Below the pieces are notes generated by a model. It was not told the origin of the DNA, made no database searches, and saw only the letters and a list, made by a program, of their open reading frames with translations. From Dehalococcoidia bacterium (GTDB taxonomy: Bacteria; Chloroflexota; Dehalococcoidia; SZUA-161; SpSt-899): a stretch of 64,000 nt of DNA. The translations under genes were made by a program, and so were the position numbers. This document shows positions 1-64,000 of this stretch, piece after piece (position 1 is the first letter of the stretch; the number at the start of each line of letters is the position of its first letter). The DNA is taken from the NCBI GenBank assembly GCA_048539495.1, contig JBLYPS010000008.1:837-64836 (forward strand). The letters are read 5' to 3'.

Positions 1-90
1 ATCGGGTGGTGCGTCATTGTGTGGCCCCCGTCTTGGTGGTTTCTCCGACTGCCTGTCGATAGTGCTGGGCAAAAATGATTTAGAGTTTGG

Positions 91-609
91 TTGTACAAAT
101 TCGCAAGGGGAGGGGGTCTACCGATGTCCATTTCTTTTTCGGGCAGCGAGCTTGTCAATATCGCCATCGGTATCGAGAGGAGGGGAATCGCCTTCTATGA
201 CGTCATGGCAAAGTCAACCAAGAATGCCGTCGCTGGTGACGCCTTTCGATATCTGGGGGATATGGAACGACAGCATGTTAAGATTTTCCAGAACATGCTT
301 GCTGAAGCCGATAAGTACCAACCTTCAGAGACCTATCCCGGTGAATATGCGGCTTATCTTGAAGCACTGGTCAGCAGCGCTGTCTTCACTGATGAAATGC
401 TCGCCAGCGAAATGGCGACCCAGTCGGATAGTGATATCAAGGCACTGCAACTGGCCATCGCTGCCGAGAAGGATTCCATACTGTTTTACTATGAGATGAG
501 AGACATAATGTCTCCGCGAGCGCAGCCGGCAGTAAACCGGATAATAGCCGAGGAGAAGTTGCACCTCAGACAACTCTCCGAAACTAAGAAGAGACTGGAT
601 ACCCTTTGA
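91..609 (+). CDS. ferritin-like / rubrerythrin-family diiron domain protein
   Basis: Two halves each carry an E...ExxH pattern (ERRGIAFYD...MERQHVKIF and AAEKDSILFYYE...EEKLHLRQL), typical of a four-helix diiron site. The start may instead be the internal Met at about 124. Confidence 0.5.
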   Translation: MYKFARGGGLPMSISFSGSELVNIAIGIERRGIAFYDVMAKSTKNAVAGDAFRYLGDMERQHVKIFQNMLAEADKYQPSETYPGEYAAYLEALVSSAVFTDEMLASEMATQSDSDIKALQLAIAAEKDSILFYYEMRDIMSPRAQPAVNRIIAEEKLHLRQLSETKKRLDTL

Positions 610-738
610 TAGCGCAGGCACTATTCCCTGAGAGCCGTCTTGATCTGGCCCAATTCTTGGGGGAAGGTCCAACAGTTGTCGTCAGTATTATAGCTCAAAA
701 GGTACGACACTTCGTAGGAGGATTCTATTCCTAATCGC

Positions 739-2775
739 TTGGTGAGAGAAACAAGCCCCTATCTATTGCAGCACGCCGACAATCCAGTGGACTGGTATCC
801 GTGGGGCCCGGAAGCTCTCGATCGTGCCCGGGACGATGATAAGCCGATACTGCTGAGTGTTGGTTACTCGGCATGTCATTGGTGCCACGTTATGGCACAC
901 GAGTGTTTTGAGAATGATGAAATTGCCTCTCTAATGAACGAGACTTTTGTGAATATCAAGGTAGATAGAGAAGAGCGCCCTGACATTGATGCTATCTATA
1001 TGGAAGCGGTGCAGGCCATGACCGGCAGTGGGGGATGGCCACTAACCGCCTTCTTGACCCCGGAGGGGAAGCCGTTCTTCGGTGGCACCTATTTCCCTCC
1101 CGGAGATAGACAGGGCATTCCTGGCTTTCCTCGAGTCCTTAGGGCCGTTGCTGACGCCTACCATCACCGTCGCACTGATGTTGAGCAGACCGCCAGGCAA
1201 CTGTTAACGGCGCTGTCCGCAGAGACCCGTAGCCATGCCGTTTCCGAACCGCTGGCGGTGAATATTCTTGGGGAAGCCTATTTGGTTCTTCAGAGCAGCC
1301 TGGACCGGGAAAACGGCGGGTTCGGCACCGCTCCCAAGTTTCCCCAGCCAATGGTGCTTGAATTTCTCCTGAGATATTTCCACCGCAATCAGGAAAAGGC
1401 CGCTCTGGAGATGGTGGAGCTAACCCTGGAGAAGATGGCCAGAGGCGGCATCTATGATCAGGTAGGTGGCGGATTCCATCGCTACGCTACTGATGCTCAC
1501 TGGCTGGTCCCACACTTTGAGAAGATGCTCTACGACAACGCACTGCTCAGCCAGGTGTATCTGCATGCCTACCTGCTCACCGGGAAGCAGTTATATCGGT
1601 CTATAGCTGAGGAAACCCTGGACTATGTTCTCCGGGAGATGACCGACCCGCAGGGTGGCTTCTATAGCAGTCAGGATGCCGATAGCGAAGGCGTTGAGGG
1701 TAAGTATTACCTGTGGACCACTCAGGAGATTACCACGGCAATCGGTGAGAGACACAGCCCGCTAATCAATGACTACTTCGGGATTACCGCCGCGGGCAAT
1801 CTTGATGGGCTGAACATTCTGCACGTAGCCGACGACCAGCAACCGGGAATATCAAGCATCATTGAAAAAGCTAAAGCGTCCTTGCTGAAAAGGCGGGAGC
1901 TGAGGGTCAAGCCCGGCCGAGATGAAAAGATGTTAGCTTCCTGGAACGGGCTCATGTTGGCCAGTATGGCTGAAGCGGCTTGTGTCTTTTCCCGTCAGGA
2001 TTACTTCGCCGCTGCGGTAGCCAATGGCTCGTTCTTGCTCAATTCAATGATCAGGGATGGGCAGCTCAAACACACCTATAAGGATGGTAAGTCCAGGATA
2101 GATGGCTACCTCGAGGACTATGCCTTGGTTATCCATGGACTCCTGGCCCTGCATCAGGCAACCTTCACCGGAGAATGGCTCAGGAAAGCCGTCAGACTGG
2201 CTGAGGTTATGATTGAGAACTTCTGGGATGAGCCTACCGGCGCATTGTATGACACCGGCCCGAGGCATCAGGAGCTATTTATCCGCCCCCGCATCAAGTT
2301 TGATGGGGCATTGCCATCAGGTGCTTCAGCCGCTACCCTCGCCCTGCTCAAACTGGCCATCTTGACCGGCAATGAGGGATTCCAACGGACGGCCACCAGT
2401 TCGCTTCGGTCAATGCAACAACTCATGCGCCAGCATCCTCTGGGGTTCAGCAACTGGCTTTGCGCGCTGGACTTCTACCTCTCTACCCCGAAAGAAATCG
2501 CCATCATAGGCCATAGAGATAATCCCGCTACATCGGAGCTTGTGCACACTCTATACACCACATGGCTGCCGAACAAGGTAGTCGCCGCTTGTGATCCCGA
2601 TGACCCGACTCCGGTATCGGAGCTCAAACTGCTTCAGAACCGGGGTATGATCAGCAACCAACCCACAGTCTATATATGTGAGGGCTATACCTGCCAGGCA
2701 CCGGTTACCGACCCCGCCTCACTTGGTGCCCGGCTGCGGGGCGCCAGCCGCATCATTTCCTCGACCCATCAGTAA
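739..2775 (+). CDS. thioredoxin-domain protein, YyaL/DUF255 family (N-acylglucosamine 2-epimerase-like fold)
   Basis: The N-terminus YLLQHADNPVDWYPWGPEALDRARDDDKPILLSVGYSACHWCHVMAHECFEN is the hallmark of the DUF255/YyaL thioredoxin domain. The 678-aa length fits this family. Confidence 0.85.
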   Translation: MVRETSPYLLQHADNPVDWYPWGPEALDRARDDDKPILLSVGYSACHWCHVMAHECFENDEIASLMNETFVNIKVDREERPDIDAIYMEAVQAMTGSGGWPLTAFLTPEGKPFFGGTYFPPGDRQGIPGFPRVLRAVADAYHHRRTDVEQTARQLLTALSAETRSHAVSEPLAVNILGEAYLVLQSSLDRENGGFGTAPKFPQPMVLEFLLRYFHRNQEKAALEMVELTLEKMARGGIYDQVGGGFHRYATDAHWLVPHFEKMLYDNALLSQVYLHAYLLTGKQLYRSIAEETLDYVLREMTDPQGGFYSSQDADSEGVEGKYYLWTTQEITTAIGERHSPLINDYFGITAAGNLDGLNILHVADDQQPGISSIIEKAKASLLKRRELRVKPGRDEKMLASWNGLMLASMAEAACVFSRQDYFAAAVANGSFLLNSMIRDGQLKHTYKDGKSRIDGYLEDYALVIHGLLALHQATFTGEWLRKAVRLAEVMIENFWDEPTGALYDTGPRHQELFIRPRIKFDGALPSGASAATLALLKLAILTGNEGFQRTATSSLRSMQQLMRQHPLGFSNWLCALDFYLSTPKEIAIIGHRDNPATSELVHTLYTTWLPNKVVAACDPDDPTPVSELKLLQNRGMISNQPTVYICEGYTCQAPVTDPASLGARLRGASRIISSTHQ

Positions 2776-2789
2776 TTGAGGGGCCGGCA

Positions 2790-2972
2790 TTAATCACGGT
2801 TGTCTGGGGGAAGGAGATTCGGGATGGTATCCTTGATGGGATAGCGCTCTGAGCAGTTGGCGCAGTAGAGAGAGCCGCTAATCACCTCCTTATCATCCTC
2901 CTCCTCGACAGTGAGTTCGAGAGAGCTCTTGCACATCGGACAGGCTAGTATCTCCATGAGTTCCTTTTTCAT
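2790..2972 (-). CDS. Trm112 family protein
   Basis: MKKELMEILACPMCKSSLEL...LYCANC is the Trm112 zinc-ribbon signature. The ORF track extends 45 nt further upstream, but the internal Met fits the family's length. Confidence 0.75.
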   Translation of the reverse strand: MKKELMEILACPMCKSSLELTVEEEDDKEVISGSLYCANCSERYPIKDTIPNLLPPDNRD

Positions 2973-2989
2973 TGTATCACCTTCCATTA

Positions 2990-3215
2990 CTTTCGAGATA
3001 ACTCTTAACCCGAACAAGCCGGAACCAACAAGGCATATTGTCGTTTAAATTCGAAATCCGAAGCACGAAATACTAAACAAATCCCAAATCCCAATGTTCA
3101 AATGTTCAAAACTGCCTCATATTTGGAATTTTGCTATTTGGATTTGTTTAGTGCTTAGAAATTAGGATTTAGGATTTTCCATTTTGCGCAAGACTTTAGA
3201 TTTAAGGGACTACCC
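2990..3215. repeat. composite intergenic repeat (modules 'cccgaacaagccggaaccaa' and 'ttccattttgcgcaagact...agggacta') split by a nested ~147 bp MITE-like palindromic insert at 3031-3177
   Basis: Both modules recur contiguously at 4538-4610. The insert has inverted termini aaatcccaaatcc ... ggatttaggattt. Confidence 0.7.
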
Positions 3216-4526
3216 ATTCATCTCCACATTTACCGGGCAGACCCCACATCTTTGCTCCTGACAGAAGGTCTGGTAGAGATGAATCAATCCCTGCTGGCGT
3301 CGCGCCGAGTATAGCCCCTTTGGCTTCCCCGCACCCCAGAAAAGCTCGCTCAGGTACCGGGTTATCCGATTTTCGCCCAGCCGGGGATAGGCTCTATATA
3401 GCTCCACGACATGCTCACTGAGCTTCGGCTGTGAATCGGTCTCCGCCCAGGCGAGGGAAAATGGCAAAACCACATTCACCGTGATCTCCCGTGCCCGCCC
3501 TCGCCCGATGAGGTCGGGGATCAGAAAGCCGGACTCAATCACGGTTGCGCCTTTCCCCGGATTTGCCCGCCTTACGAGATCGAACACCCCCTTGAGCAAG
3601 CCTTGATCCAGATAGCGGTCGAAGAGATGTCCCGCTGCCAGGAGTCGCCGCGAGGGGAAATTCCTGGGATGTATCCGGAAGAAGTGCCAGTCGGCGTAGC
3701 TCATGGCGTTTTCGGCATTCAAGGAACACCAGATTGCCCCCAGCTCCGATGGCGGCTTCAAACCCCCAAATCTGGACTTCTCCCCGCATTGCGAAGGCAG
3801 CAATCCTGCCCCACCCAGAAGCAGAGCCTGGAGCGCAAGGCTTCTGTTCCCGAGCTCCTGTTCCGCCGCAATACTCGCCAAAACGCGGAGTGGCAGGCGG
3901 CGCGCTAGCTCCTGAAAGGACTTCTTATTCTTCGTATATCCGAGAGCCCCCATCACGCCCTGGTACAGGACCTCAGCCGGCTCATCGAGGATCAAACCCA
4001 CCTCAAAGAAAGCCGACTTCAAATAGAACCGCTCCTCACCACACCGATCCAGGATTTCGCCGATTCTTCCTTCTCCGTACTGACTCCCAACGCTGCGGCA
4101 GGGGGAAAGGAGATCCATCGCTCGGACGGAAAGCTCATCCATTGGGCCATTGAGGTAGTTGTGCAGCGGTAAGGTGGGGGCCAACTCCCCGTTTTCAAGT
4201 TGAGCGGGCTTCCTGGTATCGTCCCACAACACCACCTGGAGAATCACCCCGTTGAAATGCGGATCGAGGTGGTGGCCATGTGCCCTCCAGTCGCCCGACT
4301 TCACATGAAGTTCAACATCGCCCTGTAGTATCTCGTCATCGAGAATGATAATGGCTCCGAGAAAATCGGGGCCGCTATCCCTGTTCTCTATCCCGGGCGA
4401 GCGCACCCTCACCATCCGGCCATCACTCGTAGGAAGGGCGCCCTTCTGCACCCATTGACCCTTCCAGATTCTGGCCAGGAGGCTCTCGGGAACTACGGAT
4501 TTATTCTCTGGATTGATACCGGTCAC
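3210..4526 (-). CDS. DUF2851 family protein
   Basis: 438 aa. The N-terminal region (RIWKGQ...GRMVRVRSPGIENRDSGPDF...HVKSGDWRAHGHH) matches my recollection of the DUF2851 family pattern. Confidence 0.55.
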   Translation of the reverse strand: MTGINPENKSVVPESLLARIWKGQWVQKGALPTSDGRMVRVRSPGIENRDSGPDFLGAIIILDDEILQGDVELHVKSGDWRAHGHHLDPHFNGVILQVVLWDDTRKPAQLENGELAPTLPLHNYLNGPMDELSVRAMDLLSPCRSVGSQYGEGRIGEILDRCGEERFYLKSAFFEVGLILDEPAEVLYQGVMGALGYTKNKKSFQELARRLPLRVLASIAAEQELGNRSLALQALLLGGAGLLPSQCGEKSRFGGLKPPSELGAIWCSLNAENAMSYADWHFFRIHPRNFPSRRLLAAGHLFDRYLDQGLLKGVFDLVRRANPGKGATVIESGFLIPDLIGRGRAREITVNVVLPFSLAWAETDSQPKLSEHVVELYRAYPRLGENRITRYLSELFWGAGKPKGLYSARRQQGLIHLYQTFCQEQRCGVCPVNVEMNG

Positions 4527-4534
4527 AACTCATA

Positions 4535-4720
4535 TCCCCCTAACCCGAACAAGCCGGAACCAAAAAGTTTTCCATTTTGCGCAAGACTTCACTTTTTAGG
4601 GACTAACCCGGACAAGAAAATTGCCTCAATTGCCTTGAATTCAAAGAGTGCCGCAAGAGTTCAAAAATTGCCAAGAGTTCAAAAACTGCCTTAATTCACT
4701 TCCAATGCTTCCTCAAATCA
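4535..4720. repeat. intergenic repeat copy (same modules as 2990-3215, uninterrupted, plus 'gttcaaaaa(c/t)tgcc' direct repeats)
   Basis: Direct sequence identity with 3000-3030 and 3176-3215. The 'caagagttcaaaaattgcc' motif is repeated. Confidence 0.7.
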
Positions 4721-4759
4721 GGGCAAATTTTGAAATCTTTGAAAATTAGGCAATTCGCT

Positions 4760-5971
4760 CTATCCCTCCCTGGCATAGCGAACGATCTCCCTGAGAGCCG
4801 GCCTCTTGCCATACATCAGCAAGAATACTCGAAAGACCCTGGCTACAAACCAGACCCCGGCAGCAATGGATCCCACCATGATGGTCAGACTCAGGGCCAA
4901 TTCCCAGAGGGGAATGGTGGTGTTGGGGAGGCGCATCATCACCGTCATAGGGGCGGTGAGGGGAATAAAGGTCAGTATTCTGGCGAGGAGCCCATCGGGG
5001 TGCATAAGGATTGCATCGGACAGCCACATCGGCACTAGCGCCGGCACGATGAAGACGCCCGTCCATTGCTCACTTTCGCTGGCCGTCGAGCCGATACAAC
5101 CCACACCGGCAGAGAGAACGGCGAACAGCAGATAACCGAGTATGAAGTAGAGCAACCCCAGGGCCAGCATGCTCGTGGGAATGGCAAGATCGCCCAGTAC
5201 GGGTATACGTATCACCCCCACATCGGCAAATATCCTGATGGTCACCAGCCACACCACCATCTGCAGCAGGCCGGCGGAGCCCAGCCCCAGTAGCTTCCCC
5301 AGGAACAACTGCCTGGCGGAAATGGAGGAAAGCAAGATCTCGATTACCCGGTTCTCCTTCTCCTCGGAGACGCTCTGCAGCATACGTCCGGAGTTGGAGA
5401 ATATCGAGATCATGAAGAGGAACCCAAAGATAAAGGGCACAATAAACGCTACCGCCGGATGCGGCACCTGGACGATCTGCCCGGTCTCGTCCAGTTGTAG
5501 GGAGACCAGCATTAGCGGCTCTTTTATTCGTTGAACCAGTTCCTCGCTGACCCTACCCGCCAGAAGGTTGCTCAACAGAAAATCGCTGATCTGCTTCCTG
5601 GTTACTGGTGAGGGCACGATCTCGCGCTCCATGGTGAATCTGACCACCTGTCCGGTAACCAGGTAATCCGGAGGGATAATGAAAAACTCGTCGATCTCCC
5701 CGGCCAGGAGGGCATCTCTGGCCTCAGTCTCGGTGGGGTAAAGGATAAAGGTGAGGCCGGGCTGTCCGGTGTAATTGGTGAAGATTCCAGTGTGGTCCAC
5801 ATAGCCAATCCTCTCTGGTAATTCCGGCTCTGGAAAGAGATCCACGACGAACTGATAACCGAGCATCCCGATGAGCGCTATCAGGGGGATAGCGGCAGTC
5901 AGGATAAGGAAGGACTTCCTTTTGATGGCCTGCCGGAACTCGTGCTTTAAGATGATGAGCGTCTTGTTCAT
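4760..5971 (-). CDS. ABC transporter permease (ABC-2 family)
   Basis: 403 aa with an N-terminal TM helix, a large periplasmic loop, and a C-terminal cluster of about 5 TM helices. Its start overlaps the stop of the upstream ATPase gene (5971). Confidence 0.75.
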   Translation of the reverse strand: MNKTLIILKHEFRQAIKRKSFLILTAAIPLIALIGMLGYQFVVDLFPEPELPERIGYVDHTGIFTNYTGQPGLTFILYPTETEARDALLAGEIDEFFIIPPDYLVTGQVVRFTMEREIVPSPVTRKQISDFLLSNLLAGRVSEELVQRIKEPLMLVSLQLDETGQIVQVPHPAVAFIVPFIFGFLFMISIFSNSGRMLQSVSEEKENRVIEILLSSISARQLFLGKLLGLGSAGLLQMVVWLVTIRIFADVGVIRIPVLGDLAIPTSMLALGLLYFILGYLLFAVLSAGVGCIGSTASESEQWTGVFIVPALVPMWLSDAILMHPDGLLARILTFIPLTAPMTVMMRLPNTTIPLWELALSLTIMVGSIAAGVWFVARVFRVFLLMYGKRPALREIVRYAREG

Positions 5972-7035
5972 TACTCCTCCTTCACTACCTGGATGAATAT
6001 CTCGTTGAGCGATGGGGTGGAAACCTCGAATCGGTCAACGGTGATGCCCCGGGCCAGAAGCTGGCTCAGTATCTCTTGCGAAGATATTTTCCCATCCAAG
6101 AACAGCTCCACGAACTTGCCGTGATTTTTCTTCCCCGTCACACCAACCAGTCCCTCGATGGAGCCATCGCATTCGAGGAAGATAGAGTTGTTTCTGAATC
6201 TCGACCTGATCTCAGACAATTCCCCATAGAGCACCGTCTTGCCCTTATTGATCATCAGGATGCGGTCGCAGAGCTCCTCCACCTCGTTCATCTGGTGGGT
6301 GCTGAGGATGATCGTTTTCCCGCGTTGGCGAAGCTCCCGGATCAATTCCTTAAGCATCTCCCTGTTCACCGGGTCGAGCCCGGCGAAGGGCTCGTCCAGT
6401 ATCACCAGATCGGGATTGTGGACGATGGTGGTGACGAATTGAATTAGCTGCCCCATTCCCCGGCTGAGCTGCTCTATCTTCTTGCCCTTATGCGGAAACA
6501 TGCCCACTCGGTGGAGCAGGTTGTCCGTGCCTGACTTTGCCGCGCCGGGGGTGAGGCTCTTGAGTCGAGCCAGATACCCCAGCGATTCGGTGACGGTGAG
6601 CTTGCGGTAGAGCCCCCTCTCCTCCGGCAGGTAGCCGATCCTGTCCTTGGTGCTTTCCCGGAAGGGTTCGCCGAGGATCTTCACCTCGCCGGAATCGGGC
6701 TTGATGATGTCCATGAGCATCCTGATGGTAGTCGTCTTACCGGCGCCGTTGGGCCCGACCATCCCGAATATCTCGCCGGACCTAACCTCGAAGGAGATGT
6801 CGTCCACTACTTCTTTTCTGCCGAAGGATTTATGCACTCCGGAGACCTCGACGGTTTTCGTTTCGAGCAGCATCTTGCTTGGGGATAAACGGGAATCCCA
6901 TTCCAGCGTGGCGGTGATCTCCCTCGAAGTGCTTTGACTTGATCGCTCAGCCCTGCCTCGTCTCCGGCGCTGAAGATACGTGCGCAGAGACAAGACCACC
7001 GCGATGACAACAACAGCGATTATTATCGTATCCAT
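5971..7035 (-). CDS. ABC transporter ATP-binding protein
   Basis: Walker A GPNGAGKTTTIRML, an LSRGMGQ signature-like motif, and Walker B ILDEP. The N-terminal 54 aa form a hydrophobic helix plus an R-rich stretch. The real start may be the internal Met at about 6873. Confidence 0.85.
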   Translation of the reverse strand: MDTIIIAVVVIAVVLSLRTYLQRRRRGRAERSSQSTSREITATLEWDSRLSPSKMLLETKTVEVSGVHKSFGRKEVVDDISFEVRSGEIFGMVGPNGAGKTTTIRMLMDIIKPDSGEVKILGEPFRESTKDRIGYLPEERGLYRKLTVTESLGYLARLKSLTPGAAKSGTDNLLHRVGMFPHKGKKIEQLSRGMGQLIQFVTTIVHNPDLVILDEPFAGLDPVNREMLKELIRELRQRGKTIILSTHQMNEVEELCDRILMINKGKTVLYGELSEIRSRFRNNSIFLECDGSIEGLVGVTGKKNHGKFVELFLDGKISSQEILSQLLARGITVDRFEVSTPSLNEIFIQVVKEE

Positions 7036-7164
7036 ACGCTTACTCCCTCTGGATCTCTATGGCGACGATCTTCTGTGAGCAGCATTCAGCAGTTCAAACG
7101 GGACTTTAAGTAGAAAGGACTTTATCCCTGATAGCTGAAAGGTGACGACTGAACGCTTACCTCA

Positions 7165-7220
7165 TATGATAGCATAGGTCAAGCTACTTTTCCCCTACTT
7201 AAGTTCGTGTCCGGACATGC
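7165..7220. repeat. ~50 bp intergenic repeat (copy 1) ending in a gtgtccggaca palindrome
   Basis: Near-identical to 8188-8238 (atagcatag(g/a)tcaa(g/c)ct(a/g)cttttcc(c/g)ctacttaagttcgtgtccggac). Confidence 0.75.
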
Positions 7221-7242
7221 CAAAGATATCTACCCAAATCGG

Positions 7243-7578
7243 TCACCAACCCAGCGCGCTCGGTCGATCTCCCCGGAGCTCTGAATAGGTACTGGTGGCC
7301 TCCATCGACAGAGGTGATCTGTATTGCCAGACGGCCAACCCCAGACAGGCACCCAGCACCGCCAGGATAATGATCGCTACCAGCCAGGGTTTATGGCGAC
7401 CGACGACCATATTAAGCCCAATGATGATAAGCAGCACCGGCCAGAATCGCCACAGCGTACCCCACAGCCCCCAGGGCAGCACATCGAAGTTCTGCAAAAG
7501 GAGCACCGCTCCCACAAAAACCAGAATAATGCCCCAGATGGAGACATAATGCTTCCGCGACGGTTTCCCCTCACCCAT
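7243..7578 (-). CDS. small integral membrane protein (about 4 TM)
   Basis: Hydrophobic segments throughout. Its start overlaps the stop of pspC (ATGA-type overlap), suggesting an operon. Confidence 0.5.
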   Translation of the reverse strand: MGEGKPSRKHYVSIWGIILVFVGAVLLLQNFDVLPWGLWGTLWRFWPVLLIIIGLNMVVGRHKPWLVAIIILAVLGACLGLAVWQYRSPLSMEATSTYSELRGDRPSALGW

Positions 7579-8128
7579 GTTGCCTCCTCCAGGTCGTCAC
7601 CAGGAGCAGCAGGCCAACAGCGACGAGGAAGAGTGGCCACAGTCTGTCCCAGCGGAACCACCAGAAAAAGTTAAAATTAGCTGCCAAGAAAAAGAGACCC
7701 ACCACGACGAGGATAATGGCAATGAAGTTGCGACGCCGCCGATGAATCCTGTCCCGCTCTTCAGCCTCCGCTTCCTCCTCGCTAAATGTGGAACGTATCT
7801 CCTCTCCGACTTCGGCAGCGGTCTTCCTCATCTCCTCCACCTCCTCCCCAAATGCGTCACGTATCTTCTTTCCAAGTTCGGCAGCGGTCTTCCTTATCTC
7901 CTCCACATTCTCCCGCACCGTCTCCTTGGGCTGCGCCGTCTTTGAACCCTCCAGCGGAACGACGATAGCCATGATGATGTAGGCCAGGATGCCTATCCCG
8001 TTGGCAAAAACCAGCAGAACCATTACCAGGCGGATCACTGTCGGATCCACACCCAGGTATCTGGCCAGCCCCCCGCACACCCCCCAGATCACCCGGTCGC
8101 TCCGACTGCGATAAAGCCTCCTCTCCAT
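7571..8128 (-). CDS. PspC domain-containing protein
   Basis: The N-terminal LYRSRSDRVIWGVCGGLARYLGVDPTVIRLVMVLL is the PspC domain. There is an internal duplicated acidic segment (EEIRKTAAELGKKIR / EEMRKTAAEVGEEIR) and a C-terminal TM helix. Confidence 0.8.
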   Translation of the reverse strand: MERRLYRSRSDRVIWGVCGGLARYLGVDPTVIRLVMVLLVFANGIGILAYIIMAIVVPLEGSKTAQPKETVRENVEEIRKTAAELGKKIRDAFGEEVEEMRKTAAEVGEEIRSTFSEEEAEAEERDRIHRRRRNFIAIILVVVGLFFLAANFNFFWWFRWDRLWPLFLVAVGLLLLVTTWRRQHG

Positions 8129-8187
8129 AATTCCCCCTTGTCGGTTAGATTAAGGGATAACCCCTATCTCCCATCCCCTAATAATAA

Positions 8188-8238
8188 TAGCATAGATCAA
8201 CCTGCTTTTCCGCTACTTAAGTTCGTGTCCGGACTGAG
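8188..8238. repeat. ~50 bp intergenic repeat (copy 2)
   Basis: See 7165-7220. Confidence 0.75.
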
Positions 8239-8382
8239 TCGTAGCGCGGGAGCTTGCCTCCCGCTTCCTCCAGCCGGGGATGAACCCTGGCTCCCAGCGG
8301 TCTCAATGACCAGGTGTACCGCAGAAAGTCAAGAGCCAAGACCCGACCCCTCCCATTGACTCGTCCTCTCCAAATGTCTAAA

Positions 8383-8455
8383 ATTGAGTAAGGGATAAGG
8401 GATAAGGATTAAGGGATAACCCCTAACCCCTATCTCCTAACCCTTACTCAGTAGA
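8383..8455. repeat. heptanucleotide-based palindromic element (gggataa units / ttatccc arms)
   Basis: taagggataagggataaggattaagggataacccctaacccctatctcctaaccc. A shorter relative sits at 8140-8175. Confidence 0.7.
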
Positions 8456-8462
8456 GATAGAG

Positions 8463-10106
8463 ATGATTAAAGACAAAATCGCCGAGATGCTCAAGCAAAC
8501 TGCTATCAAGGCGCAAGAGGAAGGATTGATCCCTTTCCTAGCTCTGCCCGAGATTCTCCTCGAGCATCCCCAAAAGCCGGAGCATGGCGATTATGCGGCG
8601 ACCATCGCTCTAAAACTGGGCCGGGCAGCCAAAGTCAGGCCTCTCAGCATAGCTGAGGCCCTGGTGAAATTGCTGCCTGCCATCGAGGGAATAGAGAAGG
8701 TCTGGGTGGTCCCACCTGGGTTCATCAATTTCGAGGTTAGGGAGGACTGGCTCCGCCAGCAGGTTGATGAAATCCTGAGCCAGGGTAATCGCTACGGCGA
8801 TTCGGCCTCAGGGCAGGGCTGCCGGGTGCAAGTGGAGTTTGTGAGCGTCAATCCTACCGGGCCACTGCATGTGGGGCATGGTCGGGGAGCGGTTCTGGGC
8901 AGCACCCTGGCCAATGTCCTCAGCGCCGCCGGATACAGCGTGGAGAGGGAGTATTACATTAACGATACCGGGAATCAGATGCAGAACTTCTACGCCTCTC
9001 TCTATGCGCGCTATCGAGAGGTCTTTGGCCTTCCCGCTCAGATACCAGCCGATGGCTATCGCGGAGAGTATATGATTCAGATAGCCCGCCGGATCGCTGC
9101 TGAGAGAGGGGATGTCTTCTTAGAGAGCAAAGAGGACGTAGGCCGGATTGGGGCGGAGATAATAATTGACTCCATCAAGGATGATCTTGATTTCCTGGGC
9201 GTCCAGTTCGACGTCTGGTTCAGTGAGCAAACGCTATATGATTCCGGCAAATTTGAGCGGGTACTGGCGATGATCAAACACGATAACCATGTTGAAGAAA
9301 GGGATGGGGCGCTCTGGTTTGTCTCCACCGGACTTGGCGAGGATAAGGACAACGTCCTGATTCGCTCCACGGGGGCGCCCACTTACTTCGCCTCGGATAT
9401 CGCCTATCACTACAACAAGTTTTTGGAACGCGGCTTTGATAAGGTCATTGACGTTTGGGGAGCCGACCATCAAGGGCACGTCTCCCGGATGAAGGCCGCC
9501 GTCAATGCCCTGGGTGTTTCACCAGAGAGGCTGCAGATAATAATCTCGCAGATGGTCAGTCTCCGCCGCGGCGAGGAGCAAATACGGGTCTCCAAGCGCA
9601 CCGGGGATATCATCACTCTACGGGAGGTGTTAGATGAGGTTGGACCTGATGTCTGTCGCTTCTTCTTTCTGGCGCGGTCGGCGAACAGTCAGATGGACTT
9701 CGATCTGGAACTGGCCAAGAAGGAGTCGATGGACAACCCGGTCTATTATGTCCAATACGGCCATGCTCGCATCACCGGCATCCTGCGACTGGCCGGGGAA
9801 AGGGGAATTGACTACGCAAAGGGCGACGTATCGCTTCTCACCGAGGATGCTGAACTGGGCCTGATCAGGAAATTACTCCTGTTCCCGGAGACCCTGGATT
9901 TGGTGGCCAACAACCTCGAGCCCCACCACCTCCCCCACTATGCCCAGGACCTGGCCACCGCCTTTCACAATTTCTACGAGAAATGCCGGGTCATCACTGA
10001 GGATGAGCCCCTTACCCTGGCCCGGCTGAAGCTGGTGGAGGCAACAAGGATCGTCCTGGCGAGGACACTGCGCCTCATGGGGATGAGTGCACCGGAGCGC
10101 ATGTGA
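8463..10106 (+). CDS. argS: arginine--tRNA ligase
   Basis: 547 aa with the class I HIGH motif region (PTGPLHVGHGRGAVLG) and the ArgRS N-terminal and anticodon-binding domain layout. Confidence 0.9.
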   Translation: MIKDKIAEMLKQTAIKAQEEGLIPFLALPEILLEHPQKPEHGDYAATIALKLGRAAKVRPLSIAEALVKLLPAIEGIEKVWVVPPGFINFEVREDWLRQQVDEILSQGNRYGDSASGQGCRVQVEFVSVNPTGPLHVGHGRGAVLGSTLANVLSAAGYSVEREYYINDTGNQMQNFYASLYARYREVFGLPAQIPADGYRGEYMIQIARRIAAERGDVFLESKEDVGRIGAEIIIDSIKDDLDFLGVQFDVWFSEQTLYDSGKFERVLAMIKHDNHVEERDGALWFVSTGLGEDKDNVLIRSTGAPTYFASDIAYHYNKFLERGFDKVIDVWGADHQGHVSRMKAAVNALGVSPERLQIIISQMVSLRRGEEQIRVSKRTGDIITLREVLDEVGPDVCRFFFLARSANSQMDFDLELAKKESMDNPVYYVQYGHARITGILRLAGERGIDYAKGDVSLLTEDAELGLIRKLLLFPETLDLVANNLEPHHLPHYAQDLATAFHNFYEKCRVITEDEPLTLARLKLVEATRIVLARTLRLMGMSAPERM

Positions 10107-10152
10107 GCTGTTTGCAATTCTCGAGTGCACTTGATATAATGAATCAGGCAGT

Positions 10153-11478
10153 ATGAACACCACTGACGATGAAGACCCCGACCACATTAACCGTGCCCCA
10201 CCGACTGTCGCTCTTCAGACCGTTGGCTGCAAGCTCAATCAGGCGGAAAGTGAATCTCTGGCATGTAGATTCCGCGGTGCCGGGTTTGGCGTAGTAGCCC
10301 CCGATCAAGACCCCGATGTCTACATTCTCAATACCTGCACCGTGACTCATATCGCCGACCGTAAGTGTCGGCACCATCTGCGATCTTTCCGTCGAGCCAA
10401 TCCCCGTGCCCTGGTTCTGGCTACCGGTTGCTATGTGGAGCGGGACGCGGCCGGAGTCCACATTGAAGGGGTTGATCTCGCTGTCGGCAACACCGATAAG
10501 GATCGCCTGGTGGAGATAGTTACCGGCCGACTTGAAAACCGTGTCCGTAGACCGTTGGCCGTGTCCGGACACGGATCACGTATCCCGGACACGACATTCA
10601 ATGGCTATGAGGCGCAATTGTTCCGCACGCGGTCGCTGGTCAAGGTTCAAGACGGATGTAATCAGTGCTGCTCTTATTGTATCGTGCCGCATGTCCGGGG
10701 ACAGGAACGCAGCGTGCCTGCGGAACAAGTGGTGACCGAGGTCAAGGATAGAGCTAGCAGGGGATACCAGGAGGTCGTCCTCACCGGAACCAGAATTGGA
10801 GCCTATAAGGGGGGGCTTGCGGGGTTGGTGCGGCAAATCCTGGATGACACGGCCATCCCACGTCTGCGGCTTTCTTCACTTCAACCCGGGGAACTACCCA
10901 CCTCATTTATCGAGCTCTGGAGCGACAACGGACGGATATGCCGCCACCTGCACCTTGCCCTTCAAAGCGGCAGCGATTCGGTGCTTAAGCGTATGGGGCG
11001 TGGATATTGCACCGGCGAGTACGAGGAGACGGTGAATTTGGTTCGGGACGGGATGCCCGATGTTGCCATTACCACCGATGTCATTGTGGGCTTCCCCGGC
11101 GAGAGCGAAAAGGAATTCGAGGAGAGCTATCGCTTCTGCGAGAGAATCGGCTTTGCCGGTTTGCACATCTTCCCCTATTCGGCGCGCCCGGGTACTCCAG
11201 CATCCCGGATGCCCGGCAAGGTTCCCGAGAAGATCAAGAAGTCTCGGAGTCGGATCATGATTGAACTGGCAGGCCGCAGTGTCCGGGACTTTCGCCGACG
11301 GTTTTCAGGCCAAACTATGCCGGTATTGTGGGAGGAGCGAAAGGGGGAAGGTCTCTGGGTCGGGCACACCGGTAACTATATCAAGGTAATTACCAGGAGC
11401 GTGGAGTCACTCCGGGGTTATCTGCTCGAGACTAAGCTGGGCGGTGGATATGAAGATGCCCTGTGGGGTGATATATGA
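10153..11478 (+). CDS. mtaB: tRNA methylthiotransferase, MtaB/MiaB-like radical SAM enzyme
   Basis: The MTTase N-terminal domain (VALQTVGCKLNQAESE...ILNTCTV) and a radical-SAM CxxxCxxC (CNQCCSYCIVP). It carries an in-frame 'gtgtccggacac' palindromic insertion at 10541-10598. Confidence 0.75.
   Translation: MNTTDDEDPDHINRAPPTVALQTVGCKLNQAESESLACRFRGAGFGVVAPDQDPDVYILNTCTVTHIADRKCRHHLRSFRRANPRALVLATGCYVERDAAGVHIEGVDLAVGNTDKDRLVEIVTGRLENRVRRPLAVSGHGSRIPDTTFNGYEAQLFRTRSLVKVQDGCNQCCSYCIVPHVRGQERSVPAEQVVTEVKDRASRGYQEVVLTGTRIGAYKGGLAGLVRQILDDTAIPRLRLSSLQPGELPTSFIELWSDNGRICRHLHLALQSGSDSVLKRMGRGYCTGEYEETVNLVRDGMPDVAITTDVIVGFPGESEKEFEESYRFCERIGFAGLHIFPYSARPGTPASRMPGKVPEKIKKSRSRIMIELAGRSVRDFRRRFSGQTMPVLWEERKGEGLWVGHTGNYIKVITRSVESLRGYLLETKLGGGYEDALWGDI
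10541..10598. repeat. palindromic element, 'ccgtgtccggacacgg...cgtatcccggacacga' family, inserted in frame in mtaB
   Basis: The same core recurs at 23333-23380 (in nadK) and 21196-21262. Shorter copies are at 7206-7220 and 8224-8238. Confidence 0.8.
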
Positions 11479-11556
11479 TTGGTAATTGGTGATTGGTGAT
11501 TGGTGATTGCAGACCAACTAATCACTAATTACTAATCACTATTCACTAATCAAGGG
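11476..11556. repeat. heptanucleotide palindromic element (gtgattg units / caatcac arms)
   Basis: attggtaattggtgattggtgattggtgattgcagaccaactaatcactaattactaatcactattcactaatc. Relatives are at 21118-21180 and 32988-33060. Confidence 0.8.
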
Positions 11557-11568
11557 GGGTGAGGAAGA

Positions 11569-12828
11569 ATGATTGAAGGTATCTATCTGGTTTACCTCAT
11601 TGTCTTCGGGATTTGCCTGTTGTTCTCCGCCTTTTTCTCGAGCTCGGAGACCGCCTATATCTCGTTGGAACGAGCACGCATCAGGCACATGGTAAAAACG
11701 GGTGTAGCCGGAGCGGAGGAGGTAGCAAAACTTACCGAAAAGCCGGAGAAGTTGTTGACCACCGTGCTGGTGGGTAATAACTTTGTGAACACCGCCGCCG
11801 CTGTCCTGGGAACCATGATCGCCGTGGCCATCCTTGGCCCTGGTCCGAGGGCTCTCATTGTATCCACCATCGTGATAACCTTTCTGGTCTTGATCTTCGG
11901 TGAGATTGCCCCCAAGACCGCCGCTACACGAATAGGGGAACGAATGGCCTTATTCTACATCCGTCCCTTGAGGGCCATATCATGGGTTCTCTCGCCGGTT
12001 ACCTTCCTTCTTTCTGGAATAGGCACCGGCATAGCCAGGCTTCTGGGCGGTACCTCCATGCCTCGGAAACTGATAAGCGAGGAGGAAATCCGTGCCATGA
12101 TATCCATGGGGCGTGAAGATGGAGCCATGGCAGGGGAAGAGGCGAAGATGATGGAACGGGTATTCCGCTTTGGGGATCGTCAGGTGAAGGAGATTATGAC
12201 GCCACGCACGGATATCGTGAGGGTGGAGAAGGGTACCAAGCTGGCTGATTTTCTGGCAATATATGCTGAGAATCCTCACACTAGATTTCCGGTTTACGAT
12301 GAAACCGTGGACGATGTGATCGGTATTCTCTGGATAAAGGACGTGCTGCTGACCCAGGTCAGGTGCGAGTCGGATAAAGACAGCGTGGTAACGGAGCTCG
12401 CCCGTCCGGTCTTTTTCGCACCCGAGACCAAGATGGCGGGGGAGCTTCTCGCCGAGATGCAGGAGCAGAGAACTCAGATCGCGATCATAGTTGACGAGTA
12501 TGGAGGAACAGCCGGTATGGTAACCATGGACCAGTTGCTGGAGGAAATCGTGGGGCAATTGGGAGATGAACTGGGATTAGGCAAGCATGTCGAGACCATC
12601 GGTCACGACACTTTTCAGGTCAGTGGCGGAATGAGAGTCGATCAGGCAAACGAAGAACTTGGGTTAGGGTTGGCCGAAGGTGACTATGAAACTGTGGCCG
12701 GCTTTGTTCTCCATGCCCTGGGGCATATCCCCAGGGAGGGGGAGCAGTTGAAACATGGGGACGTGACGCTCACGGTTACCGAGATGAAGGGAGTCAAGAT
12801 TGAAAAGGTTCTTATCATCAAGGGGTGA
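11569..12828 (+). CDS. hemolysin-family protein (CNNM/DUF21 TM domain, CBS pair, CorC_HlyC domain)
   Basis: N-terminal DUF21 with 4 TM helices (SSSETAYISL), a central CBS pair, and a C-terminal transporter-associated domain. Confidence 0.85.
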   Translation: MIEGIYLVYLIVFGICLLFSAFFSSSETAYISLERARIRHMVKTGVAGAEEVAKLTEKPEKLLTTVLVGNNFVNTAAAVLGTMIAVAILGPGPRALIVSTIVITFLVLIFGEIAPKTAATRIGERMALFYIRPLRAISWVLSPVTFLLSGIGTGIARLLGGTSMPRKLISEEEIRAMISMGREDGAMAGEEAKMMERVFRFGDRQVKEIMTPRTDIVRVEKGTKLADFLAIYAENPHTRFPVYDETVDDVIGILWIKDVLLTQVRCESDKDSVVTELARPVFFAPETKMAGELLAEMQEQRTQIAIIVDEYGGTAGMVTMDQLLEEIVGQLGDELGLGKHVETIGHDTFQVSGGMRVDQANEELGLGLAEGDYETVAGFVLHALGHIPREGEQLKHGDVTLTVTEMKGVKIEKVLIIKG

Positions 12829-13558
12829 TCCTTCGACTCCGCTCAGGACAGGTCCACAGCAGAGACTCTGCCTCACCTTCGGTCGGGGCGAGGAGGTAAA
12901 ATACATCACCCATCTGGATGTCATGCGCCTCTGGCACAGGGCACTCCGTCGCGCCGGCATGCCTCTTTTGTACTCGGAGGGGTTCAATCCCCGTCCCAGA
13001 ATCGCCATCGCCGCTCCGCTTGCCCTGGGGGTCACCAGCGAAGCGGAACTGATGGACGTCTTCCTGGAGAGGAAGGTCTCCCTGCATTTCTTTACCAGGG
13101 TGGTGAGCGAGCAGTTGCCACAGGGCATCGAGATTTTAGAGGTGCGGGAATATTGGCCTAAACTCCCTTCGCTCCAATCCCAGTTGCGTTTTGCGGAATA
13201 TCGGGTTGAGGTGGAGTCAAGGAAGTCGCCAGAGGAAGTGAGCCACGCGCTTCGCTCCTTGCTGGCAACCAGAAGCCTGCCCTGGCAACATGCCCGAGAC
13301 AAGGAAACCCGCCGCTACGACCTCCGGGCGCTGATCGGAGCCCTCTGGCTTGTCGATCAGGGGTCAGGGGTCAGGAGTCAGGGATCAGCCCCCACCCCGC
13401 ACCCCCGACAACTGAACGATGCCCGGTATACGCTTGGCATGAGACTGCGCCATGATGCCGGCGGTTCGGGCAGGCCGGAGCAGGTAACTGCTGCCCTGGG
13501 ATTCTCGGAATTTCCCAAATCGATTCACCGTGTCAGACTGATTTTGGCTTCAAGATGA
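12800..13558 (+). CDS. TIGR03936/DUF2344 family radical-SAM-associated protein
   Basis: YITHLDVMRLWHRALRRAGMPLLYSEGFNPRPRIAIAAPLALG matches the family signature. It contains an in-frame element at 13355-13420. The start is uncertain (overlaps the upstream gene by 29 nt). Confidence 0.6.
   Translation: MKRFLSSRGDPSTPLRTGPQQRLCLTFGRGEEVKYITHLDVMRLWHRALRRAGMPLLYSEGFNPRPRIAIAAPLALGVTSEAELMDVFLERKVSLHFFTRVVSEQLPQGIEILEVREYWPKLPSLQSQLRFAEYRVEVESRKSPEEVSHALRSLLATRSLPWQHARDKETRRYDLRALIGALWLVDQGSGVRSQGSAPTPHPRQLNDARYTLGMRLRHDAGGSGRPEQVTAALGFSEFPKSIHRVRLILASR
13355..13420. repeat. composite heptamer element ('ctgatccc' arm, C-rich core, 'cagttga' arm), reverse orientation, in frame in a CDS
   Basis: gatcaggggtcaggggtcaggagtcagggatcagcccccaccccgcacccccgacaactga. 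Same family as 20340-20410, 29950-30025, 36598-36665 and 60700-60765. Confidence 0.75.
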
Positions 13559-13595
13559 GGTTAGCCGTAGCCCTCATTACCTATTACCTCTTACC

Positions 13596-13645
13596 TCTTT
13601 AGCATGTAGGGAGTAGGGAGGCTATCCTCTACCCGCTACTCGTTT
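13596..13645. repeat. intergenic palindromic element ('cgtgtag.../gtagggagtagggaggcta' family)
   Basis: Related to 19410-19475, 35172-35250 and 35798-35875. Confidence 0.7.
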
Positions 13646-13712
13646 CTCTGTGAACCCTGTGGCCATCAATCGCTGGCTGAGTAATTACAACTTGGCTAAG
13701 GAGTGCTAAATA

Positions 13713-14345
13713 ATGACTACCGAGAAGAAAGACGATGCAGTAACAAAACAAGATGCCGCCAAAACCATTTTGAAAGATAACCCCAGCAATTACAAAACAA
13801 TTTTTATGGCCAATGGTCTTTTATCTTTTGCCGATGGGATTTACTATCCTTTTTTCATTGTATTTCTTCATACCGTTGGCGATATATTCTTGATCGGAGG
13901 CGGATTAGGTTTACTCATAATCTTTGGGTCTCTCGGAAACTATTTTGCCGGAAAATGGGCTGATAAATATGGCAAAAAACCATTCCTTTTGCTTATCTCT
14001 GTTATTAGTGTTGCTATTTTTATGGCTTATCCTCTTCTACCGCTTCTTGAAACAGCAGACCACAGTTTAATGTTCCTTGTTCTTATTACAATACTGTTTA
14101 TCGATGGGATAGCATCTGGTGTTTGGCAAACAGTCGAGGCTGCTTATCTGGGGGATATTACAAGCAAGGCTTCCAGAGGAAGCAAGATGGGTTCTTACTG
14201 GGGAGTTTCAGGCTTCGTCTCCGGCGCAGCTATGATTGGTGCCGGTTTTTTAGGTGTGCATATTGATTTTCTTACCGCAGCAGTTGTTGCGAGTTCCATC
14301 TATCTTAGTGGATTTTTTTTACTGCTCCGTGTCAAAGAGATGTAA
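13713..14345 (+). CDS. membrane protein resembling the C-terminal half of an MFS transporter (6 TM); sits in an AT-rich patch
   Basis: 210 aa, six hydrophobic helices. GC is markedly lower than in flanking genes (13.6-14.4 kb), suggesting a foreign or truncated gene. Confidence 0.45.
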   Translation: MTTEKKDDAVTKQDAAKTILKDNPSNYKTIFMANGLLSFADGIYYPFFIVFLHTVGDIFLIGGGLGLLIIFGSLGNYFAGKWADKYGKKPFLLLISVISVAIFMAYPLLPLLETADHSLMFLVLITILFIDGIASGVWQTVEAAYLGDITSKASRGSKMGSYWGVSGFVSGAAMIGAGFLGVHIDFLTAAVVASSIYLSGFFLLLRVKEM

Positions 14346-14463
14346 TTATACTGCCGCGCAAAAATCCAAAGGTTTTTTGGGGCGAACTATGCATCTTGGG
14401 ATTTGAGGCAAATAGAGTGAAGCCGGTCAAATTCAACGACACCTACCACATGGGAGCCAATTA

Positions 14464-16149
14464 TTGAAAGTGTCTTCGAAGATCGCCCAGCAGTTGCCCC
14501 GCCGGGTAGAGCGCTTTATCGCGGAGCATGGCCTCTTAGAACGAGTCGAGAGTCGAGAATCAAGAGTCAAGAGTCAAGAGGGAGGGGAGGGGGACTCCAG
14601 ACTCCAGACTCCAGACTCTAGACTGCTAGTGGTGGGGGTCTCGGGTGGGACTGATTCCATCTGTCTGCTCCACGTTTTACTCCAGCTAAGGGATAAACTC
14701 GGCATTGATTTGCATGTGGCCCATCTGAATCACCAGTTGCGAGGTGCGGAGGCGGATGCCGATGCGGAGCACGTATCGAATCTGGCGCGGCAGCTCGGCA
14801 TCGCCGCTACCATTCAGAAACGCGACGTAACCGAGTCGAGAGTCAAGAGTCAAGAGTCCAGAGTCCGGGGCGGCAGGGATGGGGACTCTCGACTCTCGAC
14901 TCTCGACTCCAGACTCTTGTTCGACTCTCGTTCCTCGATTGAGGAGGCGGCCCGGGAGGTACGCTATGCCTTCTTCGCTGAGGTAGCTCGGGCTACGGGC
15001 GCCGGCGCGGTAGCGGTGGGGCATACCGCCGACGATCAGGCCGAGACCCTCCTGATGCACCTGATTCGGGGGACGGGGCTTCTGGGGCTCCGAGGCATGC
15101 AGCCGCGCTCACGGTGGCGCTTGCTCGATGGGGCTCAACTGACGGTGATCAGACCGCTTCTGGCGGTCAGCCGGGAGGAGACCGAAGCCTACTGTGCTGC
15201 CTGCGATCTTTCCACACGGCTGGACTCCTCGAATATCTCTTCCAAATACCTGCGCAACCGCATCCGCGCCGAGCTTATGCCAGTGCTCATGGAATATAAT
15301 CCCCGCATCCGCGAGAGCCTGTCTCGTGCTGCCTGCACGATTGCTGCCGATATTGCTCATCTCGATGAGGAGGTGGCACGGCTCTGGGATTCTGTGGCAG
15401 TGGAACGACACTTCGACTCGGCTCAGGACAGGCACGACGCCGTAGCGCTGGACAACAGAGCGTTTTCCGCCCTTTCCCCGGCGCTCCGGCGGCATCTGTT
15501 GCGCTCCATCCTGGGACGATTGCTGGGGGACCTGCGAGATATTGAGTTAGTTCACATTGAGGGCCTGCTCAATGTCCTGGTAAGGCCGGCGGGTAAGAGG
15601 CTCTCCCTGCCCGGCGATCTTGTATTCCATGGCAGCTACACTGAAAGCCTCATCACCAGGTCCAAGGATGCTCCCTGTCCCTTGCCGCCGCTTACAGGGG
15701 AACACCACTTGGCTATCCCCGGCGAAACCATGCTGCCAGGCTGGCGGGTCAGAGCAAGGGTTATCGAAAGCAAGCCCTGTCCCGTCGATGATGCCGGCTA
15801 TAATCACGCCCCCAGAACCGAAGACTTTTGGGGGGGGCCTGTAATTGGGGGCAAAGATTCTTGTCGGACATCATACAAAGCTTGCCTCGATTTCGATCTT
15901 ACCGGCACACAGCTCGTTGTCAGAAGCCGCCGTGATGGCGATAGGTTCCAGCCACTGGGGATGGGTGAGTCAAAGAAGCTGCAGGACTTCATGATGGATG
16001 CCAGGATCCCCCGTGCCTGGCGGGACCGCGTGCCATTGGTCTGTGCCGGAGAACAGATCGTCTGGGTGGTGGGCTGGCGCATCAACCACCGCGTGAGGGT
16101 GACCGACTCCACCAGGCGAGTTCTCCGACTCGAGTTTGAGAGGATTTAG
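14464..16149 (+). CDS. tilS: tRNA(Ile)-lysidine synthetase
   Basis: PP-loop SGGTDS (LLVVGVSGGTDSICLL) and a C-terminal TilS domain. The 561-aa length is inflated by two in-frame palindromic insertions (14543-14625, 14832-14940). It uses a TTG start. Confidence 0.85.
   Translation: MKVSSKIAQQLPRRVERFIAEHGLLERVESRESRVKSQEGGEGDSRLQTPDSRLLVVGVSGGTDSICLLHVLLQLRDKLGIDLHVAHLNHQLRGAEADADAEHVSNLARQLGIAATIQKRDVTESRVKSQESRVRGGRDGDSRLSTLDSRLLFDSRSSIEEAAREVRYAFFAEVARATGAGAVAVGHTADDQAETLLMHLIRGTGLLGLRGMQPRSRWRLLDGAQLTVIRPLLAVSREETEAYCAACDLSTRLDSSNISSKYLRNRIRAELMPVLMEYNPRIRESLSRAACTIAADIAHLDEEVARLWDSVAVERHFDSAQDRHDAVALDNRAFSALSPALRRHLLRSILGRLLGDLRDIELVHIEGLLNVLVRPAGKRLSLPGDLVFHGSYTESLITRSKDAPCPLPPLTGEHHLAIPGETMLPGWRVRARVIESKPCPVDDAGYNHAPRTEDFWGGPVIGGKDSCRTSYKACLDFDLTGTQLVVRSRRDGDRFQPLGMGESKKLQDFMMDARIPRAWRDRVPLVCAGEQIVWVVGWRINHRVRVTDSTRRVLRLEFERI
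14543..14625. repeat. heptanucleotide palindromic element, family A (gagtcga/gagtcaa units, GGGAGGGG core, gactcca units), in frame in tilS
   Basis: gagtcgagagtcgagaatcaagagtcaagagtcaagagggaggggagggggactccagactccagactccagactctagact. It translates as ...ERVESRESRVKSQEGGEGDSRLQTPDSRL.... Confidence 0.85.
14832..14940. repeat. family A palindromic element (second copy in tilS, in frame)
   Basis: cgagtcgagagtcaagagtcaagagtccagagtccgggg...ggggactctcgactctcgactctcgactccagactc. Confidence 0.85.
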
Positions 16150-16479
16150 GCGCTTAGCACCGCCACATCCTCAAGAGATTGTGGATATGGTTATTGGGAT
16201 TTCCGAGATTGCCTTTTTGGTTCTGGCTCATGCGAGTCATGGTTAGTGCAGTAAGGGTGCCGAGGGGGATATTTGCATTATAGAGCACAATGATCTCACA
16301 TATGCTATAATCTATCCAAGTCTTATGACCGTAACTACTCAATAGGTCGAAATGTGTGATAATGCATCAAATCTCGGAGCTATTCGAGGATATCCAAACC
16401 GTACTTATAAATAGAGAACAAGCTGCCAAAGCTTTTTCTACTTGCTGAATTAGAAAGCCAGCGAGCTGGGAAAACAGGC

Positions 16480-16887
16480 ATGGAAGTTGGTTCCCTACGA
16501 GAACGAGTATTGGTCTCTTTATTGATCTACAGGTTTGGCGAAGATAACGTAACCACAGATATACCCATTACAGCCCCCGAGGTGGATGTATTACTTTTTG
16601 GTAATCCTATCTCAATCAAAACTAAATCAGGGTCAGGCTATTCAGGCATAAAACTGATATGGACTGTAGACGCTCAAAATGCCCGTGAGTTCTTAGACTC
16701 CTATCGCCCAACTTGTGACATGATGTTCGCCCAGATAATATGGAACGGAAAAGGCGGCCTGTTCTATATCCCACTCTCTACGCAAACCGAAGTATTTGAA
16801 GAACTGGGTAACAACTCTTATATCAAACTACCTGGATTAGGAACAAACCCAAGAGGGGTGGAGATTAGTTCAAAAGCACTTCAGTAG
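16480..16887 (+). CDS. hypothetical protein in an AT-rich island (possible restriction-endonuclease remnant)
   Basis: A 135-aa ORF in low-GC DNA immediately upstream of a truncated DNA methyltransferase. I recognise no motif. Confidence 0.3.
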   Translation: MEVGSLRERVLVSLLIYRFGEDNVTTDIPITAPEVDVLLFGNPISIKTKSGSGYSGIKLIWTVDAQNAREFLDSYRPTCDMMFAQIIWNGKGGLFYIPLSTQTEVFEELGNNSYIKLPGLGTNPRGVEISSKALQ

Positions 16888-16927
16888 AAAACCATACATT
16901 CCGCTTCATGGCTATATTATTGAAGGA

Positions 16928-17413
16928 ATGCAAAAAATCGGTTTTCTCATGCGCGGTGAAATAATTTGGAACAAGGCTTCAAGTGCCAGTACTTCAACTG
17001 CCTGGGGGAGTTGGCTTTCGGCTGCGAATCCTGTTTTGAGAGACATTCATGAGTATATTCTGATTTTCTCTAAAGACACCTTTTCAAGAAGAAGCAAAGA
17101 TAAGCAAAATACGATTAAGAAAGAGGATTTCCTTGAGTGGACAAAAAGCGTGTGGGCATTTCCAGCAGTCTCGGCAAGAGAAATAGGCCATCCAGCGCCG
17201 TTTCCAGAAGAACTTCCCCATCGCTTGATTCAATTGTACTCTTTCAAGGACGATGTTATCTTGGACCCTTTTGCGGGCAGTGGCTCGACTTGCATCGCAG
17301 CTATTAAAGACAACCGAAATTATGTTGCCTACGATGTTGATCCCCAATATGTCAAACTGGCAAAAAAACGAATTGCCGTACTTAAGGATCAATTAAAGCT
17401 GTTCGATCACTGA
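16928..17413 (+). pseudogene. 5'-truncated N4/N6 DNA methyltransferase (beta-class, C-terminal part only)
   Basis: Carries the HPAPFP motif and the AdoMet motif I (DPFAGSGST) with the C-terminal tail of beta-class MTases. It lacks the N-terminal DPPY catalytic motif. It lies in AT-rich DNA. Confidence 0.65.
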
Positions 17414-17462
17414 TCTTTGGAACTGCCCCCCAGGGACACTTGCAAATGAGGCCCGCACATTC

Positions 17463-19400
17463 CTACCTTCTCAGCACCCGCGGCAAGATCCCTCGAATGT
17501 AATCGTCAGAGGCTAAGTCCAGTCCGGGAACTGCCTCTGTGGAGACCTGGATGAGCTCCCCGAAGAACTCGTTCTCGATCGCCATCCTGGTCTCCTCGTT
17601 CCGCCCTTCAACGCGGCAGATGATCATCGGCTGAGTGTTTGACTTCCGAATTAGAGCCTGCCCCACCCACCGCCCTTCCCCATCAGCCCATTTGATCAGG
17701 CCACCGTCAGTGGTGTCAATGGCATAACCCTTTTGGCGAAAGAGGCTGACAACCACATCCACCACCTCCTGCTTCTCGGTCAACACATTGGTGGCGAGCC
17801 GGATGTTCAGCTCCGGCGTCGTCGGGTATCGCGGCACCCCTTCGTCGAGGTCAATGAAAGTCTTCCCCTCCTTCAGCCCATTGGCAATAACCGTAAGGAG
17901 CTTGACGGTTGCGAGAAGCGCATCATCGAAAATCCAGTTCTCCTCGTGCCCCGACATCTGGTGCCCGGAGAGCTCGGCCGCCAGCACCACCGGCTCCCTG
18001 TTTTTTCGGAGATCTATCTTCTTCCCCTCCCACTGCACCTCCGGCAGGTCAGCCCGAATCCCCCGAATCAGAGCCTTCGTACCGTCTTTGATGAAAGCAT
18101 GTCCGGTGGGGCTGATGATATATTCTCCACCCTGAGCGGTTATGAACTCCTCGGTCATCCGCGAGAATTTCACCTCGCCCATGAATCGAGGCCTCCCGGG
18201 GCGTTTCTTTTTCTCATGCTCCTCAATGATCAGCTTAGCCTGGATTGCGAGTGTTCTATCCCCCTCCACCACCCTCCCATCCGATCTGACGTATATCGCC
18301 CGATCGCCATCCTCATCGAATCCAATCCCCACCACTTCTCGGTGACAACCGGCAGCTTCTCTTATCACCGCCTCCTCAAGCTGTCGGCGATACTTCGCTT
18401 TGATGGGGTCGGGGATGTGGGCCGGGAAGGAGCCATCGGGGGTATCGTTGAGGGCTACTACCTCGGCTCCGAGATCGGAATAGACCCCTTTTGTCCGCCA
18501 CGCCGAGCCATTGCCGAAGTCGATAACCACCATTATCCCCTCAAATGGATGTTTGATCGCCGTAGCCGGCTGCTCGAAATCCGGGGGCAGATCGAGGGCG
18601 CTCCTGATCTGGGCCCACTTTTTGCTATCCAGCCCCTCGGGGAAACCCAGTGCAGCGACGGTATCGAGAAGGGCTTTTAAGTCTCTCCATCTCTTAATCA
18701 GGTATATCCATATCTCCCTTCCCAGACGGCAGTTGGCCTTCACCAGTTCATTGTGGTATCGGACCACCTCGCCTTCCTCAACGGCGATAAGTCTCCCTTC
18801 GCCCTCCAGAAAATCCCCTTCAAGTACCGTTCGCTTGATCTCAAGCATCTGGTCGGCACTGATGCTGGTGATGAATCCATCTTCGCTCTTTATCACCTGT
18901 TTGAGGCCATTGTCTTCCGACTCATTGTGACTGGCAGTGATATTCACCCCACCGTCAGCATTGAGATAAGGGATGGAAAAGTAGAGTTCCGGGGTTGAGG
19001 TAACGCCGACATCATAAACATTCACCCCCGTGGAAAGAATGCCCTTAACTAGCTCACGACGGATTCTTTCTGTTGAAAGCCTGATCCCTCCGCCGACCGT
19101 GGCGGTGAGTCTAGAGTCTAGAGTCTGGAGTCTAGAGTCCCCCTCCCCTTGCCTCGATACTCGATACTCAATACTCGATTGTATATTTCTCCGCAGAAAG
19201 CTGCCATACCCCTTCCCGAGATAGTAGCATACCCTGTCCGAGAGATATTCGTCCGCGACGGCGCGTACATCGTAGGTCTGGAAGATCACGGGATCGATCA
19301 ACATGTAGTCGAGGTCGTCCCTGACCTCGACAGACTCCTGTATCTTCTCCCGATTCTGATAATAGTCCATCCATCTGCTCCTTTCCGAAAAGATAGCCAC
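17463..19400 (-). CDS. phosphoglucomutase/phosphomannomutase family protein (alpha-D-phosphohexomutase)
   Basis: Phosphoserine loop ITASHNESEDNG and Mg-binding FDEDGDR. 645 aa, with an in-frame hybrid palindromic element (19100-19172) giving ...SRQGEGDSRLQTLDSRL.... Confidence 0.8.
   Translation of the reverse strand: MAIFSERSRWMDYYQNREKIQESVEVRDDLDYMLIDPVIFQTYDVRAVADEYLSDRVCYYLGKGYGSFLRRNIQSSIEYRVSRQGEGDSRLQTLDSRLTATVGGGIRLSTERIRRELVKGILSTGVNVYDVGVTSTPELYFSIPYLNADGGVNITASHNESEDNGLKQVIKSEDGFITSISADQMLEIKRTVLEGDFLEGEGRLIAVEEGEVVRYHNELVKANCRLGREIWIYLIKRWRDLKALLDTVAALGFPEGLDSKKWAQIRSALDLPPDFEQPATAIKHPFEGIMVVIDFGNGSAWRTKGVYSDLGAEVVALNDTPDGSFPAHIPDPIKAKYRRQLEEAVIREAAGCHREVVGIGFDEDGDRAIYVRSDGRVVEGDRTLAIQAKLIIEEHEKKKRPGRPRFMGEVKFSRMTEEFITAQGGEYIISPTGHAFIKDGTKALIRGIRADLPEVQWEGKKIDLRKNREPVVLAAELSGHQMSGHEENWIFDDALLATVKLLTVIANGLKEGKTFIDLDEGVPRYPTTPELNIRLATNVLTEKQEVVDVVVSLFRQKGYAIDTTDGGLIKWADGEGRWVGQALIRKSNTQPMIICRVEGRNEETRMAIENEFFGELIQVSTEAVPGLDLASDDYIRGILPRVLRR
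19100..19172. repeat. hybrid palindromic element: family A left arm (gagtcta units) plus family B-like right arm (cgatactcgatactcaatactcga)
   Basis: gagtctagagtctagagtctggagtctagagtcccc ctcccc ttgcctcgatactcgatactcaatactcgatt. Confidence 0.8.
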
Positions 19401-19409
19401 AGAGAAATT

Positions 19410-19475
19410 GGCAGGGCGTAGTAGGTAGCGTGTAGCCTCCCTACCCCCTACACGCTATGCGCTACACGCTAATTG
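19410..19475. repeat. intergenic palindromic element ('tagcgtgtag/ctacacgcta' family)
   Basis: gtagtaggtagcgtgtagcctccctacccctacacgctatgcgctacacgcta. Confidence 0.75.
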
Positions 19476-21123
19476 GTTGTGTCATCACGAGTTTACTCAA
19501 TGCTTCAAAGGAGTACGGGTTTCCCCGGATTGTCTCTGTCCATTCCTTCTTGCCATCCCGCCAGAGCTCGGTCCTCATCCTCACCCTGCCGCAAGAAGGC
19601 AGGAAGATATCCGCCACCACCTCGCCGGAGGATAACTCTAACTTTCCCAGATCGATGCAGTTGTAGATCAGGGCGTCCCTGGTATGCGCATGGGAAAGGG
19701 AGCTAGACACTATGACGCTCCCCGAGATGTCCAGGTAATCAGCGCTCACCCCCAGGAGAATACTGTCCTTCACCCTGCCTTTCGCCTGAGTATCAAGCAA
19801 TATGGAGTTTTCCACGGTCAGCCCACCCGAATAGGAGCTTTCTATCCAGTACCTATCCAGGTCGTAAAACTGCCTCAAGCATTCCCCTTCGAGAGATCTC
19901 TCCAGCAGCCGGAGAAAGTTTTGGTGATAAAGCCGTAGCTGGCCGTAGTCCCACCAGAGGGTCTGGCACCCCAGGTCTTTATCCCCGAATAGCTCAAGCC
20001 CCTCTTGGGCAAGAAACCGCCCTTTGAATCGGTTCACCCTTTCCCAGAGAGCTTCGTCGCCTCCGCCCGACACGAACTCCTCCCGGGTGGAGGTCAGGGG
20101 CATCCAGAGGTGAGGGTCGGTATCCATCCTTGCCCGCTTCTCGGCAAGCTCCGCGGCGAATTCCTCACGCAAAGCTTCCAGCAAGGCGTAAGAGAGCGAA
20201 AAACACCCCAGGCTCTTCCCCATGATTATCCTGCCCGATTCATCCGGTTGGGCCATTCCCCGGTCTATCAGCTTCTTCAGTTCGCTCCAACCTCGTTTTT
20301 CCCTCTGCAGAGCCCCGCTGCCGGCGGCGGGAATACAGTTATCAGAAGTCAGTTGGTAGGGATCAGCCCCCACCCCCCGATCCCTGACCCCTGTAGACTG
20401 TAAACTGATTATGAGTCCGTAGCTCTGCCAGTCCCTCTTCCAGGTCTCTTCATCGGACGGTATTTCGGCTCTGATGCTCAGTATCTCGCCTTGATACTTC
20501 CCCTCAAAACCCACCGACCTTGAGGGGATGAATATCTGATCGCCCCAGAAAACGCAGAGCCTTCCCCCACGGGAGGAAGCAAATGGGCCGGTCTGAAAGA
20601 TCACCCCTTCCAGGACGGTCATGGCGTGCCTCTTGCCATTTGTCTCGATCAGCCGGGGCAGTTTGATGGCCGACTTGTTATTGGCCTCGGCGGCGGGGAG
20701 TGGAGCCATTCTCATGCCCTTGCCGGCGGTATGATACATCGCCACCGAACCTCCGCTCAAGAGTCTGGAGTCTGGAGTCTGGAGTCTGGAGTCCCCCACC
20801 ACCCCCGACTCTCGACTCTCGACTCTCGACTCGTAACGAGGGCTGGCCTGGGCCTTCTCCCAGGCATAGAGTGTGCCCAACAACTGACCGGCCCCGCCCG
20901 GCCAGTCCTCCTCCACCGATATGATCTGTGTCTTTCGGCCGATGACCGAGCCGCGGCCGGCTTCCAGCCGCTCCTGCCAGAAATCCGCCTGATCCCTGTC
21001 CGAGGAAACGACGATGATGACATCGAAGCCGCGGTTGGTCTCCACCGCGGTGTGCATATCTTGAATGTTGGCACGATGCATGATCTCAACCCCTTCCTTA
21101 TCATAGCGCAGAGAGGCCAGCAA
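19462..21123 (-). CDS. putative sugar-1-phosphate nucleotidyltransferase of the fucokinase/GDP-fucose pyrophosphorylase-domain family
   Basis: An N-terminal region (VIIVVSSDRDQADFWQERL...WPGGAGQLLGTLYAW) resembles the fucose pyrophosphorylase domain. It is adjacent to the phosphohexomutase. Two in-frame repeat insertions (20340-20410, 20757-20832). Confidence 0.4.
   Translation of the reverse strand: MLASLRYDKEGVEIMHRANIQDMHTAVETNRGFDVIIVVSSDRDQADFWQERLEAGRGSVIGRKTQIISVEEDWPGGAGQLLGTLYAWEKAQASPRYESRVESRESGVVGDSRLQTPDSRLLSGGSVAMYHTAGKGMRMAPLPAAEANNKSAIKLPRLIETNGKRHAMTVLEGVIFQTGPFASSRGGRLCVFWGDQIFIPSRSVGFEGKYQGEILSIRAEIPSDEETWKRDWQSYGLIISLQSTGVRDRGVGADPYQLTSDNCIPAAGSGALQREKRGWSELKKLIDRGMAQPDESGRIIMGKSLGCFSLSYALLEALREEFAAELAEKRARMDTDPHLWMPLTSTREEFVSGGGDEALWERVNRFKGRFLAQEGLELFGDKDLGCQTLWWDYGQLRLYHQNFLRLLERSLEGECLRQFYDLDRYWIESSYSGGLTVENSILLDTQAKGRVKDSILLGVSADYLDISGSVIVSSSLSHAHTRDALIYNCIDLGKLELSSGEVVADIFLPSCGRVRMRTELWRDGKKEWTETIRGNPYSFEALSKLVMTQPISV
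20340..20410. repeat. composite heptamer element (C family), in frame in a CDS
   Basis: cagttggtagggatcagcccccaccccccgatccctgacccctgtagactgtaaactg. Confidence 0.7.
20757..20832. repeat. family A palindromic element, in frame in a CDS
   Basis: gagtctggagtctggagtctggagtctggagtcccccaccacccccgactctcgactctcgactctcgactcg. Confidence 0.85.
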
Positions 21124-21180
21124 GGCAATTAGTGATTGGTGAATAGTGACTAACCAATCACTAACGCTTATTGAGCCATT
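21118..21180. repeat. gtgattg-family palindromic element (intergenic)
   Basis: attagtgattggtgaatagtgactaaccaatcactaacgc. Confidence 0.7.
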
Positions 21181-21195
21181 GTGCTATAATATTAG

Positions 21196-21262
21196 GCGAC
21201 ATTAGCGTGTCCGTGATACGTGTCCCGTGTCCGGACACGGGACACGGACACGGATACTATGG
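21196..21262. repeat. gtgtccggacac-family palindromic element (at the 5' end of the hydro-lyase ORF)
   Basis: gcgtgtccgtgatacgtgtcccgtgtccggacacgggacacggacacggatact. Confidence 0.75.
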
Positions 21263-21954
21263 CGCTATGTATTAGATTGCCACTTCACGGTGAGGTGATA
21301 GAGAAATTGAGAGCCGGCGACCAGGTCAGGCTCAACGGAATTATCTATGCCGCCCGCGATGCGGCGCATAAACGGCTCGTCGAGGCACTCGATAGAGGCG
21401 GGAAGCCCCCCTTTGAGATCGAGGGGCAGACGATCTACTACATGGGACCTTCTCCGGCCAGGCCCGGTAAGGTCATCGGTTCGGCGGGGCCGACCACCAG
21501 CGGTCGCATGGATGCTTATGCGCCGCGATTGATGGCGATCGGACTCAAGGGGATGATCGGGAAGGGGGCTCGCTCCCAGGAGGTTAAAGATGCCATGCGC
21601 AGATACAAGGCCGTCTACTTTGCCGCCATTGGGGGTGCCGGAGCCCTCATCTCTAAGTCCATCAAGAAGGCCGAAGTCATAGCCTATGATGACCTCGGCG
21701 CCGAAGCCCTACGGCGTCTGGAGGTGGAGGATTTCCCCGCCACGGTAATCAATGACATATATGGCGGCGACCTCTATGAGGAAGGGAAGGCAAAATATAG
21801 CATAACCCTCAAGAGTCCGACGAGGGTTTTGGCGTCGCGAATCTCTCCCGAAGCAATCATCTCCGGGATACCGGCCAGCGGAATGCGGACAACATCCATG
21901 ATCTCATCGGCATCTGGTGCCTCCGGAACTGGCTCCAGTTCCGTGGCGAGATAG
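21259..21954 (+). CDS. Fe-S hydro-lyase beta subunit (class I fumarate hydratase / tartrate dehydratase beta-type)
   Basis: Resembles the beta-subunit/C-terminal domain of class I fumarase/tartrate dehydratase (e.g. PPFEIEGQTIYYMGPSP...GSAGPTTSGRMD...GLKGMIGKG...VYFAAIGGAGAL), from memory of the family. Its 3' end has no stop for about 150 nt past the expected end and overlaps the convergent NUDIX gene. No alpha subunit is adjacent. Confidence 0.7.
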   Translation: MALCIRLPLHGEVIEKLRAGDQVRLNGIIYAARDAAHKRLVEALDRGGKPPFEIEGQTIYYMGPSPARPGKVIGSAGPTTSGRMDAYAPRLMAIGLKGMIGKGARSQEVKDAMRRYKAVYFAAIGGAGALISKSIKKAEVIAYDDLGAEALRRLEVEDFPATVINDIYGGDLYEEGKAKYSITLKSPTRVLASRISPEAIISGIPASGMRTTSMISSASGASGTGSSSVAR

Positions 21955-22313
21955 AGATAAAGATACTCGGTGGAATATCCGGGGCTGGCATAGAAACCGC
22001 CAAGAGGCTCTACCTTTCCGGCCAAGTAGCCGGTTTCCTCCCTCAATTCACGGTGTGCACAGACAAGCGGGCTTTCACCGGGCTCAACCTTGCCCGCTGG
22101 AATCTCAAGCAAATCCTGACCTGCAGCGCTGCGGTGTTGGCGAACCAGGATGACATTTTTCGCAGCATCAACCGCCACGATTGCAACACAGTTGCCATGC
22201 TCCACGATCTCCCGGGTAGCTTTCCTGCCTGATAGTAGCTCTACGCCGTCAACACGGAGATTGATCCTCCGTCCCTGATAGGCATACTTGCTATCCAGCA
22301 ATTTCTCTCTCAT
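21774..22313 (-). CDS. NUDIX hydrolase (ADP-ribose pyrophosphatase-like)
   Basis: Nudix box GKVEPGESPLVCAHRELREETGY. Confidence 0.85.
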   Translation of the reverse strand: MREKLLDSKYAYQGRRINLRVDGVELLSGRKATREIVEHGNCVAIVAVDAAKNVILVRQHRSAAGQDLLEIPAGKVEPGESPLVCAHRELREETGYLAGKVEPLGGFYASPGYSTEYLYLYLATELEPVPEAPDADEIMDVVRIPLAGIPEMIASGEIRDAKTLVGLLRVMLYFAFPSS

Positions 22314-22317
22314 TGAG

Positions 22318-22380
22318 TTTGTAGAGTTTGTAGAGTTTGTTGAGTGGGGGAGGGGCGGCCTCTATAACTTAACAAACTTC
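22318..22380. repeat. 9-nt-unit palindromic element (gagtttgta x3 ... caaactt)
   Basis: gagtttgtagagtttgtagagtttgttgagtgggggaggggcggcctctataacttaacaaacttc. Confidence 0.7.
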
Positions 22381-22382
22381 GG

Positions 22383-22859
22383 CTACCATTGCAGCTTTGC
22401 CGAGGGCTTCAAGTGGAGGACCATAGCAATCTCATCGCAATCGGGATACTTGGGGCATCGCTGGCATTCCCCCCATATCTTCCGGGGAAGCTCCATGAGA
22501 CTAACCTGATTAAAACCGAATTGCTCGAAGAAGGTTGGCTGATAGGTAAGACAGAAGATGGTAGCCACACCCAGTCCCCTGGCCTCCTCGATGCACTCTT
22601 CGATCAGCGCGGTGCCGAGACCGGCATCCTGTTGCTCCTCGGCTACGGCGAGGGACTTGATCTCTACCAGGTCATGCCAGCAGATATGCAGGGCCACACA
22701 AGCTGCTATCTCTTCTCCTTCACGAACGACGAAGAAATCTCGCAGGTTCTCATAGATTTCACTCAAGCTTCGAGGAAGCATCTGACCCTGTGCGGCGAAA
22801 TAATTCACCAGCTTGTGCATCTGAGGCACATCGGCGATGTTCGCCTTTTCAATCTTCAT
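22383..22859 (-). CDS. GNAT family N-acetyltransferase (amino-acid N-acetyltransferase-like)
   Basis: An acetyl-CoA binding region (QQDAGLGTALIEECIEEARGLG) in a 158-aa GNAT fold. Its start overlaps the stop of nadK. Confidence 0.75.
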   Translation of the reverse strand: MKIEKANIADVPQMHKLVNYFAAQGQMLPRSLSEIYENLRDFFVVREGEEIAACVALHICWHDLVEIKSLAVAEEQQDAGLGTALIEECIEEARGLGVATIFCLTYQPTFFEQFGFNQVSLMELPRKIWGECQRCPKYPDCDEIAMVLHLKPSAKLQW

Positions 22860-23742
22860 CTGCTGATCCCCCTCTGGCACTCAATTTCTGCAATAATGTC
22901 TGATGGAAGAAGGAGCGCGGCTGGATTCGTAAGAGCCGGGTGGTATAAGGGCTGCGTCTGATTCTGACCGTGTCCCCGCTGCGTAAGGGTAACTCAAGCT
23001 GCCCGTCAATACTGACCCTGGCCTCGTGAGCGGTTCGAACCTCAAGTTCTACGAGGGATTGGGGAGATAGCACCAGAGAAGTAGCCAAACTTAAATGCGG
23101 TGCGATGGGTGTCAATAAAATCTCCTCCGCGCTGGGGAAAAGGATCGGCCCACCTGAGGCCAGTGAGTATCCGGTGCTTCCGGTTGCCGTGGCTACGATA
23201 ACTCCATCGCCCTTATAGGTGGTTACCGGTTGGCCGTCGACGGATGCTTTCACCCGGATGACCCGGATGATTGATCCTCGCCCCACCACTACATCGTTCA
23301 GTGCGTGAATGACTGACTTTCCGTCTCCGTAGTCCGTTGACCGTGTCCGGACACGGTCAACGTATCCCGGACACGATTCGGGAAGTTCTGCCTGGAGCAT
23401 TGCCCGTTCGTCGGTCCAGCTTTCTCCATTCAAGAAGCTGGAAATCCTGGTGAGTGCCTCCCGCCCGCTGATTTCGGTCGTAAATCCCAGATTGCCCAGG
23501 TTTATGCCCAGGATGGGAATCGCCTCAGGAGCGGCGAGGCGCGCCGCCCGCATCATCGTGCCATCACCGCCGAGGCTGAGGATCATCTCGGTTCCGGCGA
23601 GTTCCTCCCCTGCCCTGGCCTCGTCTGAGGCGGGGTAAGCCCAGACTGAAACGCCCGATTGCTGCAATTTCTTCGCCAGACTTTGCGCAAGGCCCGGAGC
23701 GGCAGCGATGTTAGCGTTAAACAATATACCGACTCGTCTCAT
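22849..23742 (-). CDS. nadK: NAD(+) kinase
   Basis: GGDGTMMRAARL motif and the conserved NAD kinase C-terminal domain. Carries an in-frame 'gtgtccggacac' insertion at 23333-23380. Confidence 0.9.
   Translation of the reverse strand: MRRVGILFNANIAAAPGLAQSLAKKLQQSGVSVWAYPASDEARAGEELAGTEMILSLGGDGTMMRAARLAAPEAIPILGINLGNLGFTTEISGREALTRISSFLNGESWTDERAMLQAELPESCPGYVDRVRTRSTDYGDGKSVIHALNDVVVGRGSIIRVIRVKASVDGQPVTTYKGDGVIVATATGSTGYSLASGGPILFPSAEEILLTPIAPHLSLATSLVLSPQSLVELEVRTAHEARVSIDGQLELPLRSGDTVRIRRSPYTTRLLRIQPRSFFHQTLLQKLSARGGSADED
23333..23380. repeat. gtgtccggacac-family palindromic element, in frame in nadK
   Basis: gtccgttgaccgtgtccggacacggtcaacgtatcccggacacgat. Near-identical core to 10541-10598. 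Confidence 0.8.
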
Positions 23743-23793
23743 AGTTGCACCGGGTAGATTTTAACACAAAACCTGCATTTACTGAAACCGTTT

Positions 23794-23887
23794 CGGAATT
23801 AACCCTTCAGGGTTTCATGCTGCGTGATGAAAGGCTAACCGGAATTAACCCTTCAGGGTTTCATGCTGCGTGATTACAGGCTAAAGC
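23794..23887. repeat. tandem direct duplication (2 x ~47 bp) in the nadK upstream region
   Basis: cggaattaacccttcagggtttcatgctgcgtgatgaaaggctaac / cggaattaacccttcagggtttcatgctgcgtgattacaggctaaag. Confidence 0.85.
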
Positions 23888-23888
23888 C

Positions 23889-24368
23889 TTAATTCCCTGA
23901 CCTCAGCAGCTCCTCCAGTTCCTCGTTCATCCTTTGCCAGTGCGTTCCTCGCCAGTAAATACGATTGCACCCTGGACACTGCATGTATTGCTCTTGTGTC
24001 CGGAAAACATACGGTGGAACAAGATCATGAACCTCTTCTCTACCCCTGGGAATCAAGGGCTGGTTGCATTCCAGGCAGAGCGAAAACGGATCGGAGCCCG
24101 ATTCCAGTTGCAACATTTCCGCCACCTGTCGGAGCTGTTCCCTCACGTTATCGGCTTCGATCAACACCACCTTGATCTTTCCGGTAAAGGCCACCCCTCT
24201 TCGTAGTATGCCGGTATCCCTGGTCAAGAGAACCCTCCCCTCTTTGAGTGCGATTCGAACGAGCTCGTTATCGTCCAGACCGTTGATGAACAGGGCATCA
24301 TATCCCAACATCCGAAGCCTTTTGGCCAGTTTGCCTACGTTGAGATCGACAATGAACTTAGGCTTCAT
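23889..24368 (-). CDS. Mut7-C RNase domain protein (PIN-like)
   Basis: N-terminal FIVDLNVGKLAKRLRMLGYD...LLTRD and a C-terminal CxxC...CxxC zinc ribbon (CLECN...CPGCN). Confidence 0.65.
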   Translation of the reverse strand: MKPKFIVDLNVGKLAKRLRMLGYDALFINGLDDNELVRIALKEGRVLLTRDTGILRRGVAFTGKIKVVLIEADNVREQLRQVAEMLQLESGSDPFSLCLECNQPLIPRGREEVHDLVPPYVFRTQEQYMQCPGCNRIYWRGTHWQRMNEELEELLRSGN

Positions 24369-24489
24369 ACCTTTAATTATACCCTATTCCACAGGCGTTT
24401 TCATTTCCGTCGAGGTCAGGGACGACCTCGACTACTGTTATAAATATACAGGCGTTTTCATTGCTGTCTCGATTTGTTATAATTCAGCT

Positions 24490-24906
24490 ATGGAGTCAAA
24501 GTTCGAGTTCATCGATCATACTGCTGACGTAGGTCTTATCGCCTATGGGAATAGCGTTGAAGAGGTGTTCCTCAATGCGGCCTATGGGATGTTCAGCCTC
24601 ATTGCTGATCTCGAAAGGGTAGCCGAAGTGATCAGTCGCCAGGTGGTTGCCGAAGCTCCGGATCAGGATGAATTGCTGGTCACCTGGCTGAATGAGCTGC
24701 TCTATCTCTTCGATGCCGAAGGGCTTATCTTCAGTAGATTTGAGATCCTCGACCTGCGAGAGCAATCATTGAGGGCGATGGCTCACGGCGAAAAGGTCGA
24801 TCCCTGGCGTCACAATCTCAAGACACAGGTCAAGGCAGCCACATATCACCAGCTCAAGCTGGAAAAAGGAGACCATTTCAGGGCCCGAATAATTCTCGAT
24901 ATCTGA
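24490..24906 (+). CDS. archease
   Basis: FEFIDHTADVGLIAYGNSVEEVF...KAATYHQL is the archease signature. It sits immediately upstream of rtcB. The longer ORF from 24064 is antisense to the previous gene and was rejected. Confidence 0.85.
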   Translation: MESKFEFIDHTADVGLIAYGNSVEEVFLNAAYGMFSLIADLERVAEVISRQVVAEAPDQDELLVTWLNELLYLFDAEGLIFSRFEILDLREQSLRAMAHGEKVDPWRHNLKTQVKAATYHQLKLEKGDHFRARIILDI

Positions 24907-24950
24907 AGAGGTTCACGGCTGGGGAGGGGAGGAACCTTGAACTTTGAACC
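24905..24950. repeat. heptamer palindromic element (ggttcac.../gaacctt units)
   Basis: gaggttcacggctggggaggggaggaaccttgaactttgaaccc. Relative at 37830-37900. Confidence 0.7.
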
Positions 24951-26428
24951 CGTTAAATGGAGGTGTGGAGATGTCGTCCTGGAAGGAGATACTCAAGAAA
25001 ATCGATGATTACCGCTGGGAAATACCGACCAGCTACAAGCCTGGAATGCGTGTGCCGGGGCTTATCTATGCTGATGAGCACTTGCTGGAGCAAATCGGTG
25101 GCGAGCAGTCGCCGGAGCAGGTAGCTAACGTGGCGTTTCTCCCCGGAATCGTGGGCAAGGCTCTGGCCATGCCCGATATTCACTGGGGATACGGATTCCC
25201 TATCGGGGGGGTTGCCGCGACCCGTGTCGATGATGGGGTGATCTCTCCGGGTGGGGTGGGGTTCGACATCAACTGCGGCGTGCGGCTCTTGACCACCAAC
25301 CTGATGGAGAAAGACGTCCGGCCCAGGATTGAAGAGATAGTGGGGCAACTATTTGTGAGCATTCCCTCCGGCCTGGGGTCTGAGGGTCGCCTAAGGGTCA
25401 AGGGAAAAGAGATGGACAAGGTGCTGCGCGATGGCGCCCGGTGGGCCGTCGAGAAGGGCTATGGCGATCAGGAAGACCTGGAATTTACCGAAGAGGGTGG
25501 GCGCCTCAAGGAGGCGGATCCTGATCAGGTTAGCGAGAAGGCCAAGAAACGGGGCATCCCTCAATTGGGCACCCTTGGGTCCGGCAATCACTTCCTTGAG
25601 GTTCAGATGGTGGAAGAGATCTACGATGAATCGGCCGCCGGCGTGTTTGGTGTGCATCAAGCGGGTCAAGCGCTTATCTTGATTCACACCGGCTCACGGG
25701 GATTCGGCCATCAGGTCTGCGACGATTATCTCAAGACGATGGGCTCAGCGGTGAAGAAGTATGGCATCGAGCTGCCCGACCGGCAACTGGCCTGTGCCCC
25801 GGTGAAATCACCCGAAGGGCAGGCATATCTTGCGGCAATGGCCTGCGCGGCTAACTATGCCTGGGCTAATCGCCAGTGCATCACTCACTGGACGAGGGAA
25901 ACGCTATGCGGTGTCTTCGGGAGGAGACCTCGTGAATTGGGGCTGAGACAGGTCTACGATGTGGCTCATAACATCGCCAAGATAGAGGAGCACACCGCCG
26001 ATGGCAAGAGGCTCCTGCTATGTGTGCATCGCAAAGGGGCTACCAGGGCTTTCCCTGCGGGGCATCCCGATGTGCCCGCGGCATACAAGAATGTCGGTCA
26101 ACCGGTGCTTATTCCCGGGGATATGGGGCGTTACTCCTATGTGGCAGTAGGGACTCAGAGGGCAATGAAGGAGACCTTCGGTTCGACCTGCCACGGGGCA
26201 GGCAGGGTGCAGAGTCGCACGAAAGCCAGGAGAGGGCTTTCCACCTCCGAGGTGGCTGATGAGCTAAGGGCGAAAGGAATTACCTTCCAGGTAGCGAGTA
26301 AGACGGCCCTGATTGAGGAAGCATCCCAGGCCTACAAGGACGTGAGCGAGGTGGTTGCGGTGGCCGATGGGGCGGGGATATCACGCAAGGTGTTCAAGGC
26401 CAGGCCGATCGGGGTGATAAAGGGCTAG
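24944..26428 (+). CDS. rtcB: RNA-splicing ligase RtcB
   Basis: GVGFDINCGVR, GSGNHF and HRKGATRA motifs. The start may be the Met at 24971. Confidence 0.9.
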   Translation: MNPLNGGVEMSSWKEILKKIDDYRWEIPTSYKPGMRVPGLIYADEHLLEQIGGEQSPEQVANVAFLPGIVGKALAMPDIHWGYGFPIGGVAATRVDDGVISPGGVGFDINCGVRLLTTNLMEKDVRPRIEEIVGQLFVSIPSGLGSEGRLRVKGKEMDKVLRDGARWAVEKGYGDQEDLEFTEEGGRLKEADPDQVSEKAKKRGIPQLGTLGSGNHFLEVQMVEEIYDESAAGVFGVHQAGQALILIHTGSRGFGHQVCDDYLKTMGSAVKKYGIELPDRQLACAPVKSPEGQAYLAAMACAANYAWANRQCITHWTRETLCGVFGRRPRELGLRQVYDVAHNIAKIEEHTADGKRLLLCVHRKGATRAFPAGHPDVPAAYKNVGQPVLIPGDMGRYSYVAVGTQRAMKETFGSTCHGAGRVQSRTKARRGLSTSEVADELRAKGITFQVASKTALIEEASQAYKDVSEVVAVADGAGISRKVFKARPIGVIKG

Positions 26429-26434
26429 AATGAG

Positions 26435-27811
26435 ATGAAAGTTAAAGAGTTACAACATATTGTCGGAGAGGGCTGGGTGATAACCGATGAGGAGCGGATG
26501 GCAGACTACCTGGTGGATGAAACTGCCGTGGAGGTAAGACCTCAGCCGGCAGGCGAACTGGTTCTGGTAAAGCCTGCCAGCTCACAGGAGGTAAGCAGCA
26601 TCTTGAAGCTGGCAAACAATGAGGGAATTCCCGTATTTCCCCGGGGTGGAGGAACCGGCTTGTGTGGTGGTGCGATTCCGACGGAGAACGGCATAATTCT
26701 GTCGTTGGAGAGGATGAAAGAGATTGCGGTGGATCAGGATAATCTGATGGCGATCGCCGAAGCTGGTGTGACGCTGAAAGAGCTGATCGAGAAGGTGGAG
26801 CAAGAGGGTTTGTTTTTCCCGCCGCATCCGGGGGACCAGAGTGCTCAGATAGGTGGTCTGGTTGCCTGCAATGCCGGTGGGTCGCGTGCGGTGAAATATG
26901 GGGTGATCAGGAACTACGTAAAGGGGATCGATGCCGTATTGGCTACCGGTGAGGTGCTAAGACTGGGAGGGAAATTGCTCAAGAATAATACTGGATATGA
27001 CTTAATGCATTTAATAATTGGCAGTGAGGGGACCTTGGCGGTAATAACCAGGGTGATTCTGCGGTTGTTTCCGCAATTGGGTGCCAGCGTCACAATGATC
27101 ATACCCTACGATAACCGCCACGATGCGATTAATACCGTTCCCAAGATACTGCAGAGTGGAGTTATACCGCTGGCTATCGAGTATATGGAACGCGGCCCGG
27201 TTGAGCTTTCAGCGGCGCACTTGAACATGGAATGGCCCTGTAAGACCGGGGTGGCCTACCTGATGATAATAGTGGAGGGTAGGAGCGAGGAGGAGGTATA
27301 CTCAGATTGTGAGAGGATCTCTGAGATCTGTGAGAGATACCACGGGCTTGAGGCGGTAGTGGGGAAGACGAGGAAGGAACAAGAGAGGGTCCTGAAGATA
27401 AGAAGCAATATGTACCTCGCTCTAAAGCACAAGATCGCAGATAGTCTGGATGCCGCGGTGCCCCCGGCGAGTATGGGAACATTCATGGACGACATAGACA
27501 AGATCGCGGCGCGTTTCGGCACGAGTATTCCCATGCACGGGCATGCCGGGGATGGCAATCTTCACCCACACCTGATGAAGGACCTACTAGAGAAAGGGGC
27601 CGAGAACCTTAAGGAAGTAAAGAGAAAGATATACCGGGAAGCGGTTAAACTGGGTGGAGTGATGACCGCAGAGCATGGGCTGGGGAGAATCAGACTCCCG
27701 GATCTCGATATCTTCCTCGGTCAAAAGGAGATGGAGTTAATGGCGGGCATCAAGAAGGTTTTCGATCGGAAAGGCATATTGAATCCGGGATGCGCCATAA
27801 AGATGGAATAA
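26435..27811 (+). CDS. FAD-binding oxidoreductase (glycolate oxidase GlcD / D-lactate dehydrogenase-like)
   Basis: FAD_binding_4-type N-terminus (VVKPASSQEVSSILKLANNEGIPVFPRGGGTG) and a C-terminal FAD-linked oxidase domain. Confidence 0.8.
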   Translation: MKVKELQHIVGEGWVITDEERMADYLVDETAVEVRPQPAGELVLVKPASSQEVSSILKLANNEGIPVFPRGGGTGLCGGAIPTENGIILSLERMKEIAVDQDNLMAIAEAGVTLKELIEKVEQEGLFFPPHPGDQSAQIGGLVACNAGGSRAVKYGVIRNYVKGIDAVLATGEVLRLGGKLLKNNTGYDLMHLIIGSEGTLAVITRVILRLFPQLGASVTMIIPYDNRHDAINTVPKILQSGVIPLAIEYMERGPVELSAAHLNMEWPCKTGVAYLMIIVEGRSEEEVYSDCERISEICERYHGLEAVVGKTRKEQERVLKIRSNMYLALKHKIADSLDAAVPPASMGTFMDDIDKIAARFGTSIPMHGHAGDGNLHPHLMKDLLEKGAENLKEVKRKIYREAVKLGGVMTAEHGLGRIRLPDLDIFLGQKEMELMAGIKKVFDRKGILNPGCAIKME

Positions 27812-28396
27812 ATCTGGACATTCATTGTGGCCGGCACCGGGATCCGTTGCCATGGAAATAGAGAATGGAAGTGGTGGTCGAGGGGGGAGTAATCCAGCTT
27901 TGAGCCAGCTTTGTTTGAGCGGATGTTCCAGCACGTATCTGTGAAAATCATCGAACCAGATACGAAATTGCCCTTTCAATCCTTACGAAATCCATCATGT
28001 AGTCATGTATTCCCGAATCTGGCGAGCCCCTCGAAATGGAACATCCGTTGTAGATGCATCCGCAGCGAGGCTCGACACCAGGCCTGAGTGATCGGCGTGG
28101 ATATGAGTAACAAAAAAATCTGCCTTTTTTGGATTCACATCGATTTCCTTCAGTCCAGAGGAGATTGCCCTCATACATTCGGGGCGATTCATTCCGGTAT
28201 CAATGATCAGCGCTTGCCCCCCAGCCTTTACTACGTAGGAATTGATAGCTTTCAGGGGACTATCGGGCAGAGGAACCTCGATCCGGTATAGGTTTGGCAA
28301 AATTTCGTCTACCATAGAACCCTCCTCGTCTATCGGCCAAGCCATGCCTTCACGGCATTGGGCAGATCTCGTGATAGTCCCCTCTCCAATCGACAC
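27737..28396 (-). pseudogene. MBL-fold metallo-hydrolase, apparently frameshifted
   Basis: The first ORF (28396-27995) carries the HIHADHSG motif but stops after 133 aa. Two overlapping downstream ORFs in other frames may continue the fold. It overlaps the 3' ends of both neighbouring genes. Confidence 0.45.
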
Positions 28397-31300
28397 GGTG
28401 GCAATGAATTCACGAACATCGGGCCATAGCTCCTCGTATTCAGCCGGCTATCGAGGACCACCATCACTCCCCGGTCGGTCTTCGACCGGATAAGCCGACC
28501 AAACCCTTGCTTGAATCTAAGGGCAGTCTGCGGCAGGGCGTATTCATTGAAGGGATCAGCAAAGGTCTCCGAGCGAGCGGCGAAGATGGGGTCGGTAGGA
28601 ACATTGAAGGGCAAGCGAACTATGACCAGGACGCTGAGTGCCTCCCCCACCACATCAACCCCCTCCCAGAAACTCGCCGCGCCCAGAAGCACCGTCCGGG
28701 GATTGCTCCTGAAAGTAGAAAGGAGCTGCCGCGGCGAGCCATTCACCCCCTGGCCCAAAACAAGGATGTCTTCCTCCTCCAGCGGAGCCTGGATGACGGT
28801 CTGGGTCGCCCGCAACGCCGCATGAGAGGTAAAAAGAACCAGACAGCGTCCTCCAGTAGCCCGACAGAGTGATACCAGTGCCCTTCCCAGGGCTGCTTGA
28901 TAGCCCGCCCTCCCCGGCTCGGGGATATCCGTGACCAGATAGATCAGCGCCGCGCTGCTATAATCGAAAGGCGATCCCAACAGAAGCTCCCGTAGGACGG
29001 GCATCTTGCCCGTCGCCTCTAAGCTAAGTCGTTCCTTGAGAAATTTGAAGTTGCCTTCCGTGCTCAAGGTAGCGCCGGTGAGGATGAGAGAATCCTTTTG
29101 GGAATAGAGGGAGTTTTGTAAGAGCGATCCCACGTGCAAAGGGGCGGAGCGTAAACATATCGTATTGGTCTTTCTGCCCAGAGTGAGCCAGTGGATAGTG
29201 TTCTCCCTGGGATGGAAAACCAACGAGCTTATCTGGTGCCGCAACTCCTCGTTCGTATTTAGCAGCGAGAGCACCTCAAGCTCCCAATAGTCGAGAGTCG
29301 AGAGTCGAGAGTCGAGAGTCGAGAGTCCCCCTCCCTGCCCCGGACTGCTGACTGCTGACTGCTGACTTATTACATGATGTATCTTCTCCAGTATCCGGGC
29401 AATATCCTCCAGTGACAGAAGCAGATTCTCACAGTTGATCTCGATGTCCGACCATGCTGGCTGAGCGCGAATCGCCATGGTGAGACGCAGGTGGAGATCG
29501 TATTCGCTCTGGGTTTCCGTATAGCCCTGAACAAGATCACGAAGATTATTGAAAAACTCCGAGACCCTACGGCGAACCCTGGATACTCCCAGGATCAGCG
29601 AATGGTTCAGTCGTTCGATATCCTCCTTTATTGATGGAGCCAGATCGCCGATGCGGACGAGGTTTTCCAATTGAGGAAGAAAACCAGATCGATTGCCATG
29701 CGTCTCGTAGATTATCTGATCAAGATGATCGAGAAAGTCCTGCTCCCGAAGCTCAGTGCCGAGTTGATCAGTAGCCACGCCCTCGAGGTGATGGGCCTCA
29801 TCAATGACCAGATGGTGATATTCGGGGAGTATCTCCGCACCAGTAGCCATCTCCGATAAGAGGAGGGCATGGTTAGTGACGATGAGATGCGCCCCTGCCG
29901 CTGCCTTACGGGCGCTGTGAAGGAAGCAGATTCCCCACTGTTCTCGGTTGTCAGTTGTCGGTTGACAGTTGACAGCCCCCCGACCCCCGACCCCTGATCC
30001 CTGATCTCTGATCCCTGAATAGGGACATCGCCGCCCGAGGCAATCGTATCCTTGAGCGCAGACCCGCGGCCAGAACGCAAGCTCCCTGCCATCAAGGTTG
30101 AGCTCGGAGCGATCGCCTGTCTGGGTCGTTGGAAGCCAGACCTGAATCCGAGCCAGAAGCTGGATCACCTCAAATGGCAGGCCGTCGGACTTGCGCAAAC
30201 TGTCCCAGCGCCGCAAGCAGAGATAGTTCGTTCGACCCTTCACCTGAGCCACCTTAAGTTTTGAGTATTGAGTATCGAGTTTAGAGGAGGGAGGGTGGCC
30301 TCCAAACTCAGAATTCAGAACTCTAAACTCCAACGCTGACCCGATCGCTTGAACCAGAGCAGGGATATCCTTGTGCACCAGTTGCTCTTGAAGATTGATA
30401 GTATTGGTGGAAATGACCACCGGCACATTGTTGCGGTAGGCGAAAAACGCCGCTGGCAAGAGATAAGCCATCGATTTGCCCGTGCCCGTGCCTGCTTCCA
30501 CAATCAAGTGCTGGCTACCGTTAAGCGCCTCAGCGGCTGCTCTCATCATCTTGACCTGTTCCGGGCGCTGCTCGTACTGGGGGAATGTCCGGGCCAGAGG
30601 CCCATCGCGCTCAAAGAAACCGGTAAGTTCCTCAATATCCAACAGGACCCTTTCTGCGCTCGGAGTCAACGGTTCATTTAGAGCACGATATCCAACTAGT
30701 TTTGAGTATTGAGTATCGAGTTTAGAGGAGGGGAGGTGGCCTCCAAACTCAGAACTCAGAACTCTAAACTCGAACCCTCTTTCCTCCCACACCTTTCGAA
30801 GTAAGCCGCTGAGCCACCAATCGGTATTAGCGCCTTCGGTGCTAACCTTGACCGCTCCGCGGTCAAGGTTTGTGGTCAGACGTACCAGCTCACCCAGGAC
30901 ACTGGCATCAAGTTCGTATAACCGGTTCAGCAGTACTAAGAAGGTCTCCTTGACCACCAGCGCATCGTTCAGTGCACGGTGAGTGGAGGGGTGAGGAATC
31001 CCGAGGTGCGAGGCCACCGCAGTTAGATTGAGCTGCGGGAGGTGCGGGAGCAGAAGCTTGGCCAGAGCGTAGGTATCGTAGGCGGAATTAGCAAAGTGTC
31101 GTAGCCTGATGCCCTTCTTCTCCAGAAAGCTCAGGTCGAAGGATATATTGTGTCCCACCACCGGGCATCCTTCCAAGAAGGCAATCAATCCCTCCGCTAA
31201 CGCTGAAAATGGTGGCGCGGCATCAACCTCCTCTTGCGAAATGGCGCAGAGCGATCTAATGAAGTATGGTATGGGCCGGTGGGGATTGACCAGGGACTGA

Positions 31301-31419
31301 AATACCTCTATCTCGTGGCCATCCCGAAACTTGACCGCGCCGATTTCAATAATCTCGTCGCTCTCCGGTCGGAGGCCAGTGGTCTCCAGGTCCAGGGCAA
31401 CGTAAATCTGATCCTTCAT
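28330..31419 (-). CDS. dinG: DinG-family ATP-dependent helicase with a fused N-terminal DnaQ-like 3'-5' exonuclease
   Basis: The N-terminal VALDLETTGLRPESDEIIEIGAV is Exo motif I. Walker A VEAGTGTGKS, a DEAH box (VIDEAHHL) and the helicase C-terminal domain follow. Carries at least four in-frame repeat insertions (29281-29352, 29950-30025, 30262-30345, 30700-30772). Confidence 0.85.
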   Translation of the reverse strand: MKDQIYVALDLETTGLRPESDEIIEIGAVKFRDGHEIEVFQSLVNPHRPIPYFIRSLCAISQEEVDAAPPFSALAEGLIAFLEGCPVVGHNISFDLSFLEKKGIRLRHFANSAYDTYALAKLLLPHLPQLNLTAVASHLGIPHPSTHRALNDALVVKETFLVLLNRLYELDASVLGELVRLTTNLDRGAVKVSTEGANTDWWLSGLLRKVWEERGFEFRVLSSEFGGHLPSSKLDTQYSKLVGYRALNEPLTPSAERVLLDIEELTGFFERDGPLARTFPQYEQRPEQVKMMRAAAEALNGSQHLIVEAGTGTGKSMAYLLPAAFFAYRNNVPVVISTNTINLQEQLVHKDIPALVQAIGSALEFRVLNSEFGGHPPSSKLDTQYSKLKVAQVKGRTNYLCLRRWDSLRKSDGLPFEVIQLLARIQVWLPTTQTGDRSELNLDGRELAFWPRVCAQGYDCLGRRCPYSGIRDQGSGVGGRGAVNCQPTTDNREQWGICFLHSARKAAAGAHLIVTNHALLLSEMATGAEILPEYHHLVIDEAHHLEGVATDQLGTELREQDFLDHLDQIIYETHGNRSGFLPQLENLVRIGDLAPSIKEDIERLNHSLILGVSRVRRRVSEFFNNLRDLVQGYTETQSEYDLHLRLTMAIRAQPAWSDIEINCENLLLSLEDIARILEKIHHVISQQSAVSSPGQGGGLSTLDSRLSTLDYWELEVLSLLNTNEELRHQISSLVFHPRENTIHWLTLGRKTNTICLRSAPLHVGSLLQNSLYSQKDSLILTGATLSTEGNFKFLKERLSLEATGKMPVLRELLLGSPFDYSSAALIYLVTDIPEPGRAGYQAALGRALVSLCRATGGRCLVLFTSHAALRATQTVIQAPLEEEDILVLGQGVNGSPRQLLSTFRSNPRTVLLGAASFWEGVDVVGEALSVLVIVRLPFNVPTDPIFAARSETFADPFNEYALPQTALRFKQGFGRLIRSKTDRGVMVVLDSRLNTRSYGPMFVNSLPPCRLERGLSRDLPNAVKAWLGR
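29281..29352. repeat. family A-type element with a variant right arm (gactgct units), in frame in dinG
   Basis: gtcgagagtcgagagtcgagagtcgagagtcgagagtccccctccctgccccggactgctgactgctgactgctgac. Confidence 0.8.
29950..30025. repeat. C-family composite heptamer element (cagttga units, C-rich core, tgatccc units), in frame in dinG
   Basis: ggttgtcagttgtcggttgacagttgacagccccccgacccccgacccctgatccctgatctctgatccctga. Confidence 0.8.
30262..30345. repeat. family B palindromic element (gagtat(t/c) units, GGAGGG core, aactcag units), copy 1 of a direct pair in dinG
   Basis: gttttgagtattgagtatcgagtttagaggagggagggtggcctccaaactcagaattcagaactctaaactcc. Confidence 0.85.
30700..30772. repeat. family B palindromic element, copy 2 (same orientation, about 440 bp downstream, in frame in dinG)
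   Basis: gttttgagtattgagtatcgagtttagaggaggggaggtggcctccaaactcagaactcagaactctaaactcg. Confidence 0.85.
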
Positions 31420-31598
31420 TTAACCCAGATAATGCATGATGTATCTAAATGACTGCAAAAAATGACACGAAAACGAAGCTACGTGCATAATTTGGGATTA
31501 AATCTCCTATCTTGTCAGCATCAGAGGATGCCTGCTCCTCTCTCCCTTGAAAACAGCAATTTCATGCGACATGGTACACCGCGACGCATGGGCAATTC

Positions 31599-32168
31599 CT
31601 AACATACCACCGGAGCAAGTTCAAATAGACCCCAACCTAAGTAGATCAGAAGCATGGTTCTCACCAGCCGCCCCGGCCAGCTGAAAAGGAGGAATTTCCA
31701 CAACGGGAATCTCAGCGCTCCGCAGACGATTCCCACCAGATCGAAGGGAAAGGGCATCATAGCAATGACAAATATGGCCACACTGCCGTAGCGTCTCATC
31801 CAGAGCTCTATTTTCCCGTAGTCTCTCCGATGTTTCTCGGTGATCACTGCCCTTCCCCAGTACCCTGCGAGGTATCCGGTGGTCTCACCCAGCGTCGCTC
31901 CGGTGGTTGCCACCATCCCCAGCCAGAATAAACCCCATCCCGAAAGTCCCATAATACCCGGCGCTGCGACCAGGATCGCCCAGCCGGGAAGGGGAACAAG
32001 GATGGTCATGCTGCTGACGAGCATCAAGATGAAGATGCCCAGGAAACCGTAGGCACGGACTAGCCCCTCCCAGTCGATATCGAGCTGGTAAACGATAAAC
32101 CCCAGGGCAAGAATACAGAGTATGCCCAGCACCAGCAGAAGTTTTTTGTTCCACGATTCACGATTCAT
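31599..32168 (-). CDS. VTT-domain (TVP38/TMEM64 / DedA-like) membrane protein
   Basis: 189 aa, multi-TM, with the characteristic ...RYGSVAIFVIAMMPFPFDLVGIVCGALRFPLWKFL... segment. Confidence 0.65.
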   Translation of the reverse strand: MNRESWNKKLLLVLGILCILALGFIVYQLDIDWEGLVRAYGFLGIFILMLVSSMTILVPLPGWAILVAAPGIMGLSGWGLFWLGMVATTGATLGETTGYLAGYWGRAVITEKHRRDYGKIELWMRRYGSVAIFVIAMMPFPFDLVGIVCGALRFPLWKFLLFSWPGRLVRTMLLIYLGWGLFELAPVVC

Positions 32169-32199
32169 GATTCCTGAATTCCTGAGGGTAGGGGCGAAT

Positions 32200-33225
32200 T
32201 TATTCGCCCTGTCGGGAGGCTGAAGCCTCCCCTACCAGTATGCCAGCAGTTGTACGCACCAGAAGAGCCTCCATACCCTCCCCATTTAATCGCCTCGCCA
32301 GTGCCTCTCCCTCTACTTCATCGGGCACCAGCGTGAAGAGCATTGGCCCCGCTCCGACGAGGTGAACGCTGCTAGCCCCGGCGGCGAGAAATCTCCTGCG
32401 ATACTCATCGATCTGGGGGAAGAAATCAAAGGCCACACCTTCAAAGGTATTACATAGCAGAGAGGATTGCAAGGGGCGACCACGGCGCAACTCGCTCACC
32501 AGCTTCCGTGTAGCAGCACCGGTTGTGAAATGTGACGAGTCCAACAGGGAATACATTACAGCAGTCTTGGAGGGAACGGGGTCGATCGCTGGCTTCAGCA
32601 GCACCAGCCAGGTTGCAGGCAGCGTGGGAAGAATGGTGATTTTCTCCCCGCGCCCTTCCGCCAGGGCTGTGCCGCCGTAAATGAAAAACGGGGCATCCGA
32701 ACCTATTCTCGCTGCCAGTTGGCTCAGATTCTCGCGAGATAGCTCAAGAGACCAGAGTTGATTTAGCCCCCTCAGTACCGCAGCCGGAATACTGGCACTT
32801 GAGCCGAGGCCGATCCCGCCGGGGATAGCCACGCTTTCCGCTCGAATCACCGCCCCCTTACGAGTCGAGAGTCGAGAGTCGAGAGTCGGGGAGGGGCGGG
32901 GGACTCCAGACTCCAGACTCCAGACTCCAGACTCCAGACTCAGCAGCCTCGCCGCCTTTAATACCATCTTTTCAAACGACGCCATTAGCGAGTGATTGGT
33001 GAATGGTGAACGGTGATTAGTCCCCATCCCCCAAGGCGAGTGATTGGTTTGACCGGTGCCAGGGTCGAGGCACTCAAATTTGATCTCCGTTGCCGGTTCG
33101 AAAGAGAGTACGTCCACGAGATTGATGGTCTGGAGAACGCTCGAGATCTCGTGATAGCCATCATCTCGTCTCCCCAGTACCTCAAGGGTCAAGTTCACCT
33201 TGGCATGGGCCGAAAGGGTTAACAT
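32200..33225 (-). CDS. ispE: 4-(cytidine 5'-diphospho)-2-C-methyl-D-erythritol kinase
   Basis: AHAKVNLTLEVLGRRDDGYHEI N-terminus and the GHMP kinase motif (IPGGIGLGSSAS). The annotated ORF's first 25 codons are encoded by repeat 33232-33310, so the Met at 33225 is the likelier start. An in-frame family A insertion at 32858-32945 gives ...LESGVWSLESGVPRPSPTLDSRL.... Confidence 0.85.
   Translation of the reverse strand: MLTLSAHAKVNLTLEVLGRRDDGYHEISSVLQTINLVDVLSFEPATEIKFECLDPGTGQTNHSPWGMGTNHRSPFTNHSLMASFEKMVLKAARLLSLESGVWSLESGVPRPSPTLDSRLSTRKGAVIRAESVAIPGGIGLGSSASIPAAVLRGLNQLWSLELSRENLSQLAARIGSDAPFFIYGGTALAEGRGEKITILPTLPATWLVLLKPAIDPVPSKTAVMYSLLDSSHFTTGAATRKLVSELRRGRPLQSSLLCNTFEGVAFDFFPQIDEYRRRFLAAGASSVHLVGAGPMLFTLVPDEVEGEALARRLNGEGMEALLVRTTAGILVGEASASRQGE
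32858..32945. repeat. family A palindromic element, in frame in ispE
   Basis: gagtcgagagtcgagagtcgagagtcggggaggggcgggggactccagactccagactccagactccagactccagactcagc. Confidence 0.85.
32988..33060. repeat. gtgattg-family element inside the ispE 5' region
   Basis: gagtgattggtgaatggtgaacggtgattagtccccatcccccaaggcgagtgattggtttgacc. Confidence 0.65.
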
Positions 33226-33231
33226 ACGTGA

Positions 33232-33310
33232 AAAGTTAGAGTTCTGAGTTTTGAGTTTAGAATCCATTCCCCTCCTCCCTCCTCGAAGCTCTATACTCAA
33301 AACTCAATAC
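33232..33310. repeat. family B palindromic element (reverse orientation) at the ispE / rsmA junction
   Basis: agttagagttctgagttttgagtttagaatccattcccctcctccctcctcgaagctctatactcaaaactcaatactg. Confidence 0.8.
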
Positions 33311-34189
33311 TGCCCATTCCTCCAGGCTAATCGTCTCGGCTCGTCTCTGGGGGGATATCCCTGATCTATTCAAAAGTGCCGCGGCGGCGGCGGGCGAAAT
33401 GGAAAAGCCGTGAGCCAGAGCATTGCGCAGTTGCTTCCGGGGGGCACTGAATCCAGCCCGCACCACTTGAAAGAATCCCTCGACCTCCGCCACCGGGCGA
33501 CAATAGACATCGATGCGCACGATCGCCGAGTCTACCTTGGGGACGGGATAAAAACTCTGCGCCGGAACGTAGTCCACTATCTCTGGCTTCCCGTAAATCT
33601 GCACCCCGATGCTCAGGATGCTCATCCTGCCCGGACTAGCCACGATGCTTTCGGCGACTTCCTTCTGCACCATCACCACCAGGCGGCGAGGCTTGAACGT
33701 TGTTTCCAGGAAATGACGGATGGTGGGGGAGGCAATATAGTACGGCAAATTGGCCACGAATTTGTAGTTGAAATCAGGGGACTGGACCGCAAAAAACTCG
33801 CCCGGCACGAATTGAAGAATATCGTTATTGAGAATGATGATGTTCGTCAGGTAGGAGAATCTCTCGGTCAGGATCGAGGCTATTCGGGGGTCGATCTCGA
33901 TTGCAACTACTCTCCTCGCTTTCCCGACCATCTCCTCAGTGAGCACACCCAGTCCCGGCCCCGCCTCCACCACCGTATCATCCGAAGTTAGCTCTGCAGC
34001 CTCGATTATCGTCCGCAGCGCTCCCTGATCGACAAGAAAATGCTGCCCCAGTCCCTTCCTGGCGTGAAGGCCAAAGCGTCTGAGCAGCTTTTTGGTCTGG
34101 AGGAGCAATGCATCAGGAGGAGATCCCCTTGAACCCCCCCTTTTGAAGGGATTTGATTCTTCGCGCAAGATAGTCGCTACCTCAGCCAT
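33257..34189 (-). CDS. rsmA: 16S rRNA (adenine1518-N6/adenine1519-N6)-dimethyltransferase
   Basis: [19 protein letters not shown]...[12 protein letters not shown] is the KsgA/RsmA AdoMet motif. The N-terminal tail overlaps repeat element 33232-33310. Confidence 0.85.
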
Positions 34190-35166
34190 GGCATCATCGC
34201 CCGAAGCTCTTTGCCCACTTGTTCGATCGGGTGGTCAGACTCATTCCTGCGGGAGGCGCTGAAGCTGGGGCAGCCCGCCTGATTCTCCAGAATCCACTCC
34301 CGGGCAAAGGTGCCGTTCCGGATCTCCTCCAGGATATTCCACATCTCGTCACGGACGTCATCATTGATTATCCGAGGCCCGCGGGTGTAGTCGCCATACT
34401 CGGCGGTATCGCTAACGGAGTCGCGCATGAAGCTGAATCCCCCGCGGTAGATCAGGTCCACGATAAGCTTGAGTTCATGGCAGACCTCAAAGTAGGCGAT
34501 CTCAGGTTGGTAGCCAGCCTCGACCAGGGTCTCGAAGGCGGTTTTCATCAGACTGGTAATGCCGCCACAGAGCACCACCTGCTCGCCGAACAGGTCGGTC
34601 TCGGTTTCCTCGGCAAAAGTGGTTTCCAGAATCCCCGCTCGAGCACAGCCAAGACCCTTGGCATAGGCCAGTGCTATCTCTTTGGCCTTGCCCGAAGCGT
34701 CTTGATGCACTGCTACCAGGGCGGGAGTCCCCAGATTCTCAGTGTAGAGTTGGCGCAACATGTTACCCGGGGTTTTGGGCGCAATCATGGTAACATCAAC
34801 CCTGGAGGGGGGAACTATCTGGTTGAAATGGATGTTGAATCCATGGGCAAACATGAGCATCTTCCCCGCTGTGAGATTCTTCTCGATGGACTCACGGTAA
34901 ATCCGGGGCTGGAGGCTATCAGGGACGAGCATGACGATAATATCCGCATTTCTGGATACCTCATCGGCGGTAGCCACCTTCAGTTTTGCCGACTGGGCGC
35001 TCTTCCAGGGCTCGCTGCCGGAAATCTCGCCAACCATAACCTGGCACCCGCTGTCTCTCAGGTTCTGGGCATGAGCATGCCCCTGGCTGCCGAAGCCGAT
35101 GATGCCGATGGTCTTACCCTTGAGTAAAGCAAGGTCTGCATCCTTCTCATAATAGATCTTTGCCAT
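34177..35166 (-). CDS. ilvC: ketol-acid reductoisomerase
   Basis: N-terminal [39 protein letters not shown], a Rossmann fold, and the KARI C-terminal domain. Confidence 0.9.
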
Positions 35167-35171
35167 TTTTC

Positions 35172-35250
35172 CTCCTTATTTAGCGTGTAGCGCATAGCGT
35201 GTAGGGAGTAGGGAGGCTACACACTACCTACTATCCGCTACACGCTGCCC
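35172..35250. repeat. intergenic palindromic element ('tagcgtgtagcgcatagcgtgtaggg...ctacacgct' family)
   Basis: ttagcgtgtagcgcatagcgtgtagggagtagggaggctacacactacctactatccgctacacgctg. Confidence 0.8.
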
Positions 35251-35781
35251 GTTTGATTTTCGTTGTTTGGATATCCCCTGCTTGAGAAGGGGTCCGATGG
35301 TTCCTCGTGTCATGGCAATACGCCCGGTGCGAGCCAGTTCAATTATACCAAATCCCCGAAGGAGCTCGATGAGTGAGCCTACCTTGTCGTCGTCGCCGGT
35401 GACCTCTATCACAATGGAATCGGAGGCGACGTCGAGTATGTTCGCCCGAAAGATATCGGTGATCTGCATGATCTCGCTCCGTGTAGACGGGCCGGATTCT
35501 ACCTTTATCAGCGCCAGTTCGCGAGCAACGAGGTTATCTTCGCTGATGTCGGTAACCTTGACCACCTCGATTAGCTTATCGAGCTGCTTTCTGACCTGCT
35601 CCACGGCGGTGGTGGCACCGTCAACGACGATGATCATTCTGGAGAGCCCCGGTGTCTCCGAGTGCCCTACGGCGAGACTCTCGATATTGAACCCCCGCCG
35701 GCGAAAGAGGCTGACTACTCGATTCAATACGCCCGGCCGATCTTCAACCAGGACAACTATGGTATGTTTTGTCGTGGCCAT
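35224..35781 (-). CDS. ilvN: acetolactate synthase small (regulatory) subunit
   Basis: The N-terminal ACT domain (HTIVVLVEDRPGVLNRVVSLFRRRGFNIESLAVG) and the C-terminal small-subunit domain. Confidence 0.85.
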   Translation of the reverse strand: MATTKHTIVVLVEDRPGVLNRVVSLFRRRGFNIESLAVGHSETPGLSRMIIVVDGATTAVEQVRKQLDKLIEVVKVTDISEDNLVARELALIKVESGPSTRSEIMQITDIFRANILDVASDSIVIEVTGDDDKVGSLIELLRGFGIIELARTGRIAMTRGTIGPLLKQGISKQRKSNGQRVADSR

Positions 35782-35797
35782 TTCTTACTACCCCCCA

Positions 35798-35875
35798 TTT
35801 AGCGTGTAGCGCATAGCGTGTAGGGGGTAGGGAGGCTACACGCTACCTACTACCCGCTACCCGATGGTGTGCTCT
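35798..35875. repeat. intergenic palindromic element, second copy of the 35172-35250 family
   Basis: ttagcgtgtagcgcatagcgtgtagggggtagggaggctacacgctacctactacccgctacccg. Confidence 0.8.
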
Positions 35876-35887
35876 GTGGCTTTCTCC

Positions 35888-37654
35888 TTAGAGATTACTG
35901 ATGTCGCGCGGCTTGCTGCCAAACTCCACCTTCTCCACTGGTGATTCGATCATCTCGGTGATGGCTGCCCCCGGCGCGACCATCGGGTAAACGTTCTCCT
36001 CGGGCTCGACCACGAAATCAATGAGGAAAGGCCCTGGATGATCCATCGCCTGCTGAATGGCGGGAATCACCTCAGCTTTGCTCCTTACCCTGAGGGCGGG
36101 CAGGCCATAGGCCTCAGCAAGCTTGACGAAGTCGGGGCCGCTAAGCGGGGTGGCGACATAGCGGCGCCCATAGAACATTTCCTGCCACTGCCGCACCATC
36201 CCGAGATAGCCATTATTGAGGATGGCTATCTTAACGGCAATATCGTCTTGAACTATGGTGGCCAGTTCCTGCACCGTCATCTGGAATCCCCCGTCGCCGG
36301 CGACACACCACACGCAGTCATCAGGGAGCCCTACCTTCGCCCCAACGGCTGCGGGCAGCTCAAAGCCCATCGTTCCTAATCCACCGGAGGAGATGAGACT
36401 GTTGGGCTTGTCGTAGCAATAGTGCTGCGCCGACCACATTTGATGCTGGCCGACGCCGGTGACAATGGTGGCCCTGCCGGCGGTAACCTGGTGAATCTTC
36501 TGTATCACATATTGGGGCAGTAGCTGCTCGGTTTCCCGAATCACGGTTGACGGATGCTCGCGGCGCCACTCTTCTATCTGCCGAATCCATCCGAGTCGGC
36601 AGTCGCCAGTTGGCAGTTGACAGTCCTCCGACCCCTGGCCTCTGTCCCCTGATCCCTCGATCTGCTTGTTCAACGACTGTAATACATTCTTGATGTCTCC
36701 CACGATGGGCACGCTCACCTTGAGGTTCTTTCCGATCTCAGCAGGGTCAATGTCAATATGAATGATCTGGGCGTGCGGAGCAAAACCAGATACCTTTGCG
36801 GTGGCTCGGTCGTCGAACCGCATTCCGATAGCGATGATGAGATCCGCGGCATCTACTGCCAGGTTGGCATAGGCCATGCCGTGCACGCCCAGCATGCCGA
36901 AGCTGAGGACGTGGCTTTCGGGGAAGCAGCTGATGCCCAGAAAGGTTGTGACAACCGGCACTTGAGCTTTCTCCGCCAGTTCCTTGAGCTCTTGGTAGGC
37001 TTTGGAGATGATGACCCCGCGCCCGGCGATGATCGCCGGGCGTTTCGCCTCGTTTATAAGCCTGGCCGCTTTCTTTATCTGCAATGGATGCCCCTGGACG
37101 GTCGGGCAGTATCCTGCCAGATTGACCCTGGCGGGGTAGGCGAAGGCAGCCTCATCGGTGAACACATCGCGCGGGACGTCAATGAGCACCGGCCCCGGCC
37201 GTCCGGTGGTGGCGATGTGAAATGCTTCCTTGAACACCTTAGCCATGTCCTCTACCCTGGACACCTGATAGTTGTGCTTGGTAATGGGCACAGTGATGCC
37301 GATGATGTCTATCTCCTGGAAGGCATCCTTGCCGATGAAATGTCTGGCGACCTGGGCGGTTATGGCTATCACCGGCGAGGAGTCGAGATGGGCACTGGCG
37401 ATGCCGGTGACCAGGTTGCAAGCCCCCGGTCCTGAGGTGGCAAAGCAGACGCCTGCTTTGCCGGTGGCGCGGGCATACCCATCGGCGGCGTGGGCCGCCC
37501 CTTGCTCATGGCGCACCAGGATGTGGCGCAGTTGGGGATACTGGGGCAGCACATCATACAGGGGCAAGATAGCTCCACCGGGATAGCCAAAAACGACCTC
37601 CACCCCCTCGTTAATTAGCGATTGGCAGAGCATTTGGGCACCATTCATTCTCAT
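35888..37654 (-). CDS. ilvB: acetolactate synthase large subunit (biosynthetic type)
   Basis: Thiamine-diphosphate enzyme N-terminal, central and C-terminal domains (GGAILPLYD..., GDGGFQM). An in-frame C-family insertion (36598-36665) gives ...GSGDRGQGSEDCQLPTGDCRLGW.... Confidence 0.9.
   Translation of the reverse strand: MRMNGAQMLCQSLINEGVEVVFGYPGGAILPLYDVLPQYPQLRHILVRHEQGAAHAADGYARATGKAGVCFATSGPGACNLVTGIASAHLDSSPVIAITAQVARHFIGKDAFQEIDIIGITVPITKHNYQVSRVEDMAKVFKEAFHIATTGRPGPVLIDVPRDVFTDEAAFAYPARVNLAGYCPTVQGHPLQIKKAARLINEAKRPAIIAGRGVIISKAYQELKELAEKAQVPVVTTFLGISCFPESHVLSFGMLGVHGMAYANLAVDAADLIIAIGMRFDDRATAKVSGFAPHAQIIHIDIDPAEIGKNLKVSVPIVGDIKNVLQSLNKQIEGSGDRGQGSEDCQLPTGDCRLGWIRQIEEWRREHPSTVIRETEQLLPQYVIQKIHQVTAGRATIVTGVGQHQMWSAQHYCYDKPNSLISSGGLGTMGFELPAAVGAKVGLPDDCVWCVAGDGGFQMTVQELATIVQDDIAVKIAILNNGYLGMVRQWQEMFYGRRYVATPLSGPDFVKLAEAYGLPALRVRSKAEVIPAIQQAMDHPGPFLIDFVVEPEENVYPMVAPGAAITEMIESPVEKVEFGSKPRDISNL
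36598..36665. repeat. C-family composite heptamer element, in frame in ilvB
   Basis: ggcagtcgccagttggcagttgacagtcctccgacccctggcctctgtcccctgatccctcgatctg. Confidence 0.8.
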
Positions 37655-37717
37655 GGCTCTTCTCCCTCTCCTAGATAGACCATACCATAGCTACCGTATC
37701 GGTGTCAACCAGAACGA

Positions 37718-37800
37718 GTTTTGAGTATTGAGTATCGAGTTTACAGGACGGGGTGGCCTCAAAACTCAGAACTCTAAACTCTTGACTCTTGACTCTTGAC
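37718..37800. repeat. family B palindromic element plus 4 tandem 'cttgact' heptamers (intergenic)
   Basis: gagttttgagtattgagtatcgagtttacaggacggggtggcctcaaaactcagaactctaaactcttgactcttgactcttgactcttgac. Confidence 0.85.
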
Positions 37801-37829
37801 TCTTGACATGGCATTAGGCTAAAATCGAA

Positions 37830-37900
37830 TTACGGTTCACGGTTCGGGGTTGGGCCTGCGTAACCATTGAACCTTGAACCTCGAACGTTGAACCCGTTGA
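37830..37900. repeat. heptamer palindromic element (ggttcac/gaacctt family)
   Basis: ggttcacggttcggggttgggcctgcgtaaccattgaaccttgaacctcgaacgttgaaccc. Confidence 0.75.
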
Positions 37901-37909
37901 GGATGTACC

Positions 37910-39175
37910 GTGTATCAAAGGACTGTTGCGGACAATGGCCTGCGCATCGTAACCAGTAATATGCCTCACATCCGCTCGGTGTGCATCAGCATCTTTGTCG
38001 GTGCTGGTTCCCGCTACGAACCTGCTGAGCAAGCAGGGATCTCTCACTTTGTTGAACACCTCCTATTCAAGGGGACCCAACAGCGAGCAACCACTAAAGA
38101 GATATGCGAGGCTATCGAGGGGATCGGCGGGGTTCTTAATGGCGGTACCGATAAAGAGCTGTCGGTTTACTGGACTAAAGTGGCCCGCCCGCACTTCAGG
38201 ACTGCCCTGGACGTCTTAGCTGATATGATCTGTGGCTCTAAGTTCGATCCCCTTGAGATGGAGAAAGAGCGTCAGGTGATCATCGAGGAGATCAACATGA
38301 GCATGGATTCTCCCCAGCAGAGAGTGAACACGCTCATCGACGAGGTTGTCTGGCCAGACCAGGCTCTTGGGCGAGACGTCGCCGGAAGCAAAGAGATGGT
38401 AACTGCTCTCGCTCCTCAGGCCTTGCGTGGCTATTGGGGACGCCAGTATATCCCCGGCAATGCCGTCGCATCCGTTGCCGGCGACATAAGCCATGATGAG
38501 GTAGTGGCCCAGGTATCCTATATATTCGATGATTGGGCTGGTGAGGGGGCCACCAACTGGATTCCGGCTCGGGATGACCAGGATAAACCCCGCCTCTTAA
38601 CAGAGTTCAGGAAGACGGAGCAAGCTCATCTCTGTCTTGCCTTGCGGGGAGTTTCTAATTCTGATCCCGATCGCTTTGTCTTCGATTTATTGAACATTGT
38701 CCTTGGCGAAGGCATGAGCAGCCGTCTCTTCCTGGAGCTTCGGGAGCGAAAGGGATTGGCGTATGATGTTCACAGCTATGCGAGTCACTTCTTTGATTCT
38801 GGATCGCTGACTGTCTATGCCGGGGTCGAGCCGAAGAACATCGAGGCGGCCATCGAGGTTATCCTGGGTCAACTCTCCCGGTTCAAGGCGGAGGATGTTC
38901 CGGAATCGGAGCTTGTCAAAGCCAAGGAGATGGCCAAGGGTCGTCTGCTGCTTCGCATGGAGGATACCCGGAACGTCTCTGGCTGGATTGGAAGCCAGGA
39001 GCTCTTGACCGGGGAGATCAAGACTGTGGATGATGTGGTCTCCATAGTTGATGCTATCACCGCAGATGATATCCGGAGGGTGTCACAGGGCTTATTCCAT
39101 TCTGAGAAATTAAGCCTGGCTATCGTGGGTCCGGTTTCGGATGACATCCGGTTTCAGAAGCTGTTGGTGCTCTGA
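37910..39175 (+). CDS. M16-family zinc peptidase (pitrilysin/insulinase-like)
   Basis: Inverted zinc motif HFVEHLLFKG (HxxEH), with M16 N- and C-terminal domains. Confidence 0.85.
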   Translation: MYQRTVADNGLRIVTSNMPHIRSVCISIFVGAGSRYEPAEQAGISHFVEHLLFKGTQQRATTKEICEAIEGIGGVLNGGTDKELSVYWTKVARPHFRTALDVLADMICGSKFDPLEMEKERQVIIEEINMSMDSPQQRVNTLIDEVVWPDQALGRDVAGSKEMVTALAPQALRGYWGRQYIPGNAVASVAGDISHDEVVAQVSYIFDDWAGEGATNWIPARDDQDKPRLLTEFRKTEQAHLCLALRGVSNSDPDRFVFDLLNIVLGEGMSSRLFLELRERKGLAYDVHSYASHFFDSGSLTVYAGVEPKNIEAAIEVILGQLSRFKAEDVPESELVKAKEMAKGRLLLRMEDTRNVSGWIGSQELLTGEIKTVDDVVSIVDAITADDIRRVSQGLFHSEKLSLAIVGPVSDDIRFQKLLVL

Positions 39176-39178
39176 CAG

Positions 39179-39243
39179 CGAGTCCAGAGTCCAGAGTCAC
39201 GGGGAGGGGGACTCCAGACTCCAGACTCCAGACTCCAGACTAC
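39179..39243. repeat. family A palindromic element (intergenic)
   Basis: gagtccagagtccagagtcacggggagggggactccagactccagactccagactccagact. Confidence 0.85.
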
Positions 39244-39247
39244 CTTT

Positions 39248-40870
<1,623 letters not shown>

Positions 40871-41173
40871 TTACTTCTTTCTTTTGGCCTGGATGTCGCT
40901 TTCCCGAAGGATGAGATACTCCTCATCCTCATATTTCCACTCCGTCCCGGCGTATTTGGCGTAGATCACCATATCGCCCTTCGCAACATCCATTGGAATA
41001 CGCTTGCTCCCATCTTCGGAAAGCCTGCCAGGTCCGACCGCTACCACTTTTCCTTCCTGTGGTTTCTCCTTGGCAGTGTCCGGGAGCACGATGCCCCCCT
41101 TCGTTACCTCCTCGCGGATTTGTGGCTTCACGATCACCCGATCAGCCAGTGGGGTAACATTCAGTGCCATCAA
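40871..41173 (-). CDS. groS: co-chaperonin GroES
   Basis: [14 protein letters not shown]...[23 protein letters not shown], about 98 aa, directly upstream of groL. Confidence 0.95.
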
Positions 41174-41192
41174 TCACCTCCATCCTAAATTT

Positions 41193-41219
41193 GGGAAAAT
41201 TAGCACTCTCTGCCCGAGA
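41193..41219. promoter_or_regulatory. CIRCE operator (HrcA binding site) upstream of groES
   Basis: ttagcactc-tctgcccga-gagtgctaa is a perfect match to the TTAGCACTC-N9-GAGTGCTAA consensus, about 20 nt upstream of the groES start. Confidence 0.9.
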
Positions 41220-41424
41220 GTGCTAATTATTTATATCATACTCAGCGGGCGTTTGTCAAGGGGGCGTTAAGTTGATAACCCTTATCACCTCTTCCTTGGT
41301 CATCACTGTTGGCAATCGTCTGGACCTCCCGGCACGGAGTCGATGAAATCCTCCATCTGTTTGTTGAGCACATCGCGAAAAAGAAACAGCAAAGCATTGA
41401 AAGCCTGATTCTGCATTTTTGCCC

Positions 41425-41453
41425 TTGACTACTTGGTGCAGATTGTGTAGTAT
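41425..41453 (+). promoter_or_regulatory. sigma70-like promoter (TTGACT-17 nt-TAGTAT) facing higBA
   Basis: ttgactacttggtgcagattgtgtagtat, with a 17-nt spacer, about 110 nt upstream of higB. Confidence 0.5.
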
Positions 41454-41566
41454 ATTGATAATCTATCAAAGGATTTCCCAAGACGTAACAGTTATTGTGA
41501 TATACGGCGTTTTTGCGGTCTAGTTAATTGATAGGCGAACTCAGCCCCCGTGTTGACAATCGTCAC

Positions 41567-41869
41567 ATGACAGGTTGCACTTCATGTGTGATCAAGACAT
41601 TCGCAGACAGGCACACGCAGGAACTGTACGCGACTGGTAGGTCGAAACGGTTCCCGCCGGACATCGCGCGACGGGCGAGGCGGAAGCTTGAGTACATCGA
41701 CTTGGCAACGCGCCTAGATGAACTTAAGGTTCCTCCCGGCAATCGACTCCACCAGCTTGGGCAGCACCGGGAGGGGCAGCACGCCATCTCTATCAACGAC
41801 CAATGGCGCATCTGCTTCCGGTTCGTCGATGGTGATGCCTACGAGGTCGAGGTCACAGACTATCACTGA
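41567..41869 (+). CDS. higB: type II toxin, HigB family (plasmid-maintenance killer protein)
   Basis: VIKTFADRHTQELYATG...FPPDIARRARRKLEYI...RLHQL...WRICFRF is the HigB-like toxin pattern. It sits upstream of an XRE-HTH antitoxin. Confidence 0.75.
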   Translation: MTGCTSCVIKTFADRHTQELYATGRSKRFPPDIARRARRKLEYIDLATRLDELKVPPGNRLHQLGQHREGQHAISINDQWRICFRFVDGDAYEVEVTDYH

Positions 41870-41882
41870 GACGAGGTGTGAC

Positions 41883-42197
41883 ATGAGCATTCCAAACACG
41901 GGGAACAGGGAGGTCCGGCCCGCCCATCCCGGCGAGATGCTTCGGGAGGATTTCCTGCCCGACTACGGGCTCACGGTCTCCGGTCTTGCTGAGGCGTTGG
42001 GCGTCTCGCGTCAGACGGTCAACGAGCTGCTCCGCGAGCGTCGGGCGGTGAGTCCGGAAATGGCGCTCCGGCTCTCGCGGCTGTTCAGAAACTCTCCCGA
42101 GTTCTGGCTCAACGCGCAACGCGCGGTGGACCTATGGGACGCAGCCCAGACCGTCGGGACCGACGTCGAGCGCATCAAGCCCTTGATCGTCGCATAA
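41883..42197 (+). CDS. higA: HigA-family antitoxin (XRE-type HTH)
   Basis: HPGEMLREDFLPDYGLTVSGLAEALGVSRQTVNELL is the HigA HTH signature. It starts 14 nt after the higB stop. Confidence 0.8.
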   Translation: MSIPNTGNREVRPAHPGEMLREDFLPDYGLTVSGLAEALGVSRQTVNELLRERRAVSPEMALRLSRLFRNSPEFWLNAQRAVDLWDAAQTVGTDVERIKPLIVA

Positions 42198-42246
42198 CAA
42201 CGGCATACACGCGGACGGGGATTCCGCTTACGCTTCCTCCCCGCCG

Positions 42247-43122
42247 GTGAACCGGAGCGATAGGCGACGCTGCGTCAAGGAGAGCGGACTCATGAACCTA
42301 GACATCGTCTTGATCGACCTGCTGACTCCAGAGGGAGTCCTCACCACGTACAAGATCTGTCCGAAGGGCGGACCAAGGGGGCTCACGATCAATCGGTACC
42401 GGGACGTTTTCCCTGAACGGTTCAGTGACGACGACCTAGAGATTGGAGGTACGCGACTGTACAGCGCATCCAGTTGCTCGATAGAAAAACTCGCCTCTCG
42501 GTTGAGGTCGTTCCGCCTGGACGAGTGCAGTCACTCCTTTTCGTTTCAATTCGAGCACATGGGGGTTCCGGTTGGGCCATCGAGGGAAGCGCACGGCGGC
42601 ATGTACAACTTCGTGTTACCACCCGGTTGGCGCTGCCGCGAGCTGTATGTCTCAGATCCTTACGATCGGAAGTACGATGATGTCAGGAAGAAGAAGCACT
42701 TCCAGCACTCAGTGCTCTGGGATCCCGAGTGCTCCACACAACTCGTCGAGATGCTGCTCCGATCAAGTCGTGGCTCGTCCTCCTTCATCGTCGCGGGCTC
42801 GGCATCGCTTGTGGCAGGCGATCCGCCCGACACGCCGTACGTTGCTTCACAGGAAAGTAGCTGGCCCAGTTCGCGAGTATCGGACACATATCTGCTCGAC
42901 TCAGAGGGCCGTAATCGCCTCGCAGACGAATTGGCGGAGAAGTCCGACTGGCTTGAGCTCAAGCCCAACATCTTTGGCTTGGGCGTCAATCCCAACCAAA
43001 TGATAAAATACGCCATTCGCCATTTCCAGGAGAAGGTCAGACCACGCGAACATGCAGGTAGGGCATCGCCTAACACCGGGTTGCAGCCGACGTTGCTCCG
43101 CTACGCTCCGCGACGCGGCTGA
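42247..43122 (+). CDS. hypothetical protein (no recognisable domain)
   Basis: 291 aa, hydrophilic and Cys-rich, GC-rich codon usage consistent with the neighbouring island genes. An alternative start is the Met at 42292. Confidence 0.45.
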   Translation: MNRSDRRRCVKESGLMNLDIVLIDLLTPEGVLTTYKICPKGGPRGLTINRYRDVFPERFSDDDLEIGGTRLYSASSCSIEKLASRLRSFRLDECSHSFSFQFEHMGVPVGPSREAHGGMYNFVLPPGWRCRELYVSDPYDRKYDDVRKKKHFQHSVLWDPECSTQLVEMLLRSSRGSSSFIVAGSASLVAGDPPDTPYVASQESSWPSSRVSDTYLLDSEGRNRLADELAEKSDWLELKPNIFGLGVNPNQMIKYAIRHFQEKVRPREHAGRASPNTGLQPTLLRYAPRRG

Positions 43123-43153
43123 ACCCGACGGTTAGGCCGGAAAGGGTGGCCAC

Positions 43154-43954
43154 ATGCAAGTTGAAAGTTTCCAATACCGGGACCCGACGGTCCGATCCGT
43201 TCGAATGAGCCGACGGGCTCTTCTTCAGAGGCTCTGCAACCCGCCTCAAGAGGGCAGATGGTTGCTTGCAATTGATCCCGATACATTGGTTGCAAGCATC
43301 GTCGTTCAGAGACCCGATGGGTTCGTCCCAGACGTGCAGGGACACGAAGATCTTTTCCCACTCCTGATGGCAATCGAGCGGCAGGATGGTTTCATTCAGG
43401 GCGGAGACTGGCTCGTAGCGAGCACACCGGCCAAGCGTGAAAGCGACGGCATTTATCGGAGCTATCGGGTTGAATGGGATGATCCGAACCCGGTCATCAT
43501 GGACCCAGGAATCCCGGTCCCTCACACTGGAGCGCTACGGGTCTTCTTGTGCCACGCATCGCAAGATAAGCCTCGAGTACGCGAGCTTTACGAACAAATT
43601 CTGCGATGGGGATACCGTCCCTGGCTCGATGAAGAGAAAATACTTCCAGGTCAGGACTGGAAGGCGGAAATCCGAAAAGCGATTACGGGCACATATGTGG
43701 TGGTCGTTTGCCTCTCACGCAAGGCCACAACGAAAGCAGGTTTCGTTCAAGCGGAGATCGCGCATGCTCTGGATGTCGCAGATGAGCAGTCTGACGGGAC
43801 TATCTTCATCGTACCCCTTCGGCTTGAGGATTGCCGAGTCCCCGATCGGCTTCAGAGATGGCAGTGGGTGGACTTTTTTGGAGAGAAGGGACCAGACCTG
43901 TTTCAGTATGCTCTCAGGACGCGCGCAGCGACCCTTGATTTCGACAATGACTGA
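43154..43954 (+). CDS. TIR-domain protein with an unknown N-terminal domain
   Basis: The C-terminal ~140 aa read RVFLCHASQDKPRVRELYEQILRWGYRPWLDEEKILPGQDWKAEIRKAI...YVVVVCLSRKATTKAGFVQAEIAHALD...IVPLRLEDC. This is the bacterial TIR layout (FxSY/HxxxD, WxDxxxxxPGxxW, SxxxxxSxWxxxEl). The N-terminal ~130 aa match nothing I recognise. Confidence 0.75.
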   Translation: MQVESFQYRDPTVRSVRMSRRALLQRLCNPPQEGRWLLAIDPDTLVASIVVQRPDGFVPDVQGHEDLFPLLMAIERQDGFIQGGDWLVASTPAKRESDGIYRSYRVEWDDPNPVIMDPGIPVPHTGALRVFLCHASQDKPRVRELYEQILRWGYRPWLDEEKILPGQDWKAEIRKAITGTYVVVVCLSRKATTKAGFVQAEIAHALDVADEQSDGTIFIVPLRLEDCRVPDRLQRWQWVDFFGEKGPDLFQYALRTRAATLDFDND

Positions 43955-44186
43955 CATTTGGAATTGGCCTAACAAAGCGCTCCACACGAACTGCCGCTCC
44001 GGTCTCGGCTTCGGCCTGAGCGTCGGGCATTTCGACACTGGTCGGCCTGATCACTTCTTCGCCAAGGCGGCGGTCGGTGAGCTGTGTCGTTGGACGGCGT
44101 GCCATGCATCACCAGCACCGCAACGACCCCATCCACATATCCCGCATTGCTTGCTTGTCTTTCAATTCAGGGTACAATGAGGGTCA

Positions 44187-44420
44187 ATGCGCTTTGAGAT
44201 TATCAGTGAAATCATACACGTCGAAACCATCGCCGTCGGCTCGTCCATTCGCGAGATTACACGTTTACGAAAACGTTACGGCAAGGGGCGCTGGCGGAAG
44301 ATGAAAGGCGTGGCGACCATCCAGTTAGCGAATGGCAAAGTTCGGTTGACAGAAATCCACTGGTACGAAGCGCACGGAATTGGCAAGAAGGAGTACAAGC
44401 GGAAACGCTATTTGGACTAA
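44187..44420 (+). CDS. small basic hypothetical protein
   Basis: 77 aa, Lys/Arg-rich C-terminus (HWYEAHGIGKKEYKRKRYLD). Forms a tight pair with the next small ORF, a TA-like arrangement. Confidence 0.35.
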   Translation: MRFEIISEIIHVETIAVGSSIREITRLRKRYGKGRWRKMKGVATIQLANGKVRLTEIHWYEAHGIGKKEYKRKRYLD

Positions 44421-44431
44421 GGTTAAGGGCA

Positions 44432-44689
44432 ATGAAATCCGTCAAATCACTTCCGGGCAAGTTTGCAATCTGTGTCAATAACGCCGACTATCCCGTCTCG
44501 CTGGAACTGCACAAGCTCTATGGCCTGGTGCCAGATGAGGAGGCCGAGCGAGATGGCGACTTGCGCGTGATTGACGAAAGCGGCGAAGACTATTTGTATC
44601 CAGCGGAGTATTTTCTGGTGGTGGAATTCCCTCAGACGATACAACAGGCATTACAAACGTCTTTCGCACGCACAGTGCAACCCGCGTAA
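44432..44689 (+). CDS. small acidic hypothetical protein
   Basis: 85 aa, acidic (DEEAERDGDLRVIDESGEDYLY). Starts 12 nt after the previous ORF. Confidence 0.35.
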   Translation: MKSVKSLPGKFAICVNNADYPVSLELHKLYGLVPDEEAERDGDLRVIDESGEDYLYPAEYFLVVEFPQTIQQALQTSFARTVQPA

Positions 44690-44784
44690 GCGTCAAATCC
44701 AGGCACGCGGTCCAACACGGCATGCGGCCGACCGCTTCGCGCTGCGCCCTCGCCGCGGCTGATGCCCACGTTAGGCGACGCGGT

Positions 44785-46230
44785 ATGAACCCTTTCTTGC
44801 CAAGCCCTATGATGGAATCGATCTCCGACTATACTCTTGAAAGATTCTCGCGAGCGGTCACGCTCACAGTTCTCGAACTGGACGTAGACCGCCATGCACT
44901 CGTTCCCGCCTACCTCATAGCCAACCTCATGTCGCCAGCTTTGTGGAGATGGCGGGAAGAGCGCAGAGCCTGCGCTCGGAATGGGCAGCTCTTGGGCGCG
45001 AACCGCCGTCTCAAGGAGCTCGAAAGACACTTCCACCGATACACATTCACGCACTTCGCAGACCAGCCAGGCGGCGATCCGTGGGGCTTACTCAGCTTCT
45101 CAGACGAAGAACAGCGTCTCGGGAGCGAGTACGTTCGACATGCGCGGCAGGAGTACGACGAGACGCTTAAGGGCCTGCTGAGGCAGAACCCTGATAGCCA
45201 GTTCGGGCAGATCGTCAAGCAGGATTACTATGAGCGTGGATACTTCCCACGGCTGAGGAATGAGACCCTCGAGGTAATGGACGCGTATTCCACCATTTCG
45301 GACGACGGCAGAGGCTCGGGCAAGTGTGCCGCACTCGCAATGCTTTGGGCAGCCGCGCTTATGGTTTGGGGCCGCTTCCCTCCTGAGAGAATCGCACTGA
45401 TAGGGAACCGTGCCCACGTATTCGTGTTCCTCGATGAGGATAATGGTCACCTCTTCAACAACACAAAGTGGTTCAGTCGGACAAGAATCCACAACGCGTC
45501 GGAGCTCTCCGAGTTCGTGAAGATGGTTACGACCGGCACGAGCACAACGTTCTTCTACTGCCCATCCCTCGGAATGTGCCAGTGTTCAGAGAGGAAATCG
45601 ACGATCCCGTGCGATCACTTAGTGGAGTTGTACCGCCATGTTCGAGACTTCCTCTCGGTTCCCCTGAGGCACCCGGACCCGGCGAACATCTGCTTCGAGG
45701 GAGTATCTGATCCCATTCCGCTCCCATCCGCGTACACCTCAGCCCAGGACTATCGTGATGCCGTCTGGGCCTTGGCGGATCGTCGCCCGGAGTCGGTCTA
45801 CGACTTGGCTCGGTATGCATACCGGTCGCTGGATGTGCCTGCGCCCGCGGTATACGCTCGGGCCGCTCTTCGTGACTATCATGCCCAGGACGCAGCGCGG
45901 CGCATCGGAGATCTCGAAGGGGCCATAGAGTTCGTAAGGAGGATACCCGGACGCCGTTCCGTATTCGACAGCAGAGAACGTATCCAGCTGCCTGACGAGA
46001 CGTTGGCCTTCCGAACAGGCGATGACAGCGACAGGGCACTGCTTCTGTTCACCTTACTTTCGCACTCCTGTGGGCAGTCATCTCGGGTCGGGGTCGCCTT
46101 GACCGATGATGCCAGCTATGTGCGTTTCGAGGGGCTCTGGGTAAATGCTGGTACGCTGTCGGTCGAGTCCCGGACGCCTGAAGGAGTGACCTCTGTGTTC
46201 AACGAGATGGGGAGTTCAGTCGTTTCGTGA
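44785..46230 (+). CDS. large hypothetical protein with a possible transglutaminase-like/papain-like Cys-His-Asp core
   Basis: A GSGKCAALAMLWAAALMVWG segment is followed about 30 aa later by HVFVFLDEDNGHLFNNTKW. That spacing suggests a transglutaminase-like cysteine protease core, but this is uncertain. 482 aa from the Met at 44785; the ORF track starts at 44722. Confidence 0.4.
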   Translation: MNPFLPSPMMESISDYTLERFSRAVTLTVLELDVDRHALVPAYLIANLMSPALWRWREERRACARNGQLLGANRRLKELERHFHRYTFTHFADQPGGDPWGLLSFSDEEQRLGSEYVRHARQEYDETLKGLLRQNPDSQFGQIVKQDYYERGYFPRLRNETLEVMDAYSTISDDGRGSGKCAALAMLWAAALMVWGRFPPERIALIGNRAHVFVFLDEDNGHLFNNTKWFSRTRIHNASELSEFVKMVTTGTSTTFFYCPSLGMCQCSERKSTIPCDHLVELYRHVRDFLSVPLRHPDPANICFEGVSDPIPLPSAYTSAQDYRDAVWALADRRPESVYDLARYAYRSLDVPAPAVYARAALRDYHAQDAARRIGDLEGAIEFVRRIPGRRSVFDSRERIQLPDETLAFRTGDDSDRALLLFTLLSHSCGQSSRVGVALTDDASYVRFEGLWVNAGTLSVESRTPEGVTSVFNEMGSSVVS

Positions 46231-46554
46231 CAACAGGATCGCCTAACAAGTCGCTGTTATGCAAAAAGTGGCTCTCCTCAAATAAGTGGGGATTTTTGCC
46301 CCGGCCCGCCACGCTCAATCAAGACGCAGAGCGGTGATTATCAAAGAAGGGTAACTACAAGCTCGACAAATGAGCTTCTGAATCGTGCCGCTGAGACTCT
46401 CAGTAAAATCATGTGGGGGATACCTTACCCCACTAAGAGCCTCCAAAAAGTCAAGGTTTTTGCGGCTCATATAGCTCACCTGGCAAAGGGAATTGTTGCA
46501 TTTCTCGGCACAGTGTTCTATATTGTTAGCAGTGGGTTAGCCTAAGTCGTTGAG

Positions 46555-46983
46555 TTGATTAATTTATGGGTCAGACAAGATTTCGGAATTAGAAAGAGGA
46601 GAAAGAAGTTGAAACAAAAGTGTTCCAATCCAAAAATGTCAGAGATTTTGTTAGAGTATGCCTCTGATTATATCGGCATGGGAGTAACTTTAGAGGAAAA
46701 AGGGCACTACCTGAATTCAGCTATTATGGCATGGAATCTTTCCCTGTTCCCAGAAGGCGAAAGAGAAAAACAAAAGCAGGCAACTCTAAAAAGGCTCGAA
46801 GAATTGACTCCTGGTTCCAAGAATCTGGAGATTCTAAAACACAATTTGGCTATCTTGATCAAGAAAAAACTAACGCAATTCCCTGAGATTAAGGAGCTAA
46901 TCCTCAACGCAGAAATCAGCATTGTTGACGGCAAAGAGTGTCTATATGTTGCTTCTACTGATTTGCAGGAAACCAATGATTAG
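46555..46983 (+). CDS. hypothetical protein in a very AT-rich patch
   Basis: Lys-rich with low-GC codon usage, unlike its neighbours. The start may be the Met at 46636. Confidence 0.35.
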   Translation: MINLWVRQDFGIRKRRKKLKQKCSNPKMSEILLEYASDYIGMGVTLEEKGHYLNSAIMAWNLSLFPEGEREKQKQATLKRLEELTPGSKNLEILKHNLAILIKKKLTQFPEIKELILNAEISIVDGKECLYVASTDLQETND

Positions 46984-47245
46984 CACAGGGCCAATGGTGA
47001 CATCATCCTGATTTTGGAGAGTCTTATCAAGCGTAGTCCTCAGAGCGTGGGAAAGCCTACTACAAGGGGAAGGACTTGACGGGAGTACGTAGCTCGCAAA
47101 GAGCCTGCCCTGAGCGAAGCCGAAGGGAAACTTATGCCGGACATAGCAGGACCGGAGCAACATAAGCCAAACTCCCTGCGGGGAATAGCAAACAGGTCGG
47201 GAGCCGGCAACGGTTACGACCTGCGCGGAACCGAGTACAACCGAG

Positions 47246-47279
47246 GAACCGGATGCGGGAAAATCGCACGTCCGGGTCT
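47246..47279 (+). ncRNA. group II intron domain V-like motif (probable degenerate intron 3' remnant)
   Basis: GAACCGGATGCGGGAAAATCGCACGTCCGGGTCT resembles the domain V consensus GAGCCGTATGCGATGAAAGTCGCACGTACGGTTCT. It has the same 2-nt AC bulge and helix register, and a hairpin follows. No intron-encoded reverse transcriptase is present. Confidence 0.4.
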
Positions 47280-47365
47280 GTGCGGGGGGCGACGGGTAAC
47301 CGGCGTTCCTACCGCGGCGGCTTGGAGTGAGTGATGAAACAGAGGGTATCATATAGAAGGTTAAC

Positions 47366-47587
47366 ATGAGCGCTATAGAGATGTTACAAACGGGGGAATT
47401 TGTGGTGGATGCCCACGGGAATAGGAGAGCTGTGTTGCTCGATTACAAAGTTTGGGAAGAACTGTTGACCTTGCTTGAAGATTGGGAAGATGCGGAGGAC
47501 ATTCGTCGTCTCCACGAGACCGGAGAGGAGGCAATCCCGTGGGAACAAGCGAAAGCAGAGCTACGAGCTAAGGGGATAGATGTATAG
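47366..47587 (+). CDS. type II antitoxin (Phd/RelB-like partner of the RelE/ParE toxin)
   Basis: 73 aa, acidic, 8 nt overlap with the downstream RelE/ParE toxin. Confidence 0.6.
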   Translation: MSAIEMLQTGEFVVDAHGNRRAVLLDYKVWEELLTLLEDWEDAEDIRRLHETGEEAIPWEQAKAELRAKGIDV

Positions 47588-47831
47588 CGTCTGCATCCTG
47601 CGGGGGGCCATCAAGGACATCGCCGACTTACCTAAGGAGTATGCCCGTTTGGCCAGCGAGCATATTGACCGCTTGCGGGAGAACCCTCGTCCGCCAGGTG
47701 CAAAGAAACTCCGAGGGACGACAGATTACAGTTTACGGGTGGGGGTGTATCGCATTCTCTACGACATAGATGATAGCCCTCGCATTGTCACCGTCTATCG
47801 AGTGAAACATCGGCGCGAAGCCTATCGCTGA
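47580..47831 (+). CDS. RelE/ParE-family type II toxin
   Basis: LPKEYARLASEHIDRLRENPRPPGAKKLRGTTDYSLRVGVYRILYDIDDSPRIVTVYRVKHRREAY is the RelE/ParE pattern. Confidence 0.8.
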   Translation: MYSVCILRGAIKDIADLPKEYARLASEHIDRLRENPRPPGAKKLRGTTDYSLRVGVYRILYDIDDSPRIVTVYRVKHRREAYR

Positions 47832-48161
47832 TTGTATTCGTTGGAGGCCAAAGCCGACTAACATCCGCTGCAGCCGACCTGTCTCCGCTGGCGCTCCGGC
47901 GGACGGCTGAGCTTTTCCGTTGCAGAGCGACAGCGATCAATGGAACGGGAGGGATGCAATATTACCCGTACTTGCATTCGTAATCCGTAGCAGTTATAAT
48001 ATCTTCAAATCCAACGAATTCCCCTCATCGCTATGGGGCGACATAGCGCAATCATCTTCTTTTTGGAGCAGGTATAAAAATGGCCTGTGATGAACCTGCG
48101 GCACACGTTGCCGAAGATGGCCGCTGTCATACCCTTTGTGATTGAGAAGTAAGGAGGATCA

Positions 48162-50501
48162 ATGACAAACGCGTCGGCTGACTATCTTGCCCACTCAGCA
48201 AACAAATATGGCAAGGTTGATCTCCTTCGTTCTCACCTCCAAAACGTTGCCAACCGCGCAGCCGAGTATGCCGAGACCTTCGGCGCTTCGGAGGAAGCCA
48301 GGCTGGCGGGTCTGCTGCACGATCTGGGGAAATATGGTGACTTGTTCCAGAGGCGACTTGAGGGGAAGGAAAGTGGGATTGATCACTGGTCGTCCGGAGC
48401 GTGGGAGGCTCTCACTAAACATCAGCAACGCGGAATTGCCATAGCCCTGGCAATCCAGGGACACCATGTCGGACTTCAGCATGCATCTGGAGATGCTCTA
48501 AGGGGCATTAATCCTGAGAAGCTGCAGGGATATCATTCGCTGGGCTTGCGACTCTCAGAGCCCGATACCAAGAAGCTGCTGCAACGGCTTGGTACGGACG
48601 GTCTGAACTTATCCCCAATCTCTTCCTCTCTTTATCCGGGGGTAAAGGAATCCTTCGAACAGAAAGAGACCGCTGCTGCCATGATGGATGTGCGGATGTT
48701 ATTCTCCACTTTGGTGGACGCTGACTTCATAGAAACTGAGGCCCATTTCCAGGAGGACTCGGATGGCAGTAAAGCTTACCGTGAGACAGGGCCTCTATTG
48801 AAACCCCAACAGACCCTGTTGCATCTCCTGGCCTACTTAAAAGAACTGGCAGTCGGTTCCGAAGCCGCCCCGCACGTGAATCAATTGCGCACACATCTAT
48901 TGCAGGCTTGTTTGGCCGCGGGAGACTTGCCGCAGGGGATTTTCACTCTTACGGCCCCGACAGGAACAGGAAAGACATTTAGCATGCTGGCCTTTGGCCT
49001 GCAACACGCGGTGAAACATGATCTTGAACGGATCATTATGGTGATTCCCTACCTGAGCATTATTGAGCAGACGGTGAGGGAGTATCGGAAAGCCCTCAAA
49101 AAATGCTTTGGTTCAGAGAGTATGCAATTCATTTTGGAGAATCACAGCCTTGCAGGCACCCGCGCCGGTGATGGGAGCGATAGCGGAAAAGAAGCCGACA
49201 TGGAGAACGAATCTCGCCGACGGGCACAGTTGCTCGCAGAGAACTGGGATGCCCCTATTGTTGTCACCACCAGTGTTCAATTGCTTGAGTCCCTGTTCGC
49301 CAATCGACCCTCGGCGTGTCGCAAACTGCATCGTCTGGCCAAGAGCGTCATTTTCTTTGATGAAGTGCAGACGCTTCCCGTATCGCTTGCTATCCCCACC
49401 CTGGCCACACTCTCCCGCCTGGCAGAACGATATGGCGCAACAGTGGTCTTCTCCACGGCCACACAGCCCGCTTTTGTGCATCTGAATGATCATGTAAGGG
49501 AATACTGCACTGGCGGTTGGGGAGCATCCGAAATTGTCCCCCCCCGGCTGAAGCTTTTCAGCAGGGCCAGGCGAACTTGTGTCGAATGGCCCGAGAATCT
49601 CAACCAGACGCTATCCTGGACAGCACTGGCCGAGCAGATTTCTCAGCACGAACGAAAGCAAGTCCTTTGCATTGTCAACCTGAAGACACACGCGCTCTTT
49701 CTGCATCAAAAGCTGGAGGAGCTCGGTGTTGAAGGGCTCTTTCATCTTTCCACCAATATGTGTCCGGCTCATCGACAGGATGCCCTGGAGCAAGTACGCC
49801 AGCAGCTGGATAAGAAACACCCATGTCATCTAATCTCCACTCAGTGTGTCGAGGCAGGGGTGGATGTGGATTTTCCGGTTGTCTATCGGGCATTCGGCCC
49901 ACTTGACGCAATTGCTCAAGCAGCCGGGCGCTGCAACCGTAATGGCCACGCCGAAACGGGCATCGTTTACGTGTTTTTACCGGAAGAAGAGAGATACCCC
50001 GACGGGGCATATGAGCAGGCTGCCGGCATCACGCGCTTTCTCCTGCAGAAGCATGGTAAGGCTGGGATGGATATCCACGACCCGGCGCTCTTTGCCGAGT
50101 ACTATCGGGAGCTTTATGACCTCATGCGCCCGGAGAACCAGAAAAAAGAACTTGCCGACGCTATCAAAGGACAGCACTTCATTGAGGTGGCAAGCCTGTA
50201 TCGAGTTATTGCCCGGGATGCCATAAATGTTCTCGTTCCCTACGATATTGATGCCTTTGCCAAACTCGGAGGTGAGGTTCGCCAAACCGGATTGAACGGC
50301 AAATGGATCGCCAAAGCGCGCCCCCACACCATAGGCTTGTTCAGGCCAAAGCTGTATGACCCGGTCAGTTCGTATCTTGACCGCATTCCCATTGGGAAGG
50401 GCAACTACTCAGAGGAATGGTATATCTATCTGAATGCCGAACATTATGATCAAACAAAAGGGCTTGTCCTGCCAACTTCAATGGAATTGCTGATTGGTTG
50501 A
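48162..50501 (+). CDS. cas3: CRISPR-associated helicase/nuclease Cas3 (HD domain plus SF2 helicase)
   Basis: N-terminal HD motifs (LLHDLGKYGDLFQ; H...D), Walker A APTGTGKT, a DEVQ box (FFDEVQ), and a helicase C-terminal domain. It is the first gene of a type I-C operon. Confidence 0.9.
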   Translation: MTNASADYLAHSANKYGKVDLLRSHLQNVANRAAEYAETFGASEEARLAGLLHDLGKYGDLFQRRLEGKESGIDHWSSGAWEALTKHQQRGIAIALAIQGHHVGLQHASGDALRGINPEKLQGYHSLGLRLSEPDTKKLLQRLGTDGLNLSPISSSLYPGVKESFEQKETAAAMMDVRMLFSTLVDADFIETEAHFQEDSDGSKAYRETGPLLKPQQTLLHLLAYLKELAVGSEAAPHVNQLRTHLLQACLAAGDLPQGIFTLTAPTGTGKTFSMLAFGLQHAVKHDLERIIMVIPYLSIIEQTVREYRKALKKCFGSESMQFILENHSLAGTRAGDGSDSGKEADMENESRRRAQLLAENWDAPIVVTTSVQLLESLFANRPSACRKLHRLAKSVIFFDEVQTLPVSLAIPTLATLSRLAERYGATVVFSTATQPAFVHLNDHVREYCTGGWGASEIVPPRLKLFSRARRTCVEWPENLNQTLSWTALAEQISQHERKQVLCIVNLKTHALFLHQKLEELGVEGLFHLSTNMCPAHRQDALEQVRQQLDKKHPCHLISTQCVEAGVDVDFPVVYRAFGPLDAIAQAAGRCNRNGHAETGIVYVFLPEEERYPDGAYEQAAGITRFLLQKHGKAGMDIHDPALFAEYYRELYDLMRPENQKKELADAIKGQHFIEVASLYRVIARDAINVLVPYDIDAFAKLGGEVRQTGLNGKWIAKARPHTIGLFRPKLYDPVSSYLDRIPIGKGNYSEEWYIYLNAEHYDQTKGLVLPTSMELLIG

Positions 50502-50615
50502 TGTCGGAGCGTGATGCCAGACTTTAGCTTCGCCAAAGCGACTCTCAGGGGCGCGCTACGAAAATCCAGGTTGGAGGAGGTGCTATGTATAAATAACCGA
50601 AGTTGAAACCAGGGT

Positions 50616-51395
50616 TTGCCAGTCAGAAAGGAGAAAGGAGGTTGTGTGAAACCGAAAGATCAGGTGCTGGAAGTGTGGGGCGATTTCGCCTGCTTTACCA
50701 GACCGGAACTCAAGGTGGAGCGATTCAGCTATCCGGTTATCACGCCCTCGGCCGCGCGAGGCATCTACGATGCTATCTACTGTAAACCCAACAGAGACCC
50801 CACGAAGGCTGAATTCCGCTGGCAGGTAACCAGGATAGAAATCCTGTCACCACCGCAATACATTGCCTTGCGTCGCAACGAAGTTAAGGACAAGGCCCCA
50901 GCGAAGGCTATCGTTACTTGGATGAGCGGCAAAAAACCACCGGAGCCCCTCTGGGCTGATGGCACCTCGGACATGCTGGGCACGGACCAGAAAGGACGCA
51001 CGCAGCGGCAGACGATGGCTCTGAAAGGCGTTCGGTATCATCTACACGCAGAGGTCCGACCCTGGCCTGGGTTCGAAGATCGGCTACAAGCAATAGAAAA
51101 TTGCTTCCGCCGTCGCGCTGCCACCGGCAAGTGCATCTACCAGCCTTACTTTGGCTGCCGCGAGTTCCCCGCCTATTTCAAGTTGGTCGAGCCGGATGCC
51201 CCTTCCGTGGAACGGGTACAGGATGACAGGGATATCGGTTGGATGCTCTACGACGTTTTCGATCTTTCCCAACCGGGGGGCTGTGATGATGAACCTTGCA
51301 TTAGCCTCTTTCGGGCAAAAGTCACCGAAGGGATACTGAAAGTGCCAGAATATGAAAGCGAGGCGGTGCTCAAGGGTGTGAGGAGGGAACGCTGA
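50616..51395 (+). CDS. cas5: Cas5c/Cas5d (type I-C)
   Basis: LEVWGDFACFTRPELKVERFSYPVITPSAARGIYDAIYCKP is the Cas5d signature. The start may be the GTG at about 50645. Confidence 0.85.
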   Translation: MPVRKEKGGCVKPKDQVLEVWGDFACFTRPELKVERFSYPVITPSAARGIYDAIYCKPNRDPTKAEFRWQVTRIEILSPPQYIALRRNEVKDKAPAKAIVTWMSGKKPPEPLWADGTSDMLGTDQKGRTQRQTMALKGVRYHLHAEVRPWPGFEDRLQAIENCFRRRAATGKCIYQPYFGCREFPAYFKLVEPDAPSVERVQDDRDIGWMLYDVFDLSQPGGCDDEPCISLFRAKVTEGILKVPEYESEAVLKGVRRER

Positions 51396-53281
51396 TGCTG
51401 GATATACTTGTAAGATACGCACATGATCGTGGGCTGGAGCCAGAACCGGGCTTTAAGGCCAAGGACGTCCGCTGGGCTATTGTCTGCGACGCTGATAGTC
51501 GATTTCTCAATGTTCTCCAACTGGGCGATACAAGTCAGAAGAACAATCCGGGACAAACGTTTCATAAATGCCCGGACCTCAGCCAACCAGAGATGGTGGC
51601 AGGTGGAGAGACGAAAAGCCACTTCCTGGTGGAGACCGCCGAAGTTGTGGCACTCTACGGAAAGAATGCCGTTAATCCCAAAGTCCGCGAACGCCACCAG
51701 TACTTCGTGAAGCTACATCAGGATGCGGGAACGTCCATGCCTGAGCTGGCCAGGCTGGCAGAGCAACTTGGCCAGCCGGAAACCATCGGTGCGATACGAT
51801 CACGATTCGAATCTCAGAAAGTCAAGCCCTCCGAAAAGGTGACATTTCGAATCGGAAGTGCCTATCCTGTAGAGTCTGATGCATGGCATGACTGGTGGCG
51901 TGAGTTCAGAAAAGGGCTGGCAGGAGGCAAATCCGAGGGAAAAGAAGGAGCTGCAAAGAAATCCGCACGGAACAAAGACGCGAGCGCCTTGATGCGCTGT
52001 TTTATCACCGGGGAATTGGTCGAACCGGTACCCACGCACTTGAAGATAGAGAAGCTCGCCGATGTCGGCGGCCAGCGCAGTGGCGACGCCCTGATCTGTT
52101 TTGACAAAGAGGCATTTCGTTCATATCGGTTGGAGCAATCTGCCAATGCAGCGATCTCGGAGCAATCCATGGCATCCTATTGCGCTGCGCTTAATCACCT
52201 CATAAAAAGGAGCGGTCGGCGTTTGGCCGGAGCCAAGGTTGTTCACTGGTTCAAGAGAAAGGATGTGCCAGAAGAAGACGATCCTATGGCATGGCTGGAG
52301 GAAGGAGCGGGGCAACAGGAGCTGAATGCCCAACGCCGGGCTGAAGAACTGCTTCAGAGCATCCAGACTGGAAAGCGCCCTGATCTGGCCAATAACTACT
52401 TCTACGCACTCACACTCTCCGGGGCAGCGGGGCGAGTGATGGTGCGTGACTGGATGGAGGGGCGATTTGAGGAGTTGGTGACAAACATCTGCGCCTGGTT
52501 TGATGATCTGGAGATTGTAAACTTATCCGGCGTGAAAAGTGCCAGGACCCCAGGCATTGAGCGTGTGATCACATGTCTTTTGCCGCTGAAAAAGAAAAAT
52601 CAGGAGTACAAGGACTGGATCAAACCGATTGGAGCAGAACGTCTGAGCCTTTGGCAGGCAGCTATTCGTGGACGTAAGACACCGATTTCTCACAGCGCAG
52701 TGTCGCGTGCAGTATTGTTGAATCGAGAGTTTTGCTTATCAGCAAAACTGGAGGAGGCTCTCCAAAGAAACGATGACCGAGCAAACACTCTGTCTTTGCT
52801 CTATGCCCGCATGGGCCTGATGAAGGCGTATCACCTTCGCAAAAACAGGGAAGGAGGAAGAGAAACGATGACATCGGAGTTAAAACCATACTTGAATGAG
52901 GATCACCCTCACCCCGCTTACCACTGCGGGAGGCTCATGGCCGTACTGGCCGCCCTCCAGCGCGCCGCACTGGGGGATATCGGTGCAGGTGTGGTCCAGC
53001 GTTATTATGCTGCTGCCAGCAGCACGCCGGCGCTGGTGTTAGGACGCCTGACTCGCACCAGCCAGTTCCATCTGAATAAACTGGAGCAGGGGCTGGCCTA
53101 TTGGTACGAGAGCAAAATTGCCCAGATCTGGAGCCGCATTAAGGACGGTATTCCTGGAACATTGAGTCTGGAAGAACAGAGTCTTTTTGCCCTGGGCTAC
53201 TACCAGCAGATTGCTCACATGAGAACAAAACGGTCGGATAAGTCCGAAAATCAACCCAAAGAGGAGGACAACAATGAGTAA
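51395..53281 (+). CDS. cas8c: Cas8c/Csd1 (type I-C large subunit)
   Basis: 628 aa, between cas5c and cas7c. Its position and size fit Csd1, and it overlaps the neighbouring genes by a few nt. Confidence 0.75.
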
Positions 53282-54290
53282 CCCAATCACAAATCGCTAC
53301 GAGTTTCTCTATCTGTTTGACTGCGAAAACGGCAATCCCAACGGTGATCCCGATGCCGGCAATGCCCCGCGCATCGATCCTCAGGACATGTGTGGGCTGG
53401 TCTCCGACGTTGCCCTGAAGCGGCGGGTGCGTAATTATATCCAGCTCGCCAGGGGCAATCAGATGCCCAACGCCATCTTCATCGAGCACGCGACCAATCT
53501 GAATCGCCCCATCGTCCGCGCTCACGAAGAGACCGAAGGTGGACTTAGCGAAACCCAAAAAGGTGCAGGCAAGAAAAAGGTCGAGTTGGCCCGAGAGTGG
53601 ATGTGCAAGAACTTCTATGACGTGCGTACTTTTGGGGCGGTGATGAGCACTGGCCCAAACGCCGGCCAGGTGCGTGGCCCGGTGCAGTTCGCTTTTGCCC
53701 GCTCCCTCGATCCTGTTCTACCTCTCGATATCTCCATTACACGGATGGCGATAGCGGAAAACGTAAGGGGGGCAAAATCAAGTGAAGACTATGCAAAATG
53801 GGAAGCTGAGCAACCTGAAGACTCGCTCCGCACGATGGGCCGCAAAGCCATGATTCCCTATGGGTTGTACGTAGCCAAGGGCTTTATCAGCGCCCATCTT
53901 GCCGAGGGAACTGGCTTTTCTGAAGGTGATCTGGACTTGTTTTGGAACGCATTGCTTGGAATGTACGAACATGACCGCTCGGCGAGTAAGGGCCTCATGT
54001 CGGTGCGCGAGCCGATCTTCGTCTTCCAGCACGTGGGGACCGACAGCGATGAAAGGCAGCGAGCCCGGCAATCCAAACTTGGCTGTGCGCCCGCACATAA
54101 GCTTTTTGATCTCGTGGAGATTCAAAAGCGTGAGGGAGTCGATGTCCCTCGGACCTTTGCAAATTACCGGATTATATTCCACAAGAGTCGATTGCCGAAT
54201 GGTGTACGGGCCGGCTTCATTGTCTCAGGTGATGGCGGAAAAGCAGATATCCGCTGGGACGAGCCTCCTGACTCAATACTGGAAGGGTGA
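53274..54290 (+). CDS. cas7: Cas7c/Csd2 (type I-C backbone subunit)
   Basis: [30 protein letters not shown]...[15 protein letters not shown] is the Csd2 N-terminal signature. Confidence 0.9.
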
Positions 54291-54523
54291 GTGGAATAAC
54301 AGGCGGGTAATACTGTCAAATGACGTCCACTATTTTTGACTGCCTCGACCTGGGTAGAGATTATACCCCTCGCCCTAGGGCCGTCAAGGGTAAAGGCTTT
54401 GCCCGATCTGAAGCTCGCCCTTGACAGCCCGGCGGGCTCGGGATAACGTTTCCAGTAACAAGTCGAGGCAAGTTTGCATCTTTTTGGAGTAGCAGTCATT
54501 TGACAGAATAGGTAATCGTAGTT

Positions 54524-55204
54524 ATGTATAGTGAAGATGAACTCCTGCCCATCTCCGCCCTTCAGCACTTGCTCTTCTGTGAGCGCCGGGCGGCTCTGGT
54601 TCACATTGAGGGTCTGTGGGATGAAAATCCTTTCACCGTAGAGGGACGCTACCTGCATGAGCGCACGCACGAGATAGGTACCGAGGTTCGCGGTGACCTG
54701 CGAATCGCACGCGGCCTGCGTCTGCGCTCGCTCCGGTTGGGACTTACGGGAAAGGCAGATGTGGTAGAGTTCTGCCGTCTGCCGGAAGGTCGGGCAGGGG
54801 TATCTTTCGTGAATGTGAGCGGCCTATGGAATCCTATTCCTGTGGAATACAAGCGAGGCAGACTCCGCCATGAAAGGGGTTACGAAGTCCAGCTCTGCGC
54901 TCAGGCCATATGCCTGGAGGAAATGATGAACGTCGAGGTAGGAGCTGGGGCAATTTACTATGGCAAGACTCGCCGCCGGCTTGAAATCACCTTTGACGAG
55001 AAGCTCCGCCGGGAAACGGAAAGAGCCGCTGAACGTCTACATGAACTATTGGCATCTGAAGGAACGCCCGGGGCCGTTCATGGGCCGAAATGCAAGAGCT
55101 GTTCACTGCTCGATCTCTGTATGCCCGGCCTCACCGGCAAGCGACGGAATGTACGGGGATATCTGTCAAAGGCCATCGCCGAGGCAGGAGAGGATAAATT
55201 ATGA
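54524..55204 (+). CDS. cas4: Cas4 (RecB-like nuclease, Fe-S)
   Basis: ISALQHLLFCERRAALVHIEGLWDENPFTVEGRYLHER, a DxK-type core, and a C-terminal Cys cluster (CKSCSLLDLC). Confidence 0.85.
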   Translation: MYSEDELLPISALQHLLFCERRAALVHIEGLWDENPFTVEGRYLHERTHEIGTEVRGDLRIARGLRLRSLRLGLTGKADVVEFCRLPEGRAGVSFVNVSGLWNPIPVEYKRGRLRHERGYEVQLCAQAICLEEMMNVEVGAGAIYYGKTRRRLEITFDEKLRRETERAAERLHELLASEGTPGAVHGPKCKSCSLLDLCMPGLTGKRRNVRGYLSKAIAEAGEDKL

Positions 55205-56232
55205 AACGCTTGCTCAATACGCTGTATGTTACTACTCAGGGCTCCTATCTGGCGCGGGAGGGCGAGACGGTGCTGGTCCGGGTTGGCGGAGAAACGAAGC
55301 TCCGCCTGCCGGTCCATACTCTGGGCAGCATTGTATGTTTCGGTCAGGTTTCCTGCAGTCCGCCGCTGATGGGACTGTGCGCCGAGCGCAACGTGGCGAT
55401 CTCCTTCCTCAGCGAGCGAGGGAGGTTTTTCGCCCGGGTCGAGGGACCCGTCTCGGGCAATGTGTTGTTGCGACGCGAGCAGTACCGCCGAGCGGACGAC
55501 CCCGAAGTCTCAGCCGAACTCGCCCGCGCGATGGTCATTGCCAAGATCGCCAATTGCCGGACGGTTCTTCTCAGAGCGGCTCGTGACCGGCCCGAGGACG
55601 AGGGTGCTGGGAAGCTATCAGAGGCAGCCGATCGTCTGGCACAACATCTCAAGAGTCTGGAGAACCCGGTGCCGCTTGATACTGTGCGTGGCAAGGAAGG
55701 GGATGCGGCACGGCGGTACTTTGATGTTTTTGACCACCTGATCACCAGCCAAAAGGAGAGTTTCTTTTTCCACGAGCGCAGCCGCCGTCCGCCGCTGGAT
55801 AATATGAATGCGCTTCTTTCATTCCTGTATACCCTGCTGGTTCATGACGTTGCCGCGGCGCTTGAGGGAGTGGGGCTCGATCCGGCGGTGGGATATCTGC
55901 ATCGGGATCGACCGGGACGCCCGGGACTTGCGCTCGATATAATGGAGGAATTCAGGCCTTATCTGGCAGACCGCCTGGCGCTGTCGCTCGTGAACCGGCA
56001 ACAGATCAAGGGAAAGGGGTTTCGGAGAACGGAAACGGGAGCCGTGCTCATGGATGATGCCACCCGTAAAGAAGTGCTTGTAGCTTATCAAAAGCGGAAA
56101 CAGGAGGAAATTCAGCACCCTTTCTTAGGAGAAAAGGTTGAAGTAGGACTCCTGCCACATGTGCAGGCACTGCTTCTGGCACGGCACTTACGGGGAGACC
56201 TGAATGGGTATCCACCGTTTTTCTGGAAATAG
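55201..56232 (+). CDS. cas1: Cas1 integrase
   Basis: LNTLYVTTQGSYLAREGETVLV... with the Cas1 metal-binding region. 343 aa; start overlaps the cas4 stop. Confidence 0.9.
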   Translation: MKRLLNTLYVTTQGSYLAREGETVLVRVGGETKLRLPVHTLGSIVCFGQVSCSPPLMGLCAERNVAISFLSERGRFFARVEGPVSGNVLLRREQYRRADDPEVSAELARAMVIAKIANCRTVLLRAARDRPEDEGAGKLSEAADRLAQHLKSLENPVPLDTVRGKEGDAARRYFDVFDHLITSQKESFFFHERSRRPPLDNMNALLSFLYTLLVHDVAAALEGVGLDPAVGYLHRDRPGRPGLALDIMEEFRPYLADRLALSLVNRQQIKGKGFRRTETGAVLMDDATRKEVLVAYQKRKQEEIQHPFLGEKVEVGLLPHVQALLLARHLRGDLNGYPPFFWK

Positions 56233-56338
56233 GTAAACCCGACCCGTGGCTTTGCGCAAGTGCCATGGGTAGCACATTAACAACTGGATATTGAAGGACA
56301 GCAGTTTGGGGTAAGAATCATGAAACGGAGAGAGCAAA

Positions 56339-56629
56339 ATGCTGGTTCTGGTAACCTATGATGTTAGCACAGAGTCGGAGGGGGGACAGAAAAGGCTGCG
56401 GCGTGTGGCCAAGATATGCAAAAACTACGGCCAGAGGGTGCAGAAGTCGGTCTTTGAATGTTTGGTGGATCCTGCCCAGTGGGCGGCAATGCGACAGCGT
56501 TTGATAGATGAAATCAAGACCGAAGAAGACAGCTTGCGCTTCTATTTTCTGGGGAAGAACTGGAAGAGAAGAGTGGAGCATGTGGGAGCCAATGCCGGTT
56601 ACGATCCCGAGGGGCCCCTGATTGTTTGA
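56339..56629 (+). CDS. cas2: Cas2
   Basis: MLVLVTYDVSTESEGGQKRLRRVAKICKNYGQRVQKSVFEC; 96 aa. Confidence 0.9.
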   Translation: MLVLVTYDVSTESEGGQKRLRRVAKICKNYGQRVQKSVFECLVDPAQWAAMRQRLIDEIKTEEDSLRFYFLGKNWKRRVEHVGANAGYDPEGPLIV

Positions 56630-56760
56630 AGTGCCTTTTGCGCCGACCCGGAGCGATCGCGGATCACGTGTGGGGTCCGCGAGCTTTGAGAGTTCCTTTT
56701 TCCAGTCGCTTAAGGGCGTGTTCGCGCAGCGGCATGGATTAAAACGTATCTGGAGATACG

Positions 56761-58516
56761 GTCGCCCCCCACGCGGGGGCGTGGATTGAAACACGTTTTG
56801 GGAATCTCGAATCGACGGACTCGATGAGTCGCCCCCCACGCGGGGGCGTGGATTGAAACATTTCATCGAGGGCTTCACGGCTCAGCATAGGATGTCGCCC
56901 CCCACGCGGGGGCGTGGATTGAAACTTAACATATCTATCTTTGTTGTCCCACTCTTCGAGTCGCCCCCCACGCGGGGGCGTGGATTGAAACCTGTACGTT
57001 AGTACGTTTTCAAGAAGAAATATGGCGTCGCCCCCCACGCGGGGGCGTGGATTGAAACCGTTTCACCTCGAACCAGAACTTTTCGAGTTGAGTCGCCCCC
57101 CACGCGGGGGCGTGGATTGAAACTATTAAACCTGAGGAAACTTTCCTCGATTGTATGTCGCCCCCCACGCGGGGGCGTGGATTGAAACTTTGAACTCGAT
57201 GCCAGACGCCTTGCCTGGTCATGTCGCCCCCCACGCGGGGGCGTGGATTGAAACTCCCTTGACACCGACCTAAACCATCCATAAGTCATGTCGCCCCCCA
57301 CGCGGGGGCGTGGATTGAAACATTGACACTTTCAGGATGAGCATTCCATTTCATAGTCGCCCCCCACGCGGGGGCGTGGATTGAAACGATTACATCTGCG
57401 GGAGAAGCGTCTCGCGATTGAAGTCGCCCCCCACGCGGGGGCGTGGATTGAAACGGATGAGCCGCACAACAAGGATAGCATTTATTACGTCGCCCCCCAC
57501 GCGGGGGCGTGGATTGAAACACTGAGGCCACTGCTACCAGAACGGCCGAAGCGGGTCGCCCCCCACGCGGGGGCGTGGATTGAAACAATCGGCCTGCCTG
57601 CCATAACATCCGCTTCGCTTAGTCGCCCCCCACGCGGGGGCGTGGATTGAAACAGGCGAGACACCGGCCACGGCAAATTGCGTTGCTGGTCGCCCCCCAC
57701 GCGGGGGCGTGGATTGAAACTCTGCCGATCCATTGCTGCCGTAACAGTATCCCAGTCGCCCCCCACGCGGGGGCGTGGATTGAAACAAGTCGACTGGGTA
57801 TGTGTTTATGAGCTGCAACGGTCGCCCCCCACGCGGGGGCGTGGATTGAAACTCGAAATAATTGAGCTTGTGCATTTGCAGTCCCTGTCGCCCCCCACGC
57901 GGGGGCGTGGATTGAAACCGATGTCCAACAACCTCTAAAAGTTCCCCTTGGGAAGTCGCCCCCCACGCGGGGGCGTGGATTGAAACTTGATATATTTTAC
58001 CTTTCGGATATTCTCAAGTCGCCCCCCACGCGGGGGCGTGGATTGAAACCACCTCCTGAAACCCAGCTGTAGACCAGATCTCGTCGCCCCCCACGCGGGG
58101 GCGTGGATTGAAACTAGGATAACCTCGGCAAGGCGGAAGCCATCAGTAGTCGCCCCCCACGCGGGGGCGTGGATTGAAACCGCTTGGATACCTACCATGT
58201 AAAACCACACTTCGGTCGCCCCCCACGCGGGGGCGTGGATTGAAACAATGTAGGTGAAGATGTTCCCGGGTGAATCGGTTGTTAGGTCGCCCCCCACGCG
58301 GGGGCGTGGATTGAAACGGTAGAAAAGCATGATGCGCTTACGGAGGCAGTTAGTCGCCCCCCACGCGGGGGCGTGGATTGAAACACAAGTGCTTGGGGAT
58401 GTGATATAATGGAGAAAAGTCGCCCCCCACGCGGGGGCGTGGATTGAAACAGAGACGTCGCTGCTGCGGACCTTCACGGTGTAGGTCACCCCCCACGCGG
58501 GGGCGTGGATTGAAAC
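56761..58516 (+). CRISPR. CRISPR array, 27 repeats of 32 bp (GTCGCCCCCCACGCGGGGGCGTGGATTGAAAC) with 26 unique spacers of 31-39 bp
   Basis: Repeat starts: 56761, 56828, 56894, 56960, 57027, 57092, 57157, 57223, 57290, 57356, 57423, 57489, 57555, 57622, 57689, 57755, 57821, 57887, 57955, 58018, 58083, 58149, 58215, 58286, 58353, 58419, 58485. The last repeat has a G>A change (gtcAcc...). The repeat ends in ATTGAAAC, the type I-C 5'-handle, so transcription is on the + strand with the leader on the cas2 side. A degenerate repeat-like sequence sits in the leader at 56703-56745. Confidence 0.95.
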
Positions 58517-58611
58517 ACTGACGAGGCCCGGTAGAACGACCGAGCTTGTCAGGGAAAGGCGAACAAGCGGGAATCACTCAGCCGATAGAAACAAAACAGC
58601 CTAAATAAAAA

Positions 58612-58893
58612 ATGGTCTCCACGGACGGCAACATGAAACCTCAAATAACGGATACTCCCCCTCAAATGCGGCAGGTGCTGATCCAAGGATATCGAAAAAT
58701 GACACCTCGGCAGAAGATGCAACGTGTCAATGAACTCAACAAGGCCGTTCAGCAGCTAGCATTGCTTCGCATCAGGAAGCAGTACGGAGAGATTTCAGAG
58801 AGAGAGCGGATGCTTCGTTTGGCAGCTCTCTGGTTAGATAGAGAAACTATGATGAAAGTCTTTGATTGGGATCCCCACAAAGAGGGCTATTGA
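58612..58893 (+). CDS. small hypothetical protein within the CRISPR array region
   Basis: 93 aa, basic/helical, immediately upstream of a nucleotidyltransferase. May be its cognate partner. Confidence 0.4.
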   Translation: MVSTDGNMKPQITDTPPQMRQVLIQGYRKMTPRQKMQRVNELNKAVQQLALLRIRKQYGEISERERMLRLAALWLDRETMMKVFDWDPHKEGY

Positions 58894-58895
58894 AC

Positions 58896-59489
58896 ATGGT
58901 TCTGCCGGAGCCTACTCGAATCACTCAACTCGTTGCTAATATACTTGATCGCCTCCAGATCCCATACTTCGTTGGCGGTTCGCTGGCGAGTTCCCTTCAC
59001 GGAATCCCCAGGGCAACTCAAGATGCCGACATAGTGGCAGACATCAAATCGGAGCACATTGTGCCATTTGTGGAAGCTCTCAGAACACAGTTCTACGTTG
59101 ACGAACAGATGATACGGGATGCAATTGAACGCCGTTCGTCATTCAATGTGATTCATCTTGAAACCATGTTCAAGGTCGACGTCTTTGTATTTCGCAACGA
59201 ACTTGGCCGTGAGGCAATGGCACGCAGAGAGAGATATCAGCTATCAGATCAGTCTGCGAGTTACATCTTTCTCGCGACTGCAGAAGACATCATTCTAAGC
59301 AAACTTCAATGGTTCCGATTGGGAGAAGGGACTTCAGAGCGACAATGGCTGGATGTGTTGGGGGTTTTGCAGGTTCAAGGTGATAGGCTGGATTTCCCGT
59401 ATCTTCAACGAATGGCTGGCCAAATGGGCGTACATGACCTTCTAAGGCAGGCGATTGAGGATGCTGCCATAGATACCAGAGATAACTGA
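58896..59489 (+). CDS. minimal nucleotidyltransferase (Pol-beta superfamily) family protein
   Basis: QIPYFVGGSLASSLHGIPRATQDADIV gives the GS-x(n)-DxD nucleotidyltransferase signature. The ORF track starts at 58866; Met at 58896 chosen. Confidence 0.55.
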   Translation: MVLPEPTRITQLVANILDRLQIPYFVGGSLASSLHGIPRATQDADIVADIKSEHIVPFVEALRTQFYVDEQMIRDAIERRSSFNVIHLETMFKVDVFVFRNELGREAMARRERYQLSDQSASYIFLATAEDIILSKLQWFRLGEGTSERQWLDVLGVLQVQGDRLDFPYLQRMAGQMGVHDLLRQAIEDAAIDTRDN

Positions 59490-59586
59490 CACTCCCCGAC
59501 GGGGATTAACTTGAAACATCCAACGGGCAAACGACTAATCCAGTGTAACCAGGCTCGGCCCAACAAGTCAAAGGACAGCAGTTTTC

Positions 59587-59618
59587 GTCGCCCCCCACGC
59601 GGGGGCGTGGATTGAAAC
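59587..59618 (+). CRISPR. orphan CRISPR repeat (perfect consensus copy) about 1.07 kb downstream of the array
   Basis: gtcgccccccacgcgggggcgtggattgaaac is identical to the array consensus. It lies between the nucleotidyltransferase gene and queA. Confidence 0.9.
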
Positions 59619-59625
59619 AAGAGAG

Positions 59626-60651
59626 CTAAACTATCAGTGTGGCGTCACCGAAGCTGAGGAAACGGAACTTGTCCTGGATGGCGTGCTCGTAGGCCCGAAG
59701 AACGAAATCCTTTCCGGCGAAGGCGGAGACGAGCACGAGATGCGACGAGCGAGGAAGATGAAGGTTAGTGATGAGTCGGTCCACGACCTTGAAACGATAT
59801 CCCGGGGTGATAAAAAGCGAGGTCCAGTTGCAGCCGGGGCGGATCCTTCCGCTCTCATCAGCAACGCTCTCCAGCGCCCGCACCGCATCCGTCCCGCAAG
59901 CGATAATCTTCTTCCCCTCCGCTTTTGCCCGATTTACCGTCTCGGCCAATTCCGGGGGAACGCGGTGAAATTCAGGGGCGAGCCGATGTTCCTCGATGAA
60001 CTCCGTCCGTATGGATCTGAAGCTGGCGATGCCCATGTGAAGAGTGAAGAGTGCCAGCTTTATGCCCTTTTCCTCGACTCGCTGAAGCAGCTCAGTGGTA
60101 AAGTGAAGGGTGGCAGTGGGAGCAGCGGTGGAACCCCAATCCTGGGCCAGAACCGTCTGATAGCGTTCGGGGTCGGCAAGGGGCTCCTTGATATAAGGGG
60201 GCAGAGGGACCTCACCCCATTTTCCCATGGCGATGATTGCCGCTCCGGATGAAGGGAAGCAGACGATCCTTGTCCCCTCTGCGGTCCTTTCAAAGACCTT
60301 CACCTTCATCCCGTCTCCGAGGACTATCTCCGATCCCGGGGCAAGCCGGCCGCCCGGACGGACCAGGGCTTCCCATCTTCCCTCGCCCAGATCCCGCAAA
60401 AGAAATACCTCCGCCTTCCCGCCGGTTGGTTTACTGCCGTGTAGCCTTGCCATGATCACCCGGGTATCGTTCATCACCAGCACATCCCCCGGCTCCAGGT
60501 AGTTTATGATCTGCCTAAAGATTCCGCTGCTAACGGTCTTCATTCCCCGATCAAGGATCAAGAGCCGCGAGCTATCCCGGGGTTCAAGCGGCGTCTGGGC
60601 GATCAGTTCCTGAGGAAGATGGTAGTCGAAATCTTCTGTCTTCAGCCACAT
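59626..60651 (-). CDS. queA: S-adenosylmethionine:tRNA ribosyltransferase-isomerase
   Basis: MWLKTEDFDYHLPQELIAQTPLEPRDSSRLL is the QueA N-terminus. The ORF's first 18 codons lie in repeat element 60657-60700, so the Met at 60651 was chosen. Confidence 0.85.
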   Translation of the reverse strand: MWLKTEDFDYHLPQELIAQTPLEPRDSSRLLILDRGMKTVSSGIFRQIINYLEPGDVLVMNDTRVIMARLHGSKPTGGKAEVFLLRDLGEGRWEALVRPGGRLAPGSEIVLGDGMKVKVFERTAEGTRIVCFPSSGAAIIAMGKWGEVPLPPYIKEPLADPERYQTVLAQDWGSTAAPTATLHFTTELLQRVEEKGIKLALFTLHMGIASFRSIRTEFIEEHRLAPEFHRVPPELAETVNRAKAEGKKIIACGTDAVRALESVADESGRIRPGCNWTSLFITPGYRFKVVDRLITNLHLPRSSHLVLVSAFAGKDFVLRAYEHAIQDKFRFLSFGDATLIV

Positions 60652-60656
60652 AACGG

Positions 60657-60765
60657 TTGGAGTCGATAGTCGAGGGTCTGGAGTCTCCCGCCTTCCCTCC
60701 TGCATTCGGGGGCCAGGGGTCGGGGGTCAGGGATCAACCCCGCCCCCCGACCCCTGTCAACTGAG
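60657..60765. repeat. adjacent family A-like (60657-60700) and C-family (60700-60765) heptamer elements upstream of queA
   Basis: gagtcgatagtcgagggtctggagtctcccgcc... and ccaggggtcgggggtcagggatcaaccccgccccccgacccctgtcaactga. Confidence 0.75.
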
Positions 60766-60820
60766 CCCTGTAAACCAGTATGTTCCTCATGCTCGATTGA
60801 GCCCTAGCGATGAAAGAGGT

Positions 60821-61909
60821 TCACCGCTCCGCAGCGCTGTAGGGAACATTGACGGCGATGTTTACCATGCCTTCGTTCAGTACGGCGGCAACTAGAGCCA
60901 GCAGTCGCTTCATTCCCCAGCTCTTGGCCGCCGAAATTGGAATGACTCTGCCTATATTATCGCCCATCCGCTCTGCATAATAATCCACCGCATCCTCGCC
61001 GCCCAAGCCGATTTCATGGGCCAGCAAGTCGATCTTATTCATGGCGATGATCTTCGGTTTGTCGGCTAAACCTAATTCTTCAAGGAGGTTATCTACTGTC
61101 TGTGCCTGCTCGGCGGCATTTGCATGCGTGATGTCAACAACATGCAGCAATATATCGGCCTCGGACAGTTCCTCCAGGGTGGCCTTAAAAGACGCTACCA
61201 ACGTTGGGGGGAGCTTCTGGATAAAGCCCACGGTGTCGCTGAGGAGCACCTCCTGGTTATTGGGCAGGGCTACTCGACGGGTGGTGGTATCCAGAGTGGT
61301 GAAAAGCTTGTCTTCAACAAAGACCTCAGAGCGGCTGAGGGCATTAAACAAGGTACTCTTGCCCGCATTGGTATAGCCAACCAGGGCGACAACAGGGATG
61401 CCGGTGCTCGCCCGATGCCGGCGGTAACGGGCTCGATGTCTCCTTACCCCTTCGATCTCACCCTTGAGGTGCGATATTCGCCTCTCGATGATTCGGCGGT
61501 CGGATTCGAGCTGTTTTTCCCCCGGTCCTCGGGTGCCAATGCCACCGCCGAGACGTTCCAAGTGTGGCCAGAGGCCCGCCAGGCGAGGCAGGAGGTATTC
61601 GTGCTGGGCCAGCTCTACTTGAAGTCGTCCTTCGTGGGTTTGGGCACGCCTGGCAAAGATGTCCAGAATGAGTGCCGTGCGGTCGAGAACCTTTACTTCC
61701 AGGGCTCGATCTAGATTCCTCTGCTGGGCAGGTGTGAGTTCATTATCGAAGATAACCAGGTCGCTGCCGAGTTCAGTCTTCAGTGCAACCAGTTCTTCCA
61801 GCTTCCCCTTGCCGATCAGATGCGAAGAGCGCGGTCGATCTATGCGTTGCGTCACTGTCCCCACGACCTCGACTCCGGCGGTCTGTGCCAGCAGCACCAG
61901 CTCTGCCAT
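60821..61909 (-). CDS. hflX: GTPase HflX (N-terminus unresolved)
   Basis: G-domain motifs (GYTNAGKST, DTVGF, NKID), the HflX N-terminal domain and a C-terminal tail. The first ATG (61909) cuts off about 45 conserved codons (...EKAILVGIEV...). That upstream extension has no ATG/GTG/TTG before the stop at 62063-62065, which lies inside the repeat. Confidence 0.8.
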   Translation of the reverse strand: MAELVLLAQTAGVEVVGTVTQRIDRPRSSHLIGKGKLEELVALKTELGSDLVIFDNELTPAQQRNLDRALEVKVLDRTALILDIFARRAQTHEGRLQVELAQHEYLLPRLAGLWPHLERLGGGIGTRGPGEKQLESDRRIIERRISHLKGEIEGVRRHRARYRRHRASTGIPVVALVGYTNAGKSTLFNALSRSEVFVEDKLFTTLDTTTRRVALPNNQEVLLSDTVGFIQKLPPTLVASFKATLEELSEADILLHVVDITHANAAEQAQTVDNLLEELGLADKPKIIAMNKIDLLAHEIGLGGEDAVDYYAERMGDNIGRVIPISAAKSWGMKRLLALVAAVLNEGMVNIAVNVPYSAAER

Positions 61910-62025
61910 GGAATCGTCAAGCGACCATGAGTTCTGAGACCTCTTTACCTCTATCCCGACCAGGATCGCTTTCTCCGGTTGAGGTTTGGTGGAGATGGTT
62001 CCTTTAGGTATGTTGTCCTCCTTGG

Positions 62026-62110
62026 CAGTCGAGAGTCCAGAGTCAATGGTCGAGAGTCCCCCCTACCGCCCCTCTGGTAACTGGTGACTCTAGACTCCAG
62101 ACTCTAGACT
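62026..62110. repeat. family A palindromic element at the dapL / hflX junction
   Basis: gtcgagagtccagagtcaatggtcgagagtcccccctaccgcccctctggtaactggtgactctagactccagactctagactctcc. It encodes the dapL C-terminal tail (...ESRVWSLESPVTRGAVGGTLDH) and abuts the start of hflX. Confidence 0.85.
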
Positions 62111-63269
62111 CTCCGTGCCACTTCTCCAATCTGACGAGCCCCTCCTGAAGGCGGTCATCCGGCGTGGTCAGAGAGATTCTGATGTAGCCCTCACCGCAGG
62201 CGCCGTATCCCGTACCGGGCGTGACGACGATCCCGACCTCATCCAGAAGTTTAGCAGCGAACCCGGCTGATGTATAGCCTTCGGGGATTCGGGCCCAGAT
62301 ATAGAGGCTTGCCCTGGGCGGCTTTGCCTCGATGCCAATCTTGCCCAGCACCTCAATCACCAGATCTCGCCGCCGTTGATAGATAAGATTATGTTCCGGG
62401 ATACAATCCTGGGGCCCGCTGAAAGCCGCTATTGCGGCATGCTGGATAGCCTGGGGGATGCCGGAATCGAGATTCGACTTCATCCGCATCAGGGCATTGA
62501 TCATCTCTTCATTGCCCACCGCCATCCCGACGCGCCAGCCGGTCATGTTGTAGCTCTTAGAGAGGGAGTGGAATTCAACCCCGATATCCTTGGCCCCCAG
62601 TGCTTGCAGGAAGCTCACCGGACGATAGCCGTCGAAAGCCACCTCCGTATATGGGGCATCGTGGCAAACAGCCAGCTCATACTTCTTGGCGAAAGCGACC
62701 GCTCGCTCGAAGAAATCGAGATGCGCCACTGCAGAGGTGGGATTGTTGGGATAATTCAGCCACAGAACCCTGGCCTTAGCGGCGACATCTGAGGGAATCT
62801 TTCCCAGATCGGGCAGGAAACCGTTCTCCTCCATGAGAGGCAGATAGTAAGGCTCACCACCGGCGAGTATGGTGCTCATGGAGTAGACCGGATAGCTCGG
62901 ATCGGGAACAAGGGCAATGTCCCCGGGGTCAATGAGACAGAAGGACATGTGGCCGATGCCCTCTTTGGAACCGATGAGCGGCAGGATTTCCTTATTGGGG
63001 TCTAAGGTGAGTCCGAAGCGGTGCTGGTACCAATCGGCGATGGCACGTCGCAACTGGGGCAATCCGTCTATCTCCGGATACCGATGGTTGATAGGGTCGC
63101 GTGCCGCCTCGCAGAGACGCTCGATGACATGGGGCGGGGTGGAGAGGTCGGGGTCGCCGATGGCAAAGCTGATCACATCCTCACCGCGGGCACGCTTCTC
63201 GGCAATCTTCCGGCTTATCCCCACGAAAAGGTACGGTGGTAGTTTTTCAATTCGTTTGGCAGTTTGCAT
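62043..63269 (-). CDS. dapL: LL-diaminopimelate aminotransferase-like (DapL-type PLP aminotransferase)
   Basis: MQTAKRIEKLPPYLFVGISRKIAEKRARGEDVISFAIGDPDL...NYPNNPT...SLSKSYNMTGWRVG (PLP-Lys region) fits a class I aminotransferase of the DapL type. The start was chosen at the Met at 63269; the ORF extends to 63314. Confidence 0.75.
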   Translation of the reverse strand: MQTAKRIEKLPPYLFVGISRKIAEKRARGEDVISFAIGDPDLSTPPHVIERLCEAARDPINHRYPEIDGLPQLRRAIADWYQHRFGLTLDPNKEILPLIGSKEGIGHMSFCLIDPGDIALVPDPSYPVYSMSTILAGGEPYYLPLMEENGFLPDLGKIPSDVAAKARVLWLNYPNNPTSAVAHLDFFERAVAFAKKYELAVCHDAPYTEVAFDGYRPVSFLQALGAKDIGVEFHSLSKSYNMTGWRVGMAVGNEEMINALMRMKSNLDSGIPQAIQHAAIAAFSGPQDCIPEHNLIYQRRRDLVIEVLGKIGIEAKPPRASLYIWARIPEGYTSAGFAAKLLDEVGIVVTPGTGYGACGEGYIRISLTTPDDRLQEGLVRLEKWHGESRVWSLESPVTRGAVGGTLDH

Positions 63270-63291
63270 AAGGTTTGCTCCTTGCCATAGT

Positions 63292-63543
63292 TTACCCCCC
63301 GAGTGCCCAAGCAAGATCCTCCATCATTGCCTCGTGCTGATGCTCAGCCAATTCTACCCAGTCAATGCCTACTGCCTCAACCGCTTTATCGCGGCCAATC
63401 TCGCCACGAAGATAACGGCCCAACATTCGCTCTCGCCACAATTGCCGGACACCGGACTGAAAGGCCATCGCCATCACTTCGGCCTCAGGCTTTTGAGTCT
63501 CACGGGCCAAGGTTTGCAGATAAGTCAGCACATCGTTCATCAT
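63292..63543 (-). CDS. UPF0175-family small protein
   Basis: 83 aa. ...AEVMAMAFQSGVRQLWRERMLGRYLRGEIGRDKAVEAVGIDWVELAEHQ... resembles UPF0175 (a putative antitoxin-like HTH). Confidence 0.45.
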   Translation of the reverse strand: MMNDVLTYLQTLARETQKPEAEVMAMAFQSGVRQLWRERMLGRYLRGEIGRDKAVEAVGIDWVELAEHQHEAMMEDLAWALGG

Positions 63544-63619
63544 TTGTCCCTCCGTTATTTACTCCACTCCCTCTCGAACACCATCTCAGCCGGGCCGCTG
63601 AGCCACACTTTCCCTCTCA

Positions 63620-63964
63620 TCAATCCAGACCCAAGATCACTTTCAGCGCTGTGGCTACCTTCTGGAGATTCTCTGTCCCGATGTTCCCAATTTTCCTTAC
63701 CAACCTTCTCTTATCAATAACCCTTATTTGCTCACACAAAAGCACTGAATCCTTAGCTAACCCACCAACCCCAGCGGGGATATTCACATGAGAGGGCAAA
63801 ATAGCTTCCTTTATCTTGGTTGTGAAGGGAACGATAATTGTATGCGGGCTCTTCTCATTTGCTCTATCTATTTGTATAATCAGTGCCGGCCTTATGCCTG
63901 ATTGCTCCGTGCCCACCACTGGATTCAAGTCTAGAAGAAATACATTGCCTCTCTTTACTTCCAA
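63620..63964 (-). CDS. mazF: MazF/PemK-family type II toxin (mRNA interferase)
   Basis: RGNVFLLDLNPVVGTEQSGIRPALIIQ...IIVPFTTK is the MazF/PemK signature. The cognate antitoxin would lie beyond the window end. Confidence 0.8.
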   Translation of the reverse strand: MEVKRGNVFLLDLNPVVGTEQSGIRPALIIQIDRANEKSPHTIIVPFTTKIKEAILPSHVNIPAGVGGLAKDSVLLCEQIRVIDKRRLVRKIGNIGTENLQKVATALKVILGLD

Positions 63965-64000
63965 TCTATCTCTCCCCGGGCTAGCCTGTCTTCATAAGCT

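Follow-up and report, generated by a model that had tools for sequence, protein, structure and literature searches.

How do palindromic arrays of a 7-nt unit come to lie, in frame, inside essential genes such as tilS, and by what route do they spread? We analyzed this in a 64,000-nt stretch of a Dehalococcoidia bacterium contig (JBLYPS010000008.1; hereafter, the window). The original prediction, made from this DNA alone, had placed two GAGTC/GACTC heptamer elements in tilS, and both were present as claimed, at 14543-14624 and 14833-14933. We regard these elements as small non-coding dispersed repeats that are copied by host machinery and filtered for reading frame by selection, a reading to which, taken as a whole, we give an even chance.

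Heptamer elements in tilS and across the window

The host gene and its three insertions were as follows.

14464..16149, + strand: host gene tilS, tRNA(Ile)-lysidine synthase, intact, 561 aa (ORF, Pfam, orthologues)
14543..14624, + strand: family A element 1, TilS aa 27-54 (RVESRESRVKSQEGGEGDSRLQTPDSRL), at the junction of the N-terminal helix and strand beta1
14833..14933, + strand: family A element 2, TilS aa 124-157, interrupting the PP-loop domain after strand beta3 and before the following helix
15801..15885, + strand: third TilS insertion, approximately aa 446-474, containing a G-run but no clear heptamers; 85 nt versus 10 nt in relative L001

Family A elements have the general form (GAGTCNN)n, a G-rich core, and (GACTCNN)m. 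Element 1 reads (GAGTCGA)2 GAATCAA (GAGTCAA)2, GAGGGAGGGGAGGGG, (GACTCCA)3 GACTCTA GACTG. The left arm of element 2, GAGTCGA (GAGTCAA)2 GAGTCCA GAGTCC, is followed by the core GGGGCGGCAGGGATGGG and a right arm of (GACTCTC)3 GACTCCA GACTCTT..GACTCTC. The GAGTCNNGAGTCNNGAGTC pattern, with at most one mismatch, gave 39 matches in the 64-kb window versus 0.00 over 100 dinucleotide shuffles. Period-7 runs numbered 22 in the window, compared with none for periods 5, 6, and 8 and one for period 9, and G-rich cores were over-represented (38 versus approximately 16 expected).

Within the arrays, entropy was 0.2-0.8 bit in the 5-nt core versus 1.5-1.9 bit in the 2-nt spacer. The two arms had been described as reverse complements that form a long hairpin. 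Pairing of these inverted arms was confined to the 5-nt cores: none of the 16 spacer pairs was complementary in the five copies retained by the arm filter. Because the spacers are unpaired, a repeat-finder and a strict hairpin scan overlooked most family A copies. The RNA of element 2 folded well (-52.6 kcal/mol, z -3.1), whereas the fold of element 1 was modest (-30.4 kcal/mol, z -1.4) and the copy in the phosphoglucomutase-family (PGM) gene, which has heterologous arms, folded no better than shuffles (z -0.6). The family A hairpin is imperfect.

The 64 kb contained approximately 30-33 elements of 54-101 nt with tandem heptamers as arms, belonging to at least six heptamer-arm families, of which family A is one. 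About 17 of about 33 elements were located inside ORFs with conserved domains, with up to four elements in a host gene. In-frame palindromic inserts were found in the TilS, IspE, DinG-like, PGM, acetolactate synthase, DUF2344, and radical-SAM genes. Among the nine family A copies listed previously, six (14543, 14833, 20761, 32862, 39180, and 62027) had GAGTC/GACTC-type arms on both sides, whereas the copies at 19107 and 29289 had this arm type on one side only, and that at 60657 was a left arm alone, fused to another family. The other features of the window were as follows.

10541..10603, + strand: GGACACG-type hairpin insertion, radical-SAM gene aa 130-151; missing in L001, L002, and L003
11479..11551, unstranded: intergenic GGTGATT hairpin, a clean 73-nt insertion right behind a stop codon (filled/empty comparison); RNA fold -36.5 kcal/mol, z -8.7
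13361..13414, + strand: family C (TCAGGGG), clean in-frame 54-nt insertion in the DUF2344 gene (filled/empty comparison)
19101..19188, - strand: element of the PGM gene, with a GAGTATC-type arm, G-rich core, and GACTCTA-type arm; 88 nt versus 28 nt in L001
19413..19470, unstranded: family B (TAGCGTG) intergenic copy, approximately 55 nt identical to 35800-35859 in opposite orientation
20335..20406, - strand: family C composite element in a 553-aa ORF; 72 nt versus 1 nt in L001
20761..20843, - strand: family A element, aa 94-121 of the 553-aa ORF; the L001 junction has GAGTCT
29289..29367, - strand: element in the DinG-like exonuclease-helicase gene, aa 685-711; 87 nt versus 30 nt in L122 and L124
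29940..30018, - strand: family C element, DinG-like gene aa 468-494; 80 nt versus 5 nt in L122 and L124
30698..30775, - strand: family A' (GAGT[T/A]TT) element, DinG-like gene; half copy at 30257-30290
32862..32941, - strand: family A element, ispE aa 120-147, with a C-rich core on the sense strand (orthologue comparison)
32986..33047, - strand: CCAATCA array with G-rich core in ispE, a species-unique 21-aa insert (orthologue comparison)
33239..33306, - strand: family A' element at the 3' end of ksgA and the 5' end of ispE, lengthening both proteins
35800..35859, unstranded: family B intergenic copy; another copy at 35190-35250
36594..36651, - strand: morphing-unit element (GAGTCGG to CAGTTGA, then CCCCTGA-type), acetolactate synthase large subunit aa 335-354
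37716..37807, unstranded: intergenic copy of family A'; a GGTTCAN hairpin comes after it, at 37862-37894
39180..39241, unstranded: family A copy between convergent M16 peptidase and groEL genes
60657..60756, unstranded: incomplete left arm of family A joined to a family C hairpin, 5' of queA
62027..62112, unstranded: family A copy over the final ~23 codons of an aminotransferase ORF (62043-63314, - strand)

Insertion into host proteins and the reading frame

The Pfam domains of TilS are ATP_bind_3/PP-loop (in two stretches), TilS, and TilS_C. TilS orthologues are mostly 473-477 aa long and are without both family A segments, indicating that these are insertions and not conserved parts of the protein. 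Relatives at 72-89% identity (alignment A1) differed in their complements of TilS inserts. Element 1 was missing in L002 and L003 and shorter in L001, where the right arm had 1.7 units versus 4.7 in the window, a difference of three units. In L004 and L129, it was present in at least four tandem copies with a 57-nt period, a duplication of the whole hairpin. Element 2 occupied 98 nt in place of 20 nt of L001 and L002. The third insertion is possibly a decayed element, and a T4/T3 frameshift polymorphism, in the run at 15826, was located within it in L128 and L129. In the IspE alignment, as in TilS, the inserts were absent from most orthologues and varied among close relatives; a shorter orthologous version of the ispE family A copy (32862) was present in P0122 and P0123. 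Comparison of filled and empty sites at the DNA level in relatives confirmed that the insertions are lineage-specific.

Solved structures of TilS and IspE (PDB) aligned on either side of the inserts. In the AlphaFold2 model of TilS, pLDDT was below 50 only at the three inserts (aa 27-50, 129-156, and 439-468), and the flanking secondary structure was modeled as intact. In line with the loops that had been expected, these models suggest that the inserts form disordered loops between intact secondary-structure elements. The encoded peptides were rich in Ser, Arg, Gly, and Pro (for example, LQTPDSR and VKSQEGGEGDSR), and the translations matched exactly the insert peptides quoted in the original prediction.

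Selection on element length had also been proposed, and the net insert lengths supported it. At the sites with clear boundaries (20335 and 20767, with overlapping BLAST segment boundaries, were left out), the net length was a multiple of three at six of six coding sites (+54, +78, +60, +75, +57, and +63 nt) versus neither of two intergenic sites (+73 and +95 nt). Inside genes, only stop-free reading frames with a net length that is a multiple of three were seen. Since 7 and 3 are coprime, a heptamer array is translated into one and the same 7-residue peptide whichever of the three frames is read. Neither GAGTCTG nor GAGTCGA, the two commonest units, contains a stop codon on either strand, so an insertion stays open in any phase or orientation. 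A stop-free heptamer that is open in all frames and on both strands thus provides a rule of tolerance, under which selection acts on total length only.

Arm length changes quickly, by the gain and loss of whole 7-nt units. The window and the same-species assembly L123 differed by 6 mismatches over approximately 12 kb, and the sole array indels between them were 7 nt at the intergenic copy 39180, where L123 was longer by one unit, and 21 nt at the DinG-like coding copy 29289, where the window was longer by three units. Unit changes that are not a multiple of three units shift the frame, and the elements are therefore a mutational burden on essential genes.

Copying of the elements and alternative origins

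Separate loci were found to share irregular sequence. The family B copies at 19405 (- strand) and 35795 (+ strand) were identical over approximately 55 nt, irregular units included, and the family A' copies at 30690, 37710, and 30240 had approximately 45-50 nt in common. The asymmetric layout of GA-arm, G core, and TG-arm was common to 14543, 20761, and 32862 and, less cleanly, to 19107. An identical irregular unit order at separate loci indicates that the elements spread by the copying of an existing copy. At approximately 10 filled/empty pairs, no target-site duplication was found, and host bases were replaced at at least six of them; this replacement may represent later loop divergence, as the empty-allele genomes differ by 13-23% in DNA. 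A seed or microhomology to the repeat unit was present in the flank at three sites (GGTGATA by GGTGATT units, GATCAAG by GATCAGG units, and GAGTCT by GAGTCTG units). The empty site of the 13361..13414 insertion, with GATCAAG and CTGATG on the two sides of the junction, is a mini-palindrome similar to the repeat unit.

We propose that the elements would be copied by the replication and repair machinery of the host, with no dedicated transposase. Copying may proceed by template switching or by break repair, with microhomology to an arm unit as the primer, and hairpin-assisted slippage would change arm length by 7 nt at a time. In essential genes, all out-of-frame variants would then be purged by purifying selection. 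The many unit families in one genome agree better with a process driven by structure than with a single enzyme of defined sequence specificity. The same is true of the non-GAGTC heptamer arrays in loci of other phyla, of which 78 of 155 had an inverted partner array within 60 nt. Heptamer excess has been ascribed to polymerase slippage (Mrazek 2007, as cited in PMC4679880 and PMC4692102). That the core is far better conserved than the spacer goes beyond plain slippage and may point to a protein that recognizes the core or to a need for pairing.

Alternatively, the elements may be non-autonomous and moved in trans by an enzyme encoded elsewhere, in a MITE-, REP/REPIN-RAYT-, or IS200/IS605-like manner, with single-stranded hairpin DNA as the substrate and the conserved 5-nt core as the recognition site. 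The dispersal of near-identical copies, the defined polarity of family A, the constant core with variable spacers, the hairpin-forming arms, and the occurrence of the same core across many phyla are consistent with such mobilization; an IS110 transposase gene is present in relative L001. The shared GAGTC core could reflect a conserved enzyme or horizontal spread. However, the missing target-site duplication and frequent loss of host bases are unlike DDE or precise IS200/IS605 insertion, and to move at least six families with different cores would take several enzymes, or a single one that recognizes structure alone. Among the 40 ORFs scanned in the 64-kb window, none had a transposase domain; a transposase may be encoded outside it. 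Only one match was found in 2.9 million viral contigs, and a phage vector was also rejected on this count. We consider mobilization in trans possible but unlikely.

Birth of each element at its own locus would require no copying between loci: a 7-nt proto-repeat would expand by slippage, and the nascent strand would fold back and copy an inverted arm. Unit diversity is very high, three empty sites hold unit-like sequence (with GTGATATGTGA in L001 as a 7-nt-spaced proto-repeat), and another of the three is the mini-palindrome described above, all of which agree with local birth. The irregular unit order and core shared by unrelated loci contradict it as the sole mechanism, the asymmetric family A arms are alike at four loci, and no seed was found at TilS site 2, PGM, or the DinG-like 29289 copy. 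Local birth is therefore improbable as the full account, and slippage of this kind could still contribute to new families.

A useful function, whether as regulatory or terminator structures, G-quadruplex switches, adaptive linkers, or contingency loci that vary by 7-nt slippage, also seems quite doubtful. Relatives have a canonical GC-rich terminator hairpin where the 39180 copy sits, the array at 37778-37807 makes TTGACT boxes 5' of a gene, and the enrichment of G-rich cores would suit a functional role. On the other hand, unrelated enzymes carry the same peptides, presence varies among close relatives, the spacers show no compensatory pairing (0/16), and the PGM copy is without a fold. A terminator scan gave no terminator-like call at the intergenic copies 35800, 37716, and 39180. 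On/off switching of tilS or ispE would be lethal, which counts against a contingency-locus role.

It is very improbable that the inserts escape translation, by ribosome bypass (cf. T4 gene 60 and the yeast mitochondrial byp elements) or by removal from the mRNA or protein. Hairpins do lie inside coding sequence, and two other assemblies carry a 1-nt frameshift within the third TilS insert, but bypass or excision would not require coding copies that are stop-free and multiples of three or a strain difference of three units. No intein or intron features were found, and the Rfam 15 covariance models gave only sub-threshold miRNA-hairpin noise for the elements. The sole Rfam match of the window above the gathering score was a group II intron domain at 47244-47318. 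An origin as metagenome assembly artefacts is hardly credible: sister-assembly contigs break or show N-gaps at arrays and the copy number at TilS site 1 differs (1 versus at least 4), but the elements are shorter than one sequencing read, their ORFs remain intact, long-read complete chromosomes such as OY969475.1 carry the same class, and orthologous, diverged copies in independent assemblies and samples confirm that the elements are present. Array copy numbers can collapse in short-read MAGs, and in L128 an N-gap interrupts TilS element 1.

Relation to known repeats and to other phyla

The architecture of these elements is already known in its parts, with convergent heptamer arrays in Xanthomonas (PMC4692102) and in-frame palindromes in Rickettsia. 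The Rickettsia palindromic elements (RPEs; Ogata et al. 2000, 2002, as summarized in PMC10969869) are likewise selfish palindromes located in frame in unrelated housekeeping genes, with several families per genome, and they are translated into an extra peptide segment compatible with the protein fold (PMC10969869); in our case, this compatibility is a prediction. According to the same summary, RPEs are approximately 150 bp long, each family has its own consensus, the peptide is conserved, and the elements are restricted to Rickettsia (PMC10969869). In contrast, the present elements are shorter, have arm units of variable copy number and a G/C-rich core, and occur in several phyla; size and architecture set them apart from RPEs. 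They represent an RPE-like case outside Rickettsia, with selfish palindromes within essential genes at very high density.

Heptameric simple-sequence repeats are represented, in the sources cited, by cyanobacterial STRR, Xanthomonas GGGAATC arrays, and Nostoc GGGGA(C/T)T (PMC4692102; Mrazek 2007 via PMC4679880). These share with our elements the period-7 excess, a constant core with variable positions, and variation in unit number between relatives. In Xanthomonas, 70-75 cases of convergent array pairs able to form stem-loops have been reported (PMC4692102), and the close-set heptamer arrays of the window are convergent in the same way; the TCAGGGA and GGGATCA units found here are similar to GGGAATC. 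However, the Xanthomonas arrays are 89-93% intergenic and 7-11% intragenic (PMC4692102), whereas approximately half of the present elements are in genes, essential ones included. The Xanthomonas arrays were examined as G-quadruplex formers and not as in-frame insertions (PMC4692102), whereas dispersal by copying is demonstrated here. GGACCGG of Geobacter metallireducens occurs as four direct repeats with a proposed regulatory role, with inverted arms and frame analysis unreported (PMC2700814). The heptameric simple-sequence repeat and coding-palindrome literatures, so far separate, thereby become linked.

MITEs and REP/REPIN sequences are also short, non-coding, hairpin-forming dispersed repeats with many copies (PMC10969869, PMC3116915). 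MITEs derive from IS elements and create target-site duplications (PMC10969869, PMC3116915), which the filled/empty pairs did not show. REPs are extragenic and moved by RAYT (PMC10969869, PMC3116915), whereas about half of the present elements lie within genes and the 64-kb window yielded no cognate enzyme. PARCELs resemble our elements as coding repeats with DNA dyad symmetry and a scattered phylogenetic distribution, but they encode an amphipathic protein motif of 25 residues, in ORFs whose function is unknown, and are not inserts in conserved enzymes (PMC2996958). The TAACTGA repeat of Beggiatoaceae, cyanobacteria, and Bacteroidetes is likewise one heptamer in distant phyla with no evident transfer mechanism (PMC4679880), and relative L004 has a CAACTGA/CAACTGC arm that is 6/7 identical to it. 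TAACTGA repeats differ in being nearly all direct, mainly intergenic, and close 5' of start codons (PMC4679880).

Such elements are a rapid source of new disordered loops and of variation in protein length. For annotation and assembly, the elements are a trap, with contig breaks, collapsed arrays, and apparently split genes. The literal repeat strings matched only primer sequences in the literature, and a protein-level census with a synthetic insert peptide as the query gave two matches only. A GANTC/GAGTC methylation system was rejected: the truncated DNA methylase at 16928-17413 was nearest to TTHA0409-like and N4C enzymes, and its neighbor, which matches ThaI in a sister assembly, gave no support.

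The GAGTC family extends beyond this lineage into several other phyla, where GAGTC heptamer hairpins were found in frame in UvrA, AlaRS, HisRS, RecJ, and PurL. In 821 kb of other loci, period-7 runs numbered 300 versus at most 26 for other periods. A speculative and improbable reading is that a single conserved DNA-writing activity left the inverted heptamer arrays of Chloroflexota, Acidobacteriota, Gemmatimonadota, Planctomycetota, CPR bacteria, Xanthomonas, and cyanobacteria as its footprints. It would deposit a faithful 4-5-nt core and a sloppy 2-3-nt spacer on both flanks of a break or nick; candidates would be telomerase-like stuttering synthesis, snap-back repair synthesis, or a nickase with a strand-displacing polymerase. 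GAGTC is the site of N.BspD6I and Nt.BstNBI. In vitro, these nickases drive polymerases to synthesize repeats that hold the nickase's own site (PMC10520511). If true, this reading would account for the long-unexplained excess of heptanucleotide repeats in bacteria. With the cross-phylum cases in UvrA, AlaRS, HisRS, RecJ, and PurL, the origin of heptamer repeats in bacteria becomes testable through comparative genomics.

Heptamer hairpins in TilS and other host genes

The intact tilS ORF (14464-16149, + strand, 561 aa) encodes PP-loop, TilS, and TilS_C domains and contains the region 14543-14940, in which two family A elements are located.

14543-14624, + strand: TilS element 1, five GAGTC(G/A)A units, GAGGGAGGGGAGGGG, and approximately 4.7 GACTC(C/T)A units
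14833-14933, + strand: TilS element 2, five GAGTCNN units, GGGGCGGCAGGGATGGG, and approximately six GACTCNN units

Most TilS orthologues were 473-477 aa long and carried neither segment, in agreement with the original prediction that these are insertions and not conserved parts of the protein. At the DNA level, the tilS loci of relatives L002 and L003 were empty at both sites and L004 was filled at both; in L001, site 1 held a shorter element and site 2 was empty. TilS of relatives with 72-89% alignment identity (alignment A1) ranged from 478 to 646 aa, with differing insert complements and further inserts at other sites. IspE showed the same pattern (355 aa in the window, 284-327 aa in close relatives, and approximately 285 aa elsewhere). 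The solved structures of TilS (3A2K) and IspE (3PYD) aligned on both flanks of the inserts. In the AlphaFold2 model of TilS (mean pLDDT 73.5), pLDDT was below 50 at residues 27-50, 129-156, and 439-468, which correspond to the two elements and a third insertion; the flanking strands and helices were modelled normally, as expected if the inserts form loops. These results show that the elements are insertions located in predicted loops. The peptides that had been quoted for the inserts were exact.

Host genes of elements were tilS, a phosphoglucomutase-family (PGM) gene, a 553-aa ORF, a DinG-like exonuclease-helicase gene, ispE, and the acetolactate synthase, DUF2344, and radical-SAM genes; the ends of ksgA and of an aminotransferase gene were also touched. 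By its TilS homologues, the window belongs to an uncultured lineage of Dehalococcoidia (Chloroflexota). Sister assemblies GCA_018725405.1, GCA_018725425.1, and GCA_002583255.1 were >99% identical to the window. Two sister-assembly loci, L128 and L129, had T3 versus T4 at window position 15826, before a G8 run in the third TilS insert, which broke tilS into 404-aa and 62-aa gene calls. This difference may be a homopolymer sequencing error or a real frameshift.

Repeat families and their distribution in the window

Motif GAGTCNNGAGTCNNGAGTC, allowing one mismatch, matched 39 times in the window versus 0 in 100 shuffles. There were 22 period-7 runs and none of period 5, 6, or 8. Nine family A copies had been listed; six carry GAGTC/GACTC-type arms on both sides, two (19107 and 29289) on one side only, and the copy at 60657 has the left arm but is fused to another family. 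The arms had also been described as reverse complements, which held for the 5-nt core but not for the spacers, of which 0/16 pairs were complementary in the window versus 123/266 in other phyla. With pairing thus confined to the 5-nt core, predicted RNA hairpins ranged from strong (TilS element 2, -52.6 kcal/mol, z -3.1) to shuffle level (the PGM copy, no better than shuffles, z -0.6).

The window contains several heptamer-array families, which shows a superfamily rather than a single family.

Family A': units GAGT(T/A)TT
Family B: units TAGCGTG
Family C: units TCAG(G/T)(G/T)G
Further unit types: GGTTCAN, GGTGATT/CCAATCA, TAAGGGA, and GGACACG

Nearly all families had a GGGGNGGGG-like centre. 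G-rich cores numbered 38 versus approximately 16 expected, and approximately 20 of the 38 were flanked by period-7 sequence. The total was approximately 33 elements, approximately 17 of them inside ORFs. An array of 9-nt period (GAGTTTGTA x3.4) followed by core GGGGGAGGGGCGG at 22315-22370 had the same architecture with another period. Where the PGM gene starts (window 19300-19474, L001 13270-14331), L001 has approximately 1 kb extra, and two ORFs form a single 1438-aa fusion call there; in the window the two stand apart and a family B hairpin lies in the gap. A 21-nt small dispersed repeat, TTCGACTCNGCTCAGGACAGG, was present at 12832-12852 and 15412-15432, and with 3 mismatches at 47104-47124. 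One copy adds 8 residues to TilS (HFDSAQDR), and at this site L004 has a family C heptamer hairpin in place of the first half. Tandem repeats at 7774-7914 (66 nt, 2.1 copies, in a PspC-domain ORF) and 23794-23884 (46 nt, 2.0 copies) appear unrelated to the heptamer elements.

No heptamer arrays were found in 39242-60037 (20.8 kb), against approximately one per 1.5 kb in the rest of the window. This stretch contains groESL and a defence island (HigB/HTH, a TIR protein, a group II intron fragment, and type I-C CRISPR-Cas, with repeat GTCGCCCCCCACGCGGGGGCGTGGATTGAAAC in two arrays).

47244-47318, + strand: group II intron domain (Rfam RF00029, 42.9 bits)
48162-56232 and 57027-58246: type I-C CRISPR-Cas locus (Cas3, Cas5d, Csd1, Cas7, Cas4, Cas1)

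The 502-aa ORF upstream of the intron domain (44722-46230) had no Pfam match. The island is not at the corresponding position in relatives L122 and L124 and looks recently acquired, hence element-free, as would fit elements building up slowly in DNA of long residence. Relative to L001, the window has a low-GC insertion of 1.3 kb (16141-17464), which looks like a decayed restriction-modification island; it encodes a truncated N6/N4 DNA methylase (16928-17413), and its ORF at 16480-16887 matches restriction enzyme ThaI in L129. Between DUF2344 and tilS, approximately 930 nt (13556-14489) are inserted relative to L001; they include a fragment of an MFS transporter (210 aa), with flanking heptamer arrays at 13572-13630. 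Upstream of the M16 peptidase gene, a (GACTCTT)n array (37778-37825) yields repeated TTGACT (-35-like) boxes, which are used by one promoter-like match. The convergent groEL/M16 peptidase gap holds a heptamer hairpin in the window (39175-39258) and instead a classical GC-rich terminator hairpin in L122 (4017-4233) and L124 (2472-2560).

Copying, slippage, and reading frame

Family B copies at 19405 (-) and 35795 (+) were identical over approximately 55 nt, irregular units included, and family A' copies at 30690, 37710, and 30240 had approximately 45-50 nt in common. Four family A copies had the same asymmetric layout (GA-spacer arm, G core, TG-spacer arm). Therefore, the elements propagate by copying, not only by local expansion. 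The window differed from the same-species assembly L123 by 6 mismatches over approximately 12 kb, with only two array indels: a single additional 7-nt unit at the intergenic 39180 copy, and a three-unit (21-nt) difference at the DinG-like coding copy. At coding sites, net lengths were +54, +78, +60, +75, +57, and +63 nt, all multiples of 3 as predicted; intergenic sites had +73 and +95 nt. These results show copying between loci, 7-nt slippage, and a frame filter. Since 7 and 3 are coprime, every reading frame of an array gives one and the same heptapeptide, and the commonest units, GAGTCTG and GAGTCGA, are stop-free on both strands.

The right arm of TilS element 1 has three units more in the window than in L001. 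The whole hairpin occurs in at least 4 tandem copies with a 57-nt period (19 codons) at L004 840-1110 and L129 1-230, and L128 has an N run in this element (2928-3184); the window's single copy may reflect assembly collapse, which can affect array copy numbers in short-read metagenome-assembled genomes (MAGs).

No target-site duplication was found across approximately 10 filled/empty comparisons, whose empty alleles came from genomes 13-23% divergent at the DNA level. Host bases (5-30) were replaced at at least 6 of these sites, and the empty allele held unit-like sequence at 3. Assignment to MITEs was rejected on target-site duplication, and to REPs on extragenic location. Copying would be the work of the host's replication or repair and not of a transposase, possibly through template switching or through break repair in which arm microhomology serves for priming; the host sequence behind this reading is 64 kb, with no transposase domain among the 40 ORFs scanned. 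The main fact that the host-copying account leaves unexplained is the conservation of the 5-nt core (0.2-0.8 bit) beside spacers that vary freely (1.5-1.9 bit) and without compensation. For this reason, the elements may alternatively stem from a dedicated enzyme that recognises the core, or from a DNA-writing activity.

Known systems and occurrence in other phyla

The suggested likeness to Rickettsia RPEs was borne out as functional analogy: there too, in-frame palindromes occur in housekeeping genes (PMC10969869). The GGGAATC arrays of Xanthomonas include 70-75 convergent pairs, which share the architecture of the window elements, but no more than 7-11% of the arrays lie within genes (PMC4692102). 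In Geobacter metallireducens, heptanucleotide elements number 49, and some fall inside genes (PMC2700814). Among long simple-sequence repeats of bacteria, heptamers show the strongest over-representation, with polymerase slippage as the proposed cause (Mrazek 2007, as cited in PMC4679880 and PMC4692102). The elements matched no Rfam family, and in the literature, incompletely covered, no paper was found that describes such elements from Chloroflexota or as in-frame insertions across phyla.

The pattern (GAGTCNN)2GAGTC, N6-36, GACTC(NNGACTC)2 matched at least 116 stretches in a collection of species-representative genomes. Of 2.9 million viral contigs, only one gave a match. Matches listed were from Acidobacteriota, Gemmatimonadota, Planctomycetota, Actinomycetota, Bacteroidota, CPR, Hydrogenedentota, Chloroflexota, and Deltaproteobacteria, with many per genome in Pyrinomonadaceae (Acidobacteriota), long-read chromosomes included. 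Among the matches listed, 17 of 117 elements were at least 60 codons from either ORF end. In-frame hairpins (loci L010, L039, L061, L066, L117, L017, and L115) were found in UvrA of anammox Planctomycetota, PurL of Saccharimonadales, AlaRS, HisRS, and DnaX in Acidobacteriota, DUF58 in Planctomycetaceae, and RecJ in L117, with the Pfam domains conserved around the insert in all seven proteins. The insert peptides were of ESRV.. and DSRL.. type, like those of the window. The matched loci contained 300 period-7 runs, many non-GAGTC, and at most 26 of any other period; at a lower score threshold, half of 155 non-GAGTC arrays had an inverted partner. IspE of Chloroflexi bacterium (CG07_land; P0139) has a heptad-periodic insert, YLQSPISNLQSPICS, at a different IspE site; heptamer arrays thus enter genes in other Chloroflexota too.

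Follow-up and report, generated by a model that had tools for sequence, protein, structure and literature searches.

The dinG gene in the 64-kb stretch of Dehalococcoidia DNA analyzed here (64,000 nucleotides, hereafter the window) contains two near-identical repeats, B1 and B2, which are probably mobile-like hairpin repeats that are tolerated by their host gene and filtered by purifying selection. They look like tolerated selfish DNA, as it was first seen in Rickettsia, and not like a recombination switch.

Pfam detects RNase_T, DEAD and Helicase_C_2 domains in the dinG product, and with its N-terminal DEDDh exonuclease, its XPD/DinG-type SF2 helicase and its intact motifs, the protein belongs to the DnaQ-DinG group. 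All invariant motif residues are kept in an alignment with homologues, which usually have a length of about 925–960 amino acids vs. 1029 in the window. An AF2 model of the protein (pLDDT 80, pTM 0.80) matched the S. aureus and E. coli DinG structures (8zef_A, TM 0.75; 6fwr_A, TM 0.71). Five long segments of this model have pLDDT values below 50, and they coincide with the five lineage-specific insertions: a palindrome (aa 188–199), B2 (aa 218–246), B1 (aa 367–383), and the elements C (aa 466–496) and A (aa 692–706). As judged from the model, these insertions would be located in loops and at the surface, away from the conserved core, and an alignment of 121 DinG sequences places them at length-variable positions (Table 1).

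Table 1. Positions of dinG, of the elements inserted into it, and of further B and B-like elements in the window.
Feature	Position	Strand	Description and basis
dinG host gene	28330..31419	-	DnaQ-type 3'-5' exonuclease + DinG/XPD-type helicase fusion; 1029 aa, intact ORF
18-nt insertion relative to L001	29017..29034	-	makes hairpin GACGGGCA-AGA-TGCCCGTC; pairwise and codon alignment
A element	29283..29372	-	sense strand (AGTCAGC)n, core CGGGGCAGGGAGGGG, (GACTCTC)n; in frame
C element	29941..30018	-	heptamer arrays TCAGGGA/TCGGGGG ... CTGTCAA/CTGACAA; in frame
B1 repeat copy	30257..30337 (element proper 30258-30334)	-	encodes about aa 362-388
B2 repeat copy	30698-30778 (replaced segment 30696-30774)	-	encodes about aa 215-241
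27-nt perfect palindrome	30844..30870	-	12-bp stem + 3-nt loop; repeat search, alignments
B-like element	33236..33305	+	rsmA/ispE junction; arm matches, sequence inspection
B3, third full B copy	37716..37790	-	intergenic; one heptamer fewer, core variant

A repeat search grouped B1 and B2 into one family with two direct copies of 81 nt that are 94% identical (76/81), share perfect identity blocks of 35, 20, and 16 nt, and have a start-to-start spacing of 441 nt (147 codons). This bears out a sequence-only reading of the window, which had noticed near-identical direct elements in dinG. The 20-nt arm GAGTATTGAGTATCGAGTTT has six matches in the window at no more than three mismatches and none in 100 shuffles. 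In the dinG frame, B2 reads GFEFRVLSSEFGGHLPSSKLDTQYSK and B1 reads ALEFRVLNSEFGGHPPSSKLDTQYSK; the sequence-only reading had given the encoded peptides correctly, apart from the S and N of LSSEF/LNSEF, which it had swapped between the copies. B1 is positioned in the loop past helicase motif Ia and ahead of the first Fe-S cysteine, a region where the alignment to 8zef runs from query residue 360 to 387 while the chain advances only from 327 to 329. B2 occupies the linker that joins the exonuclease domain to the helicase domain.

Only one of the six reading frames of B is free of stop codons, and certain purely intergenic members of the family are closed in all six. Hence, any copy surviving in coding sequence must share this orientation and frame, and the common orientation and frame of B1 and B2, correctly recognized in the sequence-only reading, do not call for a special explanation. 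The sense strands of B1 and B2 fold with −25 and −31 kcal/mol (z −3.3 and −4.1 against shuffles). Since the antisense strand folds as well as the sense strand and a strand asymmetry at the RNA level was not seen, a palindrome at the DNA level is indicated rather than a selected RNA. The sense folds are stabler than those of the shuffles, and a function of the hairpin or of the peptide is conceivable.

The additional elements in dinG and the further B and B-like elements are listed in Table 1. Element C adds a net 25 amino acids to the putative Fe-S domain, between its conserved residues Cys465 and Cys498; it is found only in the window and in the MAG contig L001, its 78 nt stand for 3 nt of the relative L002, and its site is a four-residue loop in 107 of the 121 aligned sequences. 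Element A follows motif II and precedes the C-terminal helicase domain, and the window copy is longer by 21 nt (three heptamers) than those of both L001 and L002. The 27-nt palindrome lies within a lineage-specific insertion of 14 aa where the exonuclease domain ends, and the orientation of its loop is flipped relative to L002. Collectively, dinG carries the in-frame A and C insertions that the sequence-only reading had listed next to B1 and B2, and in addition the palindrome and the 18-nt hairpin insertion. Outside dinG, B3 is 92% identical to B2 over 60 nt (blastn-short), and the B-like element provides the stop codon of rsmA as well as the GGAGG and ATG preceding ispE.

B1 and B2 are present at the same spacing in four independent assemblies, namely the window, L001, and the metagenome contigs L126 and L127 (99.77% identical, gap-free); this concordance rules out an assembly artefact as their source. 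Both copies are missing from L002–L006 and from all other DinG homologues in the 121-sequence alignment, and no homologue at ≤89% identity contains the B peptide. L002 is devoid of B1 and B2, yet its sequences flanking the two sites are 90–98% identical. By the measure of these alignments, B1 and B2 are recent copies. The comparison of DinG with its orthologues, which the sequence-only reading had proposed, defined the insertion points: at the nucleotide junctions, 77 nt of B1 are found in place of 38 nt of L002, and 79 nt of B2 in place of 37 nt. The word insertion, as used in that reading, is too simple, since each B copy, compared with the nearest relative that has an empty site, displaces 37–38 nt of the native loop. 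No target-site duplication is present at the filled-versus-empty junctions of B1, B2, and C, and a search of the elements for a conserved flanking target motif and for junction microhomology found neither.

Among the aligned homologues, long loops at the B1 and B2 sites are restricted to the clade formed by the window and P0001–P0005. Other heptamer elements fill the same DinG loops in P0003, P0004, and P0005, and one adjoins the B2 site in P0002. Over 13 kb, the window and L001 differ by 70 mismatches and by just three indels: 7 additional nt in an intergenic array and 21 additional nt in the coding A element, both of which are slippage-type changes in unit number, and the new 18-nt hairpin.

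B is a member of a superfamily with the plan (GAGTYNN)n, G/C-rich core, (NNRACTC)n, in which five of the seven arm positions are complementary. This array-core-array pattern has 21 matches in the window (0 expected). TRF and a period-7 scan detected tandem 7-nt units with at least three copies. The window has 28 heptamer runs vs. 0.4 in shuffles, and nearby arrays occur in inverted orientation. Eighteen of the 28 arrays are positioned within CDS; at 64% vs. a coding fraction of 85%, the arrays are depleted in CDS, yet mostly genic. In-frame copies that orthologues lack are found in tilS, pgm, ispE, and ilvB, and ispE shares a second element family with an unrelated ORF, the copies being 94% identical. 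The analysis upholds the sequence-only assignment of B1 and B2 to a dispersed repeat family whose copies entered dinG in frame and duplicate a peptide there. Per 10 kb, the window, L001, and L002 have 4.4–9.0 heptamer runs, and three of four relatives at 72% identity have 0.7–1.3 (4.2 in the fourth, L004, a short contig); the elements have undergone a lineage-specific burst. The array-core-array architecture itself is present in many phyla, largely outside genes, and at most 12 of 110 elements in a cross-phylum sample are spanned by long ORFs.

The B family is low-copy in the data at hand: of its three full copies, dinG holds two. The concatenated B peptides were compared with 5.8 billion proteins; this search, whose sensitivity is uncertain for so short and low-complexity a query, gave one word-sharing candidate, no scored match, and no second gene with B in frame; a metagenome scan for the B core yielded two contigs only, both with the same dinG. 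The low copy number and the unshared peptide words raise the possibility that a local event, rather than two independent hits, links B1 and B2. Rfam at gathering thresholds recognized no family in any of the elements, Pfam gave no match to a transposase, a RAYT or a reverse transcriptase in the approximately 30 ORFs scanned in the 64 kb, and literature searches with the accessions and the literal heptamer sequences returned nothing relevant.

We propose that B1 and B2 represent a non-autonomous repeat element of 73–81 nt from a lineage-specific superfamily, whose opposed heptamer arrays would form an imperfect hairpin around the G/C-rich core. After the split from the closest sampled relative, B copies would have overwritten 37–38 nt in two DinG loops that are poorly conserved and, as predicted, surface-exposed. 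The segments are in frame and are most likely translated, as the conservation of the frame suggests, into disordered peptides of about 26 amino acids that the enzyme tolerates and that may be nearly neutral. Purifying selection would act as a filter through which only permissive-loop sites and the single stop-free B frame pass, and such a filter would render B1 and B2 alike in orientation, frame, and peptide. Once inserted, the arms change by whole heptamers, up or down, through replication slippage, and within coding sequences they do so in multiples of three. The spread of the elements may have followed a copy-paste mode unlike classical transposition, in which native sequence is replaced and no target-site duplication is left.

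Could the elements instead have been co-opted, for instance as mRNA hairpins that tune translation or stability, or as peptides that serve as an interaction surface? The stability of the sense folds would fit such a role, as would the stop codon and the GGAGG-ATG start context that one element supplies at the rsmA/ispE junction and the identity of the B copies in the window, L001, L126, and L127. However, the assemblies sharing the elements are nearly identical overall, so that this conservation says little; the antisense strand folds equally well, dinG is intact without the elements in close relatives, and the same loops hold different, unrelated elements in sister lineages. We therefore consider co-option unlikely. 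Another improbable scenario dispenses with mobility altogether, and attributes the elements to heptamer slippage and hairpin or template-switch repair synthesis, with ectopic gene conversion homogenizing B1 and B2. Indels in unit number are indeed seen, as are a new 18-nt hairpin and a flipped-loop palindrome between close relatives, the replacement of native sequence without duplication, and the lack of a transposase in the ORFs scanned. Nevertheless, units of 65–73 nt that share their arms and whose cores are closely related reside at three unlinked sites, and the second family has its 94%-identical copies in ispE and an unrelated ORF; such related units at unlinked loci mean that sequence must be copied between loci. 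Local mutation hence concerns the mode of copying and is no real alternative to dispersal.

We regard it as very unlikely that B1 and B2 are a recombination substrate, at which in-frame loss of 441 nt creates heterogeneity or a switch. Deletion between direct repeats of such length is well established in bacteria, and here it could proceed by RecA-dependent exchange or replication slippage, the two direct copies being identical at 76 of 81 positions and sharing the 35-nt perfect block. With 441 nt corresponding to 147 codons, the product would stay in frame and would lose motifs Q, I (Walker A), and Ia (E283/R285/Q288, G310–K315, T338–L347), leaving a helicase-dead but exonuclease-proficient DinG. 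Excision between the repeats, as envisaged in the sequence-only reading, is possible in principle, but all four independent assemblies hold both copies with identical spacing and without gaps. Moreover, the constraint to one open frame fully accounts for the direct orientation, a loss would be irreversible and hence no switch, and single, unrelated elements occupy these loops in sister lineages. There is virtually no chance that the 26-aa peptide, despite its two occurrences in the protein, dates from an ancient internal duplication or serves this DinG subfamily as a functional motif: the orthologue alignments refute the duplication, whose presence in distant DinG proteins the sequence-only reading had named as fatal to its proposal, the peptide is missing from all homologues at ≤89% identity (L002 included), no Pfam domain covers it, the model is disordered there, and an intergenic spacer holds a third copy.

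The preferred interpretation, tolerated mobile-like repeats, can be set against known systems, and the elements join RPE-like in-frame insertion with STRR-like heptamer arrays. According to the account in PMC3184786, the Rickettsia palindromic elements (RPE; Ogata et al., 2000) are short palindromic repeats that lie dispersed and in frame within protein-coding genes. Like the RPE of that account, B is a dispersed, hairpin-capable repeat (three full copies and partial ones) that is found in frame within an ORF whose orthologues lack it; the product is intact, the fold is undisturbed, and several housekeeping genes are affected. Relative to the RPE portrayed there, the elements are shorter (73–90 nt vs. 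about 105–146 nt), are made of tandem heptamers in variable number, replace native loop sequence, and reach five or six per gene. Their host, a member of the Dehalococcoidia (Chloroflexota) and not Rickettsia, also sets them apart from the RPE families.

Heptameric repeats known as STRR were reportedly described in cyanobacteria by Mazel and colleagues in 1990. The GGGAATC repeats of Xanthomonas and the GGGGAYT repeats of Nostoc occur in convergent pairs (Rehm et al., 2015, PMC4692102). Tandem 7-nt units, closely spaced inverted array pairs with the potential for a stem-loop, a unit number that varies among close relatives (here by 7 and 21 nt against L001), and a mobilizing mechanism that is not known are common to those repeats and ours. 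Those repeats are described as under-represented in coding sequences and mostly intergenic; of our 28 arrays, likewise depleted in CDS, 18 are genic and in frame. The motif differs as well (GAGTY/RACTC with a G/C-rich core), and array-core-array units are copied as a whole from one locus to another. The elements resemble MITEs, such as Nezha and the ORF-fused ones of Anabaena (PMC3184786, PMC10969869), in being small, dispersed, and non-autonomous, with inverted ends, a hairpin fold, and occasional in-frame ORF fusion. They differ from MITEs in that target DNA is replaced, not interrupted, without target-site duplication. Their arms are mutually inverted tandem heptamers (5/7 complementary) and apparently not conventional terminal inverted repeats; an insertion sequence related to them did not come to light, and approximately 30 ORFs scanned in the 64-kb window gave no transposase match. 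REP/REPIN, which are extragenic and RAYT-dependent (PMC3116915), are likewise short, palindromic, dispersed repeats without target-site duplication. Unlike these, 18 of the 28 arrays fall within ORFs; a RAYT did not turn up among the ORFs scanned in the 64 kb. The elements can also be likened to the small dispersed repeats (SDR) of Nostoc as very small, possibly mobile units with a short core between tandem heptamers. Elhai and colleagues are said to have reported in 2008 that SDR have 21–27-nt cores with their own conserved fold, embedded in heptamer arrays; to our knowledge, SDR are confined to cyanobacteria and their enzyme is not known.

A bolder extension, for which we see a small but not negligible chance, is that heptamer-array hairpins constitute a distinct, transposase-independent class of copy-paste DNA that is present in many bacterial phyla and has burst into housekeeping genes in this lineage. 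Were this the case, the elements would spread by overwriting a few tens of bases, either through template switching during repair or by way of an RNA intermediate, identical permissive loops of proteins would have been struck repeatedly in these Dehalococcoidia, and B1 and B2 would also represent a latent in-frame deletion site able to disable the DinG helicase motor.

If B1 and B2 are tolerated mobile-like repeats, the RPE-style colonization of coding sequences extends beyond Rickettsia, and a single repair helicase tolerates five or six element-derived insertions, one of them inside a putative Fe-S domain, while many further housekeeping genes of this uncultured lineage bear elements as well. 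Repeated independent hits would mark permissive loops in proteins, and the filled and empty sites, unit changes, and junctions described here could yield the mechanism behind the abundance of heptamer repeats in bacteria. For annotation, inflated protein lengths and low-complexity peptides would in this lineage derive from repeats. The tryptic peptides expected from the element-bearing DinG are VLNSEFGGHPPSSK, VLSSEFGGHLPSSK, and LDTQYSK.

The DinG protein of the window matches the Pfam domains RNase_T, DEAD and Helicase_C_2, and its closest solved structures by sequence, the S. aureus exonuclease-DinG (8zef) and E. coli DinG (6fwr), are also fold matches of its AlphaFold model (TM 0.75 and 0.71, respectively). 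Thousands of DinG homologues are present in the database, all from Dehalococcoidia or Chloroflexi where named, and their usual length of 925-960 aa is exceeded by the window protein by about 80-100 aa. We located the excess residues through alignments with 14 and with 51 homologues and through a codon alignment with six orthologous loci, and all three assigned them to the same five blocks (Table). Three of these, the near-identical family B copies B1 and B2 and the element C, were found only in the window and the MAG contig L001, plus the metagenome contigs L126 and L127 over their 3-kb fragment. Among the window protein and its 120 best homologues, long loops at the insertion sites are confined to the clade comprising the window protein and the homologues P0001-P0005; at the C site, 107 of the 121 aligned sequences have a 4-residue loop, to which C adds 25 residues. 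This distribution rejects an ancient internal duplication, the outcome that the sequence-only reading had named as its refutation.

Table. Coordinates of dinG, its insertions and other features of the window.
Feature	Window (nt)	DinG (aa)	Remarks
dinG	28330..31419, minus strand	1029 in total	single uninterrupted ORF, contains B1 and B2
RNase_T		7-157	Pfam
Palindrome block	30844-30870 (palindrome)	about 183-197	14 aa, includes 27-nt palindrome
B2		about 215-241	exonuclease-helicase linker
B1		about 362-388	after motif Ia
C		468-493	between conserved Cys465 and Cys498, putative Fe-S domain
A	29283-29372	about 683-712	alignment block
B1/B2 pair	30257-30337, 30698-30778		direct 81-nt copies
Third full B copy	37716-37790		intergenic
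18-nt insertion	29017-29034		dinG, relative to L001
B-like element	33236-33305		rsmA/ispE junction
tilS elements	14543-14626, 14833-14917		two, in frame, GAGTC/GACTC type
(GAGTCGA)n-core-(GACTCCA)n	20761-20843, 32862-32941		opposite orientation, 94% identical
Longer tandem repeats	7774-7914, 23794-23884		66-nt unit x2.1, 46-nt unit x2.0; unrelated to heptamer elements
Synteny break	27995-28330		downstream of dinG
HTH protein	41718-42197
TIR-domain protein	43154-43954
ORFs without Pfam match	44722-46230, 46555-46983
Group II intron match	47244-47318		Rfam, 42.9 bits (gathering score 40)
Type I-C CRISPR-Cas	48162-58246		Cas3, Cas5d, Csd1/Cas8c, Cas7, Cas4, Cas1
CRISPR array	about 57027-58246		repeats GTCGCCCCCCACGCGGGGGCGTGGATTGAAAC

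In the AlphaFold model (mean pLDDT 80, pTM 0.80), the five insertions are the long segments predicted with pLDDT <50: 188-199, 218-246, 367-383, 466-496 (which a short dip at 461-464 precedes) and 692-706. The sole further dip comprises four residues (923-926). A phmmer alignment with 8zef skips from residue 360 to 387 of the query, over which the chain advances only from 327 to 329. The loop of the 27-nt palindrome reads GGA on the sense strand and is flipped to TCC in L002 (about 2690-2750), a close relative without B1, B2 and C, in which 39 extra nt (REEGLGEPPISPP) immediately follow the palindrome.

A repeat search recovered B1 and B2 at 94% identity and a spacing of 441 nt; they agree at 76 of 81 positions, with perfect blocks of 35, 20 and 16 nt, and the 20-nt B arm has six matches in the window at ≤3 mismatches (none in 100 shuffles). 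The same arrangement is present in L001 (99.2% identity to the window over 13 kb) and, gap-free, in L126 and L127 (99.77% over 3 kb). Since these contigs agree with the window, the pair is real and an assembly artefact is ruled out; the directly repeated near-identical elements noticed in the sequence-only reading are hence confirmed in four assemblies.

On the sense strand, B reads (GAGTTNN)x4 - GAGGCCACC(C/T)(T/C)CCCTCCTCT - (AWACTCR)x4, and many window elements share the plan (GAGTYNN)n, a G/C-rich homopurine or homopyrimidine core, and (NNRACTC)n, the arms being complementary at five of the seven positions of each heptamer. A pattern encoding this plan has 21 matches in the window (0 expected), and heptamer runs number 28 versus 0.4 in shuffles. 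Coding sequence makes up 85% of the window, and 18 of the 28 runs lie inside ORFs, so that the elements are under-represented in genes even though most of them reside there. Besides dinG, their hosts include tilS (two elements), ispE (three), rsmA, ilvB and the genes for a phosphoglucomutase and an aminotransferase; orthologues of ispE and ilvB are without the window's copies. Full B copies are known at three sites only (Table), the B peptide words are shared by no other protein in a database search, and Rfam yielded no match to the elements. In tilS, the Pfam PP-loop match is split into two stretches. The TAA within the B-like element ends the rsmA frame, and its core provides GGAGG followed by the annotated ispE ATG, adding 14 aa relative to orthologues. 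The (GAGTCGA)n-core-(GACTCCA)n family is stop-free in all six frames; one copy lies in ispE, the other in a 553-aa ORF without a Pfam match.

Six-frame translation showed B to be stop-free in a single frame. Some intergenic-only family members have stops in every frame, and GAGTC-type members whose variable positions are C or G have stops in none. DinG would be truncated by B inserted the other way round or in another frame, and purifying selection would leave the one open frame. The same orientation and in-frame placement singled out by the sequence-only reading are present in both copies, and each is expected from this single frame; as B is open in one frame only, the orientation, frame and peptide shared by B1 and B2 are as expected after such selection and need no special explanation. 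Excision between the copies, which had also been proposed, would remove 147 codons in frame, among them the residues that protein alignments show to be invariant in motifs Q, I and Ia, and leave an ATPase-dead DinG. Deletion between bacterial direct repeats is possible with homology such as their 35-nt perfect block, which would in principle suffice. However, the deletion was seen in none of the four assemblies, and the direct orientation has its simpler cause in the single open frame. Of the earlier interpretation, the in-frame repeat insertions therefore stand, and recombination is unsupported.

Relative to L002, the closest empty-site relative, B1 replaces 38 nt with 77 nt, B2 37 nt with 79 nt, and C 3 nt with 78 nt. 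Neither a target-site duplication nor a common flanking motif was found at the junctions, and the scanned window ORFs revealed neither a transposase nor a RAYT or reverse transcriptase. We tentatively propose that the elements spread by copy-paste in a manner different from classical transposition, perhaps through template switching associated with repair. Across window positions 28328-33558, identity to L002 is a mosaic, 98.4% from ispE to the dinG N-terminus and about 90-94% over the remaining dinG, which suggests homologous recombination between lineages inside dinG.

Over 13 kb, window and L001 are separated by 70 substitutions and no more than three indels: in the window, an intergenic element is longer by one heptamer (7 nt), the coding A element is longer by three (21 nt), and dinG carries an 18-nt insertion that makes a new 8-bp hairpin. 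With these whole-heptamer indels, unit-number change by slippage is directly seen, and its sole coding instance, in A, keeps the frame. The 18-nt insertion (GACGGGCA-AGA-TGCCCGTC) is accompanied by clustered substitutions and resembles an inverted copy of the neighbouring GATGCCC; it may represent a template-switch (quasi-palindrome) event. The window, L001 and L002 have heptamer runs at a density of 4.4-9.0 per 10 kb, as opposed to 0.7-1.3 in three of four relatives of 72% identity (4.2 in the fourth, the 4.7-kb contig L004); this higher density indicates a lineage-specific burst. Other heptamer elements occupy the same DinG loops in P0003 and P0005 (B1 loop) and P0004 (A site), and P0002 carries a different element immediately downstream of the B2 site, which fits a high insertion rate filtered to few permissive sites. 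The A element of the P0004 lineage (locus L005) has the left arm of its window counterpart and a similar core; in its right arm, the unit GACTATC takes the place of GACTCTC, which looks like concerted evolution of units within the array.

Scanning a genome collection with the architecture pattern yielded at least 119 loci. Among the matches listed are Cyanobacteria, Acidobacteriota, Planctomycetota, Nitrospirota, Gemmatimonadota, Bacteroidota, Chloroflexota and others, all with GAGTY/ACTC units and including Nostoc, Calothrix and Pyrinomonadaceae. Their cores are mostly A/T-rich, and most lie outside ORFs: long ORFs span no more than 12 of 110, as against 5 of 7 for the pattern matches of the window. 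Among the long simple-sequence repeats of bacteria, heptamers are the most over-represented, and no mechanism for this is generally accepted (literature); in-frame small repeat insertions are known from Rickettsia (RPE), Bordetella (BRE), pneumococci and Anabaena (MITEs) (PMC3184786). The window elements combine the in-frame insertion of Rickettsia RPE with the build of STRR-type heptamer pairs; they show no target-site duplication, which defines MITEs, and are not extragenic, as REPs are by definition. Of interest here are mainly the dense insertions into coding sequence, the repeated hits on the same loops, the junctions at which native sequence is replaced, and an architecture that recurs across phyla.

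At the synteny break, confirmed by L126 and L127, the window lacks the Memo gene located after dinG in L001 and L002, and the metallo-beta-lactamase gene is shortened to 133 aa. The group II intron match barely exceeds the gathering score, and no reverse transcriptase was recognised nearby, the two ORFs there being without a Pfam match. The TIR-domain protein, close to the HTH protein and an ORF without a Pfam match, may belong to a defence island upstream of the CRISPR locus.

What the first reader, a model, noticed from the sequence alone, without database searches (positions are those of the whole stretch)
36598..36665. Family C composite elements (cagttga arm, C-rich core, tgatccc arm) inserted in ilvB and other genes
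Five copies are in the window (13355, 20340, 29950, 36598, 60700), in both orientations. Unlike family A, the two arms use different heptamers (cagttga and tgatccc) around a ccccgacccc core. In ilvB the element adds ...GDRGQGSEDCQLPTGDCRLGW... to an enzyme whose orthologues are highly conserved. At least eight families share the same architecture (7-nt tandem arms plus a G/C core), which points to a common, lineage-specific mobilisation mechanism.
Basis: seen in the sequence. Interest (0 to 1): 0.6.

Follow-up and report, generated by a model that had tools for sequence, protein, structure and literature searches.

The report
Heptamer repeat elements inserted in genes
This Chloroflexota genome carries many 50-80-base elements built entirely of 7-base units; several, including one in the acetolactate synthase gene ilvB, sit in frame inside essential genes and are absent from the same genes of close relatives. 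This is a real, little-described variant of known bacterial heptamer repeats, and how it spreads is not known.

Summary
Five "family C" elements are present. Each is a continuous run of in-phase heptamers: CAGTTGN-type units, a C- or G-rich middle, then CCCTGAY-type units.

Four lie in frame inside genes: DUF2344, a 553-aa gene, a dinG-like gene and ilvB. DNA and protein comparison with relatives shows all four are lineage-specific insertions of 54, 75, 75 and net 48 nt, with no target-site duplication. The gene's sense strand is always the stop-free strand.

About half of the roughly 26 heptamer elements in the window are inside coding sequence. Strains differ by ±7, 14 or 21 nt in arrays and by the presence or absence of a whole 63-nt element. 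A related MAG carries a family C copy in tilS that the window lacks.

- The two arms are not unrelated. They share complementary (T)CAG/CTG(A) cores, forming "beaded" imperfect hairpins.
- The proliferation is lineage-specific: 0.5-1.3 arrays per kb against 0-0.1 in relatives.
- The same CAGTTGN…CCCTGAY architecture occurs in at least eight other bacterial groups.
- No transposase is in the window.

The most likely reading is non-autonomous, copy-pasted heptamer-unit repeats, reshaped by slippage and filtered by selection. The copying mechanism is inferred, not shown.

The parts
36595..36656 (+). Family C element in ilvB. It is 62 nt where the sister species has 14 nt (net +48 nt, 16 codons). 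In 7-nt register it reads CAGTCGC CAGTTGG CAGTTGA CAGTCCT CCGACCC CTGGCCT CTGTCCC CTGATCC. It is translated on the minus strand as GSGDRGQGSEDCQLPTGDCRLG.
   Evidence: 16-aa gap in all 11 orthologues; DNA compared with L126; maps to the variable segment late in the PDB AHAS alignment; weak fold.
35888..37654 (-). ilvB, the acetolactate synthase large subunit. It is 588 aa here against 564-574 aa in nearly all of the 120 listed homologues (one is 581 aa). It is the host gene of the element.
   Evidence: (identical protein in 9 contigs from 4 NCBI assemblies and Logan runs).
29942..30018 (+). Family C element in the dinG-like exonuclease-helicase gene (28330-31419, minus strand). It is a net 75-nt in-frame insertion, translated roughly as SGIRDQGSGVGGRGAVNCQPTTDNRE.
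   Evidence: (clean gap against L126).
20332..20406 (+). Family C element in the 553-aa gene (19462-21123, minus strand). It is a clean 75-nt insertion with no target-site duplication. It is a nested palindrome: outer CAGTNNN/NNNACTG units around an inner GGGATC...GATCCC hairpin.
   Evidence: absent in 6 orthologues; junction ...CATAATC|AGTTTACAG...CTGTATT|CCCGCC; z = -3.4 on the mRNA strand.
13355..13416 (-). Family C element in the DUF2344/TIGR03936 gene (12800-13558, plus strand). The 54-nt insertion is 13363-13416. The flanking GATCAGG (13355-13361) mimics a unit. It is translated as SGVRSQGSAPTPHPRQLN.
   Evidence: Pfam match stops at profile position 153 of 176; present in L154, absent in L155 and 6 other orthologues; z = -2.65 and -4.1.
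60707..60766 (-). Intergenic family C element between the hflX stop (60821) and the queA start (about 60651). It forms a strong hairpin, AGGGGTCGGGGGG...CCCCCGACCCCT, and is identical in three other assemblies.
   Evidence: -47.3 kcal/mol, z = -3.3; no T-tract terminator.

Best explanation
These are non-autonomous dispersed repeat elements of about 50-80 nt, composed wholly of in-phase heptanucleotide units. They are relatives of the heptamer repeats known from cyanobacteria, Xanthomonas and Beggiatoaceae.

Shown:
- They were inserted, without target-site duplication, into sites that are empty in close relatives.
- They have proliferated specifically in this Chloroflexota lineage.
- Their arrays gain and lose whole units: ±7 or 14 nt outside genes, ±21 nt inside genes. 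This is what slipped-strand mispairing would produce.
- Inside genes, only copies that are in frame and have the stop-free strand as sense are found. They add Gly/Ser/Arg/Gln/Asp-rich peptides at positions that vary among orthologues.

Inferred:
- New copies arise by templated copy-and-paste from other arrays. The likely route is template switching or ectopic repair synthesis, primed by a few bases of homology between the target and a heptamer unit, rather than a dedicated cut-and-paste transposase.
- The periodic mismatches (a few unpaired bases in every 7) are what lets such quasi-palindromes persist.
- The in-gene copies have no function of their own and are tolerated passengers.
For: Insertion status:
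- ilvB: 16-aa gap in all 11 orthologues, including one of 89% identity. At DNA level, 62 nt replace 14 nt.
- dinG: +75 nt.
- 553-aa gene: +75 nt with intact flanks.
- DUF2344: +54 nt.

Recent activity:
- L154 tilS has a 69-nt family C copy that the window lacks.
- A 63-nt element in ispE is absent from a strain 98.6% identical in nucleotide sequence.

Copy-paste: two 78-nt copies about 95% identical lie at different dinG sites, with a third intergenic. Copies 13355 and 20340 share a 19-nt core.

Slippage: strain differences of exactly 7, 14 and 21 nt fall within arrays.

Templated or microhomology character:
- No target-site duplication was seen at any junction inspected.
- At three inspected sites (ilvB, ispE and dinG) about 14-45 nt of the relative's sequence is replaced rather than simply split.
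- The flank at the G-rich end mimics a unit: GATCAGG at DUF2344, with ATC in all four genic empty sites.
- A relative has only one arm, (GACTCCA)3, where the window has a full composite.

Selection filter:
- 5 of 5 genic family C copies have the strand without TGA as sense.
- All 12 in-gene indels compared with L126 are multiples of 3.
- The DUF2344 insert diverges about as fast as its gene (4 of 54 nt against 8.7% region-wide), and 3 of the 4 changes are non-synonymous.

Non-autonomy: no transposase in 64 kb and no recurrent neighbouring gene.

Lineage burst: 0.53-1.35 arrays per kb against 0.10 in the sister species and 0.00-0.05 in more distant relatives.
Against: - No donor-recipient pair was identified for any family C copy, and family C copies are too diverged from one another to prove copying.
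- The ATC or unit-like flank is not universal. L154 tilS abuts GGTAG, and the dinG case is ambiguous.
- Only 64 kb plus a few contigs were seen, so a trans-acting enzyme elsewhere in the genome cannot be excluded.
- Recurrence of the same unit pair in many phyla is not explained by a purely passive repair process. It hints at a specific recognition or synthesis mechanism.
- Translation of the inserts is inferred from intact reading frames, not observed.
Confidence: 0.5

Rival explanations
1. The elements are hairpin MITE-like elements mobilised in trans by a single-strand HUH/Y1 transposase of the IS200/IS605 or REP-associated (RAYT) type. This enzyme would recognise the beaded hairpin and insert it next to a short target motif without duplicating the target.
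For: - No target-site duplications were seen.
- Three of the five copies have clear hairpin potential (z about -3 or beyond on at least one strand); the dinG copy is marginal (about -2.4).
- The elements are non-autonomous and occur as a lineage-specific burst.
- The G-rich end abuts ATC in four of four genic empty sites and TTC in two other copies.
- The same architecture across phyla and in three viral contigs would fit a horizontally moving enzyme-element pair.
Against: - Element ends and lengths are not conserved, and there are no subterminal hairpins.
- There is no GTAG or CGTC tag.
- The ilvB and dinG copies fold weakly.
- Target DNA is often replaced.
- The L154 tilS junction lacks ATC.
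- No such gene is in the window or next to the elements elsewhere.
Confidence: 0.22
2. Each array grew in situ by replication slippage from a chance heptamer-like seed in the gene, with no transfer between loci.
For: - Unit-number polymorphism of ±7, 14 and 21 nt.
- A seed-like flank, GATCAAGG, at the empty DUF2344 site.
- A single-arm array in L135 where the window has a full element.
- Heptamers are reported as the commonest long simple repeats in bacteria (Mrazek 2007, as summarised in PMC4679880).
Against: - Independent loci share complex non-repetitive cores: AGGGATCAGCCCCCACCCC in copies 13355 and 20340, and the three-copy 78-nt family.
- The empty sites of dinG and the 553-aa gene contain no seed.
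- Two different arm types plus a core would have to arise together at each site.
Confidence: 0.1
3. The elements are selected functional modules. They could be structured RNA or G-quadruplex regulators, phase-variation switches, or useful flexible protein linkers, rather than selfish or neutral DNA.
For: - The strong, strain-conserved hairpin upstream of queA.
- G-rich units resemble G4-forming heptamer repeats (PMC4692102).
- Unit-number changes at gene ends alter a C-terminus.
- The unit vocabulary is widely conserved.
Against: - The host genes are unrelated housekeeping genes, and the insertion positions show no common logic.
- The insert peptide evolves at about the same rate as the surrounding region, mostly non-synonymously.
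- The ilvB copy has lost its structure.
- There is no Rfam family and no terminator signature.
- Presence or absence varies between near-identical strains.
Confidence: 0.08
4. The elements are an assembly or binning artefact, or the affected genes are pseudogenes.
For: The sources are metagenome-assembled genomes, and repeats can be mis-assembled.
Against: - The identical 588-aa ilvB occurs in 9 contigs from four NCBI assemblies of at least two projects and in independent Logan assemblies.
- All about 14 in-gene elements keep the frame open across essential genes.
Confidence: 0.02

Closest known systems
TAACTGA heptamer direct repeats of marine Beggiatoaceae, Cyanobacteria and Bacteroidetes (MacGregor 2015, PMC4679880)
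   Same: - The unit is almost the same. TAACTGA is the complement of TCAGTTA, which in register is CAGTTAT. Family C uses CAGTTGA and CAGTTGT, and copy 20340 literally contains CAGTTAT.
- The phylogenetic distribution is scattered.
- Inside ORFs only the stop-free orientation occurs, often in variable or surface regions.
- Mobility is suspected, with no mechanism known.
   Different: - Those repeats are simple one-unit direct arrays, mostly just upstream of start codons, and are predicted to be unstructured.
- Here the arrays are composite: two different unit types plus a G/C core, forming quasi-hairpins.
- About half of the elements here lie inside coding sequence, and the host is a Chloroflexota lineage.
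STRR heptamer repeats and small dispersed repeats (SDR) of heterocystous cyanobacteria (Mazel 1990; Elhai 2008; from my own knowledge, papers not held in the library)
   Same: They are dispersed tandem heptamers. Small elements are embedded in heptamer arrays, with presence or absence at orthologous loci and no known mobilising enzyme.
   Different: - The canonical STRR units (CCCCAGT, TTGGTCA, CAACAGT) are not the units found here.
- The phylum is different.
- STRR and SDR are essentially intergenic or in RNA genes, not routinely in frame in protein genes.
Rickettsia palindromic elements, RPE (Ogata 2000; from my own knowledge)
   Same: They are palindromic repeats inserted in frame into unrelated housekeeping genes. 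They are absent from orthologues and are translated as extra surface peptides.
   Different: RPEs are 100-150 bp, have conserved family sequences and a fixed reading frame, and are not built of tandem heptamers. There is no sequence relationship.
REP/REPIN elements with RAYT transposases, and IS200/IS605-derived palindromic MITEs (PMC3116915 and PMC3733652, seen only as search hits)
   Same: They are short imperfect palindromes, non-autonomous, without target-site duplication, and occur as lineage-specific bursts.
   Different: - REPs carry a conserved GTAG or CGTC tag and a conserved sequence, and they are extragenic.
- None of these features holds here, and no RAYT gene was seen.
G-quadruplex-forming GGGNATC heptamer repeats of Xanthomonas and Nostoc (Rehm 2015, PMC4692102)
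   Same: They are G-rich heptamer arrays containing GATC-like cores, with variable unit number, and they are widespread.
   Different: - The register differs: GGGATCA and GGGGTCA here against GGGNATC there.
[quoted passage not shown]
- They are not paired with a second arm.

Membership tests
Bacterial heptanucleotide tandem repeats (long simple sequence repeats; STRR/TAACTGA class) | Head-to-tail repeats of a 7-nt unit, two or more copies, dispersed at many loci | tested here: met
   There are 36 period-7 runs in 64 kb. All five family C copies stay in 7-nt register throughout.
Bacterial heptanucleotide tandem repeats (long simple sequence repeats; STRR/TAACTGA class) | Unit-number polymorphism between strains (slippage) | tested here: met
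   Differences of exactly 7, 14 and 21 nt occur inside arrays between strains more than 98% identical. No such polymorphism was seen in the family C copies themselves.
Cyanobacterial STRR sensu stricto | Units CCCCAGT, TTGGTCA or CAACAGT in heterocystous cyanobacteria | tested here: not met
   The units here are CAGTTGN, CCCTGAY and GGGRTCA. The host is a Chloroflexota MAG lineage.
TAACTGA repeats (MacGregor 2015) | The unit is exactly TAACTGA, in simple direct arrays, mostly immediately upstream of start codons | tested here: not met
   The dominant unit differs by one base (CAACTGA or ACAACTG). The arrays are composite, and 4 of 5 lie inside genes.
Rickettsia palindromic elements (works-like comparison) | In-frame insertion in protein-coding genes, absent from orthologues | tested here: met
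Rickettsia palindromic elements (membership) | Conserved 100-150-bp RPE family sequence in a fixed frame | tested here: not met
   The elements are 54-77 nt and heterogeneous, and they are read in all three frames because 7 is not a multiple of 3. No direct sequence comparison with RPE consensus sequences was possible.
Classical MITE | Target-site duplication flanking the element | tested here: not met
   Filled and empty junctions in the 553-aa gene, DUF2344, dinG and ispE show no duplication.
Classical MITE | Terminal inverted repeats matching an autonomous IS in the genome | not testable with these tools
   Only the window and a few contigs of the lineage could be read. No transposase is in the window.
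REP/REPIN-RAYT | Conserved 5' GTAG or CGTC tetranucleotide and extragenic location | tested here: not met
   No such tag occurs at the element ends, and about half of the elements are intragenic.
IS200/IS605-type single-strand transposition | Insertion at a fixed tetra- or pentanucleotide on one side, with no target-site duplication | tested here: inconclusive
   No target-site duplication was found. ATC abuts the G-rich end in four of four genic empty sites, and TTC in two further copies. The L154 tilS copy abuts GGTAG.
Known structured RNA families (Rfam 15) | Match to a curated covariance model at the gathering score | tested here: not met
   The only Rfam hit in the window is a group II intron domain at 47244-47318.

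The most novel reading that the evidence does not exclude
The CAG-N4/CTG-N4 'beaded hairpin' heptamer composites may form a distinct, pan-bacterial class of mobile or self-propagating DNA with its own, still unknown, generating mechanism. Candidates are a unit-recognising HUH enzyme or a templated heptamer-synthesising activity. The class may occasionally be carried by phages. In this Chloroflexota lineage it would have undergone a burst that colonised the coding sequence of many essential genes, a free-living-bacterium counterpart of the Rickettsia RPE phenomenon.
Probability: 0.25. Interest if true: 0.8.

Novelty: new variant of a known kind. Interest (0 to 1): 0.6.

Why it matters
Short repeats are normally excluded from bacterial coding sequence. 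Here about half of some 26 heptamer elements in 64 kb sit in frame in housekeeping genes: ilvB, tilS, ispE, rsmA, a dinG-like gene and others. Some are polymorphic between near-identical strains.

This gives a tractable natural system for three questions:
- How does small non-autonomous DNA spread without a nearby transposase?
- How do proteins absorb random Gly/Ser-rich loops?
- Why are heptamers the preferred unit of bacterial tandem repeats? Mrazek (2007) and MacGregor (2015) raised this question, and it remains unanswered.

The same two-arm unit pair recurs in at least eight other bacterial groups. That points to a shared mechanism or constraint that I found no description of.

There is also a practical side. 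Such inserts inflate protein lengths, can mislead annotation and homology modelling in MAGs, and provide high-resolution strain markers.

Tried and rejected
- **Literature.** The searches found the TAACTGA and GGGNATC papers. They found nothing on composite heptamer hairpins in coding sequence or in Chloroflexota. The search on raw heptamer strings returned only noise. Elhai 2008 is not held in the library.\n- **AlphaFold2 model of ilvB from 12 sequences.** Mean pLDDT was 59.7, too poor to use. It shows the insert (residues 335-355) as coil between two helices, which I do not count as evidence.\n- **Rfam.** No family matches the elements.\n- **Terminator and promoter scan around the queA-upstream copy.** Nothing was found.\n- **Pfam on 30 window ORFs.** No transposase, recombinase or reverse transcriptase was found.\n- **All-against-all comparison of ORFs from 46 element-bearing loci.** No shared neighbouring gene appears beyond orthologous Acidobacteriaceae loci.\n- **A fixed ATC target.** This was suggestive, but the L154 tilS copy contradicts it, so I kept it only as a microhomology hint.\n- **Integral-heptamer insertion lengths.** Rejected.
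Full report
**Source and setting.** The window (GC 54.7%) comes from an uncultured Chloroflexota lineage. Its 588-aa IlvB is encoded identically on nine contigs. These come from four NCBI MAG assemblies (QLUK, QLUL, QLUM, BBPD) and independent Logan assemblies of DRR093102 and DRR093104. The species-level relative in the GTDB set is titled 'Chloroflexota bacterium isolate BS517'. The sequence, inserts included, is therefore not an assembly accident.

All five reported copies are present.
- Tandem CAGTTGA and tandem TGATCCC are each enriched over shuffles: 3 against 0.32 and 9 against 1.18.
- The composite pattern CAGTTGWCRG-N5-35-CCCTGAYCCC hits four of the five sites against 0.00 expected.
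- Read in register, every copy is one uninterrupted series of 7-nt units. The ilvB copy reads CAGTCGC CAGTTGG CAGTTGA CAGTCCT CCGACCC CTGGCCT CTGTCCC CTGATCC.
- The 'core' is therefore itself in phase with the arms. The first half uses CAG-NNNN units and the second half CTG-NNNN units.

The arms are thus not unrelated. Their (T)CAG and CTG(A) cores are complementary while the other positions are not. The result is a hairpin that pairs 3-5 bases and mismatches 2-4 in every 7. The commoner GAGTCNN/GACTCNN family in the window follows a similar plan, pairing 5 and mismatching 2.

RNA folding supports a hairpin for 13355, 20340 and 60700 (z from -2.3 to -4.1). It is marginal for 29950 (about -2.4) and absent for the ilvB copy (z = -0.2 and -0.6).

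Pairwise comparison splits 'family C' into two subgroups plus one nested palindrome.

**They are insertions.**
- *ilvB.* Nearly all of the 120 best homologues are 564-574 aa (one is 581 aa). In a 12-sequence alignment the window protein alone carries GSGDRGQGSEDCQLPTGDCRLG where the others have six residues such as SRTHID. The syntenic locus of a sister species (L126, about 87% IlvB identity) has 14 nt where the window has 62. In the PDB alignment this lies in a segment late in the protein that also varies in length in plant AHAS.
- *dinG-like gene.* The same genome comparison shows a clean 75-nt family C insertion.
- *Other families.* The comparison with L126 also shows in-gene insertions of 39, 42, 42, 54, 57, 63 and 63 nt in rsmA, dinG and ispE.
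- *553-aa gene.* It carries a 75-nt insertion with intact flanks...CATAATC|AGTTTACAG...CTGTATT|CCCGCC. The insertion is absent from a relative of 81% identity and five more distant orthologues.
- *DUF2344 gene.* Its 54-nt insertion is shared with one relative (L154, 90% amino-acid identity). It is absent from the next relative (L155, 88%) and from six others.

None of the junctions shows a target-site duplication.

**They have been active recently and change by whole units.**
- L154 carries a 69-nt family C-type element, (CAGGGGT)4...(CAACTGN)n, in tilS where the window has none.
- A strain 98.6% identical in nucleotide sequence lacks a 63-nt element of another family in ispE. The same strain has a different family at one intergenic site.
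- Arrays differ between strains by exactly 7 nt (intergenic), 14 nt (at a gene's 3' end) and 21 nt (inside dinG, frame preserved).
- Two 78-nt copies about 95% identical sit at different places in dinG, with a third between ilvB and the M16 peptidase gene. This is the clearest sign of copying between loci.
- The family C copies themselves are identical among the strains available.

**Coding sequence is heavily colonised.** About 14 of some 26 heptamer elements in the window lie in ORFs. The hosts are DUF2344, tilS (2), a phosphomutase-like gene, the 553-aa gene (2), dinG (4), ispE (2), rsmA and ilvB.
- All five genic family C copies, counting L154 tilS, have the G-rich/CAACTG strand as the sense strand. 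The other strand has TGA in every CCCTGAY unit, so the reverse orientation would terminate the protein. MacGregor made the same argument for TAACTGA repeats (PMC4679880).
- The encoded peptides are rich in Gly, Ser, Arg, Gln and Asp.
- The DUF2344 insert differs at 4 of 54 nt between two lineages, about the same as the surrounding region (8.7%). Three of the four changes alter the peptide. This suggests weak constraint.

**Lineage-specific burst, non-specific vocabulary.** Period-7 arrays per kb are as follows.

| Locus | Arrays per kb |
|---|---|
| Window | 0.53 |
| Other contigs of this clade | 0.57-1.35 |
| Sister species (L126) | 0.10 |
| More distant relatives | 0.00-0.05 |

In 42 of these, at least three in-phase CAG-type units precede at least three in-phase CTG-type units. 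By my own rough calculation fewer than one such case is expected among 119 chance matches. The 42 come from Acidobacteriota, Nitrospirota, Desulfobacterota, Planctomycetota, Gemmatimonadota, Dehalococcoidia, Cyanobacteria and Desantisbacteria. Some are nearly superimposable on the dinG copy, for example L035, L045 and L052 with ...CAGTTGTCAG...CCCCCGACCCCTGACCCC. Most are intergenic and a few lie in long ORFs. Three of eleven viral-contig hits have the same form.

**Mechanism.** No transposase, recombinase or reverse transcriptase lies in the window. No gene recurs beside the elements across phyla.

Several features argue against a classical MITE or REP model:
- There are no target-site duplications.
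- Element ends are variable.
- At three inspected sites 14-45 nt of the relative's sequence is replaced.
- Copies are mosaics of a few unit types.

Two further features fit templated copying:
- The flank at the G-rich end resembles a unit. It is GATCAGG at DUF2344, and ATC occurs in all four genic empty sites.
- One relative has a single arm where the window has a full composite.

These fit best with template switching or ectopic repair synthesis primed by microhomology, followed by slippage and purifying selection. I hold this at about 0.5.

A trans-acting single-strand HUH transposase remains a serious rival at about 0.2. It would better explain the cross-phylum recurrence and the ATC/TTC flanks. 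The L154 tilS junction (GGTAG) and the unconserved ends count against it.

Pure in situ growth is unlikely because separate loci share non-repetitive cores. A dedicated function is not supported.

The periodic mismatches may be what allows such quasi-palindromes to persist, since long perfect palindromes are unstable in bacteria. This rests on established knowledge and inference and was not tested here.

**Relation to known elements.**
- The nearest described relatives are the TAACTGA heptamer repeats (PMC4679880). Their unit differs by one base from the family C arm, and their orientation constraint in ORFs is the same.
- Next come cyanobacterial STRR/SDR elements and GGGNATC repeats (PMC4692102).
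- In behaviour the closest analogue is the Rickettsia palindromic element.

This case fails the defining features of each as a member. It has different units, a composite two-arm architecture, no conserved family sequence, no tag and no target-site duplication. I therefore class it as a new variant of a known kind.

Noticed in passing
window 48162-58500: A complete type I-C CRISPR-Cas locus: Cas3, Cas5d, Csd1/Cas8c, Cas7, Cas4 and Cas1. It is followed by an array with the repeat GTCGCCCCCCACGCGGGGGCGTGGATTGAAAC. Spacers differ between strains.
   Followed up: partly
window 47244-47318 (+), with ORF 44722-46230: An Rfam group II intron match (42.9 bits, covering the full 77-position model). It lies about 1 kb downstream of a 502-aa ORF with no Pfam match. 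No reverse-transcriptase domain was found nearby.
   Followed up: no
window 42247-47000: A defence-like island with a TIR-domain protein (43154-43954). In strain L001, HigB/HTH and ParE toxin-antitoxin genes are present. Part of the island differs between strains L001 and L002.
   Followed up: no
window 30833-30874: A 42-nt in-frame insertion in dinG, absent from L126, that is a perfect 12-bp palindrome (AACCTTGACCGC gga GCGGTCAAGGTT). It is not built of heptamers and is a different kind of small insert.
   Followed up: partly
window 12832-12852, 15412-15432, 47104-47124(-): A small dispersed repeat, TTCGACTCSGCTCAGGACAGG. The first copy is a 24-nt in-frame insertion at the DUF2344 N-terminus that is absent from L154 and L155. 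The second lies in tilS, next to the site where L154 has a family C element.
   Followed up: partly
window 33226-33256 compared with L003: At one intergenic site the window has an ACTCAAA-type array, while a strain 98.6% identical in nucleotide sequence has a GGTGATT/ACTAATC composite. Different families occupy the same site.
   Followed up: partly
window 62086-62112 (3' end of the aminotransferase gene 62043-63314): A 14-nt (two-unit) strain difference falls in an array overlapping the gene's end. Public gene calls give 397 and 408 aa, and the maximal ORF in the window is 423 aa. This may be C-terminal phase variation.
   Followed up: partly
window 35178-35241, 35797-35860, 19418-19476: A repeat of about 60 nt, 95-98% identical (TAGCCTCCCTACTCCCTACACGCTATGCGCTACACGC...). 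It flanks ilvN on both sides and also lies between the 553-aa gene and the phosphomutase-like gene.
   Followed up: no
L077 7000-7340 (Thermodesulfovibrionia MAG BS2bin.1): Five CAGTTGT/CCCTGAT composites in direct succession form a higher-order tandem array with a period of about 49-63 nt.
   Followed up: no
window 7774-7914 and 23794-23884: Two unrelated longer tandem repeats: a 66-nt unit repeated 2.1 times and a 46-nt unit repeated 2.0 times. The second lies just upstream of the archease-rtcB genes.
   Followed up: no
L135 2393-... and L137/L138: In distant relatives the open reading frame continues past the 553-aa homologue through a mannose-6-phosphate-isomerase-like segment and a phosphomutase, about 1,460-1,500 codons in all. 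In the window these are separate genes (19462-21123 and 17463-19400).
   Followed up: no
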